Virus record (IMG/VR): IMGVR_UViG_3300032770_000002
Span: 166,254 to 230,253 of that record
Reading direction: 5' to 3' (one strand)
DNA: 64,000 bases
Under the pieces are notes generated by a model that did not search any database, had not been told where the DNA came from, and worked only from the letters and a program-made list of their open reading frames with translations. The position numbers and the translations under genes were made by a program. Positions 1-64,000 of the stretch are shown here, piece by piece (within the stretch, counting starts at the first letter, position 1; every line of letters begins with the position of its first letter).

Positions 1-591
1 GGCCAGGGTGAAGGCTCGTCCCGCAGCGACCTTGGCCGGTTTGGCTACATCAGCACTGGCACGACGACGACAGGAGCGTATAAGGTGTGGACGGGAGGTG
101 AACCAGGACTGAGCACAGATGAAGCGTATGGATTTGGTGGCAATTACATCGTGTCAACGGGCGGCACGCCCACCGACCAATTTTACGTCTACATAGGTTT
201 CGGAAACAACGTTGCGGCTGTGCCAACCACGGCCGCGTGCGGCTTCCTTTACGACCCTGGCAACGTCACCGGTTACACAGGGACGTCCTCATCAACCAAC
301 AACTGGTGGTTTCTTCACGGCACTGGCGGCGCCCTCGTGGCAACTGACACCGGCGTGGCTGTGACGTTTACCTCAGCGACGGCTCACAGACTTGGGGCCG
401 AATTTGACGCGTCTGGGATTACGGCAAAGGTTGACAGTTCAACTATCTTCTCTGATTCGACCGACATCACCGAAAGCGCGCTGTATAACTGGATTACCAT
501 CGTCAAGACAGCTGGCACTACATCTCGCCTTCTATATGAAGCTCGGCCTTGGCTGCACATCCGGCAATCGACGCTCAAGTTAAATCCGTAA
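1..591 (+). CDS. C-terminal part of a virion structural / tail-fibre-like beta-rich protein (5' truncated by window)
   Basis: Frame is open from base 1 (GQGEGSSRSDLGRFGY...) to the stop at 591; G/T/S/aromatic-rich lectin-like composition. Confidence 0.5.
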   Translation, partial: GQGEGSSRSDLGRFGYISTGTTTTGAYKVWTGGEPGLSTDEAYGFGGNYIVSTGGTPTDQFYVYIGFGNNVAAVPTTAACGFLYDPGNVTGYTGTSSSTNNWWFLHGTGGALVATDTGVAVTFTSATAHRLGAEFDASGITAKVDSSTIFSDSTDITESALYNWITIVKTAGTTSRLLYEARPWLHIRQSTLKLNP

Positions 592-603
592 GTTCTAAAA
601 CCA

Positions 604-882
604 GTGAACTACATCGTTTACGAAGAAGACGGTTTCGGAGTGGTGGAGTCACCTTGCGTTGAAGGGCGAAGTCTTGGCGTGTTTTCAGGGACGGAAGCTG
701 AGGTCGCGGCCTACTGTGAAGCTGAGACGCGTAAACTCCACCCGAAGCGAACGAACTGGGATTCACCGCAGATTCGTTTTAAGCCAGCGATTCAACTTAA
801 CCCAAATCACGTAGAATGGCAATCTTCATTAGTTTCGAAGGGGACGAGTGTGTCGGAAAGACCACACAAGCAAGCATCTTGA
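604..882 (+). CDS. hypothetical protein
   Basis: 92-aa ORF; GTTCTA element 6 nt before the GTG. Confidence 0.5.
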   Translation: MNYIVYEEDGFGVVESPCVEGRSLGVFSGTEAEVAAYCEAETRKLHPKRTNWDSPQIRFKPAIQLNPNHVEWQSSLVSKGTSVSERPHKQAS

Positions 883-1478
883 CGGCTCGGCTTAAGGCCT
901 CGCGCATCCCGGCCATCTTGGTCCGAGAACCTGGTGGGACGCCGTTTGGCGAAACATGCCGATCGATCCTAAAGGACCCAAACAACGACCTGTGCCCGGA
1001 AGCTGAGCTGCTCTTGATGAACGCTAGCCGCTCGCAACTTGTCAGCACAGTCATCTTGCCAGCTTTGAATGAAGGCGTTACCGTAATTGCCGATCGCTTT
1101 CATGACTCGACCATCGCCTATCAGGGTTACGGGCGTGAATTGGGACAGAAGGCCGAAGACGTTGTCAACGTCGCCATCGGTGACGTCATCCCAGACATTA
1201 CCTTTTACCTGTGGGCGGCCAAGGGCACGAAGGAACGCCGACAAATTCAGCGTGGAGCTCCGCCAACTGACAAGTTTGAGTCGCTAGACCAGGCCTTTTT
1301 TGCTAGGGTGCGTGAAGGCTACGAGCACATCATGACTCATAATGCGCGCGTTGCGTGCATCGAATCTAGCGGCGCCATTGACCAGGTTTCAGACGCAATT
1401 TGGAGCAAGCTACTCAGCTGGAAGGAGTGGTGCGTAAATCGGCCCAAAAAGCCCTGGGAGCCAAGTCTCAGCTTGTGA
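816..1478 (+). CDS. tmk: thymidylate (dNMP) kinase
   Basis: FISFEGDECVGKTTQ P-loop, REPGGT, ADRFHDSTIAYQG, PDITFYL motifs. Confidence 0.92.
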   Translation: MAIFISFEGDECVGKTTQASILTARLKASRIPAILVREPGGTPFGETCRSILKDPNNDLCPEAELLLMNASRSQLVSTVILPALNEGVTVIADRFHDSTIAYQGYGRELGQKAEDVVNVAIGDVIPDITFYLWAAKGTKERRQIQRGAPPTDKFESLDQAFFARVREGYEHIMTHNARVACIESSGAIDQVSDAIWSKLLSWKEWCVNRPKKPWEPSLSL

Positions 1479-1500
1479 GTATATTTAGGTTACGAACGAT

Positions 1501-1722
1501 ATGAAAAACGAACAGTTAGCTAACCAGATCTGTGACCAACTTTTGGCCCGTGAAGAAGTTAAAGAATGCGGCCCTGGAATGCGCGGCAGCCGCTCCGCCG
1601 AAGGGTCCGGAAGCCGAGCTGGGTTTGCTTCTCGGGCTTCGCGTGGATCCGCATCAGCTTCCCGTGAAGCGTCCGCGTCGCGTGAAGCATCGGCCTCGCG
1701 TGAAGCGGCTGGGTCGCGCTAG
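1501..1722 (+). CDS. small low-complexity protein with ASREAS repeats, putative internal head protein
   Basis: 73-aa ORF; N-terminus LANQICDQLLAREE; repeat-rich tail. Confidence 0.55.
   Translation: MKNEQLANQICDQLLAREEVKECGPGMRGSRSAEGSGSRAGFASRASRGSASASREASASREASASREAAGSR
1657..1710 (+). repeat. three imperfect 18-nt coding tandem repeats (ASREAS)
   Basis: gcttcccgtgaagcgtcc / gcgtcgcgtgaagcatcg / gcctcgcgtgaagcggct. Confidence 0.8.
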
Positions 1723-1994
1723 AAGGCCTTGATTTCGATGACCGGAAGTTGTGAACCGTCCGCCATTACCGGACGGTTTCGTTTTGTCTCCTGAAGGTCA
1801 TCTTCGGTTATTGCCGAGTTCCAGCACTCGGAACACAAGAATCCATCGTAGCCGTAGATGGAGTGGAAGTCGGATGATTTAATGAGGAGGGTTTGGCAGT
1901 TGACGCACACCCCACACGTCACCATGTCACGGTGCCACCCGATTATTGAGTAGCCCGCGTTGTCAACCCCAAAGTCGTCTGATTTTGCGGACAT
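1719..1994 (-). CDS. small Cys-rich (Zn-ribbon-like) hypothetical protein
   Basis: CVNC...CSEC pairs; stop overlaps the convergent gene. Confidence 0.45.
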   Translation of the reverse strand: MSAKSDDFGVDNAGYSIIGWHRDMVTCGVCVNCQTLLIKSSDFHSIYGYDGFLCSECWNSAITEDDLQETKRNRPVMADGSQLPVIEIKAF

Positions 1995-2037
1995 TGGTTT
2001 CTTCTCGCGATTTAAGAACAGCAGTGTTCTCAGGTTC

Positions 2038-2643
2038 GTGCGTTATTTACCTGGACATCAATTTGAAAGTGGTTTGATTTTAGTAAGGAGATCTCGAACC
2101 GTTCATCGAGGAATTTTCAAGTGTGTTTGCGGTGATGAATTTGAAACATTTATAGCCAATGTCGCTAGGGGTATTACTCGATCATGTGGATGTCTTAAGT
2201 CAATACTTCGTCGACAAACACTGGGTCCAATCGATTACGAGTCTGCTCGTGATAAAATTCTCTTTTCTACGATCAAATTTCATGCCAAAGATCGAGGTCT
2301 TGAGTTTGAGTTAACTCTCGATGATGTCCGAAGATTAACGCGTCAAAACTGCCATTTCTGTGGGAGTCCTCCGGCCAGTCGTCATTTTATTGGAGGTCGA
2401 AATAGACTTGCGTCATTTTACATCATTCATAATGGGATTGACCGATTGGATAATCTAAAAGGTTACACTGTCAAAAACTCGGTGCCCTGCTGTAAACAGT
2501 GCAACTATTCAAAACGCGACAACAGTGTCGACGAATTTAACGCCTGGATTGATCGCGTTGTGGCCCATCGTAACGCGGTTAAAGATCAAAGTGAGATGGC
2601 TTCAACAGTGATTCTCAGACGAAATTGTCAGTTGACGTGTTAA
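2038..2643 (+). CDS. HNH homing-endonuclease-like protein
   Basis: CVCG...SCGC N-terminal motif; CHFCG...GIDRLDNLKGYTVKNSVPCCKQCNYSK HNH motif; lower GC than flanks; start placed at GTG 2038 (ORF track starts at 1960). Confidence 0.8.
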   Translation: MRYLPGHQFESGLILVRRSRTVHRGIFKCVCGDEFETFIANVARGITRSCGCLKSILRRQTLGPIDYESARDKILFSTIKFHAKDRGLEFELTLDDVRRLTRQNCHFCGSPPASRHFIGGRNRLASFYIIHNGIDRLDNLKGYTVKNSVPCCKQCNYSKRDNSVDEFNAWIDRVVAHRNAVKDQSEMASTVILRRNCQLTC

Positions 2644-3679
2644 GAATTTCGTGAATGAGAAGATTTTTTTCATTGTTCGCACATTGGTGGCAGCAGTCTC
2701 TGACCGGGTCTAAGCCGTCAAACCTTGCCTTGGCCTCGTCGCTGAACCACAGCTCGCTAAACTTTCGGTCCTTGATTGACCCGATTGCGCCAGTCTCATC
2801 ATAGGCCTTGTTGTGGCAAGCATAGACGTTTAAGTCCGCGCCAACGACCGGGACAATCTGCATGAAATAGCACCGGTGATAGGTTCGAAAGCTGTTGTGG
2901 GCCGATGACATCAAGTCATAGGTCGTGTTGACCGAGAACGTCTTGTCAACGATCTTGTCGCGAATCTGGTCGAGTTGAACCTGCACCCGTGCAGCGATCT
3001 TGCGGTGATACTCGTGGAAGCCGGGTGAAAGCCACATCGGGCTGAAGCGCACGTTCTGAACGCCGCAGTCCTTAAGCTGCTGTGAGAATTGGAATAGCTT
3101 GGAGCAGTTGTCGGCGTGGACGATGAAGTTGACGTAGAGGTCGCAGGTCTTTGACTTTCTTTTTGCAAAGGCCGCAATGTTGACCATGATCTCGTCGAAC
3201 ATCGACTCATGGACGTGGCGGAACTTTGCCAGCTCCTCCTTGCACGAGTAGTCCATTGACACGCGAACCCACTTGGCGTTGGCGAGAGTCTCTGCCCGCT
3301 CGTCACTCAGAAAGGACCCGTTGGTGATGATGGAGAGGTCGATGTTCCGCTCAAGCGTGTATCGCATCATCGGCACGATGTCTGGGTGGATGAGCGGCTC
3401 ACCGCCACCAGAGAACGTCAAGGCCTTGACCCCAATGTCGGAAAAGTCGTCGAGAAGCTCAATCATCTTCTCGAGCTTGATGCGGTCACGCACGGCCATC
3501 TCCTTGTGCATCTGGGACATCTCTGGCGCGTGATAGACACACCACCAACAGTGATGGTTGCAGAGATTGATTGGCTTGACCCGGACGTAAATAGGCGCAC
3601 TGATGGTGCCTTTTCTGAACGACTTGAGCTTGTCCGGGAAGTGAACTATCTTCAGGTCTGAATACTTGTTGCTCGGCAC
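2615..3679 (-). CDS. radical SAM protein with SPASM/twitch-like C-terminal domain
   Basis: CNHHCWWC (CxxxCxxC), SGGGEPL, ITNG, WVRVSMD; C-terminal CYF...VYACH...CCHQC. Confidence 0.9.
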   Translation of the reverse strand: MPSNKYSDLKIVHFPDKLKSFRKGTISAPIYVRVKPINLCNHHCWWCVYHAPEMSQMHKEMAVRDRIKLEKMIELLDDFSDIGVKALTFSGGGEPLIHPDIVPMMRYTLERNIDLSIITNGSFLSDERAETLANAKWVRVSMDYSCKEELAKFRHVHESMFDEIMVNIAAFAKRKSKTCDLYVNFIVHADNCSKLFQFSQQLKDCGVQNVRFSPMWLSPGFHEYHRKIAARVQVQLDQIRDKIVDKTFSVNTTYDLMSSAHNSFRTYHRCYFMQIVPVVGADLNVYACHNKAYDETGAIGSIKDRKFSELWFSDEAKARFDGLDPVRDCCHQCANNEKNLLIHEILNTSTDNFV

Positions 3680-3686
3680 GGTTAAA

Positions 3687-4160
3687 CTACGCTGGCACTT
3701 TCTTCAGGCTGATGAACCACGGTCGTTCATAGTCAATTGACTTCATGGCTCGAATGAGGCCGTCGACTGACGCCGGAAATTTGGCCTGGATGTTTCGGAA
3801 CATTCCAGTCATTGACAGTGCGTCAAGTTCGTTGTGGCTTGGGCCGTAGGTTGGGTAGTCCGCGTAGCCAACTAAGCCGACCGGCAGTTTTTGGAAGTCA
3901 ATGTCAAGCTTGACTTGCTCAAAGGCCCGCTCAAGCAGGAATGGCGTGATCGTGTAGACGATCGGACGCAGACCGGCGATGGCCATCCCGGCGGCAAATC
4001 CAACCATGCTCTGCTCGGCAATTCCAAACTCAATGTGCCTCCGCGGGCAGAGCGCGCGAAACGTGTCGAACATCGCTCCGCCGACGTCGCCAGTGATGAG
4101 GTGGACACGCCCGTCTTGCAGGCCTAACGCGGCAATGGATTCGGCAAACTGTTTTCTCAT
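3687..4160 (-). CDS. transketolase, pyrimidine-binding (C-terminal-type) subunit
   Basis: LITGDVG, FGIAEQSMVGFAAGMAIAGLRP, FLLERAFEQVKLD, GPSH. Confidence 0.88.
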   Translation of the reverse strand: MRKQFAESIAALGLQDGRVHLITGDVGGAMFDTFRALCPRRHIEFGIAEQSMVGFAAGMAIAGLRPIVYTITPFLLERAFEQVKLDIDFQKLPVGLVGYADYPTYGPSHNELDALSMTGMFRNIQAKFPASVDGLIRAMKSIDYERPWFISLKKVPA

Positions 4161-4792
4161 AGTTCGGACATGATCGATTGAAATTCAGGGTCGGTTAGGA
4201 AGTGAACGTGCCAGTCAGGGTGGGCTTCGAAAAGCTTGACACCGAAGCCCTTCTGGCGTCCGTATGTCTTGATTGGGAACACTTGGTTCATGAGCTTAGT
4301 GATTGACGGATCGAGACACCGGCACGAGCCCTGCCACCCGTTGTCGTCGACGTGAACGGTGAGATTATCGAGGTTGTATCGGCGGGCGACGTTCAAACTT
4401 TCCCACGTCGTTCCCTCAAGGCACTCGCCATCGCCAAGCAGGACGTGGACGTGGCCAGGGGCGTGGATAAACTTCTTGGCGTAGGCGATCCCGACGGCCG
4501 TTGGAAGGCCGTGTCCAAGGCTGCCTGTTGTTGACGGAATGCCATTGGCCGGGTCAATGTCAGGGTGGACCTTCATGACGTTAGGGTGAAAGCCGTGGCT
4601 CTCCAAGACCGCAAACCACGCGACACACGCGTGACCCTTGCTAAGGATGAAGACGTCATTCTTGTGGTCGAATTGCTTGTAGATGTCCACGATGACCGGA
4701 AGTGCGCTCAGGCTGCTGGCGATGTGGCCGTGTGAGTTGATGTCACGGTGGGACCTGGCTATTTCAATGACGCGGCGAATGAGTTCTTTCAT
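4157..4792 (-). CDS. transketolase, N-terminal TPP-binding subunit
   Basis: GHIASSLS, FILSKGHA, TTGSLGHGL, GDGECLEGTTWE...DDN TPP motif. Confidence 0.9.
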   Translation of the reverse strand: MKELIRRVIEIARSHRDINSHGHIASSLSALPVIVDIYKQFDHKNDVFILSKGHACVAWFAVLESHGFHPNVMKVHPDIDPANGIPSTTGSLGHGLPTAVGIAYAKKFIHAPGHVHVLLGDGECLEGTTWESLNVARRYNLDNLTVHVDDNGWQGSCRCLDPSITKLMNQVFPIKTYGRQKGFGVKLFEAHPDWHVHFLTDPEFQSIMSEL

Positions 4793-4794
4793 AC

Positions 4795-5466
4795 ATGTTT
4801 AGCAAAGAAGAAGTCATCTCGAGCTTGACCACTCCACGTCAAGCTCTGCTTAACCCGGCTCGGTGGAACCAATTCCTCTCGATGGGCCTGCCGATTAAGG
4901 ACAAGACGATTTTTGAGCCAGGCGCTGGCATCGGCGACCAGACTGATTGGCTGTTGAAGCAGGGCGTGAAACACGTCACGGTCCACGACGGCCGGCCGGA
5001 GTCGTTGAAGGTGATTCAAGACCGTTTCGGCTCTGACCCTCGGCTCAGTTACGTGTGCGGTAACTTGGAGAACGGCCTGACTGAAGCGCAGTTCAACTTC
5101 ACCGTTGACTTCATCTACTGCTATGGCGTCTACTATCATCTCAACGAGTCAATGCAGAATTGGAACATCATGAAAGGCCTCGCCAAGATGGGACCAACCA
5201 TGGCCTTTGACTACCTTGAAAGTCACCGTGGTGACGACTACACGTATTCATACGGGTATGAAGTTCCAAGCACGTCAATGAGCCGGTTTGCGCTGCGTCC
5301 GACTCGCGCGACTTTAATCAAGGCTGTCAGGGACATCTGGGGCTTTGCCTACTTGCCAAAGAACCAGCTTCAGTGGAATGACCCTTACGACGGGACGGAG
5401 CGGCGCTTTGTCATGGTCGCTTCTCATGTTCCATTGGACGGCGCTAACCTTGAGCTTCAGACCTGA
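4795..5466 (+). CDS. class I SAM-dependent methyltransferase
   Basis: IFEPGAGIGD motif I, VHDGR, DFIYCYGVYYHL. Confidence 0.8.
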   Translation: MFSKEEVISSLTTPRQALLNPARWNQFLSMGLPIKDKTIFEPGAGIGDQTDWLLKQGVKHVTVHDGRPESLKVIQDRFGSDPRLSYVCGNLENGLTEAQFNFTVDFIYCYGVYYHLNESMQNWNIMKGLAKMGPTMAFDYLESHRGDDYTYSYGYEVPSTSMSRFALRPTRATLIKAVRDIWGFAYLPKNQLQWNDPYDGTERRFVMVASHVPLDGANLELQT

Positions 5467-5839
5467 CAGAGTCTGTTAGGGCTTTAGACACCTTCTGGCG
5501 TAGAATCAACGTGAGCAGGTGTTGGGCCGCGTCGCCTAGTTCTGGGTCATTTTTAATGTTGTGGAGCCATGTTGTGCAAAGGGTCTTGGCCGTTTCAGGG
5601 CCAAACGAGTCAATAAATTCATTGTCTTTCAAAAAGAAGACAATGATACCCTGTGGCAGCTTTCCTTTCAAAACTCGATGAATAGCTTGGTATATGTGCA
5701 TCCGCCTTTGGGCGCCTTTAACGCGAATGACGAGAAGAGACCCTGGCTTTAATTCGCGGACGTCACCCACAAGCTCACACGAGATCAGGGTAGACAACCA
5801 CAAGCCAAAGACGCGTAGAAAGTAAAATTTTTTAATCAT
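5444..5839 (-). CDS. hypothetical protein
   Basis: ORF; ATG 5839 overlaps the upstream stop (ATGATTAA). Confidence 0.45.
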   Translation of the reverse strand: MIKKFYFLRVFGLWLSTLISCELVGDVRELKPGSLLVIRVKGAQRRMHIYQAIHRVLKGKLPQGIIVFFLKDNEFIDSFGPETAKTLCTTWLHNIKNDPELGDAAQHLLTLILRQKVSKALTDSVRSEAQG

Positions 5840-6596
5840 TGAGGTTGTTGAGTTCACGCTCGAGTTGATCGACGCCATTGACGAGAACCACGCGGTCGTC
5901 AAAGTTCACGAGGTCGTGGCTGTAGTTGACCCACCGCTTGACGTGTGGAAAAGCGAGCTCATTGAACGTGGCCAGGAATGGGGCGTTGGCCACGCCAACC
6001 ACGAACTTGCACCGCGACGCCAGTTCACCGATTTGGTTGAGTTTCAACCCGAGTTGAGTCGTCACGGGGATGCGGTCATCGCCGCAAGGGTGAGTGGCCA
6101 CAAGTTTAAACTTTCCAGCAAAGCGGCGAACCAGCTCGTCAACTAGGCCCTGTGAAAACCCATGGCACTGCCCGCTCAATGGCGTGGAGTTGACGAAGAG
6201 CATGTCAAATGACTGGCCGCTGAGAGGGTGATTCGGGTCCATTGACTCGGCTGGAAACAACATCTCCTTGTGGCTCGGCGTGGCCCACGAAAGCCCTAAC
6301 AACTTGGCGATGTAGCCGTGAAACTCAATGAGAAAGTCGAGGAACTTGCTCGGGTTGCGGCGCGTCTGATACCAGTTATCACGGCCTATCCACCCATCAA
6401 AAGACCCGTCGACGTGCTTGTCAGTAATGATTAGGTTTGGCAACTTTCTGGCCATTCCACGAACCTGGTCGACATACTCCGGACGCACTGAAAAGACGAA
6501 CTCGTCCGTAGTTCGTTTGGCCGCAATGTTGAGGAACATTAACATGAACAACTGGTCACCGCAATGAAATGACGAAAAGACGTTCTTTGTTGACAT
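5832..6596 (-). CDS. glycosyltransferase-like protein (GT-B/GT9-like)
   Basis: N-terminal HCGDQL; C-terminal LNQIGELASRCKFVVGVANAP resembles the heptosyltransferase-type motif. Confidence 0.5.
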   Translation of the reverse strand: MSTKNVFSSFHCGDQLFMLMFLNIAAKRTTDEFVFSVRPEYVDQVRGMARKLPNLIITDKHVDGSFDGWIGRDNWYQTRRNPSKFLDFLIEFHGYIAKLLGLSWATPSHKEMLFPAESMDPNHPLSGQSFDMLFVNSTPLSGQCHGFSQGLVDELVRRFAGKFKLVATHPCGDDRIPVTTQLGLKLNQIGELASRCKFVVGVANAPFLATFNELAFPHVKRWVNYSHDLVNFDDRVVLVNGVDQLERELNNLND

Positions 6597-7337
6597 ATGA
6601 TCGTGATGACTACTCTGTTCCGATTAACCGGAGAACTAGCGAGTGATCGATTGAAGGAATTTCGGTATTGCATCGAGAAAAATGCTGACAACCCGATTGT
6701 CGAAAAGCTTCACGTCCTGTGGGAGCGGAAAGATCCTATCAAGTCTCGCGATCCGAAGCTGAAGGTGCGGGAGCATTACTTCGGTGATCCATTCCCGTTC
6801 GATGACGACCATCTATTTTTGAATCATCCTAAGATCACCGTTCATATCTGTGATGGTCGGCCGATGTATAGCGACTTTATTCGTGTGGCCAGGGACGAGC
6901 ACCTTGAAGGAAAGGTCATTGCAATTTGCAACACAGACATTTGGACTGACGAGACCTTAGCCCTGGCCGAGAACATCCAGACTGACACGATTTACGCCAT
7001 CACGCGCCACAACTGGGACCCTGGAAAAAAGGAGTCCACTGGGTTGCAAGGTGACGGGCTGCACGGGTCACAGGACACGTGGATCTTTCGCCACCCGCTC
7101 AGGCCATTCCAGAATGAGATCTACATGGGCGTTCTTGGGTGTGATTCATATTTTGCCCAGAAAGCCATCGAGATGGGCATCACGGTCATCAACCCGTGCC
7201 GCCAGATCAAGACGTATCACCTGCACACGATCGGGTGGCGAAACAACACTCCAGGCGGAAAAAGCTACTGGGATTCACCCGATTACATGGCTGTCTGTAT
7301 TCAACCGAGTGACATTAATGCGCCGCCGGCGCCCTAA
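6597..7337 (+). CDS. glycosyltransferase-like protein (GT-A-like)
   Basis: ICNTDIWTDE (xxD motif), AITR, SQDTWIF, GVLGCDS, NPC...YHLH; pattern typical of viral GT-like proteins. Confidence 0.55.
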   Translation: MIVMTTLFRLTGELASDRLKEFRYCIEKNADNPIVEKLHVLWERKDPIKSRDPKLKVREHYFGDPFPFDDDHLFLNHPKITVHICDGRPMYSDFIRVARDEHLEGKVIAICNTDIWTDETLALAENIQTDTIYAITRHNWDPGKKESTGLQGDGLHGSQDTWIFRHPLRPFQNEIYMGVLGCDSYFAQKAIEMGITVINPCRQIKTYHLHTIGWRNNTPGGKSYWDSPDYMAVCIQPSDINAPPAP

Positions 7338-7356
7338 AAATTTTTCCACTTTTTTG

Positions 7357-7384
7357 TTTACAAATGTCAGAAGAGCGGTATATT
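7357..7384 (+). promoter_or_regulatory. class 1 sigma70-like promoter TTTACA-N16-TATATT
   Basis: tttttgTTTACAaatgtcagaagagcggTATATT. Confidence 0.8.
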
Positions 7385-7429
7385 AGGGATGTAAGTTAAA
7401 ACTTAACACGACCAAAGAAAGATAATCAT

Positions 7430-8134
7430 ATGGCACTCAAAGACATTTCAGTCAAAACTCCCAAGGCCAAAGCCGGCAAGTCCGAAATGCCCGTCGTCGA
7501 GATCAACGCGATGACCACGGTGACCGACGCTGAAGGCGTTGCCAAACAAGTTCCGCTGATCACCGAGTTCAACAAGGCCAAACTGGCCATGAAGGACGCC
7601 GAAGCCAAGGTCAAGGAGATGGAGCCGGAAGTCAAAAAGCTTGGCGTGCTGGAGTGGATCAAAGCCAACGTTGACAAAGGCCCGGGTGAACCGCTCTCGA
7701 GCGTCAAGCTTATCGACCCCAATGGCAGCGAGCTGCGCCTGACCGGTCAAGACCGCTATCCGCTGGCCGACGCCGAGCCCGTCGACGTTCTCTTCACCGA
7801 GACCCTCCACGAGGACATCAACCAGTATGTTCAGTTCACGCTCAAGGCCGCGTTCAACAGCAAGGTGTTCCTCGACGCCGACGGCGACTTCCAGGAGGAG
7901 ATTTATGAGCAGTTCAACCAGGCGTGCGCCGCCGTGGCCAAGAAGCTTGGCGTCGCCAACCCGCTGTCCGCGACCAAGGTCCTCCAGCCGAAGCCTCAGT
8001 TCCACAAGGAACGCTGGGTCAACTTCAACGTCGTGCAGAACCGCCAGCTCTTTGACGTGCTGCCGAACGTCGTGACCATGACGCCGCTCGTGACCAACGA
8101 CAAGCCCGCAGTTAAAGCTGAGTCAGCTGCGTAA
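7430..8134 (+). CDS. hypothetical protein, probably highly expressed
   Basis: 234-aa ORF with strong C/G3 codon bias; own promoter and terminator. Confidence 0.75.
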   Translation: MALKDISVKTPKAKAGKSEMPVVEINAMTTVTDAEGVAKQVPLITEFNKAKLAMKDAEAKVKEMEPEVKKLGVLEWIKANVDKGPGEPLSSVKLIDPNGSELRLTGQDRYPLADAEPVDVLFTETLHEDINQYVQFTLKAAFNSKVFLDADGDFQEEIYEQFNQACAAVAKKLGVANPLSATKVLQPKPQFHKERWVNFNVVQNRQLFDVLPNVVTMTPLVTNDKPAVKAESAA

Positions 8135-8179
8135 CAATTTTGCTGGTGTGGTCGTGTCATCGTAAAGCATCAGCAACTA

Positions 8180-8216
8180 GGTGGCCGGGATTGTCTTCCC
8201 GGCCACCGCTCTTTTT
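8180..8216 (+). terminator. intrinsic terminator
   Basis: 11-bp stem GGTGGCCGGGA / TCCCGGCCACC, 6-nt loop, then gctcttttt. Confidence 0.8.
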
Positions 8217-8525
8217 ATGACTCGATTTGAAAAAGAAATCATGACTCGCTACAGCGATCACCCGTTGGCCATGGCTCGACAACTTTACGAGCGTGACAAT
8301 GAAATTTACGAGCGTGACCATGAAATCAAAAGGTTAAAGGCCGATCTAATCCACCTGACTGTCTGCGTGAGGCGTGCTCACGAAGCTTTGGACCGGGTGA
8401 TGAACGGACCGCCAACCGTCGAGAGGGGTAGAAAGATTGCCAAAATCACCAACTACCTCGAAGACTGCAATTCCATGTTCGGCTTCAAGAAGCCAGTGAA
8501 AAAATCAGCGAAGTCGAAGACATGA
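8217..8525 (+). CDS. hypothetical protein
   Basis: ORF from ATG 8217; ATGA overlap with the next gene. Confidence 0.6.
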   Translation: MTRFEKEIMTRYSDHPLAMARQLYERDNEIYERDHEIKRLKADLIHLTVCVRRAHEALDRVMNGPPTVERGRKIAKITNYLEDCNSMFGFKKPVKKSAKSKT

Positions 8526-9025
8526 GCGAACAACTTCAACGATCGGAACGCTTGACCCTCGACGAGATTGACGACCTTGAGAAGGGTCTCGAAGGGCTCA
8601 AGACGTGGATGGACACCCTTGGATTTGGCGTCATCGCTGAGACCCCGCGCACCATCACATTCAGTCCGCGCATGCGGTCGGCTTTGGCTCGCAGCGGAAA
8701 CCTGATCATGGACATGTCCATCATGGAGACGAGGTTCATCCAGCAGTGCGGCGCCACGACGGTCAAGGCGAAGGACCACGTCCAGGAGGAATTTTGCCTG
8801 CTTGTCACGTTGAACAACGAGCGTGAGACGATGGTCCAACTGTATGGCGTGATGAACGGCCAGGAGGTCTTCAACAACTTCAAGGGCTTCGTCCACGACG
8901 TCGTCACGAACCGGCTGGCCATGCCACAGCCGATCAAAGAAGAGCTGTCCAGGACGTTTCTGGAAGGCCTGCAGGTGCTCAAGAAAGACCCTGTGAAGCT
9001 TCTTCAATTTGGCGTTACGCCATGA
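8522..9025 (+). CDS. hypothetical protein
   Basis: 167-aa ORF with ATGA coupling at both ends. Confidence 0.65.
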   Translation: MSEQLQRSERLTLDEIDDLEKGLEGLKTWMDTLGFGVIAETPRTITFSPRMRSALARSGNLIMDMSIMETRFIQQCGATTVKAKDHVQEEFCLLVTLNNERETMVQLYGVMNGQEVFNNFKGFVHDVVTNRLAMPQPIKEELSRTFLEGLQVLKKDPVKLLQFGVTP

Positions 9026-9648
9026 AATGGACGCATTGCAAATATGACGGTGCAAGGCTGAGGAAAGATGCGGACAATACTGTCCAACGAAAAACTGTCA
9101 GTGGCACCATGGTCTTCCGACGTCAGAAGATGATGGGCCTCCACGTCATCGAAAATTCCATCGTGTTCCTATGGGTGATGTCAACCGCTCGACGAGTCAT
9201 TGACCAAGTTGCTGAGTCTGACGACCTCAGTCAGGCCATTCGTCAGCGTGAACACTTGATCCTGTGCATGCGCGACCCAGCATTTGTCGCGCGGAGTGAA
9301 AATCCTCGGAAAGCCATTACTGGAGACATTCTCAAGATCACACGGAGAATGAAGCACCCGCCTGGTTCAACAGTCCACATCATGCAATTGACCAGGGACG
9401 CCGAGGACATTGATCGGCCGTGGGACCGCGGCACGCGAACGGTTCGTGCAACTCAGTTTCAAGGAATTCCACCGCAGGACAGTAAGACGTGGGGTCGTCC
9501 AACTTATGGTCATTCCGTTGATTATTGGAACTATGAACCACACGAGTGGGGCACCCAGGAAGTCGAACTGGTCGGGCACGGAAAACGTCATGAGCTGGGA
9601 CGGCTATGGACGCCACGGCCTGGAAATCCTGGCTACGATTTGGGCTAG
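9022..9648 (+). CDS. hypothetical protein
   Basis: 208-aa ORF with ATGA coupling. Confidence 0.6.
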   Translation: MKWTHCKYDGARLRKDADNTVQRKTVSGTMVFRRQKMMGLHVIENSIVFLWVMSTARRVIDQVAESDDLSQAIRQREHLILCMRDPAFVARSENPRKAITGDILKITRRMKHPPGSTVHIMQLTRDAEDIDRPWDRGTRTVRATQFQGIPPQDSKTWGRPTYGHSVDYWNYEPHEWGTQEVELVGHGKRHELGRLWTPRPGNPGYDLG

Positions 9649-9655
9649 TTAGCAT

Positions 9656-10075
9656 ATGCCGAGTTTAGCTCGAGTCGTCATCAACATTTTCGAGGCATGT
9701 TACTGCCAAGCCTCTGGCGAGGAGGTCGTCAACTACCTGCTTGACATTGGCACGTCACATGGCGGATTTTTGCCAAAAACCTTGCGTGACATCGCCGGCC
9801 GTGACTTTGAGTTGACGTCAGTTCCCATTGACGACCTGCTCAGGTCCGATGACAAGTTCGCTGAATTTTATCGCAAGACCAAGCGGCCAGACCCAAACAA
9901 ACCTTACCAGCCGCGTGATTTAAGGCAGACCGACAAGGGTGAGCCGGTGGAGGCTGAGGACTTGATTGACTCGCCAGTCGTTGTCATTGATGGGAAGCTC
10001 CGTGACGGGTGGCACAGAACGGCCGGAAAATTGGACAGGGGTGACAAGAAGGTCTTGGCATACGTAGCAAAATGA
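9656..10075 (+). CDS. ParB/Srx-like domain protein
   Basis: VPIDDL...PVVVIDGKLRDGWHR...VLAYV (DGxHR motif). Confidence 0.55.
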   Translation: MPSLARVVINIFEACYCQASGEEVVNYLLDIGTSHGGFLPKTLRDIAGRDFELTSVPIDDLLRSDDKFAEFYRKTKRPDPNKPYQPRDLRQTDKGEPVEAEDLIDSPVVVIDGKLRDGWHRTAGKLDRGDKKVLAYVAK

Positions 10076-10668
10076 AAGCACGCGACATCATCGATTCGGT
10101 CACACCAGAGCGGGCGTGTGTTCAGTGCGAAATTGAACACGGCATTTACGACAAGTCAGACCCTAACAAGTCACATGGCTCGTGCCGGCGTCACCTTGAA
10201 CAGTGGGCAAGGGAACAAGGATTGACTGACGCCCAAGTTGATGAGATCATGCGTGAGACCAAGTCTTACCCACCGGACTTGGGGCCAGTTCGTGAAGCCT
10301 TAGAAAGGGCTTGTTCGCAGTGCGAAAAGGACCACGGGATTCGAAGCCACGGTAAAAGCCACGGGCTCTGCAAGCGGCATACCATTGAGTGGGCCAGGGA
10401 AGGCGGAGTCTCCGAACCTGAGATTGAGGCCATCGTTCGTGAAGTTGACGCTGGTAGTGGCTTTCCAGAGGACCTTGGGCCAGTCAAGAAGGATGAGGAC
10501 CTTGAAAAACAGTGCCTCTACTGTGGGCGGCTATTTGACCCGCAGTCAAACCAGTGGGTCGACGCAAAACCTAGGGACCCGAATAACGTCAGTCACGGCT
10601 ACTGCCCTGATTGTTTGGAGAAGTCCAAGCAACAGGTTCGGTCTATGTTTGGAACGGAGCGCCGTTGA
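10072..10668 (+). CDS. protein with three CxxC...SHGxCxx(H/C) zinc-binding repeats
   Basis: ACVQCE..SHGSCRRH; ACSQCE..SHGLCKRH; QCLYCG..SHGYCPDC. Confidence 0.7.
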   Translation: MKARDIIDSVTPERACVQCEIEHGIYDKSDPNKSHGSCRRHLEQWAREQGLTDAQVDEIMRETKSYPPDLGPVREALERACSQCEKDHGIRSHGKSHGLCKRHTIEWAREGGVSEPEIEAIVREVDAGSGFPEDLGPVKKDEDLEKQCLYCGRLFDPQSNQWVDAKPRDPNNVSHGYCPDCLEKSKQQVRSMFGTERR

Positions 10669-11171
10669 ACGCCCGCAATCTTATCGACCGGTTGGTTGAA
10701 ACGTCTGACTTGACGTTTGTCCCGATGGACGCTGACGAGATCCGGCAGGTTCAGTCTATTGCCGCTGGACAGCTGGCCAACGTGGACAATCTTTACTTCA
10801 TTAACCAGGACATTACTGATTATCACAGCCTTAACATCGACATCCCGCAGGAGTATTTGCGCAAGAAGGTTGGACACGGCCTTGAATCGGGTGACGTTCA
10901 CGGCGAGTTTTACGGATTCGGTCGAATGGCCTTCACACCTTCATCTCTTTTACGGTCTGAAATTGGAAGAGTTCCAGTTGTCTCTGGCTTGCACGTCATG
11001 GTGTTAAAGAGCAGCCAAGGGTGGGTTATTGGAACCACTCGCGGAGGGTCATACGGTGGCATAACTTTTTACAAGGACCACCCGATGCATGACCTCAACG
11101 CGGCCATCCAGAAGTTCATTGCCACGCTGGAAGTCATTGCAAATGGACAAAATTCCCGGTTTGACAGCTGA
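10665..11171 (+). CDS. hypothetical protein (N-terminus NARNLIDRLVE)
   Basis: TTG 10665 overlaps the upstream TGA; N-terminal motif shared with other putative head proteins. Confidence 0.6.
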   Translation: MNARNLIDRLVETSDLTFVPMDADEIRQVQSIAAGQLANVDNLYFINQDITDYHSLNIDIPQEYLRKKVGHGLESGDVHGEFYGFGRMAFTPSSLLRSEIGRVPVVSGLHVMVLKSSQGWVIGTTRGGSYGGITFYKDHPMHDLNAAIQKFIATLEVIANGQNSRFDS

Positions 11172-12126
11172 CGAACATGTCTAGCCGCTTGGCGTAGGGC
11201 GTCAGTCTATGGAAGTCGACCCACTCCAGAAAGTTGTCCAGGTCATTCTGGTCCAAGTTGGTCAGCCCGAGATAGTCAAGGAACGTGAACATCAGCCCGT
11301 CTGGGCGCGCAAGCTGAAGGCTGCGCATAAATTCACCCGTTGAAAATTCAAAGACGCGGCGCACGCGCTTCGTCACGGTTGTGATTTCGGGCTTTACGCC
11401 CAATGACGCCCACGTCAGCTCCTTTCCAGCACACGGCCCAGACGGCCCGCCAGTCCGTATCGGATATGTCCTAAAGACGCCATAGTAGCTCCAGTCAAGT
11501 CCACCAAGCCCATTGCGCTCAACTGCAACCCTCGGCAGCGTTGAGCGTGACGTGACGTGTGGAAAGAGCCCAAAATTCGTGTCGAGCAACAGGCCTTGTG
11601 AGCACTCAAAGATGGCCAAGTTGGAACTGATGTGCGAGATCAGGTTGAAGTAGGCCTCGTTGTCAACGACGACGATGTCCTGGTTGAGTGAGAAGAAGTC
11701 ATGTTCAATGACTGACTCAACACGGCGGTGGATAAACTTCCCTGCCCGGGCCATCCCTGTCCCTGACCCAGTTGACGAAATTCGCCTTACCAGGTCGGAT
11801 TCGTCGGCCTTCATCTCAGGCATTAAGACGGCCGCGTGCTCGTGGATGTAAATCGGCTTTTTGACGGCGCGCCAGTCTCGTTGAAGAAGTTCGAGTTCGA
11901 TGACTGAGTCTGGGCCCATCAAGATCGAGTCGGCCCAAAAGCTTGAAGCCGGGATGGAGCGCGTTGACCCTTGGGTGCTCGTGTGTCCGGAGTTCGGGCC
12001 GTTTTCACCAATGACGGTCAAGTGGAGTCCCGGGTATTCAGCCCTCAGTTTCTTGGCCAAAAATTCAGCCGCTGAGGCTTTTCCTTCACTGCCATATTGC
12101 CCGCCAAAGACAACGACGTGACGCAT
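11134..12126 (-). CDS. purZ: adenylosuccinate synthetase homologue, PurZ/PurZ0-like
   Basis: GGQYGSEGK (Ser where PurA has the catalytic Asp), PNSGHT, STGSGTG, ECSQGLLLD..FPHVTSRS, RTYPIRTGGPSGP, TTVTKRVRRV, TFLDY; 330 aa. Confidence 0.75.
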   Translation of the reverse strand: MRHVVVFGGQYGSEGKASAAEFLAKKLRAEYPGLHLTVIGENGPNSGHTSTQGSTRSIPASSFWADSILMGPDSVIELELLQRDWRAVKKPIYIHEHAAVLMPEMKADESDLVRRISSTGSGTGMARAGKFIHRRVESVIEHDFFSLNQDIVVVDNEAYFNLISHISSNLAIFECSQGLLLDTNFGLFPHVTSRSTLPRVAVERNGLGGLDWSYYGVFRTYPIRTGGPSGPCAGKELTWASLGVKPEITTVTKRVRRVFEFSTGEFMRSLQLARPDGLMFTFLDYLGLTNLDQNDLDNFLEWVDFHRLTPYAKRLDMFVSCQTGNFVHLQ

Positions 12127-12150
12127 GAGCTGAAGAACGTTCTATCGACC
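12127..12150. promoter_or_regulatory. bidirectional class 2 element (palindrome AGAACGTTCT)
   Basis: GTTCTT (minus) and GTTCTA (plus) each lie exactly 6 nt before the ATGs at 12126 and 12151. Confidence 0.65.
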
Positions 12151-12663
12151 ATGCATCGTTCCATCAAGATTATCTCCGGTGGTCAGACGGGGGCCGATCG
12201 TGCTGGTTTAATTTTTGCTCGCGACAACAACATCCCGTATGGAGGCTATGTGCCTTTGCGTCGAAAGGCCGAAGACGGGGTGGTGCCGATGATCTTCACC
12301 GAGATGACTGAGTCGGCATCGTCAGATTATCGTGTCAGGACTGAGTTAAACGTGAGAGAGGCCGACTGCACGATCGTCTTTACACGCTGCCCGCTCAGTG
12401 AAGTGGCCAGCGGGTCATGGCTGACGATTGCCTTCGCAAAGAAGTATGGGAAGGAGTGGCGGCACGTTGACGTCAACAAGCCGAACATGAACGAGGTTGA
12501 CAAGTGGCTTGAGATGCTTTACGCCAGGTGGCATCACTACGGAAGCGGGCTTCAATTCACGATCAACGTCGCTGGTGGGCGCGAGTCAAAGAACCGCGGC
12601 ATTCAAGACGCGGTCCTGGCGCTGTTAAAATCATCCACATTTTTGTTTACAAATCAAGGTTAG
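12151..12663 (+). CDS. SLOG-superfamily protein (putative molybdenum-carrier / YpsA-like)
   Basis: KIISGGQTGADRAGL, YRVRTELNVREADCTIVF, INVAGGRES. Confidence 0.8.
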   Translation: MHRSIKIISGGQTGADRAGLIFARDNNIPYGGYVPLRRKAEDGVVPMIFTEMTESASSDYRVRTELNVREADCTIVFTRCPLSEVASGSWLTIAFAKKYGKEWRHVDVNKPNMNEVDKWLEMLYARWHHYGSGLQFTINVAGGRESKNRGIQDAVLALLKSSTFLFTNQG

Positions 12664-12674
12664 TGTGGTATATT
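12646..12674 (+). promoter_or_regulatory. class 1 promoter, leaderless
   Basis: TTTACA-N17-TATATT, then ATG 6 nt later (12681). Confidence 0.85.
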
Positions 12675-12680
12675 AACGGC

Positions 12681-13769
12681 ATGATACGGATTGACAACGC
12701 GCCTGTTCCAAACGTGGTCTCGGACCGCAAACTGGGCCTTGAGATCGAGATTGATCTCGGCAACAATGGGGACCTCAGCGACCTTCCAGACATTCAAGGC
12801 TGGATCAAAAAGGGTGACGGCTCGCTCACGCACGGCTACGAATACACGTTCAACGGACCGTGCACACCGTCAACATCGAAGGAACGGTGTGAACGATTCT
12901 GTCAGTCGATTAAAGATGTGAACGTTCACCGCTCTGGCGGCTTTCACGTTCATGTCCAGGGCAACAACTATTCACACGAGGACGCATACAACCTTTGCTT
13001 GATTTACACGAAATTCCAGGACGTCATCAACAAGCTTGTGGCGCCTTCTCGAGTCAGCAACACCTACTGCGAAGCCTATTCGTGGACGTCACTCCGACAT
13101 CACACTCCGGCGTCATTCGCCCAGGCCTACAATTTGACGCCGCTTGTCAGCAGTCGTGGCTCCGCGAAAAACGTGGCCAACCGCTATCGGGCAGTCAACA
13201 CGAACATGCTAGCTTGCCGTGACGAGGCCGACCGCAGCATTGAATTTCGACAGGGCAGTGTCAGCAAGCGATTTGGCGTGGTCTACGGGTGGCCTTGCTT
13301 CCTTGCGGCATTGACTGAGTTGGCCCAGTGCAAAGACCTCTTCGACGAAGTCCTTAGTGCGCGGTCCATTCAACTTCGCGACCTCTTGGCCGTGCTTCAC
13401 GCCTGGGAGTCCAAGTCCGGTTCAACGGGCGTCGCCGACTGGGTGGAGTGGCGATACAATTACCTGAATCAGAAGCCTGACGACGCTGAACTTCGCCTCG
13501 CCTTGGAAGCCATCGCTGAGAAGCCAATCGGTCTTTATGGCCTGTCTCGCAAGATCGACATCAACCTGGCCGTGACAAAGCGGATCATTGATGACCTCTT
13601 GGCCAAGGGCCTCATCTTCAAGCGGGCCAACTCGACAGCTTATGTCACGTCCTATGAGTTTAAGGCTGAGGCCGACCTGAAGCAGATGATTGAGGCTTTG
13701 AAGAGCCGAGCGGCCAGTCTTACACCGCCTCCGCCAATGCCGGCCACCCTGCCTCCGCCACAAACATGA
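12681..13769 (+). CDS. putative amidoligase (COOH-NH2 ligase) 1
   Basis: LGLEIEI, DGSL..GYE, SGGFHVHV, NTYC, RYRAVN, SIEFRQ; possible C-terminal HTH and Pro-rich tail. Confidence 0.8.
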   Translation: MIRIDNAPVPNVVSDRKLGLEIEIDLGNNGDLSDLPDIQGWIKKGDGSLTHGYEYTFNGPCTPSTSKERCERFCQSIKDVNVHRSGGFHVHVQGNNYSHEDAYNLCLIYTKFQDVINKLVAPSRVSNTYCEAYSWTSLRHHTPASFAQAYNLTPLVSSRGSAKNVANRYRAVNTNMLACRDEADRSIEFRQGSVSKRFGVVYGWPCFLAALTELAQCKDLFDEVLSARSIQLRDLLAVLHAWESKSGSTGVADWVEWRYNYLNQKPDDAELRLALEAIAEKPIGLYGLSRKIDINLAVTKRIIDDLLAKGLIFKRANSTAYVTSYEFKAEADLKQMIEALKSRAASLTPPPPMPATLPPPQT

Positions 13770-13975
13770 CGACGCTTACCCACGAACAATTCGAAGAATA
13801 CATCAAGGACCCGCTGGCCGCTGACGCTAAAGTGCGCAAGTGGTGTGACCTGCCGGAGGATCGCTACTACACTGTCTCGGTCTGGCCAATGCCGGGGATC
13901 GTTCGGCCCACCAATGTCCACCGGCCGTTGCCGCCAAAAAGATCTCCAAGTCCAATCAGAGTTGAAAATTATTAA
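13766..13975 (+). CDS. hypothetical protein
   Basis: 69-aa ORF coupled by ATGA. Confidence 0.5.
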   Translation: MTTLTHEQFEEYIKDPLAADAKVRKWCDLPEDRYYTVSVWPMPGIVRPTNVHRPLPPKRSPSPIRVENY

Positions 13976-13978
13976 GCC

Positions 13979-14239
13979 ATGCCTGATTTCATCAAGCCTA
14001 ACATCGTCGGTCGGCACTGGGCCACGCACAGCTTTAAGCACGAGAGCACGCAAATTTACCTCTGCGAGAGCTACGATCCAGCTACGGGCTACAACATGAC
14101 GAACGTCAGCGACCCGACTGACAAACACTGCATTTCAGAGCGGGCCCCAAATCGAACTTGGTGGCCGGCTGAAGACCGCGGCGAACACTGGTGGATTGAA
14201 CAGTGGTGCCGTAAAATCCCAAAGCGTAGAATCCTATGA
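13979..14239 (+). CDS. hypothetical protein
   Basis: 86-aa ORF in a co-directional run. Confidence 0.5.
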   Translation: MPDFIKPNIVGRHWATHSFKHESTQIYLCESYDPATGYNMTNVSDPTDKHCISERAPNRTWWPAEDRGEHWWIEQWCRKIPKRRIL

Positions 14240-14769
14240 TGATTATCGTTGACGTTGAGTCTGACGGGCCCTGTCCTGTTGACTATTCAATGGTGTGTTT
14301 CGGTGCCGTCGTGGTTGAAGACACCAGTCGCACATTTTTCGGTCGAACGGCCCCGTTGCCTGGCGCAAAGTGGGACCCACAGGCCCTAGCAGTTAGTGGT
14401 CACACGCGCGAAGAGCACCTAACTTTTATGCATCCTGAAACCACGATGCTCGGGTTTGAAATGTGGCTGACTAGCTTGGGCAAGACCAAGTATCAGTTTA
14501 TCTCGGATAACCCGGCCTTTGATTGGCAGTGGATCAATTACTACTTCCACCACTTTGTCGGGCATAACCCATTCGGCTTTTCAGCAAGACGCATTGGCGA
14601 TTTCTATGCCGGGCTTGTCAAGAATTGGCGGTGCGCCAATGACTGGAAGAGCCTGCGTGTAACTGAGCACACGCACCACCCGGTCGATGACGCAAAAGGA
14701 AACGCTGAAGCGTTAATGGCGATGGCCCACAAGTATTCAGCGAAGCTGCTTAAGGTGGAGTCCACGTGA
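14236..14769 (+). CDS. DEDDh 3'-5' exonuclease (RNase AS-like)
   Basis: VDVESDGP, NPAFDW, THHPVDDA. Confidence 0.82.
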   Translation: MMIIVDVESDGPCPVDYSMVCFGAVVVEDTSRTFFGRTAPLPGAKWDPQALAVSGHTREEHLTFMHPETTMLGFEMWLTSLGKTKYQFISDNPAFDWQWINYYFHHFVGHNPFGFSARRIGDFYAGLVKNWRCANDWKSLRVTEHTHHPVDDAKGNAEALMAMAHKYSAKLLKVEST

Positions 14770-15631
14770 TGGTTCCAGCAACGGGGATTCCAGCCCTGTT
14801 GTCAATGACCGGGTTCTCGTCGATGTCACGCAAGTCTACGGTCGACGTCATCAACTGCTCCAACGTGTCAGGCGCGACGACCGCGTTCAAGTTCGTGGTC
14901 ACTTGCCACAAGGCCGGCAGGACGAGGTCTTGCATGTCGACCTGGTAGCCTTCAACCCGGACTGAGAACGTCGTCTGGTATCGAATCTGCTGGCTTCCAC
15001 GGTCATCCTCAGTGGCGTCGGACACGTCGGACTCAAGGCACAGCCTGATCAGCATCACATTTTCCTCAGTCGGATACTTCGCCCTGATCCACGTCTGGGG
15101 TTGCGCCCCGTTTCGCCAGAAGCATGCCCAGACGCGCTGCATGAATAGGGCCTGAGTGTCGGGACGCAGGCACCAATACGTGACGTCCAGGTGAAAGTTC
15201 AAGCCAATCGGCCTGTTTCTGACGCGGACGTTCCCGAGGTCCTGTTTTACGACGTCATTGGAAACGGTGGGCCAGCTGATGTGGCGGGCCCGGTGGGTTG
15301 AAAATGTCCCATAGTTTCGATACGATTGGCGCCGCCGCGTGATGGAGATGAGCGGGTATCGCGCTGGCGATGGATACGGCTCGTAGAGCGGGGAGCCATT
15401 TTTGTTCTTGGCCTTGAGCAGGTAAAGGTAAGGATTGTCAGGATTGGACCACTGCTGCTTAAAGTCCGCAAAGGCGTCCATCGGCTTTGCGAAGACGACC
15501 GGGACTGGATACCCGTCAGCAACAAAGAAGTGCGTGTGGCACCACCACTGCAGAGCCAGCTCGTGGATCCGCATTGGGGTCAAGTTAAAGTCAGGCGTGA
15601 CTCCAGGGCCGGTTATGATTGGCGCGTCCAT
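14750..15631 (-). CDS. tail completion / sheath terminator protein (T4 gp15-like)
   Basis: VPVVFA..., YPLISITR, PIGLNFHLDVTYW, IRYQTTFSVRVEGY resemble gp15-family proteins. Confidence 0.55.
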   Translation of the reverse strand: MDAPIITGPGVTPDFNLTPMRIHELALQWWCHTHFFVADGYPVPVVFAKPMDAFADFKQQWSNPDNPYLYLLKAKNKNGSPLYEPYPSPARYPLISITRRRQSYRNYGTFSTHRARHISWPTVSNDVVKQDLGNVRVRNRPIGLNFHLDVTYWCLRPDTQALFMQRVWACFWRNGAQPQTWIRAKYPTEENVMLIRLCLESDVSDATEDDRGSQQIRYQTTFSVRVEGYQVDMQDLVLPALWQVTTNLNAVVAPDTLEQLMTSTVDLRDIDENPVIDNRAGIPVAGTITWTPP

Positions 15632-15651
15632 CGTTTGCTACTTAAACTACC

Positions 15652-16002
15652 ATGACAGAATTGTTGACAGGCCGATCACGGCGAGGTTCAGAACCTTGGC
15701 TAGGTGTCGACCTTGACGCTACTTTGGCCACCCACAAAGAGGGCTCTGGCATTGATTCCATCGGTGAGCCAGTGCCTGGCATGCTTGAGAAGGTTAAGCG
15801 CGCATTGCGGGCCGGACGCAAGGTGAAGGTCTTCACCGCGCGAGCGGGTGACCCTAGGCAAATTCCGCTCATTCAGCAGTGGACAGTCAAACATGGGCTT
15901 GGAAAGCTCGAAGTGACCAACGAAAAAGACGAGAACTGTGAAGAGATTTGGGACGACCGTGCCAAGAGCGTGGTTCCTAACAAAGGACGCTTTGCCAACT
16001 AG
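15652..16002 (+). CDS. HAD-superfamily phosphatase-like protein
   Basis: GVDLDATLA (DxDxT), VFTAR, K...WDDRA. Confidence 0.7.
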   Translation: MTELLTGRSRRGSEPWLGVDLDATLATHKEGSGIDSIGEPVPGMLEKVKRALRAGRKVKVFTARAGDPRQIPLIQQWTVKHGLGKLEVTNEKDENCEEIWDDRAKSVVPNKGRFAN

Positions 16003-16006
16003 ATTT

Positions 16007-17143
16007 ATGAGTGAAGAGAACCAACAGGTGCCGGAATTTGACGTTCTAACTCCAGACATTCCACTGCCGCAAGTCGTGGCGAGGCAGGAAATTGCGGATG
16101 AACGGAAGGGAGCGTTTCGATTCAGCTTTATCGGGTCTGGCCAGGGTGGCGGGAGAATTGCGGCGACATTCCGCGCCCTGGGCTACAAGCGCGTTTGCGC
16201 GATCAACACGGCGCGTCAGGACCTGGCGTCGCTCCCAGCCGACGTTAAGAAACTCGTTATCGGCGATGGAGAAGGAGGTGCTGGCAAAGACCCAGCCGTG
16301 GCGAAGGCAGCGTTTGATAAAAACGCTGAAAATGTCCTAGACCTGATGCGGGCGTCATTTGGCCAAGTGTATGACCGAACAATCATCTGTGTTGGGGCCG
16401 GCGGTGGAACTGGCGCTGGAACGGTGATCGGCCTTGTCGACAAAGCGCGTGAGCTTCAGGTTGCCAGCAAGTGTCCGACTGACAAGGTCGGCGTCATCGT
16501 TGCCCTGCCCAAGGTGACCGAAGGCCGGCGTCCAAGCATCAACGCTCACACCGTCTTGTTATCATTGGTCGCCTACGTTGAACAGGGCTTTGTCTCACCG
16601 CTTATCGTTCTTGACAACGAGCGAATGAGCTCACTCTATCCTGGGCTCGCGATCGATCCATTCTGGGACACGGCCAATCAAAGCGTCTGTCGGCTGTTTG
16701 ACCTCTTCAACATGATCTGCGTTCAAAATTCGACATACACCGCGTTCGACCCGGCTGATTACAAGTCGATCCTCGACTCAGGCCTGATCGTCTTTGGGGC
16801 CACGCCCGTCGCCAACTGGTCGGAGGCCGGCCAAATCAGCTCCGCACTGCGAGACAACTTGAAGAAAAACATTCTTGCAGGAGGTGTCAACCTGTCAACT
16901 GGAACGGTCGCCGCGGCAATCGTTATTGCTGGAAAGAGCGTCTTAAGCCAAGTGCCGCACGAGCACCTCGACCAGGCCTTCGATCAATTGACAAGGTTGT
17001 TGAAAACAAACAGCATGGTGCACCGTGGCATCTACAGCGGAAACAAGGACTCCATGGCCATTTACACCGCAATTGGCGGCCTGGCCGCACCGACTGAGAA
17101 GCTGGACGAGCTGGCCAAAATCGGCGGGATAAGCGGTAAATAA
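16007..17143 (+). CDS. tubulin/FtsZ-family GTPase (PhuZ/TubZ/CetZ-like)
   Basis: IGSGQGGGRIA, AINTA, GAGKDP, GAGGGTGAG signature, LDNE, FDPADY (T7 loop); start ATG 16007. Confidence 0.9.
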   Translation: MSEENQQVPEFDVLTPDIPLPQVVARQEIADERKGAFRFSFIGSGQGGGRIAATFRALGYKRVCAINTARQDLASLPADVKKLVIGDGEGGAGKDPAVAKAAFDKNAENVLDLMRASFGQVYDRTIICVGAGGGTGAGTVIGLVDKARELQVASKCPTDKVGVIVALPKVTEGRRPSINAHTVLLSLVAYVEQGFVSPLIVLDNERMSSLYPGLAIDPFWDTANQSVCRLFDLFNMICVQNSTYTAFDPADYKSILDSGLIVFGATPVANWSEAGQISSALRDNLKKNILAGGVNLSTGTVAAAIVIAGKSVLSQVPHEHLDQAFDQLTRLLKTNSMVHRGIYSGNKDSMAIYTAIGGLAAPTEKLDELAKIGGISGK

Positions 17144-17206
17144 TTTGTTAACAACTTAAAGTTGCAAGTTCTATCTGATGTCGTCGTAAACGTCGTAGGA
17201 CGTTTT

Positions 17207-17237
17207 GGCGGGCCGGTTTTGGCGGCCCGCCTTCTTC
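17207..17237 (+). terminator. intrinsic terminator between convergent genes
   Basis: 9-bp stem GGCGGGCCG / CGGCCCGCC followed by ttctt. Confidence 0.7.
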
Positions 17238-17239
17238 AT

Positions 17240-17440
17240 TTAGAGGCCAAGTTCGTCAGGCGTTCCCTCGATTAGCCCATCAGACCTGGTCGAGGCTTTT
17301 GGCTCCAAATTTTCAACGTCTCCATGCGTTTTCGTGTGGTCTTCGTAGCATGCAGCACAGACGTTGTCGTCACAGTGCTCACACCGGCCAATCGTCATTC
17401 TCCCGCACTCACAGCAGGGTTGTTCAAGAGCGTCTGCCAT
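17240..17440 (-). CDS. small zinc-finger protein
   Basis: CCECG..CEHC..CAAC..H. Confidence 0.55.
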   Translation of the reverse strand: MADALEQPCCECGRMTIGRCEHCDDNVCAACYEDHTKTHGDVENLEPKASTRSDGLIEGTPDELGL

Positions 17441-17455
17441 ATCAAAAATAATCTA

Positions 17456-18298
17456 CTAGTCCCTAATTGCCCGGTCGAGGACTTCTGAATAGTGGTCAAT
17501 TTGGTTGTGCTTAAACCGCCTGACCCAGGCCGGGTGGCTGACTCGCCGAATCGGTGTCAACCCTAATTTTCTCAAGCCTTCGTGGGCTACGTTGCCCATG
17601 GCGATGATCTTCAACGTTGGTTTCCAGACCATCAAAGCCTGAATCAGGTTGGCTTCAGTCGGGTGAATGATGTTTGTCCACATTAGGTCCGATTCAAGCA
17701 CGTTGCTTTTTTCAAGGGCCAAGCTAATGTAACTGGCGGCGTCCCGGTCGTCGAAAAATGGCCAATGTTCGAAGTCCAAATATCGGTTGATTTCTTCACC
17801 TACTAAGACGGCCCGCGCTCGAATGTGCCCGCTCAGATTTTTGAGCCTAGGGTCAAGGGCTTCCGGAAACTGTGAATGGCGAAGCGCCGTCATTCGTTCG
17901 ATGGCGACGCGCGGCGTGTGCGAACCTGTCCACACGATGACGTCCGGGCGTGGAGCTTGGAGTGTCTCACACTTGAGCAAGGCCTTTTGGAGCGTGCTAG
18001 ACGTGATGATGTTGACAGCTCCAAATCGAAGCATGACTCTGTCGATGGCGCGAGCGGCTGCGAGAAAATTCTCTGATGAATCGGCAAGTTCTTTAACCCA
18101 GTTTGTGCAAACAATGACGAGATGATCACACGAAAGATCAATCGATTTTCTGACGATTTCGGTCAAGTAGATAAAGCGTCTTGACGATGACGACTTATCC
18201 ACGCGAATCACACTTGACTTAACCGTCGGTCCGACCACTTTTTGAATCAAGTCAACCATTTCGTGGCTAAAGTCATCTATGCAGATCAGTCCACGCAT
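17456..18298 (-). CDS. hypothetical protein with C-terminal uracil-DNA-glycosylase-like domain
   Basis: VLVGEE..WPFF..WTN..IIAMGNVA..SHPAWVRR resembles UDG-superfamily motifs. Confidence 0.5.
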   Translation of the reverse strand: MRGLICIDDFSHEMVDLIQKVVGPTVKSSVIRVDKSSSSRRFIYLTEIVRKSIDLSCDHLVIVCTNWVKELADSSENFLAAARAIDRVMLRFGAVNIITSSTLQKALLKCETLQAPRPDVIVWTGSHTPRVAIERMTALRHSQFPEALDPRLKNLSGHIRARAVLVGEEINRYLDFEHWPFFDDRDAASYISLALEKSNVLESDLMWTNIIHPTEANLIQALMVWKPTLKIIAMGNVAHEGLRKLGLTPIRRVSHPAWVRRFKHNQIDHYSEVLDRAIRD

Positions 18299-18321
18299 GC
18301 TAGGGTAGAACGAATTTCACT

Positions 18322-21135
18322 ATGAATGAGCCAATGCCAACACTGAATGAGCGCGTTGAGATCTTAGATGACCTACCAAAACCGATAATTGACGACGCTT
18401 CTGCTGCACCTGAACCAGCTCGCCTGACGCGAGTCTTTTCAAAGTCAGGAATTTGCCCATTTGACGACGTCACGTGGATCAAGCGAGACGTCGACATCAC
18501 CGATGACAAGGGTAAGGTCGTCTTCACGCAGAAGGGCGTCGAGACTCCAGAATTTTGGTCCGACCTGGCTGTCAAGATCGTCGCTTCGAAGTATTTTTGG
18601 GGCGAAAAGAACACCGACCAGCGTGAACACTCCGTGCGCCAGTTGATTCATCGCGTGTGTGACACCATTGCGACGTGGGCCGTTGAAGGACGATACGTTC
18701 ACCCTGACGACGAGACGCTCTTCTACAACGAACTTTGCTGGCTTTGCCTGCATCAACACGCGTCTTTTAATTCGCCCGTTTGGTTTAACGTTGGGCTGTT
18801 CCACCAATATGAAGCCGGGCGCGGCAGTGAAGGCGGGTGGGCTTGGGACCAAGACCTCGGCGAAGCTGTGAGGGTCAGGACGATGTATGAGAAGCCACAG
18901 TGCTCGGCTTGCTTCATCGTGTCCGTCGCTGACAACATGGAGGCACTCCTTGACTTGGCCAAGACTGAGGCGATGCTCTTCAAGTTTGGAAGCGGAACTG
19001 GGACGGACCTGACGCCCATTCGTTCATTTCGTGAGAAACTCTCCGGCGGTGGGTCGCCGTCAGGCCCGATGAGTTTTTTGCGCGTCTACGACCAGGTTGC
19101 TGGCATCGTCAAGTCAGGCGGCCGAACTCGTCGTGCGGCGAAGATGAACACCATCCGTGACTGGCACCCTGACATCGAGGAGTTCATTAACGCGAAGCCA
19201 GTTGAGGAACGAAAAGCGCGGGCCCTAATCGAGTCAGGCTATGATGGCTCCATTAACGGTGACGCCTACTCGAGCGTGATGTATCAGAATGAGAACCTTT
19301 CTGTTCGAGTCAGCGACCAGTTCATGAAGGCAGCCACGAATGGCGATGGAACGTGGTGGACAAAAGCGGTCACGAGTGGAGACCGGGTTGAGAAGAAAGA
19401 CGCCAAGGACTTGCTGCACAAGATGGCCGAAGCAGCTTGGTTCTGTGGTGACCCAGGCGTGCAGTTTGACGGCGTCATCCAGCGTTACCACACGTGTGCT
19501 GGAACGGAGCCGATTCACAGCACAAACCCATGTGCTGAATATGTCTTCATCAACAACACGTCGTGCAACCTCGCCTCAATTAACCTCGTCAAGTTCATGG
19601 AAGGCGAGGTGTTCAACGTCGAGCGGTTCAAAGCCGCGGTGCGGCTCATCTTTACGGCCCAAGAGATCTTGTTTGACAACTCGAGCTATCCAACCAAGAC
19701 GATTGCCGAGAACTCGCACATCTTCAGGACTGTAGGGCTTGGCTTTGCGAACCTTGGCTCGCTGTTGATGGGCCTTGGCATTCCATATAACTCTGACCAA
19801 GGCCGTAGCATTGCCGCTTCGATTACGGCCATCATGACGGGTGAAGCTTACGCCACGTCGGCTGGAATGGCCAAGACGCTGGGACCGTTTCCGGGGTTCT
19901 ATGACGCGCGCTGTTCGCACGTCAAGCACCCGGTCAAGGCGAACAATGTTGAGTCGATGCGCGACGTCTTAAACCTCCACGCCGCACACGCGAGCAAGCT
20001 CAAGACTCCAGGGCACCGCTATCTCGATGCCGCCGCAAACGAGTGTTGGCTGCGGGCGATTGGACTGTTCAACTGCCACGGTGTGCGCAACGCCCAGGCA
20101 ACGGTCATTGCGCCAACTGGAACGATCGCATTCATGATGGACTGCGACACGACCGGGATAGAGCCAGAGCTTAGCTTGGTCAAGGTTAAGTCGCTCATCG
20201 GTGGCGGGTCCTTGACGATCGTCAATCGCTCCATCGGTCGGGTGCTTCGCCAGCTCGGCTACAGTGAGCCTGAAATTGATGCCGCGATCAAACACGTGGA
20301 GAAATATGGCCACCTTGAGGCCATCAGCGAGGACATCAAGTCGCCGCTCAGGATTGACGACCACCACGACGTCTTTGACACGTCACTGCCGGCCGGGCCG
20401 AGCAAGCGCTCCATCCCATACATGGCCCACGTCCAGATGATGGCTGCAGTTCAGCCGTTCATCTCTGGGGCGATTTCAAAGACGATCAACATGCCAGAAA
20501 GCTCCACGGTCGAAGACGTGAAGCAGGCTTACGTGGAAGCGTGGAAGTCTGGTCTGAAGTGTGTGGCCATCTACCGTGATGGCTCTAAACGAGCCCAGCC
20601 ATTAAACGTCAAAAAGTTTGGTCAAGACAAAGCAGCGGACCCGGCGTTAAATGGCCACGGTGTTTATCTCCCAAATCGACACCGGCTCCCTGACACCCGG
20701 AAGGCCGTGACGCACAAGTTCAGCGTTGGTGGCCATGAGGGTTACCTGACTGTCGGCCTCTTTGAAAACGACATGCCAGGTGAGCTGTTCATCACGATGG
20801 CCAAGGAGGGTTCGACGGTAGGCGGCCTGATGGACACGATTGGCACGCTGACAAGTTTGGCGCTGCAGTATGGCGTGCCACTCGAAGCTTTAATCCGCAA
20901 GTTTCGGTCAACTCACTTCGAGCCATCTGGCATTACGACAAATCCAAAAATCCGGATGTCGGCCTCGATCATCGACTACATATTCCACTGGATGGCCCTT
21001 GAATTTGACCACGATGACGAAGTTTCCAGCGTCAGTGACGAGGTAAAGACGTGCCCACATTGCGGCCACGTGGCGCAGCGTAGTGGGACGTGTTACACTT
21101 GCACGAATTGCGGAAGCAGTCTCGGTTGCAGTTGA
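18322..21135 (+). CDS. nrdJ: class II (B12-dependent) ribonucleotide reductase
   Basis: FNSPVWFN, QCSACF, GGRTRRAAKM, TNPCAE, CNLASINL, IAPTGTI, ISGAISKTIN; TSCPD domain and C-terminal Zn ribbon. Confidence 0.95.
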   Translation: MNEPMPTLNERVEILDDLPKPIIDDASAAPEPARLTRVFSKSGICPFDDVTWIKRDVDITDDKGKVVFTQKGVETPEFWSDLAVKIVASKYFWGEKNTDQREHSVRQLIHRVCDTIATWAVEGRYVHPDDETLFYNELCWLCLHQHASFNSPVWFNVGLFHQYEAGRGSEGGWAWDQDLGEAVRVRTMYEKPQCSACFIVSVADNMEALLDLAKTEAMLFKFGSGTGTDLTPIRSFREKLSGGGSPSGPMSFLRVYDQVAGIVKSGGRTRRAAKMNTIRDWHPDIEEFINAKPVEERKARALIESGYDGSINGDAYSSVMYQNENLSVRVSDQFMKAATNGDGTWWTKAVTSGDRVEKKDAKDLLHKMAEAAWFCGDPGVQFDGVIQRYHTCAGTEPIHSTNPCAEYVFINNTSCNLASINLVKFMEGEVFNVERFKAAVRLIFTAQEILFDNSSYPTKTIAENSHIFRTVGLGFANLGSLLMGLGIPYNSDQGRSIAASITAIMTGEAYATSAGMAKTLGPFPGFYDARCSHVKHPVKANNVESMRDVLNLHAAHASKLKTPGHRYLDAAANECWLRAIGLFNCHGVRNAQATVIAPTGTIAFMMDCDTTGIEPELSLVKVKSLIGGGSLTIVNRSIGRVLRQLGYSEPEIDAAIKHVEKYGHLEAISEDIKSPLRIDDHHDVFDTSLPAGPSKRSIPYMAHVQMMAAVQPFISGAISKTINMPESSTVEDVKQAYVEAWKSGLKCVAIYRDGSKRAQPLNVKKFGQDKAADPALNGHGVYLPNRHRLPDTRKAVTHKFSVGGHEGYLTVGLFENDMPGELFITMAKEGSTVGGLMDTIGTLTSLALQYGVPLEALIRKFRSTHFEPSGITTNPKIRMSASIIDYIFHWMALEFDHDDEVSSVSDEVKTCPHCGHVAQRSGTCYTCTNCGSSLGCS

Positions 21136-21144
21136 GAAAGTCAC

Positions 21145-21441
21145 GTGATGAAAAAAGGCAAGAAGTCGGACAAGAAAATTGGCAAAAAACTCGAGAAGGT
21201 TTTGTTTCATGGGCTGGACCCTAAGATGTGCGACCTTCTTCGCCCGTCAGTGGAAAAGCTGAACAACACCGAAAAAGGCCTGCTCACGTTGATGGTCTTG
21301 ACACAGCGGGCCCACTCGAAGTTCATGCAGGAAGTCATGAATGAATTGATTCCAATGCAGTCGATGAATACGCCGGCGGCGAACGTCTTTTATCCAGACA
21401 TCGTTCACCGGAACGGCAGTAAGAAGAAGTCCAAGAAGTAA
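21145..21441 (+). CDS. hypothetical basic protein
   Basis: 98-aa ORF with Lys-rich ends. Confidence 0.55.
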   Translation: MMKKGKKSDKKIGKKLEKVLFHGLDPKMCDLLRPSVEKLNNTEKGLLTLMVLTQRAHSKFMQEVMNELIPMQSMNTPAANVFYPDIVHRNGSKKKSKK

Positions 21442-21451
21442 CGTATTTTTG

Positions 21452-21480
21452 TTTACAAACGTCTCTCTCCCGTGTAGATT
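21452..21480 (+). promoter_or_regulatory. class 1 promoter
   Basis: TTTACA-N17-TAGATT; in-frame GTG 7 nt later (21488). Confidence 0.7.
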
Positions 21481-21487
21481 ATGGCTC

Positions 21488-21772
21488 GTGAAGACGCTCA
21501 ATTTGCAAGTCGGTGCGATGTGCGGCATGCCAAGCCAGACGTGCCTCATGTCCAAGAAAAATCGTGAAGCTCTTCAACTTGACGTCAACGGCCTGGTCGT
21601 TGTGCGGTCCAATGACCAAGACACCTCGGTGGTTCGACGCATCCTTAAGGCTCCAAACATCCCGCAAAAGGACGCCTTCGTGTTCTTGTCACCTGACGAC
21701 CTAAACTTGCTCAATGTCAACATTGCAGACAACGTCGAGCTCAGCCAAGACACCGAGGGAGTGGAGACTTAG
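21488..21772 (+). CDS. hypothetical protein
   Basis: ORF, start reassigned to the GTG after the promoter. Confidence 0.55.
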   Translation: MKTLNLQVGAMCGMPSQTCLMSKKNREALQLDVNGLVVVRSNDQDTSVVRRILKAPNIPQKDAFVFLSPDDLNLLNVNIADNVELSQDTEGVET

Positions 21773-22544
21773 CGACTTTCTTTTAAACGAAACCGAAGTG
21801 GCCTATCTGACGTGTTTGGCTAACGTCATGGACAATGGAAAACCGACCGGTCCAAGGGGCCAGCAAACGCGTGAAGTCTTAAACGCGTCATTCAAAATCA
21901 GGCACCCATCTTCAGCCCCAATTCGAACGTGTGACCTAGAACGGAACAAGGTCATTGCGGAGTATACCCACAAGGAGATGGAGCTTTATCTTAGCGGTTC
22001 GAATAGCGTCAGTGACTTTGCAAAGGCAAGCCAATTCTGGAAGAAAATTGCCAACCCAGATGGGACCATCAATTCGGCCTACGGTTATTTGATTTGGCAC
22101 GAGAAAAGCTGTGGTGACCCAACAATGGAGGTCCCACATTTTGAACCAGGACGGATGAATGGAAGTTTGGCCATGCGGACTCCGTGGGAGTGGGCCCGCA
22201 ATTCCATGCTTCAAGATAAGGACACCAGACAAGCATTCCTTCGGTTTAGCCTGCCACGTCACCAGTGGGTCGGCAACCGCGACCAAGTCTGCACGATGCA
22301 CGGTCACTTTGTCATCCGCGACGACAAGCTGAACTTCTCCATCGTGATGCGGTCAAATGATTGTTTTAAGGGCCTCGTCTATGACCTTCCGTTTTTCATT
22401 AAGCTCATGGAATTGATGGCCGACGAGCTGAAGCCGACTTATCCAAATCTCCAAGTTGGCGAGTATTTTCACCTCGCCCACAGTCTCCACATCTACGAGT
22501 CAGACATCCCAAAGATCTTGAAGATGCTAGGCAGTTCTGCTTAG
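21714..22544 (+). CDS. thymidylate synthase homologue, probable dCMP (hydroxy)methylase type
   Basis: NSAYG, DTRQA, DQVCT (catalytic Cys), MRSNDCFKGLVYD (Asp at the E. coli ThyA N177 position), HSLHIYE; start uncertain. Confidence 0.8.
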   Translation: MSTLQTTSSSAKTPREWRLSDFLLNETEVAYLTCLANVMDNGKPTGPRGQQTREVLNASFKIRHPSSAPIRTCDLERNKVIAEYTHKEMELYLSGSNSVSDFAKASQFWKKIANPDGTINSAYGYLIWHEKSCGDPTMEVPHFEPGRMNGSLAMRTPWEWARNSMLQDKDTRQAFLRFSLPRHQWVGNRDQVCTMHGHFVIRDDKLNFSIVMRSNDCFKGLVYDLPFFIKLMELMADELKPTYPNLQVGEYFHLAHSLHIYESDIPKILKMLGSSA

Positions 22545-22545
22545 T

Positions 22546-23055
22546 GTGTCAAGACAAATCGTCCACTACTTGGGCCACGGCATGTCAGCCTGCATGCGGG
22601 AAGGGCCCCCTTCGCTGTGGCCTGACAACCATAAGTGGTCAAGTGACTGGAAGGACGTTACATGTGGAGAATGTCTCCTTGGAAAAAACGAAGTCCACAC
22701 GTTCATGATTTCGCCTGATGGTCGAAGCATCACGTGTCTTCGGTGCCACATGACGAGCTTTAATCCAACGGACGTCGAGCGACACTACTGCAGCTACTGT
22801 GATGTCTTCCATGACGACCTTTGGCCTCCAGCAAGGCGGGCGTGGATGCATTCACTTCTGGCCACGGTTAACCAAGTCTATGACGAAGACACGTTTTCGG
22901 TGACGGATCGACAAGGACAATCACACTGCATTTACGTTTCCAACCATGACGTCAATGTTGGCGACATCGGCATTCTTCGATATAACGATCGTGATTGGTC
23001 TTGGAAGCGGTTGGAAAAGCGCGAAACCGGCGTCGTCCTGATCTCCAGAAAATAA
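22546..23055 (+). CDS. Cys/His-rich hypothetical protein
   Basis: VTCGEC, ITCLRC..YCSYC..FH; GTTCTG 6 nt upstream. Confidence 0.6.
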   Translation: MSRQIVHYLGHGMSACMREGPPSLWPDNHKWSSDWKDVTCGECLLGKNEVHTFMISPDGRSITCLRCHMTSFNPTDVERHYCSYCDVFHDDLWPPARRAWMHSLLATVNQVYDEDTFSVTDRQGQSHCIYVSNHDVNVGDIGILRYNDRDWSWKRLEKRETGVVLISRK

Positions 23056-23058
23056 TTG

Positions 23059-23086
23059 TTTACAAACCTCAGAAGTGTGGTATATT
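23059..23086 (+). promoter_or_regulatory. class 1 promoter, leaderless
   Basis: TTTACA-N16-TATATT; ATG at 23093. Confidence 0.85.
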
Positions 23087-23092
23087 GGTTCC

Positions 23093-23281
23093 ATGAGTGA
23101 TGCACTTCGAGACAAAAATGGACGTGCCATCGGTTACGTGACCGAGGACAGCAGCCGCAAAACGGTCCGTGACGTCAACGGCCGGCCTCAAGGCAGCTAC
23201 GACTCACGAGACAACGCAACTCGCGATAAAAATGGGCGCGTGACCGGATACGGTGACCAGACATTCGGCTTTCTTCGATAA
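23093..23281 (+). CDS. small protein with three RDxNGR repeats
   Basis: LRDKNGRAIG / VRDVNGRPQG / TRDKNGRVTG. Confidence 0.7.
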   Translation: MSDALRDKNGRAIGYVTEDSSRKTVRDVNGRPQGSYDSRDNATRDKNGRVTGYGDQTFGFLR

Positions 23282-24531
23282 TGAACTTGACGACATCAGT
23301 TGGGTTTGAACTCGAGTTTAGCGGGTCAAATCTTGACCGTGTTGAACGCGAGCTTCGCTCTAAGGGGATCGACTGTCACAATTACGGCCGGTGGCGCCAC
23401 TCTGACGGCGACCTGTGGGACCTTAAGACCGACTCGTCATGTGGGTTTGAAGCCGTCAGCCCGATATTGCAGACCTATGAGGAGCTGGTTGATGCTGCTG
23501 GTGTCGGCGCCTTGATCGCCAATGTCGGTGGAACTGCGACAGAGAGGTGCGGGCTTCACGTTCACATCGGCGGCGGTGACTTCAGTTCGCTTCAACTTGA
23601 AAACGTCTTTCGATTTTTCACACGGTATGAGTTCGCCTTTTTTCTCATGGTGCCTCCGGCTAGGCGGACAAACATCTACTGCAAGCGGCTTTCACCAGCT
23701 ACGATCAACTCAATCAAGCGGGCGTCATTTCAGCGCAATGACTGGTGGATTCACACGTGGACTGACAAGAATGTCTGGCTGAATGGGCGCCGTTGGCCGG
23801 ACATCAGGACGCTTGAGTTTCGCATCATGCCCGGGTCACTCAGCCCATACTTCATCATTGGCTACGTGACGTTTCTTCAGTGCGTGATCAACACGGTCAA
23901 GGACCGAACGATTAACTGGGGCATGGCTCGCAGCAAGGATGACCGCTCGCTCTTCCAGACGATGCTTGGTCAGTCCGGATTTTATGGCCCATGGATTAGT
24001 GAAGACCTTAAGGAACTCTACCTCACCGGGCGCAAGTGGGCGATCGAGCGGTATAAGCTGGCGAACGAGTTAGTGTCGGGTTTCTTTGAAATGACGCGGG
24101 TCGTTCCTAAAATCCCGTCGGTCGACTGCCGGCCAAGTTGGGACCGTGGAGACACATCGCTCCCACAACGGACACGCCGTGTGAGGCGACGAGTGCCGGA
24201 AGTAGAGGTGCGAAGCCCCGCGTCATCTCCGCCTCCGCCATCGACGGCTTATTCACCGATTCAGCAGCCTCAGTTTATAAGCTCAACGCCTGTGGTGACG
24301 TCATTTGCTACTCAGACGACGCAGACGATGCCAGAAATTTCAATCAGCAACGCTACCACTACTTCCGGCGATTGGATTGTCTCATGGGGACAAGGAGGAA
24401 CGAGCCACTTGAACATGGGCCAAGCTTCTAGCTCAGCGGAAACAACTCCAACCGCAGAACGCAGTGAAACGACAGCAACTCCGCCGACGCCGTCGTCCGA
24501 ATCTACACCGTCTGAATCTCAGGGCTCGTAG
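23281..24531 (+). CDS. putative amidoligase 2
   Basis: VGFELEF, TDSSCGFEAVSP, CGLHVHIG, NIYC, TLEFR; long S/T/P-rich tail. Confidence 0.82.
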   Translation: MNLTTSVGFELEFSGSNLDRVERELRSKGIDCHNYGRWRHSDGDLWDLKTDSSCGFEAVSPILQTYEELVDAAGVGALIANVGGTATERCGLHVHIGGGDFSSLQLENVFRFFTRYEFAFFLMVPPARRTNIYCKRLSPATINSIKRASFQRNDWWIHTWTDKNVWLNGRRWPDIRTLEFRIMPGSLSPYFIIGYVTFLQCVINTVKDRTINWGMARSKDDRSLFQTMLGQSGFYGPWISEDLKELYLTGRKWAIERYKLANELVSGFFEMTRVVPKIPSVDCRPSWDRGDTSLPQRTRRVRRRVPEVEVRSPASSPPPPSTAYSPIQQPQFISSTPVVTSFATQTTQTMPEISISNATTTSGDWIVSWGQGGTSHLNMGQASSSAETTPTAERSETTATPPTPSSESTPSESQGS

Positions 24532-24541
24532 TTAGCCCAAG

Positions 24542-25702
24542 ATGAGACAGGCAAAAGCTACTATCGACCAGCTGTTTGAGCGCCAGATTGATGAGATCTG
24601 GCGCCCTCCAAATCTTCCCGATAAGGAGCCTGAAGACATCTTTCAAGACACCATGGACCGCGCTTACGCGGGCTATGAGCAAAAGGCTGGTCGACAGCAG
24701 GTTAATCGGGCATTCGACAACCGTGAAAAGCAGTCCGGTCATCGTAATTTTCTAGACGCTTTGGCGGAACCCGAACAACTTGCAGTCGTCTTCGGGAACC
24801 TCAACTATCAAGTTGAAAATGGCGGATTCACACAGTGGATCGACAACAATTATTACGAAGACACGATCGACAGGCTGCGTGAATTTGGTGACCGATTCAA
24901 GGAACGATTTCCAGTTTTAGGCCGGGTGTTAGCGATCATCGATGAGTTGGAGGAGTATGCCTCGAATTTTGGCGAGGACATGACCCTGCCCAAGTTGACC
25001 GGCCGCGAGTGGGATGAGGACATCGGCAACGCCTTTTACGATGAGGATTGGGACAGGCTCAACGAGCTTACGGGCGGAACTGACATCGACAAGCGCAGGG
25101 TTGACGACGCCACGGAGGATGTGCTCAAGGACATGATCGAACTTTCGGTCGATGAGTCAGAGACCGAAGGCCAGTTTTACTGGGCGATTAAGCGGTCACG
25201 CCTGCATGGCCACGATGAGGAGATTGAGCGTTCGAGCATGACATATGCTGACGAGGACCAGGCTTACGAAGCGGGTGAAAAGAGAGCTGAGGAACTCCAA
25301 AAAGAAGCCATGGAGGAGCAGAATGAGCTCTACGACTTAGCCCGTGAGGAAGCAAAGAATGAACTGGAAAAGGAGCTGCGTGAGGGTCTTGACAAAGACG
25401 TTCATCGGACTTTTGAACGAGCCGACCACGACTATTACGCGATTCACACCGAGGTTCTTGACGCAATTTCTAGCATCCTTCGCACGGAATATAACGTCAA
25501 TTCGTCATTCAGTCAATTTTTCACTCAGGCCATGGGCAAGGTCCGTCAGTCACTTAAACGCGTGGCCGATGTAGCTCGACAAAAACTCTCGTCCGGACTT
25601 GGACGGGCAGCTGGAGCATTGACTCGAGCTTCACAGAAAGTTCGTCCGGGAGAATCTGCGGAAGAATCTGCGAAAGACTCGATCTGTCGACTCATCTCAT
25701 AG
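24542..25702 (+). CDS. acidic protein with DMP19/DUF4375-like motif
   Basis: LNYQVENGGFTQWIDNNY...ADHDYY; D/E-rich middle. Confidence 0.6.
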   Translation: MRQAKATIDQLFERQIDEIWRPPNLPDKEPEDIFQDTMDRAYAGYEQKAGRQQVNRAFDNREKQSGHRNFLDALAEPEQLAVVFGNLNYQVENGGFTQWIDNNYYEDTIDRLREFGDRFKERFPVLGRVLAIIDELEEYASNFGEDMTLPKLTGREWDEDIGNAFYDEDWDRLNELTGGTDIDKRRVDDATEDVLKDMIELSVDESETEGQFYWAIKRSRLHGHDEEIERSSMTYADEDQAYEAGEKRAEELQKEAMEEQNELYDLAREEAKNELEKELREGLDKDVHRTFERADHDYYAIHTEVLDAISSILRTEYNVNSSFSQFFTQAMGKVRQSLKRVADVARQKLSSGLGRAAGALTRASQKVRPGESAEESAKDSICRLIS

Positions 25703-25718
25703 CCTGGGAGGTCAGGAC

Positions 25719-26021
25719 ATGATTATGGGCCGAGAACAGACAAAAGGAGGAACAAGCCTGCTTCAGGCCATTCAGATGATCTTAGTCGCAGTCATGCTGG
25801 GGGCCATCTCATGGATGGCAAACTCAATCGTTCAAAGCCGTGAGGAGATAGTTAGATTAAGGACTCAATTCGACGAGCGTAAAGCTACTGTCGATGATTT
25901 GGTCAAAACGCAGCAAGAGGTTTTGAGAACGTTGATTAGCCTGAGGGATGAAGATGCCAGGGCCGATCAACGAATTAGTCAGCTTGAACAGCGGGTTCAA
26001 CGTTTAGAAAAAAGTCCGTGA
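25719..26021 (+). CDS. membrane-anchored coiled-coil protein (lysis-related?)
   Basis: One N-terminal TM segment followed by heptad repeats. Confidence 0.55.
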   Translation: MIMGREQTKGGTSLLQAIQMILVAVMLGAISWMANSIVQSREEIVRLRTQFDERKATVDDLVKTQQEVLRTLISLRDEDARADQRISQLEQRVQRLEKSP

Positions 26022-26440
26022 AAAGCATCGTCAAATTCGCCTGGCTAAGCACCGGGTTGACGTCGTTGCTCACAGGTCTCGTTACGGGTCTTATGGGAAA
26101 GTTCAACGCTAAAATGGTGGCCAGCATATTAAGCTTGCTGACCATTGCCATCGCCACGTTTTTTGCAATGGGCTACATCTTCAACCAGCCAAATCTTTAT
26201 ACGTGGCCGACGAATGCCACCCCCGTGGCTCTTCCAACGTCGATCATCTTCATCATTGTCGGTTCATCCGTGTTCATTCTGTCAGCCAGAACGCACGGGG
26301 AAGTATATCATCGCTTTGATGTCGAGGACGATCGGTTGGACCTCGTTGAGAGGCGGGTCAATCGCGTTGAATCGATGGTCGCTGAATTACGCCATCAGAA
26401 TGGAAATGGCGAAGTCAGTTCGCGATCACACGATACTTGA
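26018..26440 (+). CDS. multi-TM membrane protein (holin-like?)
   Basis: About three hydrophobic segments and a charged C-terminus. Confidence 0.5.
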   Translation: MKSIVKFAWLSTGLTSLLTGLVTGLMGKFNAKMVASILSLLTIAIATFFAMGYIFNQPNLYTWPTNATPVALPTSIIFIIVGSSVFILSARTHGEVYHRFDVEDDRLDLVERRVNRVESMVAELRHQNGNGEVSSRSHDT

Positions 26441-26996
26441 ACTTAAACCAGTCCGAAGAGTCTTGTTCGGGACTTCCAAGCGGCCGATAAGGAGTGCCTT
26501 TTCGTTTCAACACAACGCCCTCGAACTCAGATCGAAGCGTGTGCTCAGTGAGCAGCTCCCCAAGCAGCCAGTCCTCTGTCACTGAAAACATCCACGGAAG
26601 TCCAAGTTGTCCACTGATCTTGACAGCCGCGGCTTGGCGCACGTCCGGTCCTTGGTCGAGGAGTGAAAAGCCGTCGACGCAGAGAGCCTCAAACGGGTAG
26701 AATTTTGACTTGTAGACCTCACCGTCGAGGACCATCAGTTTGCTGACGTGTGTGAAGTCTTTGGCGTTGAGCGCCGGGTGACGAAATTGTTCGGCTCGTC
26801 GATTGATGATTTGAACCTGTCCATTGATGACGGCCAAGACGGCACGGTCACCGTTGAGCTTTCGCTGGACGACGTCGCCGTTTTTCATGCGCGTCATCAG
26901 TTCTGTAATCTTTGACGCCGTCAATTCTTGGCCTTTGGTTGGCCGCATCGGGAACAGGGGAAAGCTCAGTCCTGGGACGATCAGAGTTCGATTCAT
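26415..26996 (-). CDS. ATP-dependent ligase / capping-type nucleotidyltransferase domain only
   Basis: KLNGDR (motif I), LDGEV (III), FEAL (IIIa), EGVVLK (IV), WFKFK (V); no OB domain. Confidence 0.75.
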   Translation of the reverse strand: MNRTLIVPGLSFPLFPMRPTKGQELTASKITELMTRMKNGDVVQRKLNGDRAVLAVINGQVQIINRRAEQFRHPALNAKDFTHVSKLMVLDGEVYKSKFYPFEALCVDGFSLLDQGPDVRQAAAVKISGQLGLPWMFSVTEDWLLGELLTEHTLRSEFEGVVLKRKGTPYRPLGSPEQDSSDWFKFKYRVIAN

Positions 26997-27002
26997 GGCT
27001 CA

Positions 27003-27030
27003 AATATAACGACCGGCCGTAATTTGTAAA
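27003..27030 (-). promoter_or_regulatory. class 1 promoter, leaderless (minus strand)
   Basis: TTTACA-N16-TATATT, then tgagcc-ATG (26996). Confidence 0.85.
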
Positions 27031-27044
27031 CAGAAAAATAATTG

Positions 27045-27073
27045 TTTACAAATTATGGAACTTGTGGTATATT
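27045..27073 (+). promoter_or_regulatory. class 1 promoter, leaderless
   Basis: TTTACA-N17-TATATT, then ccaccc-ATG (27080). Confidence 0.85.
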
Positions 27074-27079
27074 CCACCC

Positions 27080-27691
27080 ATGAACATCGCCACGATCGAT
27101 TTTCAGATGACGGTAAAGTCCAACGGGTGGTCGAGCGACAAGCTCAAATACGCCGACCTGGCCAAGGACGCTTCCATGCTTGTCGACATGCTCGACGACC
27201 TCGACGCGGACCTGGAAGTCATCACGTTCATCTTCAACGTCAGCATGACATACGATCAGGTCATGCGCATGTTCAGGCTTTTTGCCAAGGGCCGAAACCA
27301 CATGGCATACCACTTCGGCCGATCCTTGCAGGCGACGTCGGCATACGACCCTGATTACAGCCGTGACGGTCAGACGCTGGTTTTCCGGGACATCTGCAAG
27401 GTTGAAAATGCGTCGTGGGACGGGAACAAATCTGCTCCAGTCACAATCACGTTCGAGGACATCCTCAAAATTCAAAACCAACAGCTTCGCGGGTTTACGA
27501 TCGTGGCCAACCTGATTCGATTGGCCAACCTCATTGCGTGGTCCGTGGTGAATGACGTCAAGCTCTCACCAAAACCGGTGACGATGAAGACGTGGAACAC
27601 GATCACCATCTGGGGCGAGAGCCCGTGGACGAAAAAAGTCGAAGGTGTTGGAGCGGTCCCGGACGACGATGACCTTTACGCCGAGGAGTAA
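27080..27691 (+). CDS. hypothetical protein
   Basis: ORF starting 6 nt after the -10 element. Confidence 0.7.
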   Translation: MNIATIDFQMTVKSNGWSSDKLKYADLAKDASMLVDMLDDLDADLEVITFIFNVSMTYDQVMRMFRLFAKGRNHMAYHFGRSLQATSAYDPDYSRDGQTLVFRDICKVENASWDGNKSAPVTITFEDILKIQNQQLRGFTIVANLIRLANLIAWSVVNDVKLSPKPVTMKTWNTITIWGESPWTKKVEGVGAVPDDDDLYAEE

Positions 27692-27694
27692 CAC

Positions 27695-27925
27695 ATGAAC
27701 TTAAAAGAGCAAATTGTGCAGCTTTCTTCCCAAGCTATCGCCACTAAAAAGGATACCTGTTTGGAATTTAACACGACTGGAGGATACATGTCGTTGACGT
27801 TGACGCCAGCCGGTCGAGTAGAAATTTTGTGGAGAGATAGAGCTGGCATTAAAGAGGGTTGGTTCATGAAAGACTGGACTGTTGAAACCACGTTAAAAAA
27901 GCTCGATGGACTCTTGCGGTCATGA
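27695..27925 (+). CDS. hypothetical protein
   Basis: 76-aa ORF coupled to the next gene. Confidence 0.55.
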   Translation: MNLKEQIVQLSSQAIATKKDTCLEFNTTGGYMSLTLTPAGRVEILWRDRAGIKEGWFMKDWTVETTLKKLDGLLRS

Positions 27926-28935
27926 AGGAGCGATTTCAAGACATCAGCTTTACTGAGCAGGAGGGCGCGCTCATCAAGGTCTGCAACCGGATCATTGACG
28001 GGTATGCTCGTCAGGGCTACGATTTGTCACTCCGTCAGCTCTACTACGTGCTGGTGACCAAGAACATCATCCCAAACGTCCCGCGCTCCTATGAGAAACT
28101 GGGCGCTCTCATCAACGAGGCGAGAATGGCAGGCCTGGTCGACTGGGACATGATCGTTGACCGTGGGCGCCACGCCATCGTGACTCGGAAATTTTCCGGC
28201 CCTGGAAAGGCCGTCAGCCAGCTCGTCAAGACCTTCAAGCTGAACCGCTGGATTCACCAGCCATTTTACATCGAGGTGATGGCCGAGAAGCAGGCCCTTG
28301 AGGGCGTGCTTTCACCCGTCTGCAGTTATTGGGGCATCACCTACAGCTCGAACAAAGGCTACAGCTCAGCGTCGGCCCTTTATGCGGCGGCCAAGCGCTT
28401 GGCGAAGAAGGCCGAGGCCGGCAAGCAAGTTGTCGTGCTTTACCTTGGCGACCATGACCCAAGTGGCATCGACATGACGCGAGACATCCGTGACCGACTG
28501 ACCATGTTTTCAAGGCTTCCCATCGACGTCAAGCGCCTCGCGTTGAACATGAGCCAGGTTCAGAAGCTCAACTTGCCGCCAAATCCGGCCAAGATGTCGG
28601 ACAGTCGAGCGCCGGACTATTGTGCGAAATTTGGCAACTCATCGTGGGAATTGGACGCCATCCCACCGCGCATCTTGTCAGAGATCATCTCACGTGCTGT
28701 CATGCGTCGCTTGGACGATGACGCGTGGAAAAAAGATGAGAAGCGTGAGAAAAAGGCGATCGAAATTTTAAAGAATGCTGTTCATAGTATTGATCGCGAG
28801 TTCTCAGGCCCGGCGAAGCAGGAAGTTGTTGTCGATGACGATTCAACGCCTCCTCCGAAAGTAGAGATGCCTAAGTTAACTCGTGAGAGTGGCGACGACG
28901 TTGACGAAGGCGACTCAACTCAGCCAACAACATAG
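27922..28935 (+). CDS. Topo VI-A/Spo11/JetD-like WHD-TOPRIM protein
   Basis: LSLRQLYY, EVMAEKQAL, YLGDHDPSG (DxD), WELDA. Confidence 0.8.
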   Translation: MKERFQDISFTEQEGALIKVCNRIIDGYARQGYDLSLRQLYYVLVTKNIIPNVPRSYEKLGALINEARMAGLVDWDMIVDRGRHAIVTRKFSGPGKAVSQLVKTFKLNRWIHQPFYIEVMAEKQALEGVLSPVCSYWGITYSSNKGYSSASALYAAAKRLAKKAEAGKQVVVLYLGDHDPSGIDMTRDIRDRLTMFSRLPIDVKRLALNMSQVQKLNLPPNPAKMSDSRAPDYCAKFGNSSWELDAIPPRILSEIISRAVMRRLDDDAWKKDEKREKKAIEILKNAVHSIDREFSGPAKQEVVVDDDSTPPPKVEMPKLTRESGDDVDEGDSTQPTT

Positions 28936-29461
28936 TCTCCATCGTCGCCTTGGCAACGTGTTCAAGACGACGACAATCAAGATCACAGTGGGCGCGTCAT
29001 CATTCGAAAGGGTGGCGATGCGTTGTTTTGAGGCTTCCGAGGATCTTCACATCGTCATCCTTGGCGAGGACCACGACGACCACGACGTCTGGGCGCTCAC
29101 GTCGGACACGATCGAGCTGATTGGCACGTTCAAGAAGTCAGCGCTCAAACGATTTCACGAGCTGATGTTAATGAAGCGGATCAAGCTTGTCGCAAAGGAC
29201 TTCGAGTTTCTCCAGGACCACTACGCGAGAATTGACATGGAGGTCCGACGTGTCTCGATGCGGCTGATTGAAGGGTCCTACAACTACGTTGAATTCTGCA
29301 CGCACTGCAATCGGTATCTCATGGACCCGATTGAGCTTTGCGAACAGAAGGAATGCCTCAAAAACATTCGCAGGCCGGATGAAATTCGCCGAGTTCTTAA
29401 GCTGCCGTGGCCAAAGCTTCAGCCGCAGCCGCATTCTCGGTCTCAGCGCCATTCTGACTGA
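28883..29461 (+). CDS. hypothetical protein
   Basis: ORF of about 190 aa; start uncertain. Confidence 0.5.
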   Translation: MRVATTLTKATQLSQQHSLHRRLGNVFKTTTIKITVGASSFERVAMRCFEASEDLHIVILGEDHDDHDVWALTSDTIELIGTFKKSALKRFHELMLMKRIKLVAKDFEFLQDHYARIDMEVRRVSMRLIEGSYNYVEFCTHCNRYLMDPIELCEQKECLKNIRRPDEIRRVLKLPWPKLQPQPHSRSQRHSD

Positions 29462-29972
29462 CCACCATCGCGGCAAGTTCAGCCGCTGCAGCCTGCATTG
29501 CCGAGGAGATGGACTGGTATTCACCTGCATTCTGGCCGTAGTGGCGAATGACGCTAAGGAACCCGGTGATGAAGATGTCATCAGGCACCAGCTTTAACTG
29601 GACCCGCTCGTCCTCATCGCGTTTCGGAATTCCATGGCGGTCGGTGACAACCTTGATGTGGGAAAGCTCGTGGTCAAGCAAAGCTTCACGCTGCTGGTCG
29701 TTCTTCTCCTCCCACATGTGGCCGTCAATGTCAATTTCGGCCTCGTGCGGGTCGCGCAACTTACGCCTCCGGCTAATCAGCTTTACGTAGGCTTCGCAAT
29801 AGTGCCCGGCGTGCTTGAGGGCCGGGGTTGGCTCGTCGTCCTTGTCAAAGGCCTTGACGAAGTTCAATGACACCCTGGACTGGGCGTCAACGAGTTCGTG
29901 GTGATATCGGGCCATGACTTGGTTGAGCATGGCGTAATCGGCACGCGTGCCGTCGGAGAACGCTTTAGACAT
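29397..29972 (-). CDS. phage metallopeptidase-like protein
   Basis: REALLDHELSHI (HExxH), then VIRHYG. Confidence 0.72.
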   Translation of the reverse strand: MSKAFSDGTRADYAMLNQVMARYHHELVDAQSRVSLNFVKAFDKDDEPTPALKHAGHYCEAYVKLISRRRKLRDPHEAEIDIDGHMWEEKNDQQREALLDHELSHIKVVTDRHGIPKRDEDERVQLKLVPDDIFITGFLSVIRHYGQNAGEYQSISSAMQAAAAELAAMVVSQNGAETENAAAAEALATAA

Positions 29973-29986
29973 ACAGATGAGAACTA

Positions 29987-30235
29987 CTAGTCTTCAGTTT
30001 TTGCGTGGCCAATGTCAGGGAATTTCCGATGAACAGCCGCGCGCACTTTGGCTTTTTCAGCCGGAGTGCCGTGCTGCGAAACTCGTGCCAGGGCATTTCT
30101 GGCGTGGGCTTTGTCATGAATTGGATAGCGGCGTTCTTTTGGAAAGACAAAGTCACCGCCGGGCAAATTCTTGCGAGCTTGGGTCGTTAGTTTACGCTCA
30201 TCAATCAGAGCGTCAATCAGGTGTCTTGCGTTCAC
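29987..30235 (-). CDS. small basic protein (DUF6582-like), putative head protein
   Basis: RKNLPGGDFVFPKERRYPIHDKAHARNALAR. Confidence 0.7.
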   Translation of the reverse strand: MNARHLIDALIDERKLTTQARKNLPGGDFVFPKERRYPIHDKAHARNALARVSQHGTPAEKAKVRAAVHRKFPDIGHAKTED

Positions 30236-30250
30236 GGGCTTAAGTATAGC

Positions 30251-30598
30251 ATGAGCGACGAACCACTGCCAGCTGGGCGCCTTTTATCGGATGACCAGAT
30301 CAAAACTGCGATTGGTGCTGGACAATTTTATTTTGAGGTGCTTCAGTATTATGACCGTGACTTTAGCCTGGTTTCCATCAGCACGGAGGCCGACCTCGAC
30401 AGGGCTATTTCACTGGCCACGCAGTTTTCAAGCGCTCCACAGACGTTGTTCAAGCCGCATGTTTGGCTGATGGTTCCGGTCGTGTGGAGCGAGTCTCAAG
30501 CCCAGCCGACGTCGCTCGTTGACATGCAGCGAATCAAGGAACTGTTTGTCGGGATGGGCGACTCAGACAAGTATGCGCCCGATGTCGGTGAGCTTTAG
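30251..30598 (+). CDS. hypothetical protein
   Basis: ORF from ATG 30251. Confidence 0.55.
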   Translation: MSDEPLPAGRLLSDDQIKTAIGAGQFYFEVLQYYDRDFSLVSISTEADLDRAISLATQFSSAPQTLFKPHVWLMVPVVWSESQAQPTSLVDMQRIKELFVGMGDSDKYAPDVGEL

Positions 30599-31542
30599 CC
30601 CAGTCGAGCCACGCCATTCGTGCTGTTGTCAACGATGACCGACGACTTGAGGCGCTGGAGAACCTCGCGGACTGGTTCCTTCAACGCGTAAGCGCCGACG
30701 ATCAGTTCGCGCAGGTGTCCAAATGACATGCCATTGGTCTGCTCGGCGAGCCACTGAATCTGCTCTGGTTTTTCAACGGCTTCGAGCTTCTTGGTCAAGT
30801 AGACCTTGCGGGCTTCGAGGGCTGGCGGCCCAAGGTGAATGACCTTGTCAAACCGGCCAGGTCGGCGCAGCCGCGGTGGGATTCGGTCAAGGTAGTTCGT
30901 GCTGCCAAGGTAAAGGATGTTTTGAATCTGGGCGTCGCCGTCGAGGAGCTGGAGCATGGACCGCTCTGAATAGCCGACAATTTCATCAAGGTCTTCGAAG
31001 ACGACCACGACCTTGCGCTCTGGCTCGACCTCACGGTAATTCTTCAGGCCCTCACGCAGCGTGCCAACTTCCGTCGTGAAGAAGATGATGTCGCCGCGGT
31101 TGACCATCATCTCACTGACCTGTTGAAACATCGATGACTTGCCGCACCCGGGCGGGCCCTCCACGAGGATGCCTCGGTTGTGGAGAAAACCAAGCTGATT
31201 GAAGTTTTCCTTCAGGCCCCAGAATCGGTCGATCTCGTCAAGGACCTTTCGCATCGGGCTGGACTCGAACAGGTAAAGCTCGTCGGTCTTTGGCGCAAAC
31301 TTGGTGTAGACCGGGCCTTCCATCGAGCTTTCAATGCGATACGCGAATGCTTGAAGTGCCGGGCGCAGGGTCACGTCACCGATTGGCTTGAGTGAGTTGC
31401 CGCTTTGAAGAAATTGAATGTAGTGCTTCTTAAGTTCTTCTTCGTTTTTAGACTTAAGCCCCTCCATGATGGCGCCACTTTGACGGGCGATGTCACGGGC
31501 TTCGACCACATTCCCGAGAATTTTTGAGATGCTGTTGATCAC
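30595..31542 (-). CDS. AAA+ ATPase
   Basis: GPPGCGKS Walker A, FEDLD Walker B, STN, RRPGRFD. Confidence 0.9.
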   Translation of the reverse strand: MINSISKILGNVVEARDIARQSGAIMEGLKSKNEEELKKHYIQFLQSGNSLKPIGDVTLRPALQAFAYRIESSMEGPVYTKFAPKTDELYLFESSPMRKVLDEIDRFWGLKENFNQLGFLHNRGILVEGPPGCGKSSMFQQVSEMMVNRGDIIFFTTEVGTLREGLKNYREVEPERKVVVVFEDLDEIVGYSERSMLQLLDGDAQIQNILYLGSTNYLDRIPPRLRRPGRFDKVIHLGPPALEARKVYLTKKLEAVEKPEQIQWLAEQTNGMSFGHLRELIVGAYALKEPVREVLQRLKSSVIVDNSTNGVARLG

Positions 31543-31682
31543 GTTTTATCTATCAGTCAAAACAATCCCCGGCGGTCCATTTCGCTCACGGAGCGCGTGA
31601 TTGAGCCGCTAAAATACGCTGTTTGACGGTCTTTAAACGTCACTGTTACGCCCCAGGCGTCAAAACTTTTTACATTTTTTTG

Positions 31683-31711
31683 TTTACAAATGGCAGGAGA
31701 CGTGATATATT
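31683..31711 (+). promoter_or_regulatory. class 1 promoter, leaderless
   Basis: TTTACA-N17-TATATT, then ccctcc-ATG (31718). Confidence 0.85.
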
Positions 31712-31717
31712 CCCTCC

Positions 31718-33718
31718 ATGACAACGACCACAGTTGAGATTGAGAAGCTCCTCAAGTGGAGTGAGCCTCAGATTCGTCAGACGTCGCGCGGCATCCGCTG
31801 CTTGCGCACGGCCGAACCGACCCAAGAATTTCGCGCCATTTGGAAGACCAACAGGCAGGTGCTCAAGGACGCTGGCCTTGGTTGGACCGAGTATCAGGGT
31901 GTCTGGACCGTCAATTGGTGGACTGACCCGCCGAAGGACTTCATGGAAGAGACCGCCGCGAAGGTCGCCGCCTCTTACAAAAAGGTCAGCGACATCACCG
32001 TCCCATCTCCCGACGGCCTCGCATACATGCCCTACCAGCTGGCGGCCATCGAGTTTGCGCAAGGGCGCAACGGCACGCTGTTTGGCGACGAGATGGGCCT
32101 GGGCAAGACCATCGAGGCCATTGGCGTCATCAACAACGACGCGACGATCAAAAATGTCCTGGTCATCTGTCCGTCTCGCCTCAAGATCAATTGGTCCCGT
32201 GAGTTGAACAAGTGGCTTACTCGGCCGATGACTGTCGGCTTGACCAACGGCATTCTTCCCGCCACGAACGTGGTCATCATCGCTTATACGTCTTGCGCCA
32301 AGTTTGAGGCCGAGATCCTGGCCCGCAAGTGGGACCTCGTTGTGATGGACGAAATTCACTACATCAAAAACCCTGGTGCGCAGCGCACTCGGACGGTCAC
32401 CAACATCGCCAAGGAGACGGCGCGCAAGATCGGCATGACTGGCACCCCGATTCAGAATCGCATTGGCGAGCTGTTCACCGTCCTCAACCTCCTTGACCCG
32501 GTCACCTGGAATGACCGCAACAAGTTTTTCCGCCGCTACGTCTACTACGCGAATGAAACTCGCCTCGCTGAACTGCAGCGCCTGCTTCGGACGAGCGTGA
32601 TGATTCGCCGGATGAAGAAGGACGTGCTGACTGAGCTCCCGGCGAAGCGCCGCCAGACCATCATCATCGGCAAGGAAGGTTACGAGAATGCCCTCGCCCA
32701 CGAGCGCGAAGTTATGGCCAAGTTTGAGAAGCAGCTTCTCGAAAGCCACGTCGAGCTCGAGTTAGCCAAGGCCAGTGGCAATGAGGCTGAATATAAGTCA
32801 GCGCTTGCCCGCCTTCGCAGCGCCAACACCGTTTGCTTCGCTGAGATTTCGAAGGCCCGCCACGAGACGGCCAAGGCCAAAGTCCCCGACGTCATCGAGC
32901 AGGTCAAAGGGTTCCTTGACGCAACGAGCGAGAAGATCGTCGTCTTCGCCCATCACGTTGACGTGCTCGAGGCCATTCACGCTGCGTTTCCTGGCTCTGG
33001 GCTTATCCACGGCCAAGTCAGTCAACAGGCTGGTCAAGCCGCTCTGGATCGCTTTCAGACCGACCCTGACTGCCGCGTGCTGGTCAGCTCCATCCTCGCT
33101 GGTGGACTTGGGCTGAACATGACCGCGGGCAGCGTGGCCATCTTTGCCGAACTCGATTGGGTTCCCACAAACTTGGACCAAGCTGAAAGCCGCCTGCATC
33201 GCAAAGGCCAAGAGCTGTCCACGCTGTTTGCCTACGTCATCCTCGAAGACTCGCTCGACGGGCGGATGATTGACATCCTCCTTGAGAAGCTGGCCATCAT
33301 TGACTCAGCCATGGGCGATGAGAAAGACGGCGACGAGCCGCTGTTCCCGAACCTGTCCGGAAACACGGACAAGTCGGCAGTCACCATCACGATGAAGGAA
33401 TATCGTGAGACGACCCTCGTGATGCCCGAGGCCCAGATGAAGGCCATTCACACCGGTCTGCGAATGCTCGCGCGGGTCTGTGACGGAGCCGTTGAGCTGG
33501 ATGGCCAGGGCTTCAACAAGCTTGACACGGCGGTTGGGCATCGGCTGGCCACGCTCAATTATCTCAGCCCGCGGCAAGCCCTGCTAGGTCAGAAGCTGGT
33601 CAATCGCTATCGTGGTCAGCTCCCGGCTGACTTGGTCGCCGTGGCTAAGGGAACACCAGCTACGCAGCCTGAAACTTCCGTGGCGCAGCCCACGCAAACC
33701 TACGACTGTGGGCTATGA
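31718..33718 (+). CDS. SNF2-family helicase (HARP/SMARCAL1-like)
   Basis: DEMGLGKT, DEIH, TGTPIQN, RRMKKDVLTELPAK, GLGLNM, QAESRLHRKGQ. Confidence 0.92.
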   Translation: MTTTTVEIEKLLKWSEPQIRQTSRGIRCLRTAEPTQEFRAIWKTNRQVLKDAGLGWTEYQGVWTVNWWTDPPKDFMEETAAKVAASYKKVSDITVPSPDGLAYMPYQLAAIEFAQGRNGTLFGDEMGLGKTIEAIGVINNDATIKNVLVICPSRLKINWSRELNKWLTRPMTVGLTNGILPATNVVIIAYTSCAKFEAEILARKWDLVVMDEIHYIKNPGAQRTRTVTNIAKETARKIGMTGTPIQNRIGELFTVLNLLDPVTWNDRNKFFRRYVYYANETRLAELQRLLRTSVMIRRMKKDVLTELPAKRRQTIIIGKEGYENALAHEREVMAKFEKQLLESHVELELAKASGNEAEYKSALARLRSANTVCFAEISKARHETAKAKVPDVIEQVKGFLDATSEKIVVFAHHVDVLEAIHAAFPGSGLIHGQVSQQAGQAALDRFQTDPDCRVLVSSILAGGLGLNMTAGSVAIFAELDWVPTNLDQAESRLHRKGQELSTLFAYVILEDSLDGRMIDILLEKLAIIDSAMGDEKDGDEPLFPNLSGNTDKSAVTITMKEYRETTLVMPEAQMKAIHTGLRMLARVCDGAVELDGQGFNKLDTAVGHRLATLNYLSPRQALLGQKLVNRYRGQLPADLVAVAKGTPATQPETSVAQPTQTYDCGL

Positions 33719-34137
33719 GCGACTTGCCATTTAACGTGCTTGTCGGTTTGACGTTGACTGAGGTTAACGCGACTGTCGGTGACACTGAAGTCTTTCTTCT
33801 TTCAGCCGATGGGCGTCTTTTTAGGATGCACAACTTCGAGTCGGATTGCGGCAATGACGTCGACGTTCAACTTGACGACATCTGCGGTGAGCTCAGCGAC
33901 ATCATCGGTGAACCGATCGTTCAAGCCGAGATGTCGAACAATGACCGCCAGACAATTCACGAACTTCTTGAAACTGGCGTCGTAAAGGGAAAGTCCGATG
34001 ACGAGAATTTTACCTGGACATTTTATCGGATTACGACAATAAAAGGCCAGGTCGTTCTTCGATGGTATGGAAGATCCAATGGCTACTACAGTGAGGAAGT
34101 CCAACTAACGGAGATTAAACCGCGTGAAAACATTTAA
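33715..34137 (+). CDS. conserved phage hypothetical protein
   Basis: TWTFYRITTIKG..LRWYGRSNGYYSE motif. Confidence 0.7.
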   Translation: MSDLPFNVLVGLTLTEVNATVGDTEVFLLSADGRLFRMHNFESDCGNDVDVQLDDICGELSDIIGEPIVQAEMSNNDRQTIHELLETGVVKGKSDDENFTWTFYRITTIKGQVVLRWYGRSNGYYSEEVQLTEIKPRENI

Positions 34138-34492
34138 AGCAAGACTAATCGCTGAATTTGAGTTCGAGACTGACGCCGACAGTGTCGGTGACGCCCAAGT
34201 TGACGCCTTGCGTTTCGTGCAGGCGCACATCATGGACGACGAAGACCAGCGTCCAATTCGGATTAAACGGTTGGCCATCGGTGAGGAACCGCTTACCTTA
34301 GACAAGGGCCACATCGACCAGGTAGAGCACAACATCTCGCCACCAATGAGGAAAGCCATCACACTTCCCATTGAACTTGGCGGTGGTAAACGATGCGCCG
34401 TCTACGTGGCGCTGGGCGGTTTTACCGCGCTCAACTACCCAATCTCTAACGAGGAACTTCAAACAATCGCAAAAAGATTGGAGGTCATATGA
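34124..34492 (+). CDS. hypothetical protein
   Basis: ORF in a coupled run. Confidence 0.55.
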   Translation: MKTFKARLIAEFEFETDADSVGDAQVDALRFVQAHIMDDEDQRPIRIKRLAIGEEPLTLDKGHIDQVEHNISPPMRKAITLPIELGGGKRCAVYVALGGFTALNYPISNEELQTIAKRLEVI

Positions 34493-34878
34493 CACTGCCT
34501 GAACTACGAAAGCGGCTTGGCTTGACTGAAGGCCAGTTGCTAAAAAGCGACACCGGGATGCTCGGTGACATACTGGGCGTCGTCGATGACTACGCCCTGA
34601 TCGGCGTGCTAGCCACTGGAAGGGTCGAGCGGGTGCCGATCACCTCCCTGCTTGCCAACGCGCCGTGCAAGCTGACGGACCAGGAGAAAGAGGTGGCGCT
34701 TTGCCTTGCCCAAGGGTTCAACAGCATCGAAAAAATTGCCAACATGACAGGCGTTGATGAGGAGGCCGTTGAGGCAATGGTGGCTGTCGTGCGCGACGAA
34801 AAGACCTACCTCGAACTCCTTGAAAAGGACCTTGACGACACGGTCGAATTTTTGGGTGAACACAATTGTGGATTATGA
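34489..34878 (+). CDS. hypothetical protein, possible LuxR-like HTH
   Basis: LTDQEKEVALCLAQGFNSIEKIANMTG. Confidence 0.55.
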   Translation: MTLPELRKRLGLTEGQLLKSDTGMLGDILGVVDDYALIGVLATGRVERVPITSLLANAPCKLTDQEKEVALCLAQGFNSIEKIANMTGVDEEAVEAMVAVVRDEKTYLELLEKDLDDTVEFLGEHNCGL

Positions 34879-35102
34879 GAAAAACGATCAATGACGCTGA
34901 GAAACCTCGTGGCACGCCCATCGAACGGCCGTGGCTTGACAAGGAAGACAAGCCGATACTTGACGAACTGGGTCAACAAATGCGCTGCACTCAGCGTCTT
35001 CTCGTTGACCACGGGCACCACTACATCTTCTGTGGGGCTTACCATCCTAAACTGCCGACCGTCATGACTGAAAAAGGGCCGAGGTGCATTTTTCACCGAT
35101 GA
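34875..35102 (+). CDS. hypothetical protein
   Basis: ATGA coupling at both ends. Confidence 0.5.
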   Translation: MRKTINDAEKPRGTPIERPWLDKEDKPILDELGQQMRCTQRLLVDHGHHYIFCGAYHPKLPTVMTEKGPRCIFHR

Positions 35103-35818
35103 AAACTCTCGTTCTCCACCTTAAGGATTCGACAACGGACTTTCTCAAGGCCATTTACGATGGCCGGCCTGACTGCACGGTCATGACGAATGGTTCGAGG
35201 CGCCAGATCGCGGAAGCTCTGGCTAGTCACGATCAAGTCTACATGCTTGGCCATGGTTGCTTTGACGGTCTCTTCTGGGACGGCTTCATGATCAGCCATG
35301 AGTTTGGGCCGCTCATCAAACTAAAGCCGGGCCTCTTTATCTGGTGCAACGCCGACGGTTACGCCATTCGGCACAAACTGACCGGGCTTGTCTCAGGGAT
35401 GTTCATCTCCGAGGTGATGGAGGCCCAAATTTACAGCGTCCCAACCACGCAGGAGCAGGTGACGGCCTCGAATGACTTCTTCTCAAGGACCGTTCGAAAC
35501 TGCATCGACTCCAATACTCCGCTGGACGCCGTTCGTTTGAACTACTCCAATCACCTTCCAGTGACGGCTTTTAACCGAGATCGGATCTACGTCTTCGACA
35601 AAGGTGAACCGACTCCAAAACTTCACCCAACGAGCGTGGTCAACAAGCTTTATGAAATACGTGATGTTCACTCACAAACCATCAGGGATGCGCTACCCGG
35701 TCTTCATGGCCGGCCATATCAGCCATTCGGACGTAAAACTGGACGACAAAAACTTCGAGGCGACGTCGGCCGGCGAATTCGACGTCGAGACGGGGAGGTG
35801 CGTGGGCCAGAGCTCTAG
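35099..35818 (+). CDS. hypothetical protein
   Basis: MLGHG...FIWCNAD...SGMFISE; His-Cys pair could be caspase/CHAT-like. Confidence 0.55.
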   Translation: MKTLVLHLKDSTTDFLKAIYDGRPDCTVMTNGSRRQIAEALASHDQVYMLGHGCFDGLFWDGFMISHEFGPLIKLKPGLFIWCNADGYAIRHKLTGLVSGMFISEVMEAQIYSVPTTQEQVTASNDFFSRTVRNCIDSNTPLDAVRLNYSNHLPVTAFNRDRIYVFDKGEPTPKLHPTSVVNKLYEIRDVHSQTIRDALPGLHGRPYQPFGRKTGRQKLRGDVGRRIRRRDGEVRGPEL

Positions 35819-35927
35819 CCTGCGGATGAAGCCGGCCCACGGCGACGACGTCATCTGCCACCTGGTCGTTTCAAACCTCGAGTCGATGATGATCATGGCC
35901 CAGGACATTGTCGATAATTCTCGTTAA
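35652..35927 (+). CDS. hypothetical protein
   Basis: MKYVMF...H...SAGEF...GQSSSL; overlaps the end of the upstream ORF. Confidence 0.55.
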   Translation: MKYVMFTHKPSGMRYPVFMAGHISHSDVKLDDKNFEATSAGEFDVETGRCVGQSSSLRMKPAHGDDVICHLVVSNLESMMIMAQDIVDNSR

Positions 35928-35933
35928 TTTTTG

Positions 35934-35961
35934 TTTACAAAATTCGGATTGTATGTATAAT
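35934..35961 (+). promoter_or_regulatory. class 1 promoter
   Basis: TTTACA-N16-TATAAT; ATGs at 35966 and 35969. Confidence 0.85.
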
Positions 35962-35965
35962 GGTT

Positions 35966-36604
35966 ATGATGACATTTGACAAAGGCAAACTTGACTTGAT
36001 GGCGATTTACCTGTGCCAGTGTCGCGTGAAGTCGCTGGCCGAATCACAGGACGTCCACGTTCCGCCGAGCGCTGGCGAGGCCATTCAGCTCATTCGATTT
36101 CTCAAGGACGCGGGTGTCAAGCCGCTGGTCATCGGGTCCGTTGGCGTCCTCAGTTACCTGAACGTTGACCCAACCAAGAATTTCAGGCCGACCGTTGACC
36201 TGGACCTCTGGGTTGAAAAAGTTCCGCGTCAGTTGCCGCGTGGTTGGACGATCGACCACGAAGCGATTGGCGTCGACAGCTGGGTGAGTCCTTCGGGTGG
36301 CACGGTTGACTTCATTGTTCCTGGACAAAAATTTCCGTCTGGCGGGCGTTCACCGAAGTCGATCAACGCCAACCCTGACTTTGTCGACACTGACTTTCCA
36401 GTCGCTGATTGGGTTGACTTGGTTAAGCTGAAGCTTAACTCGGTTCGTGAGAAAGACCTGGCTGACGTCATTGCGCTTGTGCGCGCCATGGGCCGCGTTC
36501 CAAGTCCAACTGAACTTGGTTCTTTGAATGGTGACCAGCGCGATAATCTTGACTTGGTTAAGAAGTGGTTCCAGCTTCGTCCAAGTGGTCAATACGGCGA
36601 GTGA
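35966..36604 (+). CDS. nucleotidyltransferase (AbiEii/MenT/DUF6036-like)
   Basis: VIGSVGV, RPTVDLDL, VDFI, LVKLKL..REKDLADV. Confidence 0.7.
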   Translation: MMTFDKGKLDLMAIYLCQCRVKSLAESQDVHVPPSAGEAIQLIRFLKDAGVKPLVIGSVGVLSYLNVDPTKNFRPTVDLDLWVEKVPRQLPRGWTIDHEAIGVDSWVSPSGGTVDFIVPGQKFPSGGRSPKSINANPDFVDTDFPVADWVDLVKLKLNSVREKDLADVIALVRAMGRVPSPTELGSLNGDQRDNLDLVKKWFQLRPSGQYGE

Positions 36605-36612
36605 TCAACGTT

Positions 36613-37179
36613 ATGCCAGACGAAAAGGAAAGTAAGCCAAAGCCGGCGGCAAAGCGACCGCCCGTTCTCGACGTTCATCGCCACATTCGTGAACTTGACG
36701 TCGTGTGGTATCACCACAGCTGCTGGGCGTGCGTTCGCTTGACCGACTGTTCAGCCAAGCTGGTCGAAGTGGGCCCAAACTGGGCCGAGGCGACTGGCAT
36801 TCGAACTGACGGAAACGGGATACGCGTCAGTCCTGGGATTCTGGTGGGCTCTGAGGACGGGGTGACAAGCCGTGACTCGACCACGATGTGGCTCATCGGC
36901 CGCCTTACGCCGGGTCAGATTATTCGTGAGGAGACGCCGATCTCGCCAAGTCGAGGACGAACGATCATTGGGACAGTTGACGTGCCAATGCCTGGATTTG
37001 CCCCAAGCGCCAAGCGAAAGCGCGCCCCGGTTGAAGTTGAATCGGCCAGTGATGACTCGCCTATACCGGCTCCCCTGGACCCAATTTTGATGGCGCTACA
37101 ATCTGCCGCCGAACAATTTGCCCGCGTCTTGGGACCGGTTGCGGCACCCGCTGGCGAATCATCTGCTGCCACCGAGTAA
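36613..37179 (+). CDS. hypothetical protein
   Basis: ORF from ATG 36613. Confidence 0.55.
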   Translation: MPDEKESKPKPAAKRPPVLDVHRHIRELDVVWYHHSCWACVRLTDCSAKLVEVGPNWAEATGIRTDGNGIRVSPGILVGSEDGVTSRDSTTMWLIGRLTPGQIIREETPISPSRGRTIIGTVDVPMPGFAPSAKRKRAPVEVESASDDSPIPAPLDPILMALQSAAEQFARVLGPVAAPAGESSAATE

Positions 37180-37423
37180 GCGGATACTCGCGCAAGAGGC
37201 GGCCCAGTTCCTGGATTACCTTAAAAGCGTCCCCGTTGCGCCCAGTCTCTTCCATCCACAAGGCCACGGCATTCCTCAGCCCTTCGCTGCCAAGAGTCTT
37301 CCAGAGTGAATGCAGGTTGTCCTGCCAGTCATATTGGCCGACCTCGTCCTGGATGAACTCGGCCGCCAGGTCCTCTGGGTCTTCAACTTCAAAGGCAGAC
37401 TCAATCAGTTTCTTTGCCAGCAC
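37061..37423 (-). CDS. hypothetical protein (N-terminus LAKKLIESAFE)
   Basis: TAGTTA 4 nt upstream; convergent overlap with the neighbour. Confidence 0.5.
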   Translation of the reverse strand: MLAKKLIESAFEVEDPEDLAAEFIQDEVGQYDWQDNLHSLWKTLGSEGLRNAVALWMEETGRNGDAFKVIQELGRLLREYPLTRWQQMIRQRVPQPVPRRGQIVRRQIVAPSKLGPGEPV

Positions 37424-37474
37424 GCCGTAACTAATGCGAGTTTACACACGAGCCGAAGTTCTGTATCTTGTCAT

Positions 37475-37666
37475 ATGAGTGAAGACGCTAACGGGAAGTG
37501 GTGCGTGCTCGTTGACGGGCGCCAGGTGACTGGTCCACTTGACGAGTCCTCCGCTAAGACCCAAGCAGATGAACGCCGACGAAAAATCGCCAAGTCCAAG
37601 TCAACCAACGAAGGACAAGGCGCTTCCGTCCCAATCATCGAAGCGAAACAAATCCTCTTCGGTTGA
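37475..37666 (+). CDS. hypothetical protein
   Basis: ORF from ATG 37475 ending KQILFG. Confidence 0.5.
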   Translation: MSEDANGKWCVLVDGRQVTGPLDESSAKTQADERRRKIAKSKSTNEGQGASVPIIEAKQILFG

Positions 37667-38276
37667 GAAACAATCGACGCCACCACCGTCGGTTCAGGCT
37701 TCCGTTGCGATTCCACTCGAGGTCCTTCTCAACCCTGGACAATTTCTTAAGGCCTGTCTAGACGCCCCTGAAACCGGGGCTGAGCTCCTAACCACTGACC
37801 CATCGCTATCCGTTTTGCAGGACTTGGTTGAGGCGATGCGGACTGGCGAGAGCGTTGACGACCTCAAAGTCCCAATCATTCAGCTGACTGGGAACCAGGA
37901 AGAACGGGCCAAGCTCGTTCGCAGCCTCCAACTTTCACACGACTACACGCGCCTCGCAAAATTCCTCATCATTCGGTCGAAACTGGAGCAAGTCGTGATG
38001 GGCTATGCCGCGGATGGAAAGTTTACCCCGGCCGAAAGCCTTTCATTTTACCGCACGGTTCGTGAGGAAATTTCTGACATTCAAAGCGCCGTTAGTGAGG
38101 GTGCTGCCGCGGGCGGTGACGTGACGACGATGCTGAACAAGGTTACGTTTGCGACCAAGGCCCAGGAGGTTGAGCTGGCCAAGCGAGTCAAGGGCTCGCC
38201 TTACAACCGCGAGCTAGTTAGAAAGCTAGTTTACAAACTCTCAAAATTGGTTAGGGATAAAAAGGTTAAGGCATGA
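37539..38276 (+). CDS. hypothetical helical protein, candidate terminase small subunit
   Basis: Directly upstream of terL; start uncertain. Confidence 0.45.
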   Translation: MTSPPLRPKQMNADEKSPSPSQPTKDKALPSQSSKRNKSSSVEKQSTPPPSVQASVAIPLEVLLNPGQFLKACLDAPETGAELLTTDPSLSVLQDLVEAMRTGESVDDLKVPIIQLTGNQEERAKLVRSLQLSHDYTRLAKFLIIRSKLEQVVMGYAADGKFTPAESLSFYRTVREEISDIQSAVSEGAAAGGDVTTMLNKVTFATKAQEVELAKRVKGSPYNRELVRKLVYKLSKLVRDKKVKA

Positions 38277-38279
38277 GCG

Positions 38280-40388
38280 ATGGCTGACAAGCAGACCGAA
38301 AGTCCGATTATCGAGCCAGTTGGCCCGCCAATCATCCACACGGGCCACACGACCGATGTCGATCGGTCCCTTGACTTGATCTTAGATGGTGAGGACGCGA
38401 CAAGGGTTCTCGCCAATCTTGACCCAACAAGCCTCGAGTTTTTCTACGAGCTGATTGATTCGATTAGGCAGGGCAACGACAAGGAGGCCCTTGACCGGCT
38501 GTGGCGGGTTGACTACATCAAGGCTCCGCCGACCATCGAGGAGTTCATTGACGACCCGTATTGGCTGGGTGAGGTGACCTGCCACACGGACGAAAATGAA
38601 GGCATTTTTCCAATATGGCGAAAGGTGCTGCTGACTGACTTTGACCTCGACTCAAAAATCCATAACGCGGTTGTCACTGGCAGCTTGGGCGTTGGCAAAA
38701 GCTTCATCTCCGTCGTCATCTTGCTCTACCGCATTGCCTTGGCTAGGCTCCTGAGAAACCCGTATAACTTCTTCTCGATGTCGAGGGGCACGCAGCTTTT
38801 CTACACGATCATCTCCATCACGCGGGCCCAGGTTCAAGAGACTGCCTTTGGCGACGCGCTGAACTTCATGGCGAACAGCCCGTTCTTCATTGAGGAGTGC
38901 GGGTTTGACCCAAACATGATGTATCGCTCACAGGTCATTGACCTTGGCAACAACGTCATGATCAACGCGGGGTCAAAAGGCTGGCACTTCATCGGTAAAA
39001 GCGTGATGGGGATTCTCTTTGACGAAGGCAACTTTCGCATTGAATCGAACCCAAATTTAAAAGCCTACCAGATGTTCAACGAGGCGAGGAAGCGGTTTAA
39101 GTCACGCTTCCAGAAGAAGGCCACCTACCTTCCGGCCATCTCACTGCTCTCCTCATCTGCAGCTGACGAGTCATCATTCACCGAGCAAATCGTCAAGGAG
39201 ATTGCTGAGTCAGGTGACCCACACCAGAAGGTGTATCGGTTTTCAACTTACGTTGCCCGCGCGCACCTTCTTGAAGACCTCAACCAAGACCGGTGGTTCA
39301 GGGTTTCTTACGGCTTGCGCAACATTGAGCCGACGATTCTTCGTGGGTGGTTTGACGCCGATGGTAAACTGCTGCTGGCGTCTGGCACCCCTGAAGAGCA
39401 AACTCTGGAGCAACCTGCTCCAGGTTGTTCGGTTGAGTATGTGCCAGAGCGGTATTTCGACGTCTATCGACGCGACTGCCGTGGCTCACTTCAGGCGATT
39501 AGCGGCATTTCCGTTGGCGGCACGCATCGGTTGTTCCCATCGACGATTGACATCGAGATCTGCATCGACATGGCCATTAAGGACGGACTGAAAAACCCGT
39601 GCTTGACTGAGCTGATGCCGATCTCGATGGAGGACGACAAGAACGTCTGGGACTACCTGGACCACAACTCATTCTTGATGCTCCATCGCAGCCAGGTCGT
39701 GCCGCGCAGACACCCTGACATGCTGCGATTCGCCCACATCGACTTGGCCACCGAGACCATGGCCGGCGTCAGCATCTGCCACCTTCTCGGGCGGCAGTTG
39801 GTTGAGGACCAAAAGCTCGGCGAGGTCTTCAAGGAATATCGGCTCATCGTCGAGTATGACTTTGTCCTGACCATTATCGCTGGGCAGCGAAAGCCAATTT
39901 CGATTGGGAAGATCTTCAACTTCTTCTTTTGGCTGCGTGACAAGTGCGGCTTCCACTTCGGGTTAATCACCGCGGACCAGTGGCAGTCGGTCCTTCCACT
40001 CCAGACGCTCGAAGCGGCTGGTTTTAACGTCGGCAACGTCTCGTTGGACAGGACGTCGGCGCCATACCATGAGTGGCGCCGTGGATTCAGTGAACACCGC
40101 ATCCGAACTTATCGCCAAAACCAGATGATCAAGGAATGTGAAGCGCTGCTTGACTTCGGCGACCGCGTTGAAAAGCCAGAGGGCGGGTCGAAAGACACGA
40201 CTGACGGTGCCGCTGGAGCGTATTGGAATGCGGTCAGTTCAGCAAGCGAGATGGGCAAGCAGACGACGTCAGCTCCACCGTCCGTGTTTCAGGAAAATGT
40301 CTTCGCCAACGAGGAGGCAGAGAAGCCGCCCATTGAAATTCCAGTCAACATCGAACACCCGCAGGTCGATTCGATCACGATCATTTAG
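38280..40388 (+). CDS. terL: terminase large subunit
   Basis: PPTIEEFIDDPYWLG, TGSLGVGKS Walker A, LFDEGN Walker B, LLSSS, HIDLA and TADQWQS nuclease motifs, SKDTTDG. Confidence 0.85.
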   Translation: MADKQTESPIIEPVGPPIIHTGHTTDVDRSLDLILDGEDATRVLANLDPTSLEFFYELIDSIRQGNDKEALDRLWRVDYIKAPPTIEEFIDDPYWLGEVTCHTDENEGIFPIWRKVLLTDFDLDSKIHNAVVTGSLGVGKSFISVVILLYRIALARLLRNPYNFFSMSRGTQLFYTIISITRAQVQETAFGDALNFMANSPFFIEECGFDPNMMYRSQVIDLGNNVMINAGSKGWHFIGKSVMGILFDEGNFRIESNPNLKAYQMFNEARKRFKSRFQKKATYLPAISLLSSSAADESSFTEQIVKEIAESGDPHQKVYRFSTYVARAHLLEDLNQDRWFRVSYGLRNIEPTILRGWFDADGKLLLASGTPEEQTLEQPAPGCSVEYVPERYFDVYRRDCRGSLQAISGISVGGTHRLFPSTIDIEICIDMAIKDGLKNPCLTELMPISMEDDKNVWDYLDHNSFLMLHRSQVVPRRHPDMLRFAHIDLATETMAGVSICHLLGRQLVEDQKLGEVFKEYRLIVEYDFVLTIIAGQRKPISIGKIFNFFFWLRDKCGFHFGLITADQWQSVLPLQTLEAAGFNVGNVSLDRTSAPYHEWRRGFSEHRIRTYRQNQMIKECEALLDFGDRVEKPEGGSKDTTDGAAGAYWNAVSSASEMGKQTTSAPPSVFQENVFANEEAEKPPIEIPVNIEHPQVDSITII

Positions 40389-40391
40389 TTG

Positions 40392-40419
40392 TTTACAAAT
40401 TTAGGATTCGTGGTATACT
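40392..40419 (+). promoter_or_regulatory. class 1 promoter, leaderless
   Basis: TTTACA-N16-TATACT, then ggggcc-ATG (40426). Confidence 0.85.
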
Positions 40420-40425
40420 GGGGCC

Positions 40426-40608
40426 ATGAAGAAGTTTGTTGTCCTGCTCTTTATGGCCTGCTCAGGGTGCGTCACATACATCGAGCCGGGCTATCACGAC
40501 ATTGACGGGGCCGCTCGATGGACGAGCGCCGATTACAGTCAAAGTTCCTGGGTTGAATTTCAATCTGAACCAGGGACTCCAGTCAGAATTCGTCGGTCTA
40601 ACCCTTAG
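40426..40608 (+). CDS. small putative lipoprotein
   Basis: MKKFVVLLFMACSGC signal with lipobox-like SGC. Confidence 0.6.
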   Translation: MKKFVVLLFMACSGCVTYIEPGYHDIDGAARWTSADYSQSSWVEFQSEPGTPVRIRRSNP

Positions 40609-40613
40609 ACTTT

Positions 40614-41288
40614 ATGCCAGAATACGTCCTTGGAAAGAAGCCAAGAAAAAAGATCACGCCATTCATTGATTGCGAATTTTTTGTGATTTCTCACTCACGT
40701 CATCGGCTCTATTGGACTATCAGAGGTCAATTTGTAGGGTTAAATGGGTCAAAGCGTAAAATCTACATTGAAGATCTATTAGATGAGTCCTATATTCTAA
40801 TTCATCTAATTCATCCAGATAGGTTTTGCTTTAAATTTAAGGCCCATCCTTCTAACGTGGAGGCGGAATTTCGTGAGGCCGTCAGCCGAATGGGCGTTTC
40901 TCCATCTCACTATGAATTTATCTTAGATCGACCACTGACAGAGCTCCTTAATCTGTTGAAGACATTTCACGAAATGGACGTGGAAAAAGTCTACATGGGC
41001 GAACGCATCAAGCCAGACCGTTGCTTTGAGATTAAGGCAGATTTTCGTCCGTTCGTCTCAAAGTATCGATACATCGACAGGACTCGGAATGACTCAAAGC
41101 CAACATTTTACGCCTTTGTCCTGGGCCACAGAAAACCAGGAGACCAAGTCATGGAGGTTAAAGTCAGAGGTTCCTGGCAAAATAGGTGCGAGTTTGTCCT
41201 GCTCATCGGGCCTGACGAGGCCGATCAATTTCAGCTTGACATAAAGTTGTGCATGCGGGACATGGTTCAAAACGCCCTGAGTAGTTAG
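40614..41288 (+). CDS. hypothetical protein (lower GC)
   Basis: 224-aa ORF with AT-rich codons. Confidence 0.6.
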   Translation: MPEYVLGKKPRKKITPFIDCEFFVISHSRHRLYWTIRGQFVGLNGSKRKIYIEDLLDESYILIHLIHPDRFCFKFKAHPSNVEAEFREAVSRMGVSPSHYEFILDRPLTELLNLLKTFHEMDVEKVYMGERIKPDRCFEIKADFRPFVSKYRYIDRTRNDSKPTFYAFVLGHRKPGDQVMEVKVRGSWQNRCEFVLLIGPDEADQFQLDIKLCMRDMVQNALSS

Positions 41289-41336
41289 GCCGTTCTTTGA
41301 CATCCGCACCAGCGGTAGAAAGCGAGGTGATTGCAA

Positions 41337-41624
41337 ATGACGCGAACCGTCATAAAAGGTCAGCACGTAATCTTCGTTGATGAGGACAGAGTCGAACACG
41401 CGGCGCTCGTGACACAAGTCTGGGGCACTGGAACGTGGGATGACGAAAAACCACTGGTTCCGAATGGAGACCAAGCAAATTGGCCGACATGTCTGAATAT
41501 GGTCTATGTCCTCAAAGATGATAAACGCACGGACCAATACGGCAACCAAATTCGCCACGTGTCAAGTGTGGTTCACCAGTCCTTGAGTCAAGCGGCTGGC
41601 GGCTACATGTGGCATCACGCGTAA
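41337..41624 (+). CDS. hypothetical protein
   Basis: HAALVTQVW...CLNMVYV phage-type motif. Confidence 0.6.
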   Translation: MTRTVIKGQHVIFVDEDRVEHAALVTQVWGTGTWDDEKPLVPNGDQANWPTCLNMVYVLKDDKRTDQYGNQIRHVSSVVHQSLSQAAGGYMWHHA

Positions 41625-41642
41625 AGAGGTTCTGTAAAGTGC

Positions 41643-41918
41643 ATGAGGAATGTAATACAAACCAATAATGCGTTTTACGTTTACACGCTTTCTGGTCCTT
41701 GTGGGGTGTTTTATGTGGGTAAAGGTCAAGGACATAGAATGCTGTGGCATGTCGCTACGGTTAAGCGCACCGGCAGCCATCCACACAATCAAAGACTGGC
41801 CAATTGCATTCGTCAAATTCTCGAGTCTGGCCATGATGTTGTCATTCAAAAAGTTTTTACGGGTTCAGAACAATTGGGGCCGAAGCAGTCAGGAAGTAGC
41901 CATGTTCTAAGTGGCTGA
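41643..41918 (+). pseudogene. GIY-YIG endonuclease fragment
   Basis: FYVYTL..VFYVGKGQGHR..H, ending before the expected catalytic Glu helix and Asn. Confidence 0.55.
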
Positions 41919-41939
41919 CGGTTCAAACGTCAGCCACGT

Positions 41940-42449
41940 ATGTTTTACCACATTCAAGGTCTCTGCCCACGTCCAAAAGAGGTTTCTGGGTGTGGATTCT
42001 GCGTCTCACTCTGGCTTGCGTTCAAGGAGGCCGTCGCCAGGTCTGATCTCACTCAAGACATGGTCAACACGGGCATTAGCAACTTGCACCGTGAGTGGCT
42101 TGACGGCTGTGGCTATGACGGAATGTTTGACCCTGACGAGGACCCACTGGAGCGGTGGAAGACTGACCGTGGCCTGCAGGAGAAAAAATATGGCCCGCGT
42201 GCCCATCACCTTTATGACGTCCACTCGATTCGGGTTCAGTGGGGTGAGTGGGGTCCAGAGCACATCACCGTTCCAGGGAATGCGTGTGGTTTAGATTTGG
42301 ACCGAAGCGCGATAGGCCATCCACGTGGTGGAGTTTCTCTGCTGCCGCACAATGTCGACACGATCCGACAGGCCCACCTTCTGCTTGTGATCTTTACGTT
42401 TTTTGCCGACAGCGTCATCCTTCGATCCTCAGCAAAGACGGTTAGATAG
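41940..42449 (+). CDS. hypothetical protein
   Basis: 169-aa ORF. Confidence 0.55.
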   Translation: MFYHIQGLCPRPKEVSGCGFCVSLWLAFKEAVARSDLTQDMVNTGISNLHREWLDGCGYDGMFDPDEDPLERWKTDRGLQEKKYGPRAHHLYDVHSIRVQWGEWGPEHITVPGNACGLDLDRSAIGHPRGGVSLLPHNVDTIRQAHLLLVIFTFFADSVILRSSAKTVR

Positions 42450-42451
42450 TT

Positions 42452-42799
42452 GTGGACAACACGACTGCAGACCAACTCATTCTGGACCAGGTAACCCGAC
42501 CGGCGTTCTCGATGTTTGTGGCAACGCCGCTCTATGTCATTGACGGATTTCCTGTCTACGGGTTAATGCGTCCACCAGTGTTTCCTGACCCGACAGACCA
42601 GGTTTTTACGATGACGGTCCAAGCACAACACAGGCTTGACCTTGTGTCCTACGCATTTTACCAGACGCCTGAATTGGCGCCAGTCATCGCCGAAGTCAAC
42701 AACATTCACGACATGCTGATGGGAGTGCGTGTTGGCTCAACGCTGCGCATACCCCTGAAGTCGAGGTTGACGGCGCTTGGCTTATTGAACAACGCTTGA
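42452..42799 (+). CDS. baseplate LysM-like protein (gp53 / tail X-like)
   Basis: RLDLVSYAFYQTPELAPVIAEVNNI...GSTLRIP. Confidence 0.75.
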   Translation: MDNTTADQLILDQVTRPAFSMFVATPLYVIDGFPVYGLMRPPVFPDPTDQVFTMTVQAQHRLDLVSYAFYQTPELAPVIAEVNNIHDMLMGVRVGSTLRIPLKSRLTALGLLNNA

Positions 42800-42800
42800 T

Positions 42801-43289
42801 ATGGCCTACATCACTGACAGCGTGTTGCGAAACACGATTGACGTTCCAATCTCACTTCCAGGGACTCGTGTGACAGCGAACGCGTGGCTTGTCGTCGCGA
42901 CGGTCCCAATCAGCGGGTCAACGACGGCCGAGTTCAGGTTCATGCTGCTCCAGCTGCTTGACGCCATTCGAAACAACGTGGTCATCACCCTGAATGACGC
43001 GTGCAATCCAGTCTCGATTGGATTGGTGAACAACAACCGCGGACTGGCTTATTTAGGCATCGTCAAGGACATCGTTGGAAATTCCATTGATCCGGCGACC
43101 GTCCAGTTTGTTGGCACCGTGGCCGATGTCATCTCAGTCTCAACTCAGGGGGTCGTTGTGCGTGACGAGTCCGCGCCATCGCTAATCATCGACGCCCCTG
43201 GGAATTACTCGTTTGTCATCATCAACAACTGCGTCGACGTGGACCTTAGGCTTCTCGTTTCAGGCGTCTTACGGGTCAACTCTTCATAG
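42801..43289 (+). CDS. putative virion structural protein
   Basis: beta-rich; NNCVDVDLRLLVSG C-terminus resembles the next gene. Confidence 0.55.
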   Translation: MAYITDSVLRNTIDVPISLPGTRVTANAWLVVATVPISGSTTAEFRFMLLQLLDAIRNNVVITLNDACNPVSIGLVNNNRGLAYLGIVKDIVGNSIDPATVQFVGTVADVISVSTQGVVVRDESAPSLIIDAPGNYSFVIINNCVDVDLRLLVSGVLRVNSS

Positions 43290-43291
43290 CC

Positions 43292-43930
43292 ATGGGCTTT
43301 GTCACTACTGAGGACTTTGCGAACTCAACGGCGTTTCCCATTGCCATGCCACAGGGCAAGATGCAGGCGGGTGAAACGATCACGCTGGCGACCATTCAAC
43401 TTGATGAAACGTCGCGCCTCGACCTCGCGTGGTTGACGATGCACCTCTTGACGACGGCTCCGGCCATCCGCAGCAGCTTGTTGACGTTCGCTTCACAGCT
43501 TGGATTTACGGTCACGGCCAACACGCCAATCTTTCAACCTCAAGACGTCGGGTCATTTATCCAGTGGGAGGCAGGAACTCGGTCAACCATCGTGGCCTAC
43601 GTCAGTCCAACGGTCGTGACAGTTGACGTGTCGACGACGCTCGACCCTGACTACTTCACGATTGTCGGCAGCTCACCAGCCTTCATCAACAGCAGCTTTG
43701 GACTTGTCTACGTCGGCCTTTACACCCAAGAATTTTACCGCCTAAGCACTCCTGGAGCGGTGCCGATTTTCTTCCTTTCACTTCCAAACATTGGCCTGGC
43801 TTCGTTGCCTTCACGAACAAGGCGCATCGTTCACGGCCCTGACGTGGTGACGGTCGCCGTGACAAACAACACCACAAACGTCGACGACGTTGAAGTAACG
43901 GTCAGTGGTGTCATCAAAGTTTACAACTGA
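43292..43930 (+). CDS. putative virion structural protein
   Basis: beta-rich; NNTTNVDDVEVTVSG. Confidence 0.55.
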   Translation: MGFVTTEDFANSTAFPIAMPQGKMQAGETITLATIQLDETSRLDLAWLTMHLLTTAPAIRSSLLTFASQLGFTVTANTPIFQPQDVGSFIQWEAGTRSTIVAYVSPTVVTVDVSTTLDPDYFTIVGSSPAFINSSFGLVYVGLYTQEFYRLSTPGAVPIFFLSLPNIGLASLPSRTRRIVHGPDVVTVAVTNNTTNVDDVEVTVSGVIKVYN

Positions 43931-46170
43931 TGTTCGACGCAACCATCATCCTCAACCGTGACGACATTCTCGTCTGGGCCAGTGCCGGAACGCTGACAAG
44001 CGACCTTGACCAGCAGTCTGGCATCGTCTTTGACTGGTCCACGGCCGCTCGTCGTGACGCCCAGTTGTCACGCCGGGACATTGCACTGGCCAACTCGATT
44101 GCTGATGTGGCCGCGACCGTCGCGACTGTCTGGGGTGGCACCGTGGCGTATTCAGCGCCGCCTGAGCCCCAGGGTGTCGACATTCCAGGCGAGATGGCAC
44201 CGATCACCAACGTGGCAGGAACGGTTGCTCACGTCAAGCCAAGCTCAGTTCCTGGGGACTCCTACACGACCGACCAAGACCTTCTGCAGCGTGACTTGGT
44301 CATCCTTGAAGGGCTTCGCCAGGTCACGAAGATGGTGCCTGACGCTGTCATCAGCGGGACATTGCCGGGTCCAGTGGAACTGTCCGTCGCCTGGTCGCTG
44401 GCTGAAGGGGCGCCAACTGGGGTTTCGGTCAGTCCGATCCTTCCGATGGCCATTGACACGTTTAAGTCGCCTGACGAAGACCTGGCCAACAACGACAACC
44501 AGCTTGCACTGAACGTCGCCTCGCTGTCTCAGTTGTTGAGCAACCCGTTTTTGATGGCCAGTCGGCTGATTGTTCAATCTTCAGACGGGTCGCATGAGGC
44601 CGAAAGTTACGTCCTCATCTCTGAGGATTCGAACACGAAGGTGTGGCAAGCTGAGCCTGGGATTGAAGGGCGGATGCGTGTCACCTATGACAAGCTGCGT
44701 CACACGCTGGCCTGGACTGACGAAACGGAGTCTCCTGCGTTGCCCTACCCACAACCTTATGCTGTGGGCGGCACGATTTCCGGGCCAATTGAGGTCTTGC
44801 CGGCGCTCGACGAGGCGAAGGACGTTGAATTTTGGCGTAAGAAGGCCACGCAGGTCAACTTGCTTTCCGTCAAGGAAGTTCAAGCCGCCCACGTCACCGA
44901 CCCTGGACTGACGGCGATGGGCGACGCTTATGAAAGTCACGGAGCGGCCGTCTTTGTCCAAGCTGGGACATTGACGACAATCGTGGCTGGAACACTCGAC
45001 CCTGGGACGACGCGAGTCGCGCTGCTTGCCGCGTCGGTTCCTGAAGTGGTTGTTGACGGCGCTAAGGGCGTCGGTGGGACACCAACGGGTTTTGCAACGG
45101 ACTTTCCAGCGTCAGGCGGCACAATCCTGTGGGGCATCCAGTTGACTCCAGGGCTGTGGTCAATGACGGTTTATTTTACGAACGTGCTCGGAACGGCGCC
45201 GACGTCGTGGCCATTTTTGGTCCAACTTGGGACGAATGTCGTGTCGGCCTTGGGGCTGCGCTTCACAAAGGACAACGGTGAAGTCGACTCGGCCAACTAT
45301 GCCATCAACGCTCCGGCCGGTCCAGTCACTCTGTCGCTGGCGTGGGGACCGCCAGACGCGTCAAACCAACTTCGCATTGAACGCATTGTCTTTACGCGGC
45401 AAAGCGCTGAACAGACCTATTCATTGTCCGCCTTTCTAGGTTCAACTGGGCCGGCGACCGTCGAGGTGGACATGCTTCCGTATAGGTTGGACGTTCTTTC
45501 GTTTGCCTTTGAAACGACGGAGCAGCTGATTGACCCGGTCTTGACGCTCCTGTGGGAGGACACGGTCATCGTGACTCCAAACGCGACGGACGCGGACACG
45601 ACGCCACTCAGCATCTTTGCGGTCGACGCGATGAACTACCACTCGGTTGAGGTGACAAAGAATGCTGATGGGTTTGAGGCGTGGAAGAGCGAGATGGTCG
45701 AGCGCGCGGCTGAATCGGTCGTTGACGCGTTTAACGCCAGCATCCTAGTCGATCCTGGTTTTGACCCGACTGTTCTCGTGTATGGAACAATCGGTGGCAC
45801 TGTCGTAACTCAGCGGTATTGGACGCTCGACTCCACAAACGCGTGGCTCAACTACCTGCGTGAAAGCGAAGCCAGGTTTGACCTCGCCCTGCGTGAAGGC
45901 GGACCGGGCGACATTGGTCGGCCGGCCATCATTCCAATGGGACTCAAGTATGACTTCGACCAAAACGTGTTTCCACGCAGTGTCACGCTTGAGGAAGAGG
46001 TCATCAACGACACGGTCCCACTCCAAGTGACTGCACGCGTGGCCGGCACGCTGTGCACGCCAATCCTTGCGGCGTATCAGCCATGGATGGCTCGAATCTC
46101 ACTGCCGGTCTTCGTCGAAGATTTTTGGGCCGAAAGCCGAGTTGGTGGGACGGTGACCACAGTCGACTAG
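43930..46170 (+). CDS. putative virion structural protein (746 aa)
   Basis: Acidic and V/T/G-rich, with a recurring (G/A)GT(V/L/I) motif; co-directional with the baseplate gene. Confidence 0.55.
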   Translation: MFDATIILNRDDILVWASAGTLTSDLDQQSGIVFDWSTAARRDAQLSRRDIALANSIADVAATVATVWGGTVAYSAPPEPQGVDIPGEMAPITNVAGTVAHVKPSSVPGDSYTTDQDLLQRDLVILEGLRQVTKMVPDAVISGTLPGPVELSVAWSLAEGAPTGVSVSPILPMAIDTFKSPDEDLANNDNQLALNVASLSQLLSNPFLMASRLIVQSSDGSHEAESYVLISEDSNTKVWQAEPGIEGRMRVTYDKLRHTLAWTDETESPALPYPQPYAVGGTISGPIEVLPALDEAKDVEFWRKKATQVNLLSVKEVQAAHVTDPGLTAMGDAYESHGAAVFVQAGTLTTIVAGTLDPGTTRVALLAASVPEVVVDGAKGVGGTPTGFATDFPASGGTILWGIQLTPGLWSMTVYFTNVLGTAPTSWPFLVQLGTNVVSALGLRFTKDNGEVDSANYAINAPAGPVTLSLAWGPPDASNQLRIERIVFTRQSAEQTYSLSAFLGSTGPATVEVDMLPYRLDVLSFAFETTEQLIDPVLTLLWEDTVIVTPNATDADTTPLSIFAVDAMNYHSVEVTKNADGFEAWKSEMVERAAESVVDAFNASILVDPGFDPTVLVYGTIGGTVVTQRYWTLDSTNAWLNYLRESEARFDLALREGGPGDIGRPAIIPMGLKYDFDQNVFPRSVTLEEEVINDTVPLQVTARVAGTLCTPILAAYQPWMARISLPVFVEDFWAESRVGGTVTTVD

Positions 46171-47738
46171 TGGAGTCTTTGAACGGCCTGTTTCCACCAA
46201 TTCGGGAAGAAACCGGAGTAGCGTCCGTAAATCATCTCAAAGTCAGCGTCTAGGAAGTATGTCACTCCCCAGTCGTCATCAGACCTGACAATTCGCCCGG
46301 ACATCTGGACAATCGTCTTGACCGTTTCAACTTGATACCACTCAGGGTCACGCTGCATCTTTGCGTGGACCTGCCTGTCGCCAAGATTTGGAAATGGAAC
46401 TTTGACAATGACTTGCCACCTGGCTAGGTTTCCCATGAAGTCGAAGCCTTCAGTCATTGATGGGCTGATGATGACTGTCGGGTCTACAGAATTTTTGTGC
46501 AGCTCAAAGGCCGTTTCACGGTCTTCACTGCTTAGCGGCGCGATGATCCTTGCCCTGTGCCTGGTTCGGCCAAGAGCGGTCACAATCTCCTTTTGGATAG
46601 CGTAGCTGTTGGAGTGAATAAGGCCCTTCTCACCCGCGTGCTTGTCAAGAATCATCGTGATAAACTTGATGGCTTTCGGCAGCGTCTGCTCTTGGCAGGC
46701 CTTGCGCATCTGGCCGACATAGGTCAGCATGATGGGTCGCTTGTCTGGGGCGAATGAGCTCGTCAACTTGGCCCACATGACCTTCGCCGGGTCAATGCCG
46801 AGTGACCGGCAGTAGACGGCCTTCTGCCCTGGGAAAGCCGACATGTGAACCTTGACCTTGGCTGAATCGAACAAGAGCGGGGCAAATGGAGCTGCATTCA
46901 GCGGGCGGATAAGCGCTTCGAACGTGCCATCTTCCTGCTCTTGTTGCCAATAGACCCAGTCAGTCGGGTCTTTTTCATAGAGCGTGATGGCCGTCTTAAG
47001 CTTACTGACGTGCTGTGAAATGGCGATGGCCTCACGCGTAAGCTTGTCATCAGCTTGGCCGTCGGACATGATCAGCAGGTTTTCTGAGACCTCAACAAGG
47101 CGTGGCATCAGTTGAAGTTTAATCCAGCTGAGAAACTGGCCAAGGTCAGTCGTTCGAAGGATCTCAATGTCGACGTTCCACTTCTTGAGTTGCTTCGAGT
47201 TGATCGCAAACTCAACGGCGTTGATGATTTGTTTTTCGACGGAGTGGCACTCGTCTAGGACCAAGATCGGCCTTGCGCCAAGCTTGTTGACGTAGAGTCG
47301 TTCCGTCAGGAAGAATGGGTAGTTTGTCACTCCAATCCGCGAACCCATAAAATCAAGCCTGGCCTGAGAGTAGGAGCACGCGCCTTCCTTAAATCGTTCA
47401 CACTTTCGAATGCCACCGAGCGCACAATTTTTATGGCGCTGGCAAGGATACTCGACGGCGGATTTAAGCAAAAAGCACCCCAGTGTCCGGTCAGCGGCCA
47501 GTTCACTTTCAAGCTGGTCTTGGAGCAATTTTTGTGTGACGAGATAGTATCCACTCCCGTGTGAAAGGCAGGCCGTGGCTCCCAACAAACTCTTGCCTGC
47601 CCCAGTTGGCGCCTCAATGACAATGTGTTCGTAACCGCGCCCAATGGCCTCGTCCATAAAGCGCATGGCTTCGACCTGAGACTGCCGCGGAATTTTAAGC
47701 GGAAAGAAGTCGGCCATTTGACGCTTGGTATCGCTCAT
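46167..47738 (-). CDS. DinG/Rad3-family SF2 helicase
   Basis: EAPTGAGKS, DECH, HMSA, TEGFDF, KVPFP, QMSGRIVRS. Confidence 0.9.
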   Translation of the reverse strand: MSDTKRQMADFFPLKIPRQSQVEAMRFMDEAIGRGYEHIVIEAPTGAGKSLLGATACLSHGSGYYLVTQKLLQDQLESELAADRTLGCFLLKSAVEYPCQRHKNCALGGIRKCERFKEGACSYSQARLDFMGSRIGVTNYPFFLTERLYVNKLGARPILVLDECHSVEKQIINAVEFAINSKQLKKWNVDIEILRTTDLGQFLSWIKLQLMPRLVEVSENLLIMSDGQADDKLTREAIAISQHVSKLKTAITLYEKDPTDWVYWQQEQEDGTFEALIRPLNAAPFAPLLFDSAKVKVHMSAFPGQKAVYCRSLGIDPAKVMWAKLTSSFAPDKRPIMLTYVGQMRKACQEQTLPKAIKFITMILDKHAGEKGLIHSNSYAIQKEIVTALGRTRHRARIIAPLSSEDRETAFELHKNSVDPTVIISPSMTEGFDFMGNLARWQVIVKVPFPNLGDRQVHAKMQRDPEWYQVETVKTIVQMSGRIVRSDDDWGVTYFLDADFEMIYGRYSGFFPNWWKQAVQRLH

Positions 47739-47748
47739 GGAAATTTTG

Positions 47749-47777
47749 TTTACAAGTTTATGGTTCTTTGGTATGGA
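47749..47777 (+). promoter_or_regulatory. degenerate class 1 promoter
   Basis: ttttgTTTACAag present; -10 is poor (TATGGA). Confidence 0.4.
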
Positions 47778-47840
47778 TAGACTGCGGATGCCGCCACCAG
47801 GCTCTGTGTGACATGTTAGTTAAGCGTGATGGCGTAAAAC

Positions 47841-48566
47841 ATGAAGACCGTCAATCAACTTGTTGAATTTCTCTTTCATAGCTCGAAAGAACTGGCCTCG
47901 CTTGGTGATGACCAGCCGTTCTTTGAGGAGCTGAGCGCCGCTGTGCCTGTCAAGGTGTTGGACAAGCAACCGCTGGTTTCTGCCTTAAAGAAGGCTGGCA
48001 TTGAGGGCCTTGGCAACAACCTCAAGTCTGACGCGTCGGGCTTGTTCGCGGAGTTTGACAATACCGCTGATTATCAAGCATTTGTCGGCCAGCTTGTCGA
48101 TGGCGGAAAGCTTTATGACCTCGCTTCGTATGGGTGGGTCGCCACATACTGCGACGACACTTCGGCCCTGGGTGACACGCCCAAGTTTCGAGTCAATTTC
48201 CTTGACATCGGCGAGGTCGAGCCAGGTGACACCAAAGGACATGAGTCTGAAGACGCCGACATCATGGCCATGGACCGCGAGGCCGTCGCGGCCTATAAGG
48301 AAGTCAATGACCTCACAGGACGCAAGGACCAGTTGAAGAAAAAGGAAGAGACGGCGACCTACACTGAGAGTCGAAAGATTGTCGACAACCTGTCGAACGC
48401 CGCCCAAGTAGTGGACGAAATGCTGCGTCGTTCAGAGTCCAAGAAAGACAACACGGACAACACTGTTACCTGCCCAAAATGCCACACCGGGCACGTTAAA
48501 CAGAAGACCGTCAGCGGACAGAGCGAGTTTGAGTGCCAGGACTGTGGCCACACTTTTAAAAGATGA
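47841..48566 (+). CDS. hypothetical protein with C-terminal Zn ribbon
   Basis: CPKC...CQDC. Confidence 0.65.
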   Translation: MKTVNQLVEFLFHSSKELASLGDDQPFFEELSAAVPVKVLDKQPLVSALKKAGIEGLGNNLKSDASGLFAEFDNTADYQAFVGQLVDGGKLYDLASYGWVATYCDDTSALGDTPKFRVNFLDIGEVEPGDTKGHESEDADIMAMDREAVAAYKEVNDLTGRKDQLKKKEETATYTESRKIVDNLSNAAQVVDEMLRRSESKKDNTDNTVTCPKCHTGHVKQKTVSGQSEFECQDCGHTFKR

Positions 48567-49096
48567 GCGAGTTTGGCTTTGACCAAGAGTGGGCGTCGCA
48601 GGCCTTGCGTAATACTCAACGGGCCTTGGTCGAATTTTATGACGGTGAGGACCTGACGGACTGGCAGGAGCGCAAGATTCGCATTCAGCTTTACAACTTG
48701 GCCCGCTCCTACAAGGAGAAAAATGCTGACTACGCCAAGACCCTTGAGAAGTTCATTGAGATTTGGGAGAATCCCGCGAACAAGCTGGACGGCAACACGA
48801 ACATTGAGGCCGTCAACGCTTTAATTGGGGCCGCGAGTTTGGAAGCGGCGCGCGAGTGGCCGCTGCAGAATTTCTTCATGAACCTCGAGGCGTCACTTCG
48901 TCGAATCACCTCGTCTGAAAACAAGCTCCCTCGAATGCCAGTCGGCGGCAATGAACCGCCCAAGGGCATGACCGGCAAAAAACCACTTGGCGCTCAACTC
49001 CCGTCCATGTTTGGCCCAGAGAAGGAGATGCCGACCGGAGCACAACCTGAATTTCCAAAACCTGGAGAAGCTGAAAAACCAGAGCCTGCACTATGA
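48563..49096 (+). CDS. hypothetical protein
   Basis: ATGA-coupled ORF with Pro-rich tail. Confidence 0.65.
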   Translation: MSEFGFDQEWASQALRNTQRALVEFYDGEDLTDWQERKIRIQLYNLARSYKEKNADYAKTLEKFIEIWENPANKLDGNTNIEAVNALIGAASLEAAREWPLQNFFMNLEASLRRITSSENKLPRMPVGGNEPPKGMTGKKPLGAQLPSMFGPEKEMPTGAQPEFPKPGEAEKPEPAL

Positions 49097-49632
49097 GAAA
49101 GCAAATCGCGACAAAGTTACTCGAGCATCGGGTCGTCAATTTTTCATCGTTTATACCCGCTGGCTTGCTTGAGCCGGACGAGCTCGCGGAGGCGATTCGC
49201 TTGCGGTGGGTTGAGGGAACGCCCGAGACGGATGGGCGCCTTCACGTGACGCACCAGCTTGGCAAGATTGAGGAGATGGAAAATTCACGTGACGAACTTG
49301 GCCAAGGTGACACCGTCACAGTTGGTGAGGACGGCGAGAGCTACACCGGCACCGTTCACTCGATTGACAAGGACGGCGTGCGCGTCTCATTTGGCACTGG
49401 AACGGACACGGCGGGAAATGTCAAGAAGACGCCGAAGAAAGCTCAAGGCGGAGTGGCTTTATATCGGCCTGAAGAGCTTCAACGTGTAGCCCAGCCAAAG
49501 TTTGTGGCGCCTCCAGGCCAGCAGGCGACTGACCGCCAGCACCAGATGTTCGGCTACGCCAGGCAGATGATGGGCGGCGCGGCACCTACGTCCGGAAGCG
49601 GTGGACCTGGCGCTTTTGGACTGTCTCGCTGA
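49093..49632 (+). CDS. hypothetical protein
   Basis: ATGA-coupled; SH3-like GDTVTV..GTVHSI..VRVSF. Confidence 0.6.
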   Translation: MRKQIATKLLEHRVVNFSSFIPAGLLEPDELAEAIRLRWVEGTPETDGRLHVTHQLGKIEEMENSRDELGQGDTVTVGEDGESYTGTVHSIDKDGVRVSFGTGTDTAGNVKKTPKKAQGGVALYRPEELQRVAQPKFVAPPGQQATDRQHQMFGYARQMMGGAAPTSGSGGPGAFGLSR

Positions 49633-50085
49633 TCATTCCTTGGTCACGTTACCGCACTCCTTGCAGACATAGGTGGTGACGACGTTGTTCTCACCGATGG
49701 TTCGGTGTATTGCTTCCCTTTGGCCACCGCAGGAAACGCACCGTTCGACCTCCTCTTCAACTTCGAGATTCGTGCTTGGGCTGTGAATTTTGTCTAGCTC
49801 ACGCACCTTGTCGAGCTCACGTGTGTTGTCCTGTTTTTGGTCTTCAACAGTCAGGGCCTGATTTTCTGGGGTTGCCGGTCGAGTTGGCCTGGTCAGTGGA
49901 AGCAACGTTGACCAGCTTGTGCTTGGGATGGGCTGAGTGGTGTCCGACGTCGACTTTTTAAACAGGTCTTGCAGGGCCCTTAACGTCGACTTAAAAGCGA
50001 GAATCAAGACCACGGAAGAAACGATCTGGAGCGCCGCAAGAATCGCCAGGATAACGACCAGGATTGTGTTTGAATTTTGGTTCAC
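49633..50085 (-). CDS. membrane-anchored protein with C-terminal Zn ribbon
   Basis: N-terminal TM segment; CVSCG...CKECG. Confidence 0.6.
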   Translation of the reverse strand: MNQNSNTILVVILAILAALQIVSSVVLILAFKSTLRALQDLFKKSTSDTTQPIPSTSWSTLLPLTRPTRPATPENQALTVEDQKQDNTRELDKVRELDKIHSPSTNLEVEEEVERCVSCGGQREAIHRTIGENNVVTTYVCKECGNVTKE

Positions 50086-50092
50086 TTTTTTG

Positions 50093-50121
50093 TTTACAAA
50101 TTACGGTTGTTGTGGTATAGT
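50093..50121 (+). promoter_or_regulatory. class 1 promoter, leaderless
   Basis: TTTACA-N17-TATAGT, then gtggcc-ATG (50128). Confidence 0.85.
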
Positions 50122-50127
50122 GTGGCC

Positions 50128-50349
50128 ATGATGACCGACGACATTCTTGACGGAGCAGAACTTGCTATTGATGACGGAAGCGCCAGGGAAGACTTGGACA
50201 GGCTGGAAGCCGCCGTCTCAAAGACCATCGCTGAGGACCAGTATTTCTGGGCCATTGAGATGGGCTTCAACAACACCGAAGCCTGCGCCATCGCTGACGC
50301 TGCTGTGATCGATTACAACTCGAGCTTTATCTTAGCTCGAGCCAATTGA
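50128..50349 (+). CDS. small acidic early protein
   Basis: 73 aa; about 16 D/E against 4 K/R. Confidence 0.6.
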   Translation: MMTDDILDGAELAIDDGSAREDLDRLEAAVSKTIAEDQYFWAIEMGFNNTEACAIADAAVIDYNSSFILARAN

Positions 50350-51625
50350 TGGAAAACGAGCAGGCGCTCGTCCCGGTATAACTGGTGAGCAGCAAAGTGA
50401 GCGTGCCAAGTGACCGAACGGCCCCTGAGCGGTCCAAACTGATCGGGTAACTCATTGCGATGTCCTTCGACACTGATTGCTTGCCGGCAGTTCCACCCGT
50501 TGGAACAAACCCCGATTGGATGACGAGGCCGCCAGTCAAGTTTGAATACGTTGCCCCAGTTGCGGCCTCAATAAATGAATAGGTGCTGTTGACGGCCGCG
50601 TAACTCGGAGCCGGGCTGAAGTTGCAACCGATGACGAGTTCCCACAGCACTTGATTCGCTCCTGACAGGATTTCAATCGAATCAAGCACGAAGAGTCCAC
50701 GATTTGTAAGCCCATTGAACGTGGTCAGCGGACGGAGTGAGACGGCCTGCGTGCGAGTGTCCTTGGCCGCGGTGACTGAGCCGTTGGTTGAAAAGTTTCT
50801 TCCAAGCCCAAATTCGAGGCCGCCTTCACTGATGACAGTCGCGCATTTAAACTGGGCCGACGCGGGACTTCCAAGGCCACTTGCGGCAACCACTTCGGCC
50901 ATGACTGGAAGCGTGGCCGTCTGCATGTATGGGACGCTCAGGACGTTGGCGCTCACAAATTGGTGCGCATAGGTGATGACGCCGTTAAAGTCAAAGCCAA
51001 CTCGGACACGGCCCATTGAGAGGAACTGCAGGTCGATGACAAGGATGAAGTCCTTGGTCGGGTCTAACGTGATCCCGCTGTAACCGGTCCCGTCGAGCCT
51101 GTCCAAGTTCCAGTTCGCTTGGGTAACGGTGTTGTTGACGATGCTGCCACTGGTTGACGTGCGGCGGTTAAACTGGAGCCCACTGGTGCCATTCTGTTCG
51201 TAGAAGATGCCATTGGACGCGTCCCCGTAGCCAAAGCGCTTGACTGCACCAGCTACTGCGGAGTTGAGCACGCCGGTCATGAAAATCAACTGTGACTTTC
51301 CTGGCTGATAAGGAACGTATTGAAAACTTTGGGTGAATGACGTCCCGCCAGAGGAGCCAGCGTTGACTTGCAGTGTTACCATCCTAGTGCTTGATGACCA
51401 AGATGGAGCAATGGCGTCAGTTCCGCTGTTTCCTGTCTCCATCCGCAGCGTGTCGGAGTTGTATTGGGTCTGTGACTCGAAGAGTGTTATCGGGTTGCTG
51501 ACACGTAGACGGCCAAAGGCGTCCACATTGTAGCAATCATTAAGCTCGACGACCGCTACTTCCGATTCCGGCGCTGTCGTGTATGGAACGCGAGTTACCC
51601 ACGACGGTAACGCTATTTGGGCCAC
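50327..51625 (-). CDS. virion structural protein (lectin-like fold)
   Basis: VDAFGRLRVS, YQPGKSQ, DLQFLSMGRVRVGF, INWLEL motifs common in phage structural proteins. Confidence 0.65.
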   Translation of the reverse strand: MAQIALPSWVTRVPYTTAPESEVAVVELNDCYNVDAFGRLRVSNPITLFESQTQYNSDTLRMETGNSGTDAIAPSWSSSTRMVTLQVNAGSSGGTSFTQSFQYVPYQPGKSQLIFMTGVLNSAVAGAVKRFGYGDASNGIFYEQNGTSGLQFNRRTSTSGSIVNNTVTQANWNLDRLDGTGYSGITLDPTKDFILVIDLQFLSMGRVRVGFDFNGVITYAHQFVSANVLSVPYMQTATLPVMAEVVAASGLGSPASAQFKCATVISEGGLEFGLGRNFSTNGSVTAAKDTRTQAVSLRPLTTFNGLTNRGLFVLDSIEILSGANQVLWELVIGCNFSPAPSYAAVNSTYSFIEAATGATYSNLTGGLVIQSGFVPTGGTAGKQSVSKDIAMSYPISLDRSGAVRSLGTLTLLLTSYTGTSACSFSINWLELR

Positions 51626-51639
51626 GCATTTTAACTACC

Positions 51640-54600
51640 TTATTGGTCCTGTCGCTCATCTAGCAACTTGTCCCAATCGATGTCACCTGTCTTAGGAATG
51701 GTGCGCAGGTCGTAGTAGTTCTTGCCGATTTCACCGTCGCCGTCAAATGGCACGATCATCCAACTGAGGTCGACGTCGTCGCCGAACCAGAGCTGCATCA
51801 CCTCTGGCATGTTTTGAAGGACCGACATGACGATCTCATGGATAGTCGGCAACTCTGACCGCCGTCGGAAGTCGATGGCCAAGGAGTCGTGGACGGTTAG
51901 GACTAGCTTCGATTCCAGTTCGGCCTGTCGCATTAGGTCCTCAATGACGCACAGGCAAATCAGCATCATGTCTGAGGCCGTGGCTTGGATGAGGTGATTG
52001 CACCCAGCTCGCAAGGCCTTGTTGACCAGTCCTCGGTCATCGCTGAACACCTCTTCGAAGACTCGAACGCGCCCGAGGATGGAGACGGCCACGCCATATT
52101 CGAGGATGAACTGCTTGTATGCGGCAAGGTAATTTTTCAGCGTTGGATAGCTGTCGAAGAAGGCCTCAAGGAACTCTTCACAGGCCTCGAGCGTGAAGTA
52201 GACAGAGTCAGCCGCGAGCGTGCCTTGCAGGCCATTGGCTCCGCCACCATACCCCGTGAGAAAGTTGATCGTCTTTGAAATTTTACGCTGGATTTTGCAC
52301 TTCTTCGACTCTTCGGTTCGTCCCTGTTGCTGGAGCCACTCGTCAAACTCCTTCGTGCATTCCTCATAGGGTCGGTTGAAGATCTTGCTGTGTGACAGTG
52401 AGTGCAAGTCAATCCCATTCCAGTAAGCGTCGACCATGGCCGAATCGCCACACGCGGCGGCAATGAGGCGCAACTCAATCTGGCTCAGGTCATACGACAT
52501 GATGCCACCGTCTTCGCTGGCCCACCTGGAATTGTAGATGCGCTTGACGAAGGACTTTGTTGGAAGCTGCTGAAGGTTGGGGTCATGCGCGGCCAGCCTC
52601 CCAGAGCGAGTGCCCGGGATGATGAACTGTCCGTGGACACAACCATCAGCCATCAGGTGCGGGTGCTTCTCTCGGTGTTTCTTGTCAAGTCCTTCGGAGA
52701 ACGCATTGCGCATTGGCCTGATGTAGCTCGACCAAGCCTTGAAGAGGCGCCGGTAGTCGAGCATAGGCCTGATTGACTCGTGTTCAGCGGCCAGCGCGTT
52801 CAGCGTGTATTTGTCGACGGCCGCATACTTGAGCAGCTCATCTTTCGGTAACAGGCTAAAGTCAGCGTCGTCACCGTAGAGCTTTCGGCCTCCTTCAGTT
52901 AAGGCCTTGACTGGATACTCGAGGACGTCAAATAACAGTCCTTTGAGGACTTCCTTGTTTTCGAGGTCAAACTCCCACTCCGGGTCGTTGGCTACCTGCA
53001 CGTCACACCAGCTGAGAATGCGTGGGTCGCTTTCACGAATTTTGTGCTTTGCCTCAGCGATTTGGCGTGGAAGAAATGTCTCTTGGTTTTGAAGCTCAGC
53101 GAGGTCGACGTGCATTCCACGGGCCATCATCTTGATGAGCGTGCGTGAGGCCGGCGAGATGACCTTATTGTAGACCGTGTTGCGTGAAATGGGCGTAAAC
53201 CGCCTGAACCGGCCACGGTTGGTCACGTGGGCCAGTGGGATCTGGTAGACAGGCGCCTCCTCAAGCTTATTCTGGAGCGCCCGGTGGCACAGGTGGGTTG
53301 CCTCAACGTCACCCATGACGTAGCACTTAAGGTGCGTGTCCCAATACTCCGTGGGACACCGGGCGTAGTGCCCACCAAAATCTGGGTGCATCTGCTCCTT
53401 GAACAGCTCAATGAGGAGCGTAAAGTCCTCTTCGTAGCCTGCAATGTCCGGCGCGTATGTGTAGGCGAGGAGCTCAAGGCCAAGCGATCCACGTTGCTGG
53501 CGGAGCGTGTAAGCTTCATGCCACGTGTCAAACTTCATGGACGGCGCGATGACGTCAATGCTATCAGGGCCAAGGTCGGCCATCTCGAAAAGGGCGTCAA
53601 AGGTCAGGTTGTGGCCAACGACGTTGGAGACACGAAAAACTTCGAGGACGTAGGGTCGTAGCTCATCGAGGTGGCCAAGAAGCGGGCTTTCAGGGTAGTC
53701 CCACGGAAAGCCAATGGACTGCGGCTGCCCTTGGTCGTCAACCCATCGAAACATCTTGAAGACGACGCCCTGCCGAACGTCAAGAAGTTGTTTCTTGATC
53801 ATCTTCCAACCCCACGGCTTGAGGCCGCTCGTTTCGGTGTCGAACGTCACCTCAGTTCCAGGGTGCTCAATGATCCACATCAATTTCGACTTGATGTGCT
53901 CGACGTCAGTGGAGATGTCATACCAGGGCCGAAAATAGTTCGGTGGTTGGATGCCATTGACGGCCACGGTCATGGCCTTTTTGACGTGAAGCCGCCACCG
54001 GTCAATGACCTGCCTGTTTTGCGTGGCCCAGACGATTCGTGGATTTTGAATCGGAAGGAGCGTCACTCTTTCAGTTGGAATTGGCCCAAAGAGCGGGTGG
54101 CCAGTGATGGTGGAGTGTTCTGGGTCGCGTGGGTCTGGGCGTGGCAGGACATTTTCCTTGTCCGTCAGCCAATCGTCAGGCCAGCCGCGCCACGTCAACA
54201 CGCGGCCACCCCAATCTTGGGCATTTGACTTGTGGCTTAGCAGACCAAGGACAACGCTGCCAATGGGCATGATGACCTTTGGCGTGTGGTCACGCAGCTC
54301 TTGGATGACGTGATTTCTGCACCACCCTCCTTTGGTGCCGAAGTCGGGCCGCTTTCCTATTCGCGCGGAACACCGGGTGATCGGGACCCACCGAATCCGA
54401 CTGAGGTCAAACTTTGTCTCGATGGCCAATTCGGCCATGACCTTGTGGACAAACCCTGACACGCCGTCTTTTCCAAGGTCGCCAGAGTCATCTTCACGGG
54501 CGGACACGCTTTCGTAGATGACGGTGATAAGCGGCTCTTCACTTCCGGCGTAATTGATAAATGGGTTTTTAGCGCCGCTGGTGTGCAGTCCACACTTTGC

Positions 54601-54846
54601 GCAGATGGGTGAGTCCGGCCCTGGAATGAGCAGCGAGCCATTAAGCGGGTTAACTGGGTCAAAGCTTGTAACCTGGTTGCGTTCATCCCCTTGAACTCCG
54701 TGGACCCACTTCAATGTGTCGCGAAAAACTTTGTTGACTGACTTGAGGTCGAGCGGCCGACCATCGTAGTCCTGAAATATGTGGCGCGGCTTCTTCTGAC
54801 GTCGTGGCTGTGGGACGTTAATCAGATCAAGCTGCTTGTTGGACAT
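51640..54846 (-). CDS. polA: family A DNA polymerase with N-terminal UDG-like domain and 3'-5' exonuclease
   Basis: CAKCGL..RC..WC UDG4-like N-terminus; FDTETSG, GHNLTFD, YVMGD exonuclease; TRSGRL..PNLQQLP, DLSQIELR, RKISKTINFLTGYG, IQATASD, VHDS. Confidence 0.93.
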   Translation of the reverse strand: MSNKQLDLINVPQPRRQKKPRHIFQDYDGRPLDLKSVNKVFRDTLKWVHGVQGDERNQVTSFDPVNPLNGSLLIPGPDSPICAKCGLHTSGAKNPFINYAGSEEPLITVIYESVSAREDDSGDLGKDGVSGFVHKVMAELAIETKFDLSRIRWVPITRCSARIGKRPDFGTKGGWCRNHVIQELRDHTPKVIMPIGSVVLGLLSHKSNAQDWGGRVLTWRGWPDDWLTDKENVLPRPDPRDPEHSTITGHPLFGPIPTERVTLLPIQNPRIVWATQNRQVIDRWRLHVKKAMTVAVNGIQPPNYFRPWYDISTDVEHIKSKLMWIIEHPGTEVTFDTETSGLKPWGWKMIKKQLLDVRQGVVFKMFRWVDDQGQPQSIGFPWDYPESPLLGHLDELRPYVLEVFRVSNVVGHNLTFDALFEMADLGPDSIDVIAPSMKFDTWHEAYTLRQQRGSLGLELLAYTYAPDIAGYEEDFTLLIELFKEQMHPDFGGHYARCPTEYWDTHLKCYVMGDVEATHLCHRALQNKLEEAPVYQIPLAHVTNRGRFRRFTPISRNTVYNKVISPASRTLIKMMARGMHVDLAELQNQETFLPRQIAEAKHKIRESDPRILSWCDVQVANDPEWEFDLENKEVLKGLLFDVLEYPVKALTEGGRKLYGDDADFSLLPKDELLKYAAVDKYTLNALAAEHESIRPMLDYRRLFKAWSSYIRPMRNAFSEGLDKKHREKHPHLMADGCVHGQFIIPGTRSGRLAAHDPNLQQLPTKSFVKRIYNSRWASEDGGIMSYDLSQIELRLIAAACGDSAMVDAYWNGIDLHSLSHSKIFNRPYEECTKEFDEWLQQQGRTEESKKCKIQRKISKTINFLTGYGGGANGLQGTLAADSVYFTLEACEEFLEAFFDSYPTLKNYLAAYKQFILEYGVAVSILGRVRVFEEVFSDDRGLVNKALRAGCNHLIQATASDMMLICLCVIEDLMRQAELESKLVLTVHDSLAIDFRRRSELPTIHEIVMSVLQNMPEVMQLWFGDDVDLSWMIVPFDGDGEIGKNYYDLRTIPKTGDIDWDKLLDERQDQ

Positions 54847-54868
54847 ATAATTCTAAGCACTGCTCTAG

Positions 54869-55831
54869 ATGAGAACACCGCGGCCGCCATCGCCTTTGCC
54901 TTGTTTTGGACTTTGGACCGAAAGTCTTCAGCCTTGTGTCGTGTGCCCGCACCGTCCGGCGTGTCAGAACTCAAATCAAGCTAGAAAACAACGCGTCCCG
55001 ATTGAAAGCGTCCAAGTCGAACTGGCGCCAAAAAAGCTGGCTGAGGACGTGGCCGTTAAGGAAAGCTTGGACCAGCTGTATGACTTGACCCACGTCATCG
55101 TCTATGACCGGCCAGCGAAAGATAAGATCTCACGCATTGACGACTATGAAACGCGTTACGATGAGATCTGCGACCAGCTTGGGTGCTCACGCCAGCTGTT
55201 CATGCTCGCGGTCATGACCAGTGCTTTTGCCGCTGACAAGGACCAGGTATTTTGGGCGAACATGCTGTTCGGGCCAAGTGCAATTTCACGCTACGAGCAA
55301 TACAAGGAGATGTGCCGGGTTAAGTTTGGCCAATTTGACTTGACGTCCATCGAACTGACTCGGCCGTCAGCTTCCCGTGGCCGATTTTTGAGCAGTGAGC
55401 AGATCTTCGGTGATTTCGTCATTGACGCCATCATCAACAAGGAGAATGAGATTTCATTTTGGAACCTTTACAGGTTTCGCGAGCTGGCTTTTGACCCGTT
55501 TTGGCTGGCCATTGAGGACAGTTATTTGGACACCGTTCTCAAGCCGCACTTGAATGGTCTGATTGAAAAGACCGGTGAGACGAGCCACTTCCGGTCCAAC
55601 GTCGCTCAAGCTAGGCGGGCGCTTTTAAAACACAAGGCCCACGCACTGACAGTGTTTAAACTTCGTGGTCTCGTTCTTAAGGACGCGATGCGGCTCGTTC
55701 TTCATCGCTATCGCTTGAATGAACACGATTTTCTCTTCGAGCCGCAATTCACGGATGCCGTTCATTTTTGGACATCTTTAGGTTTGGCCATTCGGCGCGT
55801 TGAGTTGCTGCGCCTGCTTGGCGACTTATGA
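54869..55831 (+). CDS. hypothetical protein with N-terminal Cys cluster
   Basis: PCFG..PCVVCPHRPAC; lies between the polymerase and the helicase. Confidence 0.65.
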   Translation: MRTPRPPSPLPCFGLWTESLQPCVVCPHRPACQNSNQARKQRVPIESVQVELAPKKLAEDVAVKESLDQLYDLTHVIVYDRPAKDKISRIDDYETRYDEICDQLGCSRQLFMLAVMTSAFAADKDQVFWANMLFGPSAISRYEQYKEMCRVKFGQFDLTSIELTRPSASRGRFLSSEQIFGDFVIDAIINKENEISFWNLYRFRELAFDPFWLAIEDSYLDTVLKPHLNGLIEKTGETSHFRSNVAQARRALLKHKAHALTVFKLRGLVLKDAMRLVLHRYRLNEHDFLFEPQFTDAVHFWTSLGLAIRRVELLRLLGDL

Positions 55832-55846
55832 TCGAAAGAGCTTTGA

Positions 55847-57259
55847 ATGCCTGAAGTTTCAGACCAATCCTTTAATTTTTCGCCAGAATTTCAAGACTTA
55901 ATCCTGTCTTGCATTGTCAAGGAACACCAGGAGTTTGGCTTTCTCACGATCAACCTTTCAGCGCGCCACTTTACCGGGTTGCAAGCGTCGGTCATCGCGA
56001 AGGTCATGCTTGAATATATTGGCATCTACACCACGCCGCCGTCTTTTCCGATGCTCTATGAGCTCTCCAGATCGGAGGCCGTCCGCCACGGGATGGACAA
56101 GACCCAGCTCTCGGACTACGTCAAGAAGCTTGAGGACATGGACACGACGCGGCACTGGCGCAAGGTCAAGGACAAGGTGGCCAACTTCATCAAGGAGCGT
56201 GAGATCATCGCGACGCACCGTCGGTCACTTGAGTCCATGCGTGAGGGAACGCCTTTTGACTACGTGACGGAGTTCACCAAGGCTGTCAACGTCTGCAATG
56301 ACTTGAATGAGATGGGGCTTCTGTTCGACCCAACGGACACGGCCAAGACGATCAGGAAGGTGACGTCACGCGGCTACGGCGTCAGGTGCGGGTATCCGCT
56401 GATTGACAACCACTTCCCATGGGGCTTTATGCCAGGTGAGCTCATTGTCCCATTGGCCCCACCCAAGTCCTGCAAAACGACCTTGTGTTTGAATTTTGCA
56501 TTCAACATGGTTTCGCCAGCCGTTGACGTTGACGTGCTCTATTACACCTGCGAGATCAGCCAAGAGATTGCGTTGCTTCGCCAGGCCTGTCGATTGGCCC
56601 GCCTTCCACTGGCGTCAATCTTTCAGAATCCGGACCTTTTCATCGAGCAGTTCAACCAGGCTTTTGCGACAATCGGGTTTCGTTCACGGCTTTTGTTTAA
56701 GGGCTTTGCGTCCAACACGGCCACGATTTCAGACATTCAAAATCACGCGCTGGCCATCAAGGCCATGGGGCTGGAACCGAAGGCCATCTTCATTGACTAT
56801 GCCGAGCGCGTCAAATACTCGAAGCCAGTCGGTGAAGCGAAAGACCACCGGTTGTCGGCTAACATCTTCAGTGAGGCTAGAGCGTTCGGAACAAACCTCG
56901 AGTGCCCAGTCTTCATGCCTGAACGCTGCAACGCGGAGACCGTGTCAAAAGCTGTCCCGAACATGACGTCATTCCAAGGGTCTTTCGAAAAAGGAGGCAT
57001 TGTCGACTACGCGTTTGGAATTTGCATGACGGAGCAGGAGAAGTTGAACAACATCTTTCGCCTGTTCTTTTTCCTGGCCCGCAATCAAAAGTCGATGCAG
57101 TATTTTCGAGGCACGCTTGACCTTGAGACATACCGAATGGAGGTGAATGAGGAGATCGAGTATGCCCCGGATCCTGACGATCATGTGGCCGTTAGAGCGC
57201 GCCAAAGCAGGACGCGGAACAGCGGCGACCACGCTTTGCCAACGGAGCTTCAAGAATGA
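55847..57259 (+). CDS. DnaB/T4 gp41-like replicative helicase
   Basis: GFMPGELIVPLAPPKSCKT, YYTCEIS, IFIDYA, ARN. Confidence 0.8.
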   Translation: MPEVSDQSFNFSPEFQDLILSCIVKEHQEFGFLTINLSARHFTGLQASVIAKVMLEYIGIYTTPPSFPMLYELSRSEAVRHGMDKTQLSDYVKKLEDMDTTRHWRKVKDKVANFIKEREIIATHRRSLESMREGTPFDYVTEFTKAVNVCNDLNEMGLLFDPTDTAKTIRKVTSRGYGVRCGYPLIDNHFPWGFMPGELIVPLAPPKSCKTTLCLNFAFNMVSPAVDVDVLYYTCEISQEIALLRQACRLARLPLASIFQNPDLFIEQFNQAFATIGFRSRLLFKGFASNTATISDIQNHALAIKAMGLEPKAIFIDYAERVKYSKPVGEAKDHRLSANIFSEARAFGTNLECPVFMPERCNAETVSKAVPNMTSFQGSFEKGGIVDYAFGICMTEQEKLNNIFRLFFFLARNQKSMQYFRGTLDLETYRMEVNEEIEYAPDPDDHVAVRARQSRTRNSGDHALPTELQE

Positions 57260-57474
57260 ACGTTCGACTGTGGTTTGTCAGAGACAATCCCGGCGGTTTG
57301 TCGAGGATTTATTCACGCATTCCGAGTTCACGAAATCCGGATGACTTTGACATGATTCTCATTCCACGAAGTCAAATTGAACGCTGTCAAAAGTGGCCAG
57401 TCAAGGAGGGTGAAAGGTGGCCTGAGCACCACATTACTATTCCGGACTGGCTTGCCCAAAAGAAGGGCCTGTAA
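57256..57474 (+). CDS. hypothetical protein
   Basis: IPRSQI...ITIPDWLAQKKGL motif. Confidence 0.65.
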   Translation: MNVRLWFVRDNPGGLSRIYSRIPSSRNPDDFDMILIPRSQIERCQKWPVKEGERWPEHHITIPDWLAQKKGL

Positions 57475-57491
57475 ATTTTTTCAATTTTTTG

Positions 57492-57520
57492 TTTACAACT
57501 TCGGTTCGTTGTGGTATATT
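57492..57520 (+). promoter_or_regulatory. class 1 promoter
   Basis: TTTACA-N17-TATATT; ATG at 57534. Confidence 0.85.
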
Positions 57521-57533
57521 CATCCCAGAGTTT

Positions 57534-58634
57534 ATGCCAAACGTTGATGAGAAACTGACATTCGGGATTGAGTTGGAAGGCGTGCGAGCCTCCTCTGAAT
57601 CGCAGGTCTTGGCCCAAATGTGGAACTTCACAAAGCGTTACGATCACTCCATCACTGACGACCACGGGCAACCGCTTCCTCGGACACTTGAAGAGGGCGG
57701 CGGCTTTGAATACATCACGCCTGTGCTGAGCGTCGATGTTCGCATGACCAACGCCGGTGAGCGATTGGCCATCAACTGGGGCACTTCACTGAATGCCATC
57801 CGCGACCTCTGTTTATGCGTCGCTCACGTCAACAAGTCGTGCGGCGTTCACATTCACCTCGGCCGCCCGGCAAGTGACAGCGTGACCCACTCGAAGTGGG
57901 AGCCAGAGCGAGTTCGGACCATGCTGACAGTCGGCATGCTCCTGGAGCCCAAGATTTTTGACGTCGTTCCTGAAAGCCGCCGTGGAAATCACCACTCGAA
58001 CTTCATTCGTTCACGATACTCCTCTGACGACATCTGCCAATTTTATCCGACTGGAAATGTGGTCGCCAGAAAGTTCGATAATCCCAAGCGGTATTGCTGG
58101 ATGAACCTCATTGAGACTCGGCGAGTGGGCAACGACACGCGTCCAGGGCGTGGTTCATCGACGGCTCTTGGAACGATCGAAATCCGGGCTCTTGGCAACA
58201 CAGCGTCTTACGACTACATCAGCGCTTGGACAGTCCTGTGGATGAAGATTGCAGCTTTCGTGGCCTACTTGCCATCATCGCTGGCCATGATGCGGTGCGT
58301 GTTTTCCGAAGAGCTTGCGTCGGACTTTGCGACACTGGCCAAGCTCAAGTCGACGGTCGACGAGAGCGTGGTGCTGCCGGCTGAACCGCCATCGCCGGCT
58401 CTGCCTCAGTTGACTCCTCAGCCAGCACCGCCGCGGCCACATCGACCGCTTCGTCGCCCGCTGAATGTGCTGGCCGAGCGTGAAGCTCGAAGAGAGCGCG
58501 CTCCACGTGAAGCTCGACAAGCTGGCATCCCGTCGCATGACGCAATTTTACGTGGGGCTGAACGGCTTGCTGAACCACAGACGCCTCAAATCCCGGCTGA
58601 AAATGACGGTCCGGTCGAGGAAAATCGTGACTGA
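57534..58634 (+). CDS. putative amidoligase 3
   Basis: FGIELEG, YDHSI, GFEYITP, SCGVHIHLG, RYCWMN, TIEIR; Pro-rich tail. Confidence 0.82.
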   Translation: MPNVDEKLTFGIELEGVRASSESQVLAQMWNFTKRYDHSITDDHGQPLPRTLEEGGGFEYITPVLSVDVRMTNAGERLAINWGTSLNAIRDLCLCVAHVNKSCGVHIHLGRPASDSVTHSKWEPERVRTMLTVGMLLEPKIFDVVPESRRGNHHSNFIRSRYSSDDICQFYPTGNVVARKFDNPKRYCWMNLIETRRVGNDTRPGRGSSTALGTIEIRALGNTASYDYISAWTVLWMKIAAFVAYLPSSLAMMRCVFSEELASDFATLAKLKSTVDESVVLPAEPPSPALPQLTPQPAPPRPHRPLRRPLNVLAEREARRERAPREARQAGIPSHDAILRGAERLAEPQTPQIPAENDGPVEENRD

Positions 58635-58644
58635 CGTTTAATTG

Positions 58645-58672
58645 TTTACAAATCGCAGAAACGTGATATATT
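58645..58672 (+). promoter_or_regulatory. class 1 promoter
   Basis: TTTACA-N16-TATATT; ATG at 58683. Confidence 0.85.
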
Positions 58673-58682
58673 AAGGACAAGT

Positions 58683-59645
58683 ATGTGTGCCATCATCTCC
58701 TGGAAAGGAAAACTTCCAAAAGGCCTGCTGACTCAGTTGCTTCTCAAGTCTGAGCGGCGTGGGCGTGACTCGACTGGCGTTGCATTTCGCTTGGCGTCAA
58801 GCACGGTGTCATATCGTCAGGCAGTTCCGGCCAATGAATTTGTCAGCGACCCTGAAAACAACAAGTTTTTGGGTGACGCTCGTCGGGCCATGAGCGGCAT
58901 TGCTCACACTCGTCGCGCCAGTCCTGGCATGCCAATTGACAACAGGAACGCACACCCGTTCCTTTATTGGCGGTATTTCTTTGCGCACAATGGCAAGATC
59001 CAAAACTGGAAGTCGTTGCAACAGCGCTTGATCGACCACTACTCTCAGGTGGCCAATTCCGCGACTGACGATGAGAGCAGGAAAAGCGCCGAGTGGTGTG
59101 TTCACTATTGCCGAAACATTCAGACCGATTCGAAGGTCCTTGGTCCATACATCCACACTGAGAACTTTTCACTGATCGAAGGGTGCATGGCCTTGGTGTG
59201 GCTTAAGGGCGACGAAGCCTTTACGCTGCGCATGGCCAAAGAGGCCACGGCCACGTCAGTCATTTGGCGATACATCGTTCCGCCGAAGGACGAGGAAATT
59301 GAGGACCACATGGTGACGATTGTCGGGTCAACTCACGAGATCATCGATGACTCGCTCAAGTCGCTGTCGAAGGTCATTGAGTATGACCGTGGCTCATTCA
59401 ACGACTTTCCTGAAGGGATCATTTACAAGATCGAGGCCAATGGCCTGAAGGAGCACAAGCGCCTTGACCAAAAGCCCGTCGCAATGGAGGACCAGTTTAC
59501 GTCCGAGGAAGTCAAGGACGAGACGCCCATTCAAGAGAATATCGGGTCGACTCCAGCTACTGGAGAACCTGGCGAGCCGCCGTCACCCAACTTTGAGTCG
59601 GCCCCGGCGCCTGAGTCAGCGACCACGACCACGAATCCTGTCTAA
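58683..59645 (+). CDS. class II (Ntn) glutamine amidotransferase
   Basis: N-terminal MC, RGRDSTG, HTRRAS, NAHPF, AHNGKI, TDS. Confidence 0.88.
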   Translation: MCAIISWKGKLPKGLLTQLLLKSERRGRDSTGVAFRLASSTVSYRQAVPANEFVSDPENNKFLGDARRAMSGIAHTRRASPGMPIDNRNAHPFLYWRYFFAHNGKIQNWKSLQQRLIDHYSQVANSATDDESRKSAEWCVHYCRNIQTDSKVLGPYIHTENFSLIEGCMALVWLKGDEAFTLRMAKEATATSVIWRYIVPPKDEEIEDHMVTIVGSTHEIIDDSLKSLSKVIEYDRGSFNDFPEGIIYKIEANGLKEHKRLDQKPVAMEDQFTSEEVKDETPIQENIGSTPATGEPGEPPSPNFESAPAPESATTTTNPV

Positions 59646-59647
59646 CC

Positions 59648-60184
59648 GTGTCAATCTGCCTTTCATGTTACAAGCCCATTGAGCAGGAGAAGGTCGCCGT
59701 TCTCCCTGACGCTCGATACTGCATGAAGTGCGCTCACGCGATGATGGTCGCACCCTCAAAGAGGAAGAAGAGCAATAACGGCAATGGCCACATCTCCATG
59801 GTGCCGACCCAAATGCCGACTCAGCTGCTTCTTCCTGATTCTTCGACGGTCTTGACGACGGACGCCCCAAAGGTCGTCTACGTCAAGCGTCCGTCCGTTT
59901 TGAAGGAGGAGGTTTTTGACGATGGCAAGTGCTCAACGTCGATGATGAAACGTCATCGCAAGCGAAAATCATCGCCGAGTGCTTGGCGTTATTCAAATGG
60001 CGGTGAGGCTAAAGTCGGTGACATCGTTGGACAAAGTGACGACTGTCCATCATGGGTCGTTGTTGAAGTTGACGCCAACGTGATCCACTGCCGGCGAGCT
60101 GGAGAAAGCAAGGGAACGGCCTCATTCTACATTCGCATGATGGAGCTGTTCTTCAGAGAATCGGAACTCTCAGTCGATGAATGA
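59648..60184 (+). CDS. protein with N-terminal DksA/TraR-type C4 zinc finger
   Basis: CLSCYKPIEQEKVAVLPDARYCMKC. Confidence 0.6.
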   Translation: MSICLSCYKPIEQEKVAVLPDARYCMKCAHAMMVAPSKRKKSNNGNGHISMVPTQMPTQLLLPDSSTVLTTDAPKVVYVKRPSVLKEEVFDDGKCSTSMMKRHRKRKSSPSAWRYSNGGEAKVGDIVGQSDDCPSWVVVEVDANVIHCRRAGESKGTASFYIRMMELFFRESELSVDE

Positions 60185-60548
60185 ACCACAATACATCCTG
60201 CCGGAATATCGCGAGCTCTTTAAGCGGCTGCGACCGGAAGACCTTCAATTCCCTGAGTGGCTTCAACGCAAGCTGCAGTCAAGTTTTTGCTACAGCCAGT
60301 GGGGCCCGCACTTGAGGGCTGCCGTCGTGGCCTGCCTTCAGGAGTCGGTTGTCCGGACGGACGATGACTTCGTCATTGAACTGGCCCTTCGATTCGAGAA
60401 TGAAGCCAACGCACGCCGCGACCTGGTGCGGGTCTTGGCCAAGATCGCCGAGAAGAAGGCCATCCCGTTTGACGAGTTCGTCAACGTCCAGTTTGACCAC
60501 ACTTCGCCCATGGCCAATTTGACGCCGCACCCGCTTGACGATATTTAA
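60177..60548 (+). CDS. hypothetical protein
   Basis: 123-aa ORF. Confidence 0.55.
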   Translation: MNEPQYILPEYRELFKRLRPEDLQFPEWLQRKLQSSFCYSQWGPHLRAAVVACLQESVVRTDDDFVIELALRFENEANARRDLVRVLAKIAEKKAIPFDEFVNVQFDHTSPMANLTPHPLDDI

Positions 60549-60573
60549 GCGTCTGGCAAGCTGAAAATTTTTG

Positions 60574-60602
60574 TTTACAAACCACGGTAAGCGTGGTATA
60601 TT
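60574..60602 (+). promoter_or_regulatory. class 1 promoter, leaderless
   Basis: TTTACA-N17-TATATT, then acctac-ATG (60609). Confidence 0.85.
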
Positions 60603-60608
60603 ACCTAC

Positions 60609-62729
60609 ATGAATGACACGATCTCCATCTCTGACAGAATCAAAGAGCTGCGTCAAATCATCCACACGCACAACCACAATTACTTCATTCTCAACAAGCC
60701 GACAATCCCTGACGAGACGTTCGACCAGATATTCCGCGAGCTTCTTGAGCTTGAAAGAGCGCACCCTGAATTTGCCGACCCAAACAGCCCGACAGTGCGG
60801 GTTGGGTGTGACCTCGTCAACGACTTCTCAAAGGTCCAGCACGTTCGGCCGATGCAAAGCCTGGCCAAGTCGTTCACGACCGAAGAGACCGTCGGATTTT
60901 TCGTCTCGGCTCTTGGCGAAAGCTTTGACACCGACGTCGAGGTCGTTGTTGAGCCAAAAATTGACGGCCTGTCCCTGTCACTTCACTATGAGAATGGCAA
61001 GCTGGTCCAAGCCGTGACGCGTGGTGACGGAGCTGTCGGCGATGACGTCACGGCAAATGCTCGAACGATCGTGTCGGTCCCTATCGACGTTGTCCCGGAC
61101 GCCAAGGTGCGAAGCACAAACCTCACGTTTGAAGTTCGTGGTGAGGTTTACATGAGCCGGCAAACCTTGAATGAGCTCAACGCCGAACGGGCCGAAAACA
61201 ACCTTGAACCCTTTGCCAACCCACGCAATGCGGCCGCTGGAACCATGAAGCTGAAGGACTCGCGTGAAGTGGCTCGCCGGCACCTTAAGTTCGTGGCTTA
61301 TCAGGCCTTTGGCTTGGACGTCGAGTCACACGCGGCCATGATCGGCATGCTCAACCTTCTTGGCTTTACCACGCCGAACACCCACGTTTATTCCTGCAAG
61401 TTGGACGCTGATGAGGTCGACGCGATCATCGAAAAAATCAGCAAGGAACGCAATGATTACCCTTACGACATCGATGGCGTCGTTTTCAAGATCGCCTCAA
61501 TTCCACTGCGAACTGAACTGGGCCTGGCCACGTCGACACCACGTTGGGCCGTGGCCTACAAGTTTCCGGCTGAGCGCAAAGCGACAAAGCTTCTTGGCAT
61601 TGAACTGACCGTTGGTCGCACGGGCCAAATCACGCCAAACGCTCGCATCGAGCCGGTCCAATTGGCCGGAACGACGGTTAAAAACGCCAGCTTGAGCAAC
61701 ATCGATGAGATCGTCAGGATGCGAATCAATGTGGGTGACAGGGTCATCATCCAAAAGGCGGGCGAAATTATCCCACAGGTTGTCGGCGTTGAATTTGGCC
61801 GATTTTGCTTCATCGAGGGCGTGCTCGACAGCGAAGCCACTGGCGGCCTTGACGCCGATGCTCCGGCAGCCGCTGAAAAGACCGTCGCCGATTTCAGCCA
61901 GAAGCCCGTCTGGCCAATGCCTGAAACCTGCCCAAGTTGCAACGAGCCATTGCACCGAGACGGCGTCCACTACTTCTGCGTCAATGCGCGCTGCAAGGAA
62001 CGCCTTGTCCAGGGCCTAATCTATTCCCTTGGAAAAGGGTGCCTTGACATGAATGGGTCTGGTGAGGCGACTTGCCGAGCCCTCGTGGACAATGGCCGGT
62101 TGACGCTCCTGGACGTTTTTAAGATGTCCAAAACTGAAGTCTGCAGTCTATTCACAGGGTCGGCCGCAAGTAAGTTCATGCGCGAACGGGAGCGCATCAA
62201 GACGGCTCCGCTCTGGCGTAAGCTGAAGGCGCTAGGCATCAATGGACTTGGGTCAACTAACGCCAAGGCCTTGGCTCAGAAGTGGAGCAACATTGCCGAC
62301 ATCGTCGACCACATGCCGGAGCTTGCTTCTGTCATTGGCACGGTCAACGCGGGTGAATTTTCCAAGTATGTTGAGGAAAACCAAGACTACCTCATTCAGC
62401 TTCAAGAGGTTGGTCTTGTCTTTGCTGAAGAGCGCCACGACGGTCCGCTTTCTGGGAAGGTCTTCGTGATCACCGGCGCGCTGCAATCTGGATCGCGCGA
62501 ACAAGTTGTTTCGCGAATTGAAGCGGCGGGCGGCATCGTCAAAGACTCAGTGGGTCGAAAGGTCAATTACCTCATTGCTGGTGAAGGCGGCGGTCGGAAG
62601 CGTCAAGACGCCGCGAAGCACAATGTGCCAGTCATTTCCGAGGAAGACCTCTACAAAATGCTTGGCCAGGAGATGCCGACCGGAACCGGCCACGGCAAAG
62701 CCAACGAGTTCGAGTTTCAACAACCCTAA
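60609..62729 (+). CDS. ligA: NAD-dependent DNA ligase
   Basis: EPKIDGLS, TRGDG, EVRGEVY, ANPRNAAAG, DGVVFK, AYKFP, C4 zinc finger, HhH, BRCT (FVITG). Confidence 0.95.
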   Translation: MNDTISISDRIKELRQIIHTHNHNYFILNKPTIPDETFDQIFRELLELERAHPEFADPNSPTVRVGCDLVNDFSKVQHVRPMQSLAKSFTTEETVGFFVSALGESFDTDVEVVVEPKIDGLSLSLHYENGKLVQAVTRGDGAVGDDVTANARTIVSVPIDVVPDAKVRSTNLTFEVRGEVYMSRQTLNELNAERAENNLEPFANPRNAAAGTMKLKDSREVARRHLKFVAYQAFGLDVESHAAMIGMLNLLGFTTPNTHVYSCKLDADEVDAIIEKISKERNDYPYDIDGVVFKIASIPLRTELGLATSTPRWAVAYKFPAERKATKLLGIELTVGRTGQITPNARIEPVQLAGTTVKNASLSNIDEIVRMRINVGDRVIIQKAGEIIPQVVGVEFGRFCFIEGVLDSEATGGLDADAPAAAEKTVADFSQKPVWPMPETCPSCNEPLHRDGVHYFCVNARCKERLVQGLIYSLGKGCLDMNGSGEATCRALVDNGRLTLLDVFKMSKTEVCSLFTGSAASKFMRERERIKTAPLWRKLKALGINGLGSTNAKALAQKWSNIADIVDHMPELASVIGTVNAGEFSKYVEENQDYLIQLQEVGLVFAEERHDGPLSGKVFVITGALQSGSREQVVSRIEAAGGIVKDSVGRKVNYLIAGEGGGRKRQDAAKHNVPVISEEDLYKMLGQEMPTGTGHGKANEFEFQQP

Positions 62730-63181
62730 TGTCCACGTTCGTTACAATCAAGGTTCAGGACACGATTCAGGTCGATGAGTTCGAGGCAAGGCTGACGTGT
62801 GGCGTTGATGGCTTTCACGTGTGGGACTTCTTTGCGCCAAAACTGTCAAACAGTCTGCGGCACAAGGTTGGCCAAGTTGTGCTGACGCGTGAAATTGGCT
62901 CAGACATGTGGACCGTGGCCAACTTGTTTCTTCGTGACTCGATTACAAACAAGCACGCCAAGTTTGTTGGGTTGAAGTCTGAGGCGATTGACGTCAACAT
63001 TCGTGGGCGCGGCATCATGCGCCGCTTTCTGATGATGATCTTGCCACGTTACGGCAAGATCTGTGCCGATCGGTCTGGGACGTGGTCAGATGACGCGATT
63101 AAGATGTGGAAGGCCATCGGGGCCAAGCGGCTTAAAACTAAGGAGTGCCCTAAAGGATTCGTTTATGTCATCGAAGTCTAA
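62729..63181 (+). CDS. GNAT acetyltransferase-like protein
   Basis: IRGRGIMRR acetyl-CoA motif; SDDAIKMWKAIG. Confidence 0.55.
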   Translation: MSTFVTIKVQDTIQVDEFEARLTCGVDGFHVWDFFAPKLSNSLRHKVGQVVLTREIGSDMWTVANLFLRDSITNKHAKFVGLKSEAIDVNIRGRGIMRRFLMMILPRYGKICADRSGTWSDDAIKMWKAIGAKRLKTKECPKGFVYVIEV

Positions 63182-63377
63182 TAAAGTCGTGCGAATCGTC
63201 AAAGGAACGCTTGGGATTTTAATCATCATCGGTTTCTTTGTCCCCAAGTTGTTGGAGATCTACCGTGATGAAGGAGGCTTGTCAGCTGTGTTTCTCAATG
63301 TCGGAATTTTTGGCGCGTTATTAGCCCTGCTTTTGTTAGCCATGTGGCTGATAGTAAGCTCGGTGTTCGACCACTAG
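63165..63377 (+). CDS. small two-TM membrane protein
   Basis: Two hydrophobic segments. Confidence 0.5.
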   Translation: MSSKSNKVVRIVKGTLGILIIIGFFVPKLLEIYRDEGGLSAVFLNVGIFGALLALLLLAMWLIVSSVFDH

Positions 63378-64000
63378 TCCGTGTTTCCATTTAGGATTAT
63401 ATTGCCCACCTTTAGAAGCTCGGTCTCACCCGCGACGACACTGGAACTGCTGTTCAGTGGCGTTCCAAGCGAAAGCTTGGTGACGCTGTCAACGTCTGGA
63501 GTTGCCTCGATGACGGCCGTTAAATTTGACTGCGAGATGGTGACTCCTTGGGCCGTGTCCCCGTAAAGGGTTGACCCAATCCCAAGTCCTTCAGCCCACG
63601 TTCGAATGCGTGTGCGAATTTCCTGTCGTTTTTCAGGCGTGGACAGGCCCGTGTAATTGGCGTAGACGTTGATGGTCCGCTCCGTCGTGTAGCCTTGAAT
63701 CGTGATGAGTGACAGTGTCAAGTCACCGACCACGCCGATGGTTGACAGCACGGCTTGGCCAGTCAGGAGGTTGACGTAAGACGGAAAGGCTGGGTCGCTG
63801 CTCAAAAGCTGCGTGTTGTAAAGCTGAGCTGTTCCTGGAGTGATTCCAGGCACGACGGCGATGTTTTGCCCGACGAGCGCAAGATTGAATGCCCAGGGTG
63901 CCAACGGAGCGACTGGAAGTTGAGCGGTGTAAACAGTCACGGTCTGGAGGTCAACCGTGGACAGGGCGTCGCTTTGGTAATTCTTCGTGACCGTGTATGA
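63374..64000 (-). CDS. baseplate wedge / baseplate J-like protein, C-terminal part (5' truncated)
   Basis: Frame is open to the window end; LGIGSTLY..ISQSNLTAVIEATPDVDSV..ELLKVGNI. Confidence 0.6.
   Translation of the reverse strand, partial: SYTVTKNYQSDALSTVDLQTVTVYTAQLPVAPLAPWAFNLALVGQNIAVVPGITPGTAQLYNTQLLSSDPAFPSYVNLLTGQAVLSTIGVVGDLTLSLITIQGYTTERTINVYANYTGLSTPEKRQEIRTRIRTWAEGLGIGSTLYGDTAQGVTISQSNLTAVIEATPDVDSVTKLSLGTPLNSSSSVVAGETELLKVGNIILNGNTD

What the first reader, a model, noticed from the sequence alone, without database searches (positions are those of the whole stretch)
21714..22544. Thymidylate-synthase homologue with the cytosine-specific Asp: a second modified base alongside PurZ?
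Seen: RSNDCFKGLVYD aligns with E. coli ThyA RSCDVFLGLPFN, putting Asp at N177. Established: Asn here selects dUMP, whereas Asp selects dCMP, as in T4 gp42 dCMP hydroxymethylase. Inference: the phage makes 5-methyl-, 5-hydroxymethyl- or 5-hydroxy-dC. A purine (PurZ-like) and a cytosine pathway in one genome, plus kinase, HAD, UDG-like and glycosyltransferase-like genes, would point to a doubly modified genome, which I do not know to be described.
Basis: partly seen in the sequence, partly recalled or inferred. Interest (0 to 1): 0.82.

Follow-up and report, generated by a model that had tools for sequence, protein, structure and literature searches.

The report
Phage dCMP hydroxymethylase beside a PurZ-like gene
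A 230-kb wetland phage carries a thymidylate-synthase relative whose active-site residues match the T4 enzyme that makes 5-hydroxymethyl-dCMP; this is a common kind of phage gene, and its only unusual feature is that the same genome also holds a PurZ-like (2-aminoadenine pathway) gene, whose meaning is unproven.

Summary
ORF 21714..22544(+) is a thymidylate-synthase (TS) fold protein, and RSNDCFKGLVYD aligns with E. coli RSCDVFLGLPFN, which puts Asp224 at N177.

All five published diagnostic positions equal T4 gp42 dCMP hydroxymethylase (L143D, C146, H147T, D169 kept, N177D). Ser167 and Arg126 indicate a deoxyribonucleotide substrate. The ThyA C-terminal lid is missing, and no DHFR lies near any of 80 relatives. 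The best sequence and fold matches are MilA and T4 dCMP hydroxymethylase, not ThyA.

The likely product is therefore 5-hydroxymethyl-dCMP, not 5-methyl-dCMP (XP12 type) or 5-hydroxy-dCMP (RB69 type, D169N).

The family is very large (3,560 representative clusters). In relatives it abuts a P-loop dNMP-kinase-like gene, often fused to a UDG-like domain, and sits near dCMP deaminase. A tubulin-encoding lineage that includes this phage has a conserved kinase/UDG-like, TS, amidoligase block.

The PurZ-like gene has the Asp13-to-Ser hallmark but belongs to an uncharacterised clade. No DatZ, MazZ, DutZ or DpoZ-like partner was found in about 88 kb examined. PurZ was near the TS gene only in this contig.

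The enzyme is a new member of a known kind. A genome modified at both A and C is possible but unproven.

The parts
21714..22544 (+). TS-fold deoxycytidylate 5-hydroxymethyltransferase homologue (T4 gp42 type). 276 aa from ATG 21714; alternative starts are GTG 21798 and ATG 21828 (the source's call).
22281..22292 (+). Asp190-Gln-Val-Cys193. Cys193 is the catalytic nucleophile (E. coli C146). Asp190 lies three residues before it, at the L143 position, and is the hydroxymethylase marker.
   Evidence: Asp at -3 in 200/200 relatives
22350..22385 (+). RSNDCFKGLVYD. Arg213 = R166, Ser214 = S167 (deoxyribose marker), Asp216 = D169 (retained, so not a 5-hydroxy-dCMP synthase), Asp224 = N177 (cytosine specificity).
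17456..18298 (-). Member of the family that directly abuts the TS gene in 28 other phage loci. N-terminal TMPK/dNK-like kinase domain, here with a degenerate Walker A (CIDDFSHEMV instead of GxDxxGKST), plus a C-terminal UDG-superfamily domain.
816..1478 (+). Thymidylate-kinase family protein with an intact fold match. Candidate kinase for 5-hm-dCMP (inferred only).
   Evidence: PF02223, 2.8e-37
23281..24531 (+). Amidoligase_2 (glutamine-synthetase-like carboxylate-amine ligase). Lies immediately downstream of the TS gene in 9 related loci. Here it is separated from the TS gene by two small ORFs (22546..23055, 23075..23281).
11134..12126 (-). PurZ-like short adenylosuccinate-synthetase homologue (330 aa) with Ser at the PurA Asp13 position. 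Member of an uncharacterised sister clade of PurZ.
18322..21135 (+). Class II (B12-dependent) ribonucleotide reductase. It heads the same-strand gene run that contains the TS homologue and is also linked to TS in lineage relatives.

Best explanation
The gene encodes a folate-dependent deoxycytidylate 5-hydroxymethyltransferase of the T4 gp42 type.

Inferred mechanism, by homology. Cys193 adds to C6 of dCMP. Asp224, in place of the uracil-selecting Asn177, hydrogen-bonds and protonates N3/N4 of cytosine. The methylene of 5,10-methylene-THF is transferred to C5; the cofactor is held by the retained Asp216, Trp109 and Glu88, with Tyr123 and Glu88 as the proton relay. THF then leaves. Position 143 is Asp190 instead of a bulky Leu, and the C-terminal lid that closes ThyA for hydride transfer is absent, so water rather than hydride adds to the exocyclic methylene. 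The product is 5-hydroxymethyl-dCMP and THF is not oxidised. Ser214 and Arg172 favour the deoxyribonucleotide.

Inferred downstream steps. A phage kinase (candidate: the thymidylate-kinase homologue at 816..1478) and host NDP kinase would give 5-hm-dCTP. The phage family A polymerase would then incorporate it, so phage DNA would carry 5-hydroxymethylcytosine, possibly decorated further.

Shown here: fold, homology, every diagnostic residue, tree position and gene neighbourhoods. Inferred: the chemistry, the kinase assignment and the extent of C replacement.
For: Sequence and fold.
- Best solved-structure sequence matches are MilA CMP hydroxymethylase (2.6e-15) and T4 dCMP hydroxymethylase (1.9e-11). 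The best ThyA is only 2.8e-6 and E. coli ThyA about 1e-2.
- Foldseek on a pLDDT 93 model ranks MilA (1e-18) and T4 dCH (1.7e-16) above all ThyAs.
- T4 gp42 finds the gene by tblastn (3e-15); E. coli ThyA does not at E<=1.

Diagnostic positions.
- Positions 143/146/147/169/177 read D-C-T-D-D, the same as T4 gp42. RB69 gp48 is E-C-T-N-D, the XP12 enzyme N-C-P-D-D, SP-10 dUMP hydroxymethylase D-C-N-D-N and E. coli ThyA L-C-H-D-N. Their meaning is taken from PMC13326640 and PMC8670742.
- Ser167 and Arg126 are the deoxyribose determinants (PMC5175136).
- Only 15 residues follow Y209, against 55 in ThyA and 61 in the XP12 enzyme.

Tree. ThyA plus the XP12 enzyme are split from gp42, gp48, SP-10 and all 133 relatives (including the query) with 99% SH-aLRT.

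Context of 80 related loci.
- DHFR is present in 0/80.
- A separate ThyA or ThyX is present in about 10 loci.
- dCMP deaminase is present in 37/80.
- A TMPK/dNK-like kinase directly abuts the TS gene in 28 loci. Acinetobacter phage HHU4 likewise has both a canonical TS and a D-C-T-D-D paralogue.

Literature. MetaGPA found Asp177 TS homologues to be the domain most strongly associated with cytosine-modified phage contigs.
Against: - There are no biochemical or nucleoside data.
- Identity to T4 gp42 is only 21-25%.
- The L143D/E rule is a correlation drawn from few characterised enzymes.
- The family has a roughly 25-residue insertion (about residues 129-155, pLDDT about 66) of unknown effect.
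- In this phage the partner kinase domain has lost its P-loop.
- No dCTPase, dCMP deaminase or T4 gp1-like kinase was found in about 88 kb, so full replacement of C is not supported.
- About 140 kb of the genome could not be read.
- The only public run is kept as contigs, so no read-level signal of modification is available.
Confidence: 0.75

Rival explanations
1. It is a dCMP methyltransferase (XP12 type) that makes 5-methyl-dCMP by the full reductive TS reaction.
For: Asp at N177. E. coli and L. casei N177D mutants methylate dCMP (cited in PMC8670742). Asp169 is retained, so folate is probably used.
Against: The XP12 enzyme keeps the ThyA-like C-terminal tail (61 residues after Y209), has Asn rather than Asp at 143, sits next to DHFR and dCMP deaminase, and groups with ThyA in the tree (99% split). 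The query has a 15-residue tail and Asp at 143. No DHFR occurs in the window, its flanks or 80 related loci.
Confidence: 0.08
2. It is a flavin-dependent 5-hydroxy-dCMP synthase (RB69 gp48 / DLP3 gp80 type), the entry point to O-glycosylated 5-hydroxycytosine.
For: It shares N177D, an acidic residue at 143, Thr147 and the short C-terminus with gp48. Glycosyltransferase genes lie just beyond the window.
Against: The diagnostic D169N substitution, found in all tested 5-hodCMP synthases, is absent. Asp216 is invariant in the aligned relatives and kept in all but one of the 200 counted. No sugar-nucleotide genes of the arabinose type occur near the TS gene.
Confidence: 0.04
3. It acts on a ribonucleotide (CMP hydroxymethylase like MilA/BcmA) or serves a non-DNA role.
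For: MilA is the top sequence and fold match. Eight of 200 relatives carry Ala at position 167, as MilA does.
Against: The query has Ser214 and Arg172, the residues whose introduction into MilA (A176S/K133R) switches it to dCMP. The gene sits among phage replication and nucleotide-metabolism genes (RNR, kinase). Relatives are flanked by dCMP deaminase and dNMP-kinase-like genes.
Confidence: 0.03
4. It is simply the phage's thymidylate synthase.
For: Databases annotate it and its relatives as 'thymidylate synthase'. No other ThyA or ThyX was seen in the 88 kb examined.
Against: Asp at 177, Thr at 147, Asp at 143, no C-terminal lid and no DHFR. Relatives coexist with a genuine ThyA or ThyX on the same contig. 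A small sister group with Asn177 shows that the family uses this residue to switch base.
Confidence: 0.02

Closest known systems
T4 gp42 deoxycytidylate hydroxymethylase (PDB 1B49, 1B5D, 6A9A)
   Same: TS fold. Identical residues at the five diagnostic positions (D143, C146, T147, D169, D177). Ser167/Arg126 deoxyribose markers. Lacks the ThyA C-terminal lid. A phage pre-replicative pathway with an associated dNMP kinase in relatives.
   Different: Only 21-25% identity. A 4-residue deletion before the catalytic Cys and a roughly 25-residue insertion after the 'NSAYG' segment. In this phage no gp56-type dCTPase, gp1-type kinase or alpha/beta-glucosyltransferase was detected.
Asp177 TS homologues of cytosine-modified metagenomic phage contigs (MetaGPA, eLife 2021, PMC8670742)
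   Same: Same signature (positions 177 and 147). Same co-occurrence with dCMP deaminase in relatives. Environmental phage origin.
   Different: No carbamoyltransferase or PRA-PH/MazG partner was seen here. Membership of that data set was not tested.
MilA / BcmA CMP hydroxymethylases
   Same: Best sequence and fold match. Asp at 143 and 177. Hydroxymethyl product.
   Different: MilA has Ala176/Lys133 (ribose preference) and a long C-terminal extension, and it belongs to an antibiotic pathway. The query has Ser/Arg and is a phage gene.
Xanthomonas phage XP12 dCMP methyltransferase
   Same: TS homologue with Asp at 177, acting on dCMP before replication.
   Different: The XP12 enzyme keeps the ThyA tail, has Asn143/Pro147, is adjacent to DHFR and clusters with ThyA. 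The query does none of these.
RB69 gp48 / DLP3 gp80 5-hydroxy-dCMP synthases (NAR 2026, PMC13326640)
   Same: Short TS homologues with N177D, an acidic residue at 143 and Thr147.
   Different: They carry D169N and use a flavin and O2. The query keeps Asp169.
PurZ / PurZ0 2-aminoadenylosuccinate synthetases (phiVC8, S-2L, Gordonia/Arthrobacter phages)
   Same: The window's 330-aa protein is a short PurA homologue with the Asp13-to-Ser hallmark. Its best solved relatives are PurZ structures (6FM1, 1.5e-23).
   Different: It falls in a separate, uncharacterised clade that is sister to PurZ. It is not clustered with DatZ, MazZ, DutZ, DmtZ or DpoZ. It sits in a 230-kb phage instead of a 40-70-kb one.

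Membership tests
Thymidylate synthase superfamily (PF00303) | TS alpha/beta fold | tested here: met
   Pfam 1.7e-15. AF2 model pLDDT 93.1 with 396 PDB TS-fold matches at E<=1e-3.
Thymidylate synthase superfamily (PF00303) | Catalytic Cys146, phosphate-binding Arg21/Arg126'/Arg166, Glu58, Tyr94, His207/Tyr209 | tested here: met
   C193, R48, R172, R213, E88, Y123, H259 and Y261 align and are invariant or nearly so in the family.
dCMP hydroxymethylase (T4 gp42 type) | Asp at ThyA N177 (cytosine specificity) | tested here: met
   Asp224. Asp in 200/200 close relatives.
dCMP hydroxymethylase (T4 gp42 type) | Acidic residue at ThyA L143 (admits water; hydroxymethyl product) | tested here: met
   Asp190, three residues before Cys193, as in gp42 and MilA. 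Asp in 200/200 relatives.
dCMP hydroxymethylase (T4 gp42 type) | Asp169 retained (folate cofactor, not flavin) | tested here: met
   Asp216, invariant in the 81-row alignment; rule.
dCMP hydroxymethylase (T4 gp42 type) | No ThyA-type C-terminal lid; no DHFR dependence | tested here: met
   15 residues after Y209 against 55 in ThyA. DHFR absent in 0/80 related loci and from the window plus flanks.
dCMP hydroxymethylase (T4 gp42 type) | Deoxyribonucleotide preference (Ser167, Arg126') | tested here: met
   Ser214 and Arg172.
dCMP hydroxymethylase (T4 gp42 type) | Converts dCMP plus CH2-THF to 5-hm-dCMP plus THF | not testable with these tools
   Needs an enzyme assay or LC-MS.
dCMP hydroxymethylase (T4 gp42 type) | Accessory functions for full replacement of C (dCTPase, hm-dCMP kinase) | tested here: inconclusive
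   No gp56- or gp1-like gene in about 88 kb. A TMPK homologue is present. The TS-linked kinase has a degenerate P-loop. About 140 kb was not read.
5-hydroxy-dCMP synthase (RB69 gp48 type) | Asn at ThyA D169 | tested here: not met
   Asp216.
dCMP methyltransferase (XP12 type) | ThyA-like C-terminal tail, DHFR partner, clustering with ThyA | tested here: not met
CMP hydroxymethylase (MilA/BcmA) | Ala at Ser167 and Lys at Arg126' | tested here: not met
   Ser214 and Arg172.
PurZ (2-aminoadenylosuccinate synthetase), for ORF 11134..12126(-) | Short PurA homologue with catalytic Asp13 replaced by Ser | tested here: met
   GGQYGSEGKA. Ser in 123/123 PurZ-group rows and Asp only in E. coli PurA. Rule from PMC12884076.
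PurZ (2-aminoadenylosuccinate synthetase), for ORF 11134..12126(-) | Falls inside the characterised PurZ or PurZ0 clade | tested here: not met
   It lies in a separate 52-row clade (96% SH-aLRT) that is sister to phiVC8/Bm1 PurZ, with PurZ0 outside.
PurZ (2-aminoadenylosuccinate synthetase), for ORF 11134..12126(-) | Clustered with dATP/dGTP-clearing enzymes (DatZ, MazZ/DUF550, DutZ, DmtZ) and DpoZ | tested here: not met
   None in the window plus flanks, nor in five large-phage relatives' neighbourhoods. PolA is only 23-24% identical to DpoZ. A distant branch of the same clade does sit beside dUTPase-, NDT-like (DUF4406) and NUDIX genes.

The most novel reading that the evidence does not exclude
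The virion DNA of this 230-kb tubulin-encoding phage carries two pre-replicative base substitutions at once. One is 5-hydroxymethylcytosine, or a derivative built on it by the conserved neighbouring amidoligase and/or a nearby glycosyltransferase. The other is 2-aminoadenine, made by a third, uncharacterised clade of PurZ that works without the usual DatZ/MazZ/DpoZ partners. At least partial substitution at both A and C would result.
Probability: 0.25. Interest if true: 0.8.

Novelty: new member of a known kind. Interest (0 to 1): 0.45.

Why it matters
Taken alone, the gene adds one more member to a very large, already recognised class of phage dCMP-modifying TS homologues. Its main practical lesson is that 'thymidylate synthase' annotations, and the source's truncated gene call, are wrong for it.

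Three points go beyond that:
1. The co-occurrence with a PurZ-hallmark gene is not described in any paper I could find. If both pathways are active, it would be the first genome with a purine and a pyrimidine both replaced before replication. That would bear on evasion of restriction and CRISPR, and on sequencing artefacts.
2. The PurZ-like clade found 'solo' in large phages raises the question of whether PurZ can work without dATP clearance, or whether this clade does something else.
3. The conserved kinase/UDG-like, TS, amidoligase block in this lineage is a concrete, testable candidate for a new cytosine hypermodification pathway.

Tried and rejected
- Near-identity DNA search of 20 kb against 50,697 phage records found no match.
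- Read-level evidence of modification was not obtainable. The only public run is the source wetland metagenome and is kept as contigs.
- Looked for PurZ and TS together in known phages. Microbacterium phage Goodman (PurZ0) has no TS homologue. Acinetobacter phage HHU4 (two TS homologues) has no annotated PurZ. No paper holds both 'PurZ' and 'dCMP hydroxymethylase'.
- PurZ near TS relatives: 1 of 80 loci, the window's own contig.
- Searches for DatZ, MazZ, DpoZ, DHFR, dCMP deaminase, beta-glucosyltransferase, gp56, gp1, ThyA, ThyX, Dut-like, NDT-like and NUDIX genes in the window plus flanks were all negative.
- A DatZ-profile scan of IMG/VR did not return this contig, but the method is insensitive.
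- Glyco_transf_9 as a DNA glycosyltransferase: its relatives lie near a TS gene in only 2 of 10 loci. Otherwise they sit in a conserved block with a RecA-like gene and unknown genes. This is kept only as a weak lead.
- Amidoligase as a hypermodification enzyme: its adjacency to TS is confined to one phage lineage, so function cannot be separated from inherited gene order.
- HAD and glycosyltransferase genes inside the window: none by Pfam or PHROGs.
- Walking the rest of the 230-kb genome stopped for lack of look-ups, and one look-up returned no DNA.
- A profile alignment of 81 diverse relatives was too divergent for the search for related loci; a closer 30-row alignment worked.

Full report
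**What is there.**
The window is the last 64 kb of a 230,253-bp metagenomic phage contig (JGI 3300032770 Ga0335085_10000140 = IMGVR_UViG_3300032770_000002). An independent Logan assembly of the same wetland run gives a circularly permuted 230,155-bp contig, so the genome is probably complete. No phage in GenBank resembles it at the DNA level.

The window carries the replication and nucleotide-metabolism module:
- thymidylate kinase
- PurZ-like gene
- tubulin/TubZ-like gene
- class II ribonucleotide reductase
- SNF2 and XPD-like helicases
- family A polymerase
- DnaB
- NAD-dependent ligase

Structural genes flank it. A T4-type major capsid protein and prohead protease lie further on.

**The observation.**
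ORF 21714..22544(+) is intact. It matches Pfam Thymidylat_synt (1.7e-15) and PHROG 160 (2.7e-33). Its motif RSNDCFKGLVYD (residues 213-224) aligns column for column with E. coli ThyA R166-N177 in a 9-row and a 138-row alignment. This puts Asp224 at N177 and Cys193 at C146. The AlphaFold2 model built on 81 relatives has pLDDT 93.1.

The source's gene call starts at Met39 and would delete a conserved N-terminal helix. ATG 21714 or GTG 21798 is the more likely start.

**Which reaction.**
Recent work defines diagnostic positions in E. coli numbering (PMC13326640; PMC8670742):
- C146: the nucleophile.
- N177D: selects dCMP.
- L143D/E: goes with hydroxymethyl rather than methyl products.
- D169N: marks the flavin-dependent 5-hydroxy-dCMP synthases.
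- Position 147: co-varies with cytosine modification.

| Enzyme | 143 | 146 | 147 | 169 | 177 |
|---|---|---|---|---|---|
| Query | D | C | T | D | D |
| T4 gp42 | D | C | T | D | D |
| RB69 gp48 | E | C | T | N | D |
| XP12 dCMP methyltransferase | N | C | P | D | D |
| SP-10 dUMP hydroxymethylase | D | C | N | D | N |
| E. coli ThyA | L | C | H | D | N |

Other points agree:
- The residues that make MilA prefer CMP (Ala176, Lys133) are Ser214 and Arg172 here, the deoxyribose state.
- The protein ends 15 residues after Tyr209. ThyA has 55 more residues and the XP12 enzyme 61, forming the lid needed for hydride transfer.
- By sequence, MilA (2.6e-15) and T4 dCH (1.9e-11) beat every ThyA (2.8e-6 at best). 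By fold the order is the same.
- T4 gp42 finds the gene by tblastn (3e-15), and E. coli ThyA does not.
- In a maximum-likelihood tree of 138 rows, ThyA and the XP12 enzyme are separated from gp42, gp48, the SP-10 enzyme and all relatives by a 99% SH-aLRT branch.
- In that tree 123 rows share D-C-T-D-D. A seven-row group with Asn177 is nested near the query, which fits this residue switching the base.
- Among 200 close relatives, Asp at -3 from the Cys is universal, and C/T/S/D/D at 146/147/167/169/177 holds in 190.

I conclude, at about 0.75 confidence, that the enzyme makes 5-hydroxymethyl-dCMP.

**How common, and in what company.**
The family is very large: 1,126 proteins at E<=1e-5 in the 90%-clustered collection and 3,560 representative clusters at E<=1e-3.

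Context in 80 IMG/VR loci, each with 10-kb flanks:

| Feature near the TS gene | Loci |
|---|---|
| DHFR | 0 |
| Separate ThyA or ThyX | about 10 |
| dCMP deaminase | 37 |
| UDG-superfamily gene | 26-40 |
| P-loop kinase family present | 29 |
| ...of which other loci where it directly abuts TS on the same strand | 28 |

The kinase family has the Walker A motif GxDxxGKST. Its best solved relatives are SPbeta YorR, deoxyguanosine kinase and thymidylate kinases. Its longer members carry a C-terminal UDG-superfamily domain. This is the gp42-plus-gp1 logic of T4.

The window's member of this family is ORF 17456..18298(-). It is clearly homologous (2e-35 and 3e-17), but it has moved 3.4 kb away onto the other strand and its Walker A is degenerate. 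The closest lineage relatives (L033, L078) show the same degeneration. A separate intact thymidylate-kinase homologue (816..1478) is the better kinase candidate here. That assignment is inference.

**Lineage.**
Five to nine loci (L033-L035, L053, L074, L076, L078, L079, L081) share tubulin, RNR, cpYpsA and other families with the window. All have a contiguous kinase/UDG-like, TS, Amidoligase_2 block. In the window two small ORFs separate TS from the amidoligase (23281..24531). ATP-dependent amide ligases can act on modified phage DNA bases (CmoY, PMC12783734). However, 5-hmC offers no carboxylate, and the adjacency is confined to one lineage. I record it as a lead only.

**Glycosyltransferases.**
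Glycosyltransferases are absent from the window. A Glyco_transf_9 gene and a faint Glycos_transf_2 gene lie 5 and 15 kb past its end. Relatives of the former are near TS in only 2 of 10 loci.

**The PurZ side.**
ORF 11134..12126(-) is a 330-aa PurA homologue. Its best solved relatives are phiVC8 PurZ (1.5e-23), S-2L PurZ and PurZ0. It and 119 relatives carry Ser at the PurA Asp13 position, the hallmark reported for all phage PurZ.

In a tree it belongs to a separate 52-row clade (96% SH-aLRT). That clade is sister to characterised PurZ, with PurZ0 outside, and no member of it is characterised.

In six large-phage contexts, including this one, the gene is 'solo'. No DatZ, MazZ, Dut-like, NDT-like, NUDIX or TS gene lies within 10 kb. 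The window's PolA is only 23-24% identical to DpoZ. A distant branch of the clade, on roughly 16-kb contigs, does sit next to dUTPase-family, DUF4406 (NDT-like) and NUDIX genes, which recalls the DutZ/DmtZ set of PurZ0 phages. So a Z-pathway role for the clade is plausible.

PurZ was found within 10 kb of a TS relative only in this contig (1/80). It therefore looks like a recent addition to a lineage that already had the cytosine module.

**Verdict.**
The product can be narrowed to 5-hydroxymethyl-dCMP. The enzyme is an ordinary member of a known and abundant class.

The doubly modified genome remains a hypothesis:
- Both entry enzymes are present.
- None of the pool-clearing enzymes that enforce full replacement was found in about 88 kb read.
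- No read-level or chemical evidence exists.
- No paper in the searchable library mentions PurZ together with dCMP hydroxymethylase, so the combination appears undescribed.

Noticed in passing
window 17456-18298 (-): Fusion of a thymidylate-kinase/dNK-like domain with a UDG-superfamily domain. Its family abuts the TS homologue in 28 other phage loci. In this phage and its closest relatives the Walker A motif is degenerate while the UDG-like half stays conserved. It may act as a pseudo-kinase or base-flipping module.
   Followed up: yes
window 12528-13769 (+), 23281-24531 (+), 57489-58634 (+), 58683-59645 (+): Three Amidoligase_2 paralogues in one window (PHROG, Pfam and atlas evidence). The third is followed by a class II glutamine-amidotransferase-like gene. 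Their function is unknown.
   Followed up: partly
window 2615-5466: Compact cluster on both strands: radical SAM/SPASM protein (2615-3679, -), a very short split transketolase-like pair (3687-4160 pyrimidine-binding domain; 4157-4792 TPP-binding domain, -) and a SAM methyltransferase (4795-5466, +), next to the thymidylate kinase. It may be a small-molecule or sugar pathway.
   Followed up: no
window 11134-12126 (-) and loci L021-L023, L026, L027, L125: The PurZ-like protein defines an uncharacterised Ser13 clade, sister to PurZ. In large phages it is 'solo' among small unknown ORFs. In roughly 16-kb contigs with a protein-primed PolB it sits beside dUTPase-, DUF4406/NDT-like, NUDIX and GT2 genes.
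   Followed up: partly
window 12097-12663 (+): Circularly permuted YpsA SLOG-family protein (PF12694, 3.6e-36) divergently adjacent to the PurZ-like gene. It is also present in lineage relatives that lack PurZ nearby.
   Followed up: partly
window 24542-25702 (+): 386-aa acidic protein with a DMP19-like domain (DNA-mimic family, 1.8e-6) directly after the amidoligase. It may be an anti-restriction or DNA-mimic function. It is unique to this contig among 80 loci.
   Followed up: no
window 15938-17143 (+): Tubulin/TubZ-like GTPase (PhuZ-type) conserved across the lineage that shares the TS block. The phage also has a T4-type capsid protein and prohead protease outside the window.
   Followed up: partly
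window 21714-21830: The public gene call for the TS homologue starts at Met39 and truncates a conserved helix. A strong GAGGGAGTGGAG Shine-Dalgarno-like run at 21755-21766 has no canonical start codon at the expected distance, so the true start (ATG 21714 or GTG 21798) is unresolved.
   Followed up: partly
L014:15066-16307 (just beyond the window end; contig positions 3921-5159): Glyco_transf_9 (heptosyltransferase-family, GT-B) gene in a conserved block with a 539-aa, a 151-aa, a 457-aa and a RecA-like gene. Homologues lie within 3 kb of a TS/kinase-UDG pair in two other contigs (L121/L084 and L123).
   Followed up: partly
tree; alignment: Inside the D-C-T-D-D family, a seven-member group has Asn at 177 (probable dUMP hydroxymethylases) and 8 of 200 relatives have Ala at 167 (the MilA-like ribose marker). 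Base and sugar specificity therefore appear to have switched repeatedly within the family.
   Followed up: no
window 26415-26996 (-) and 60609-62729 (+): Two ligases: a short ATP-dependent ligase-like protein (193 aa, conserved in lineage relatives) and a full NAD-dependent LigA with a BRCT domain.
   Followed up: no
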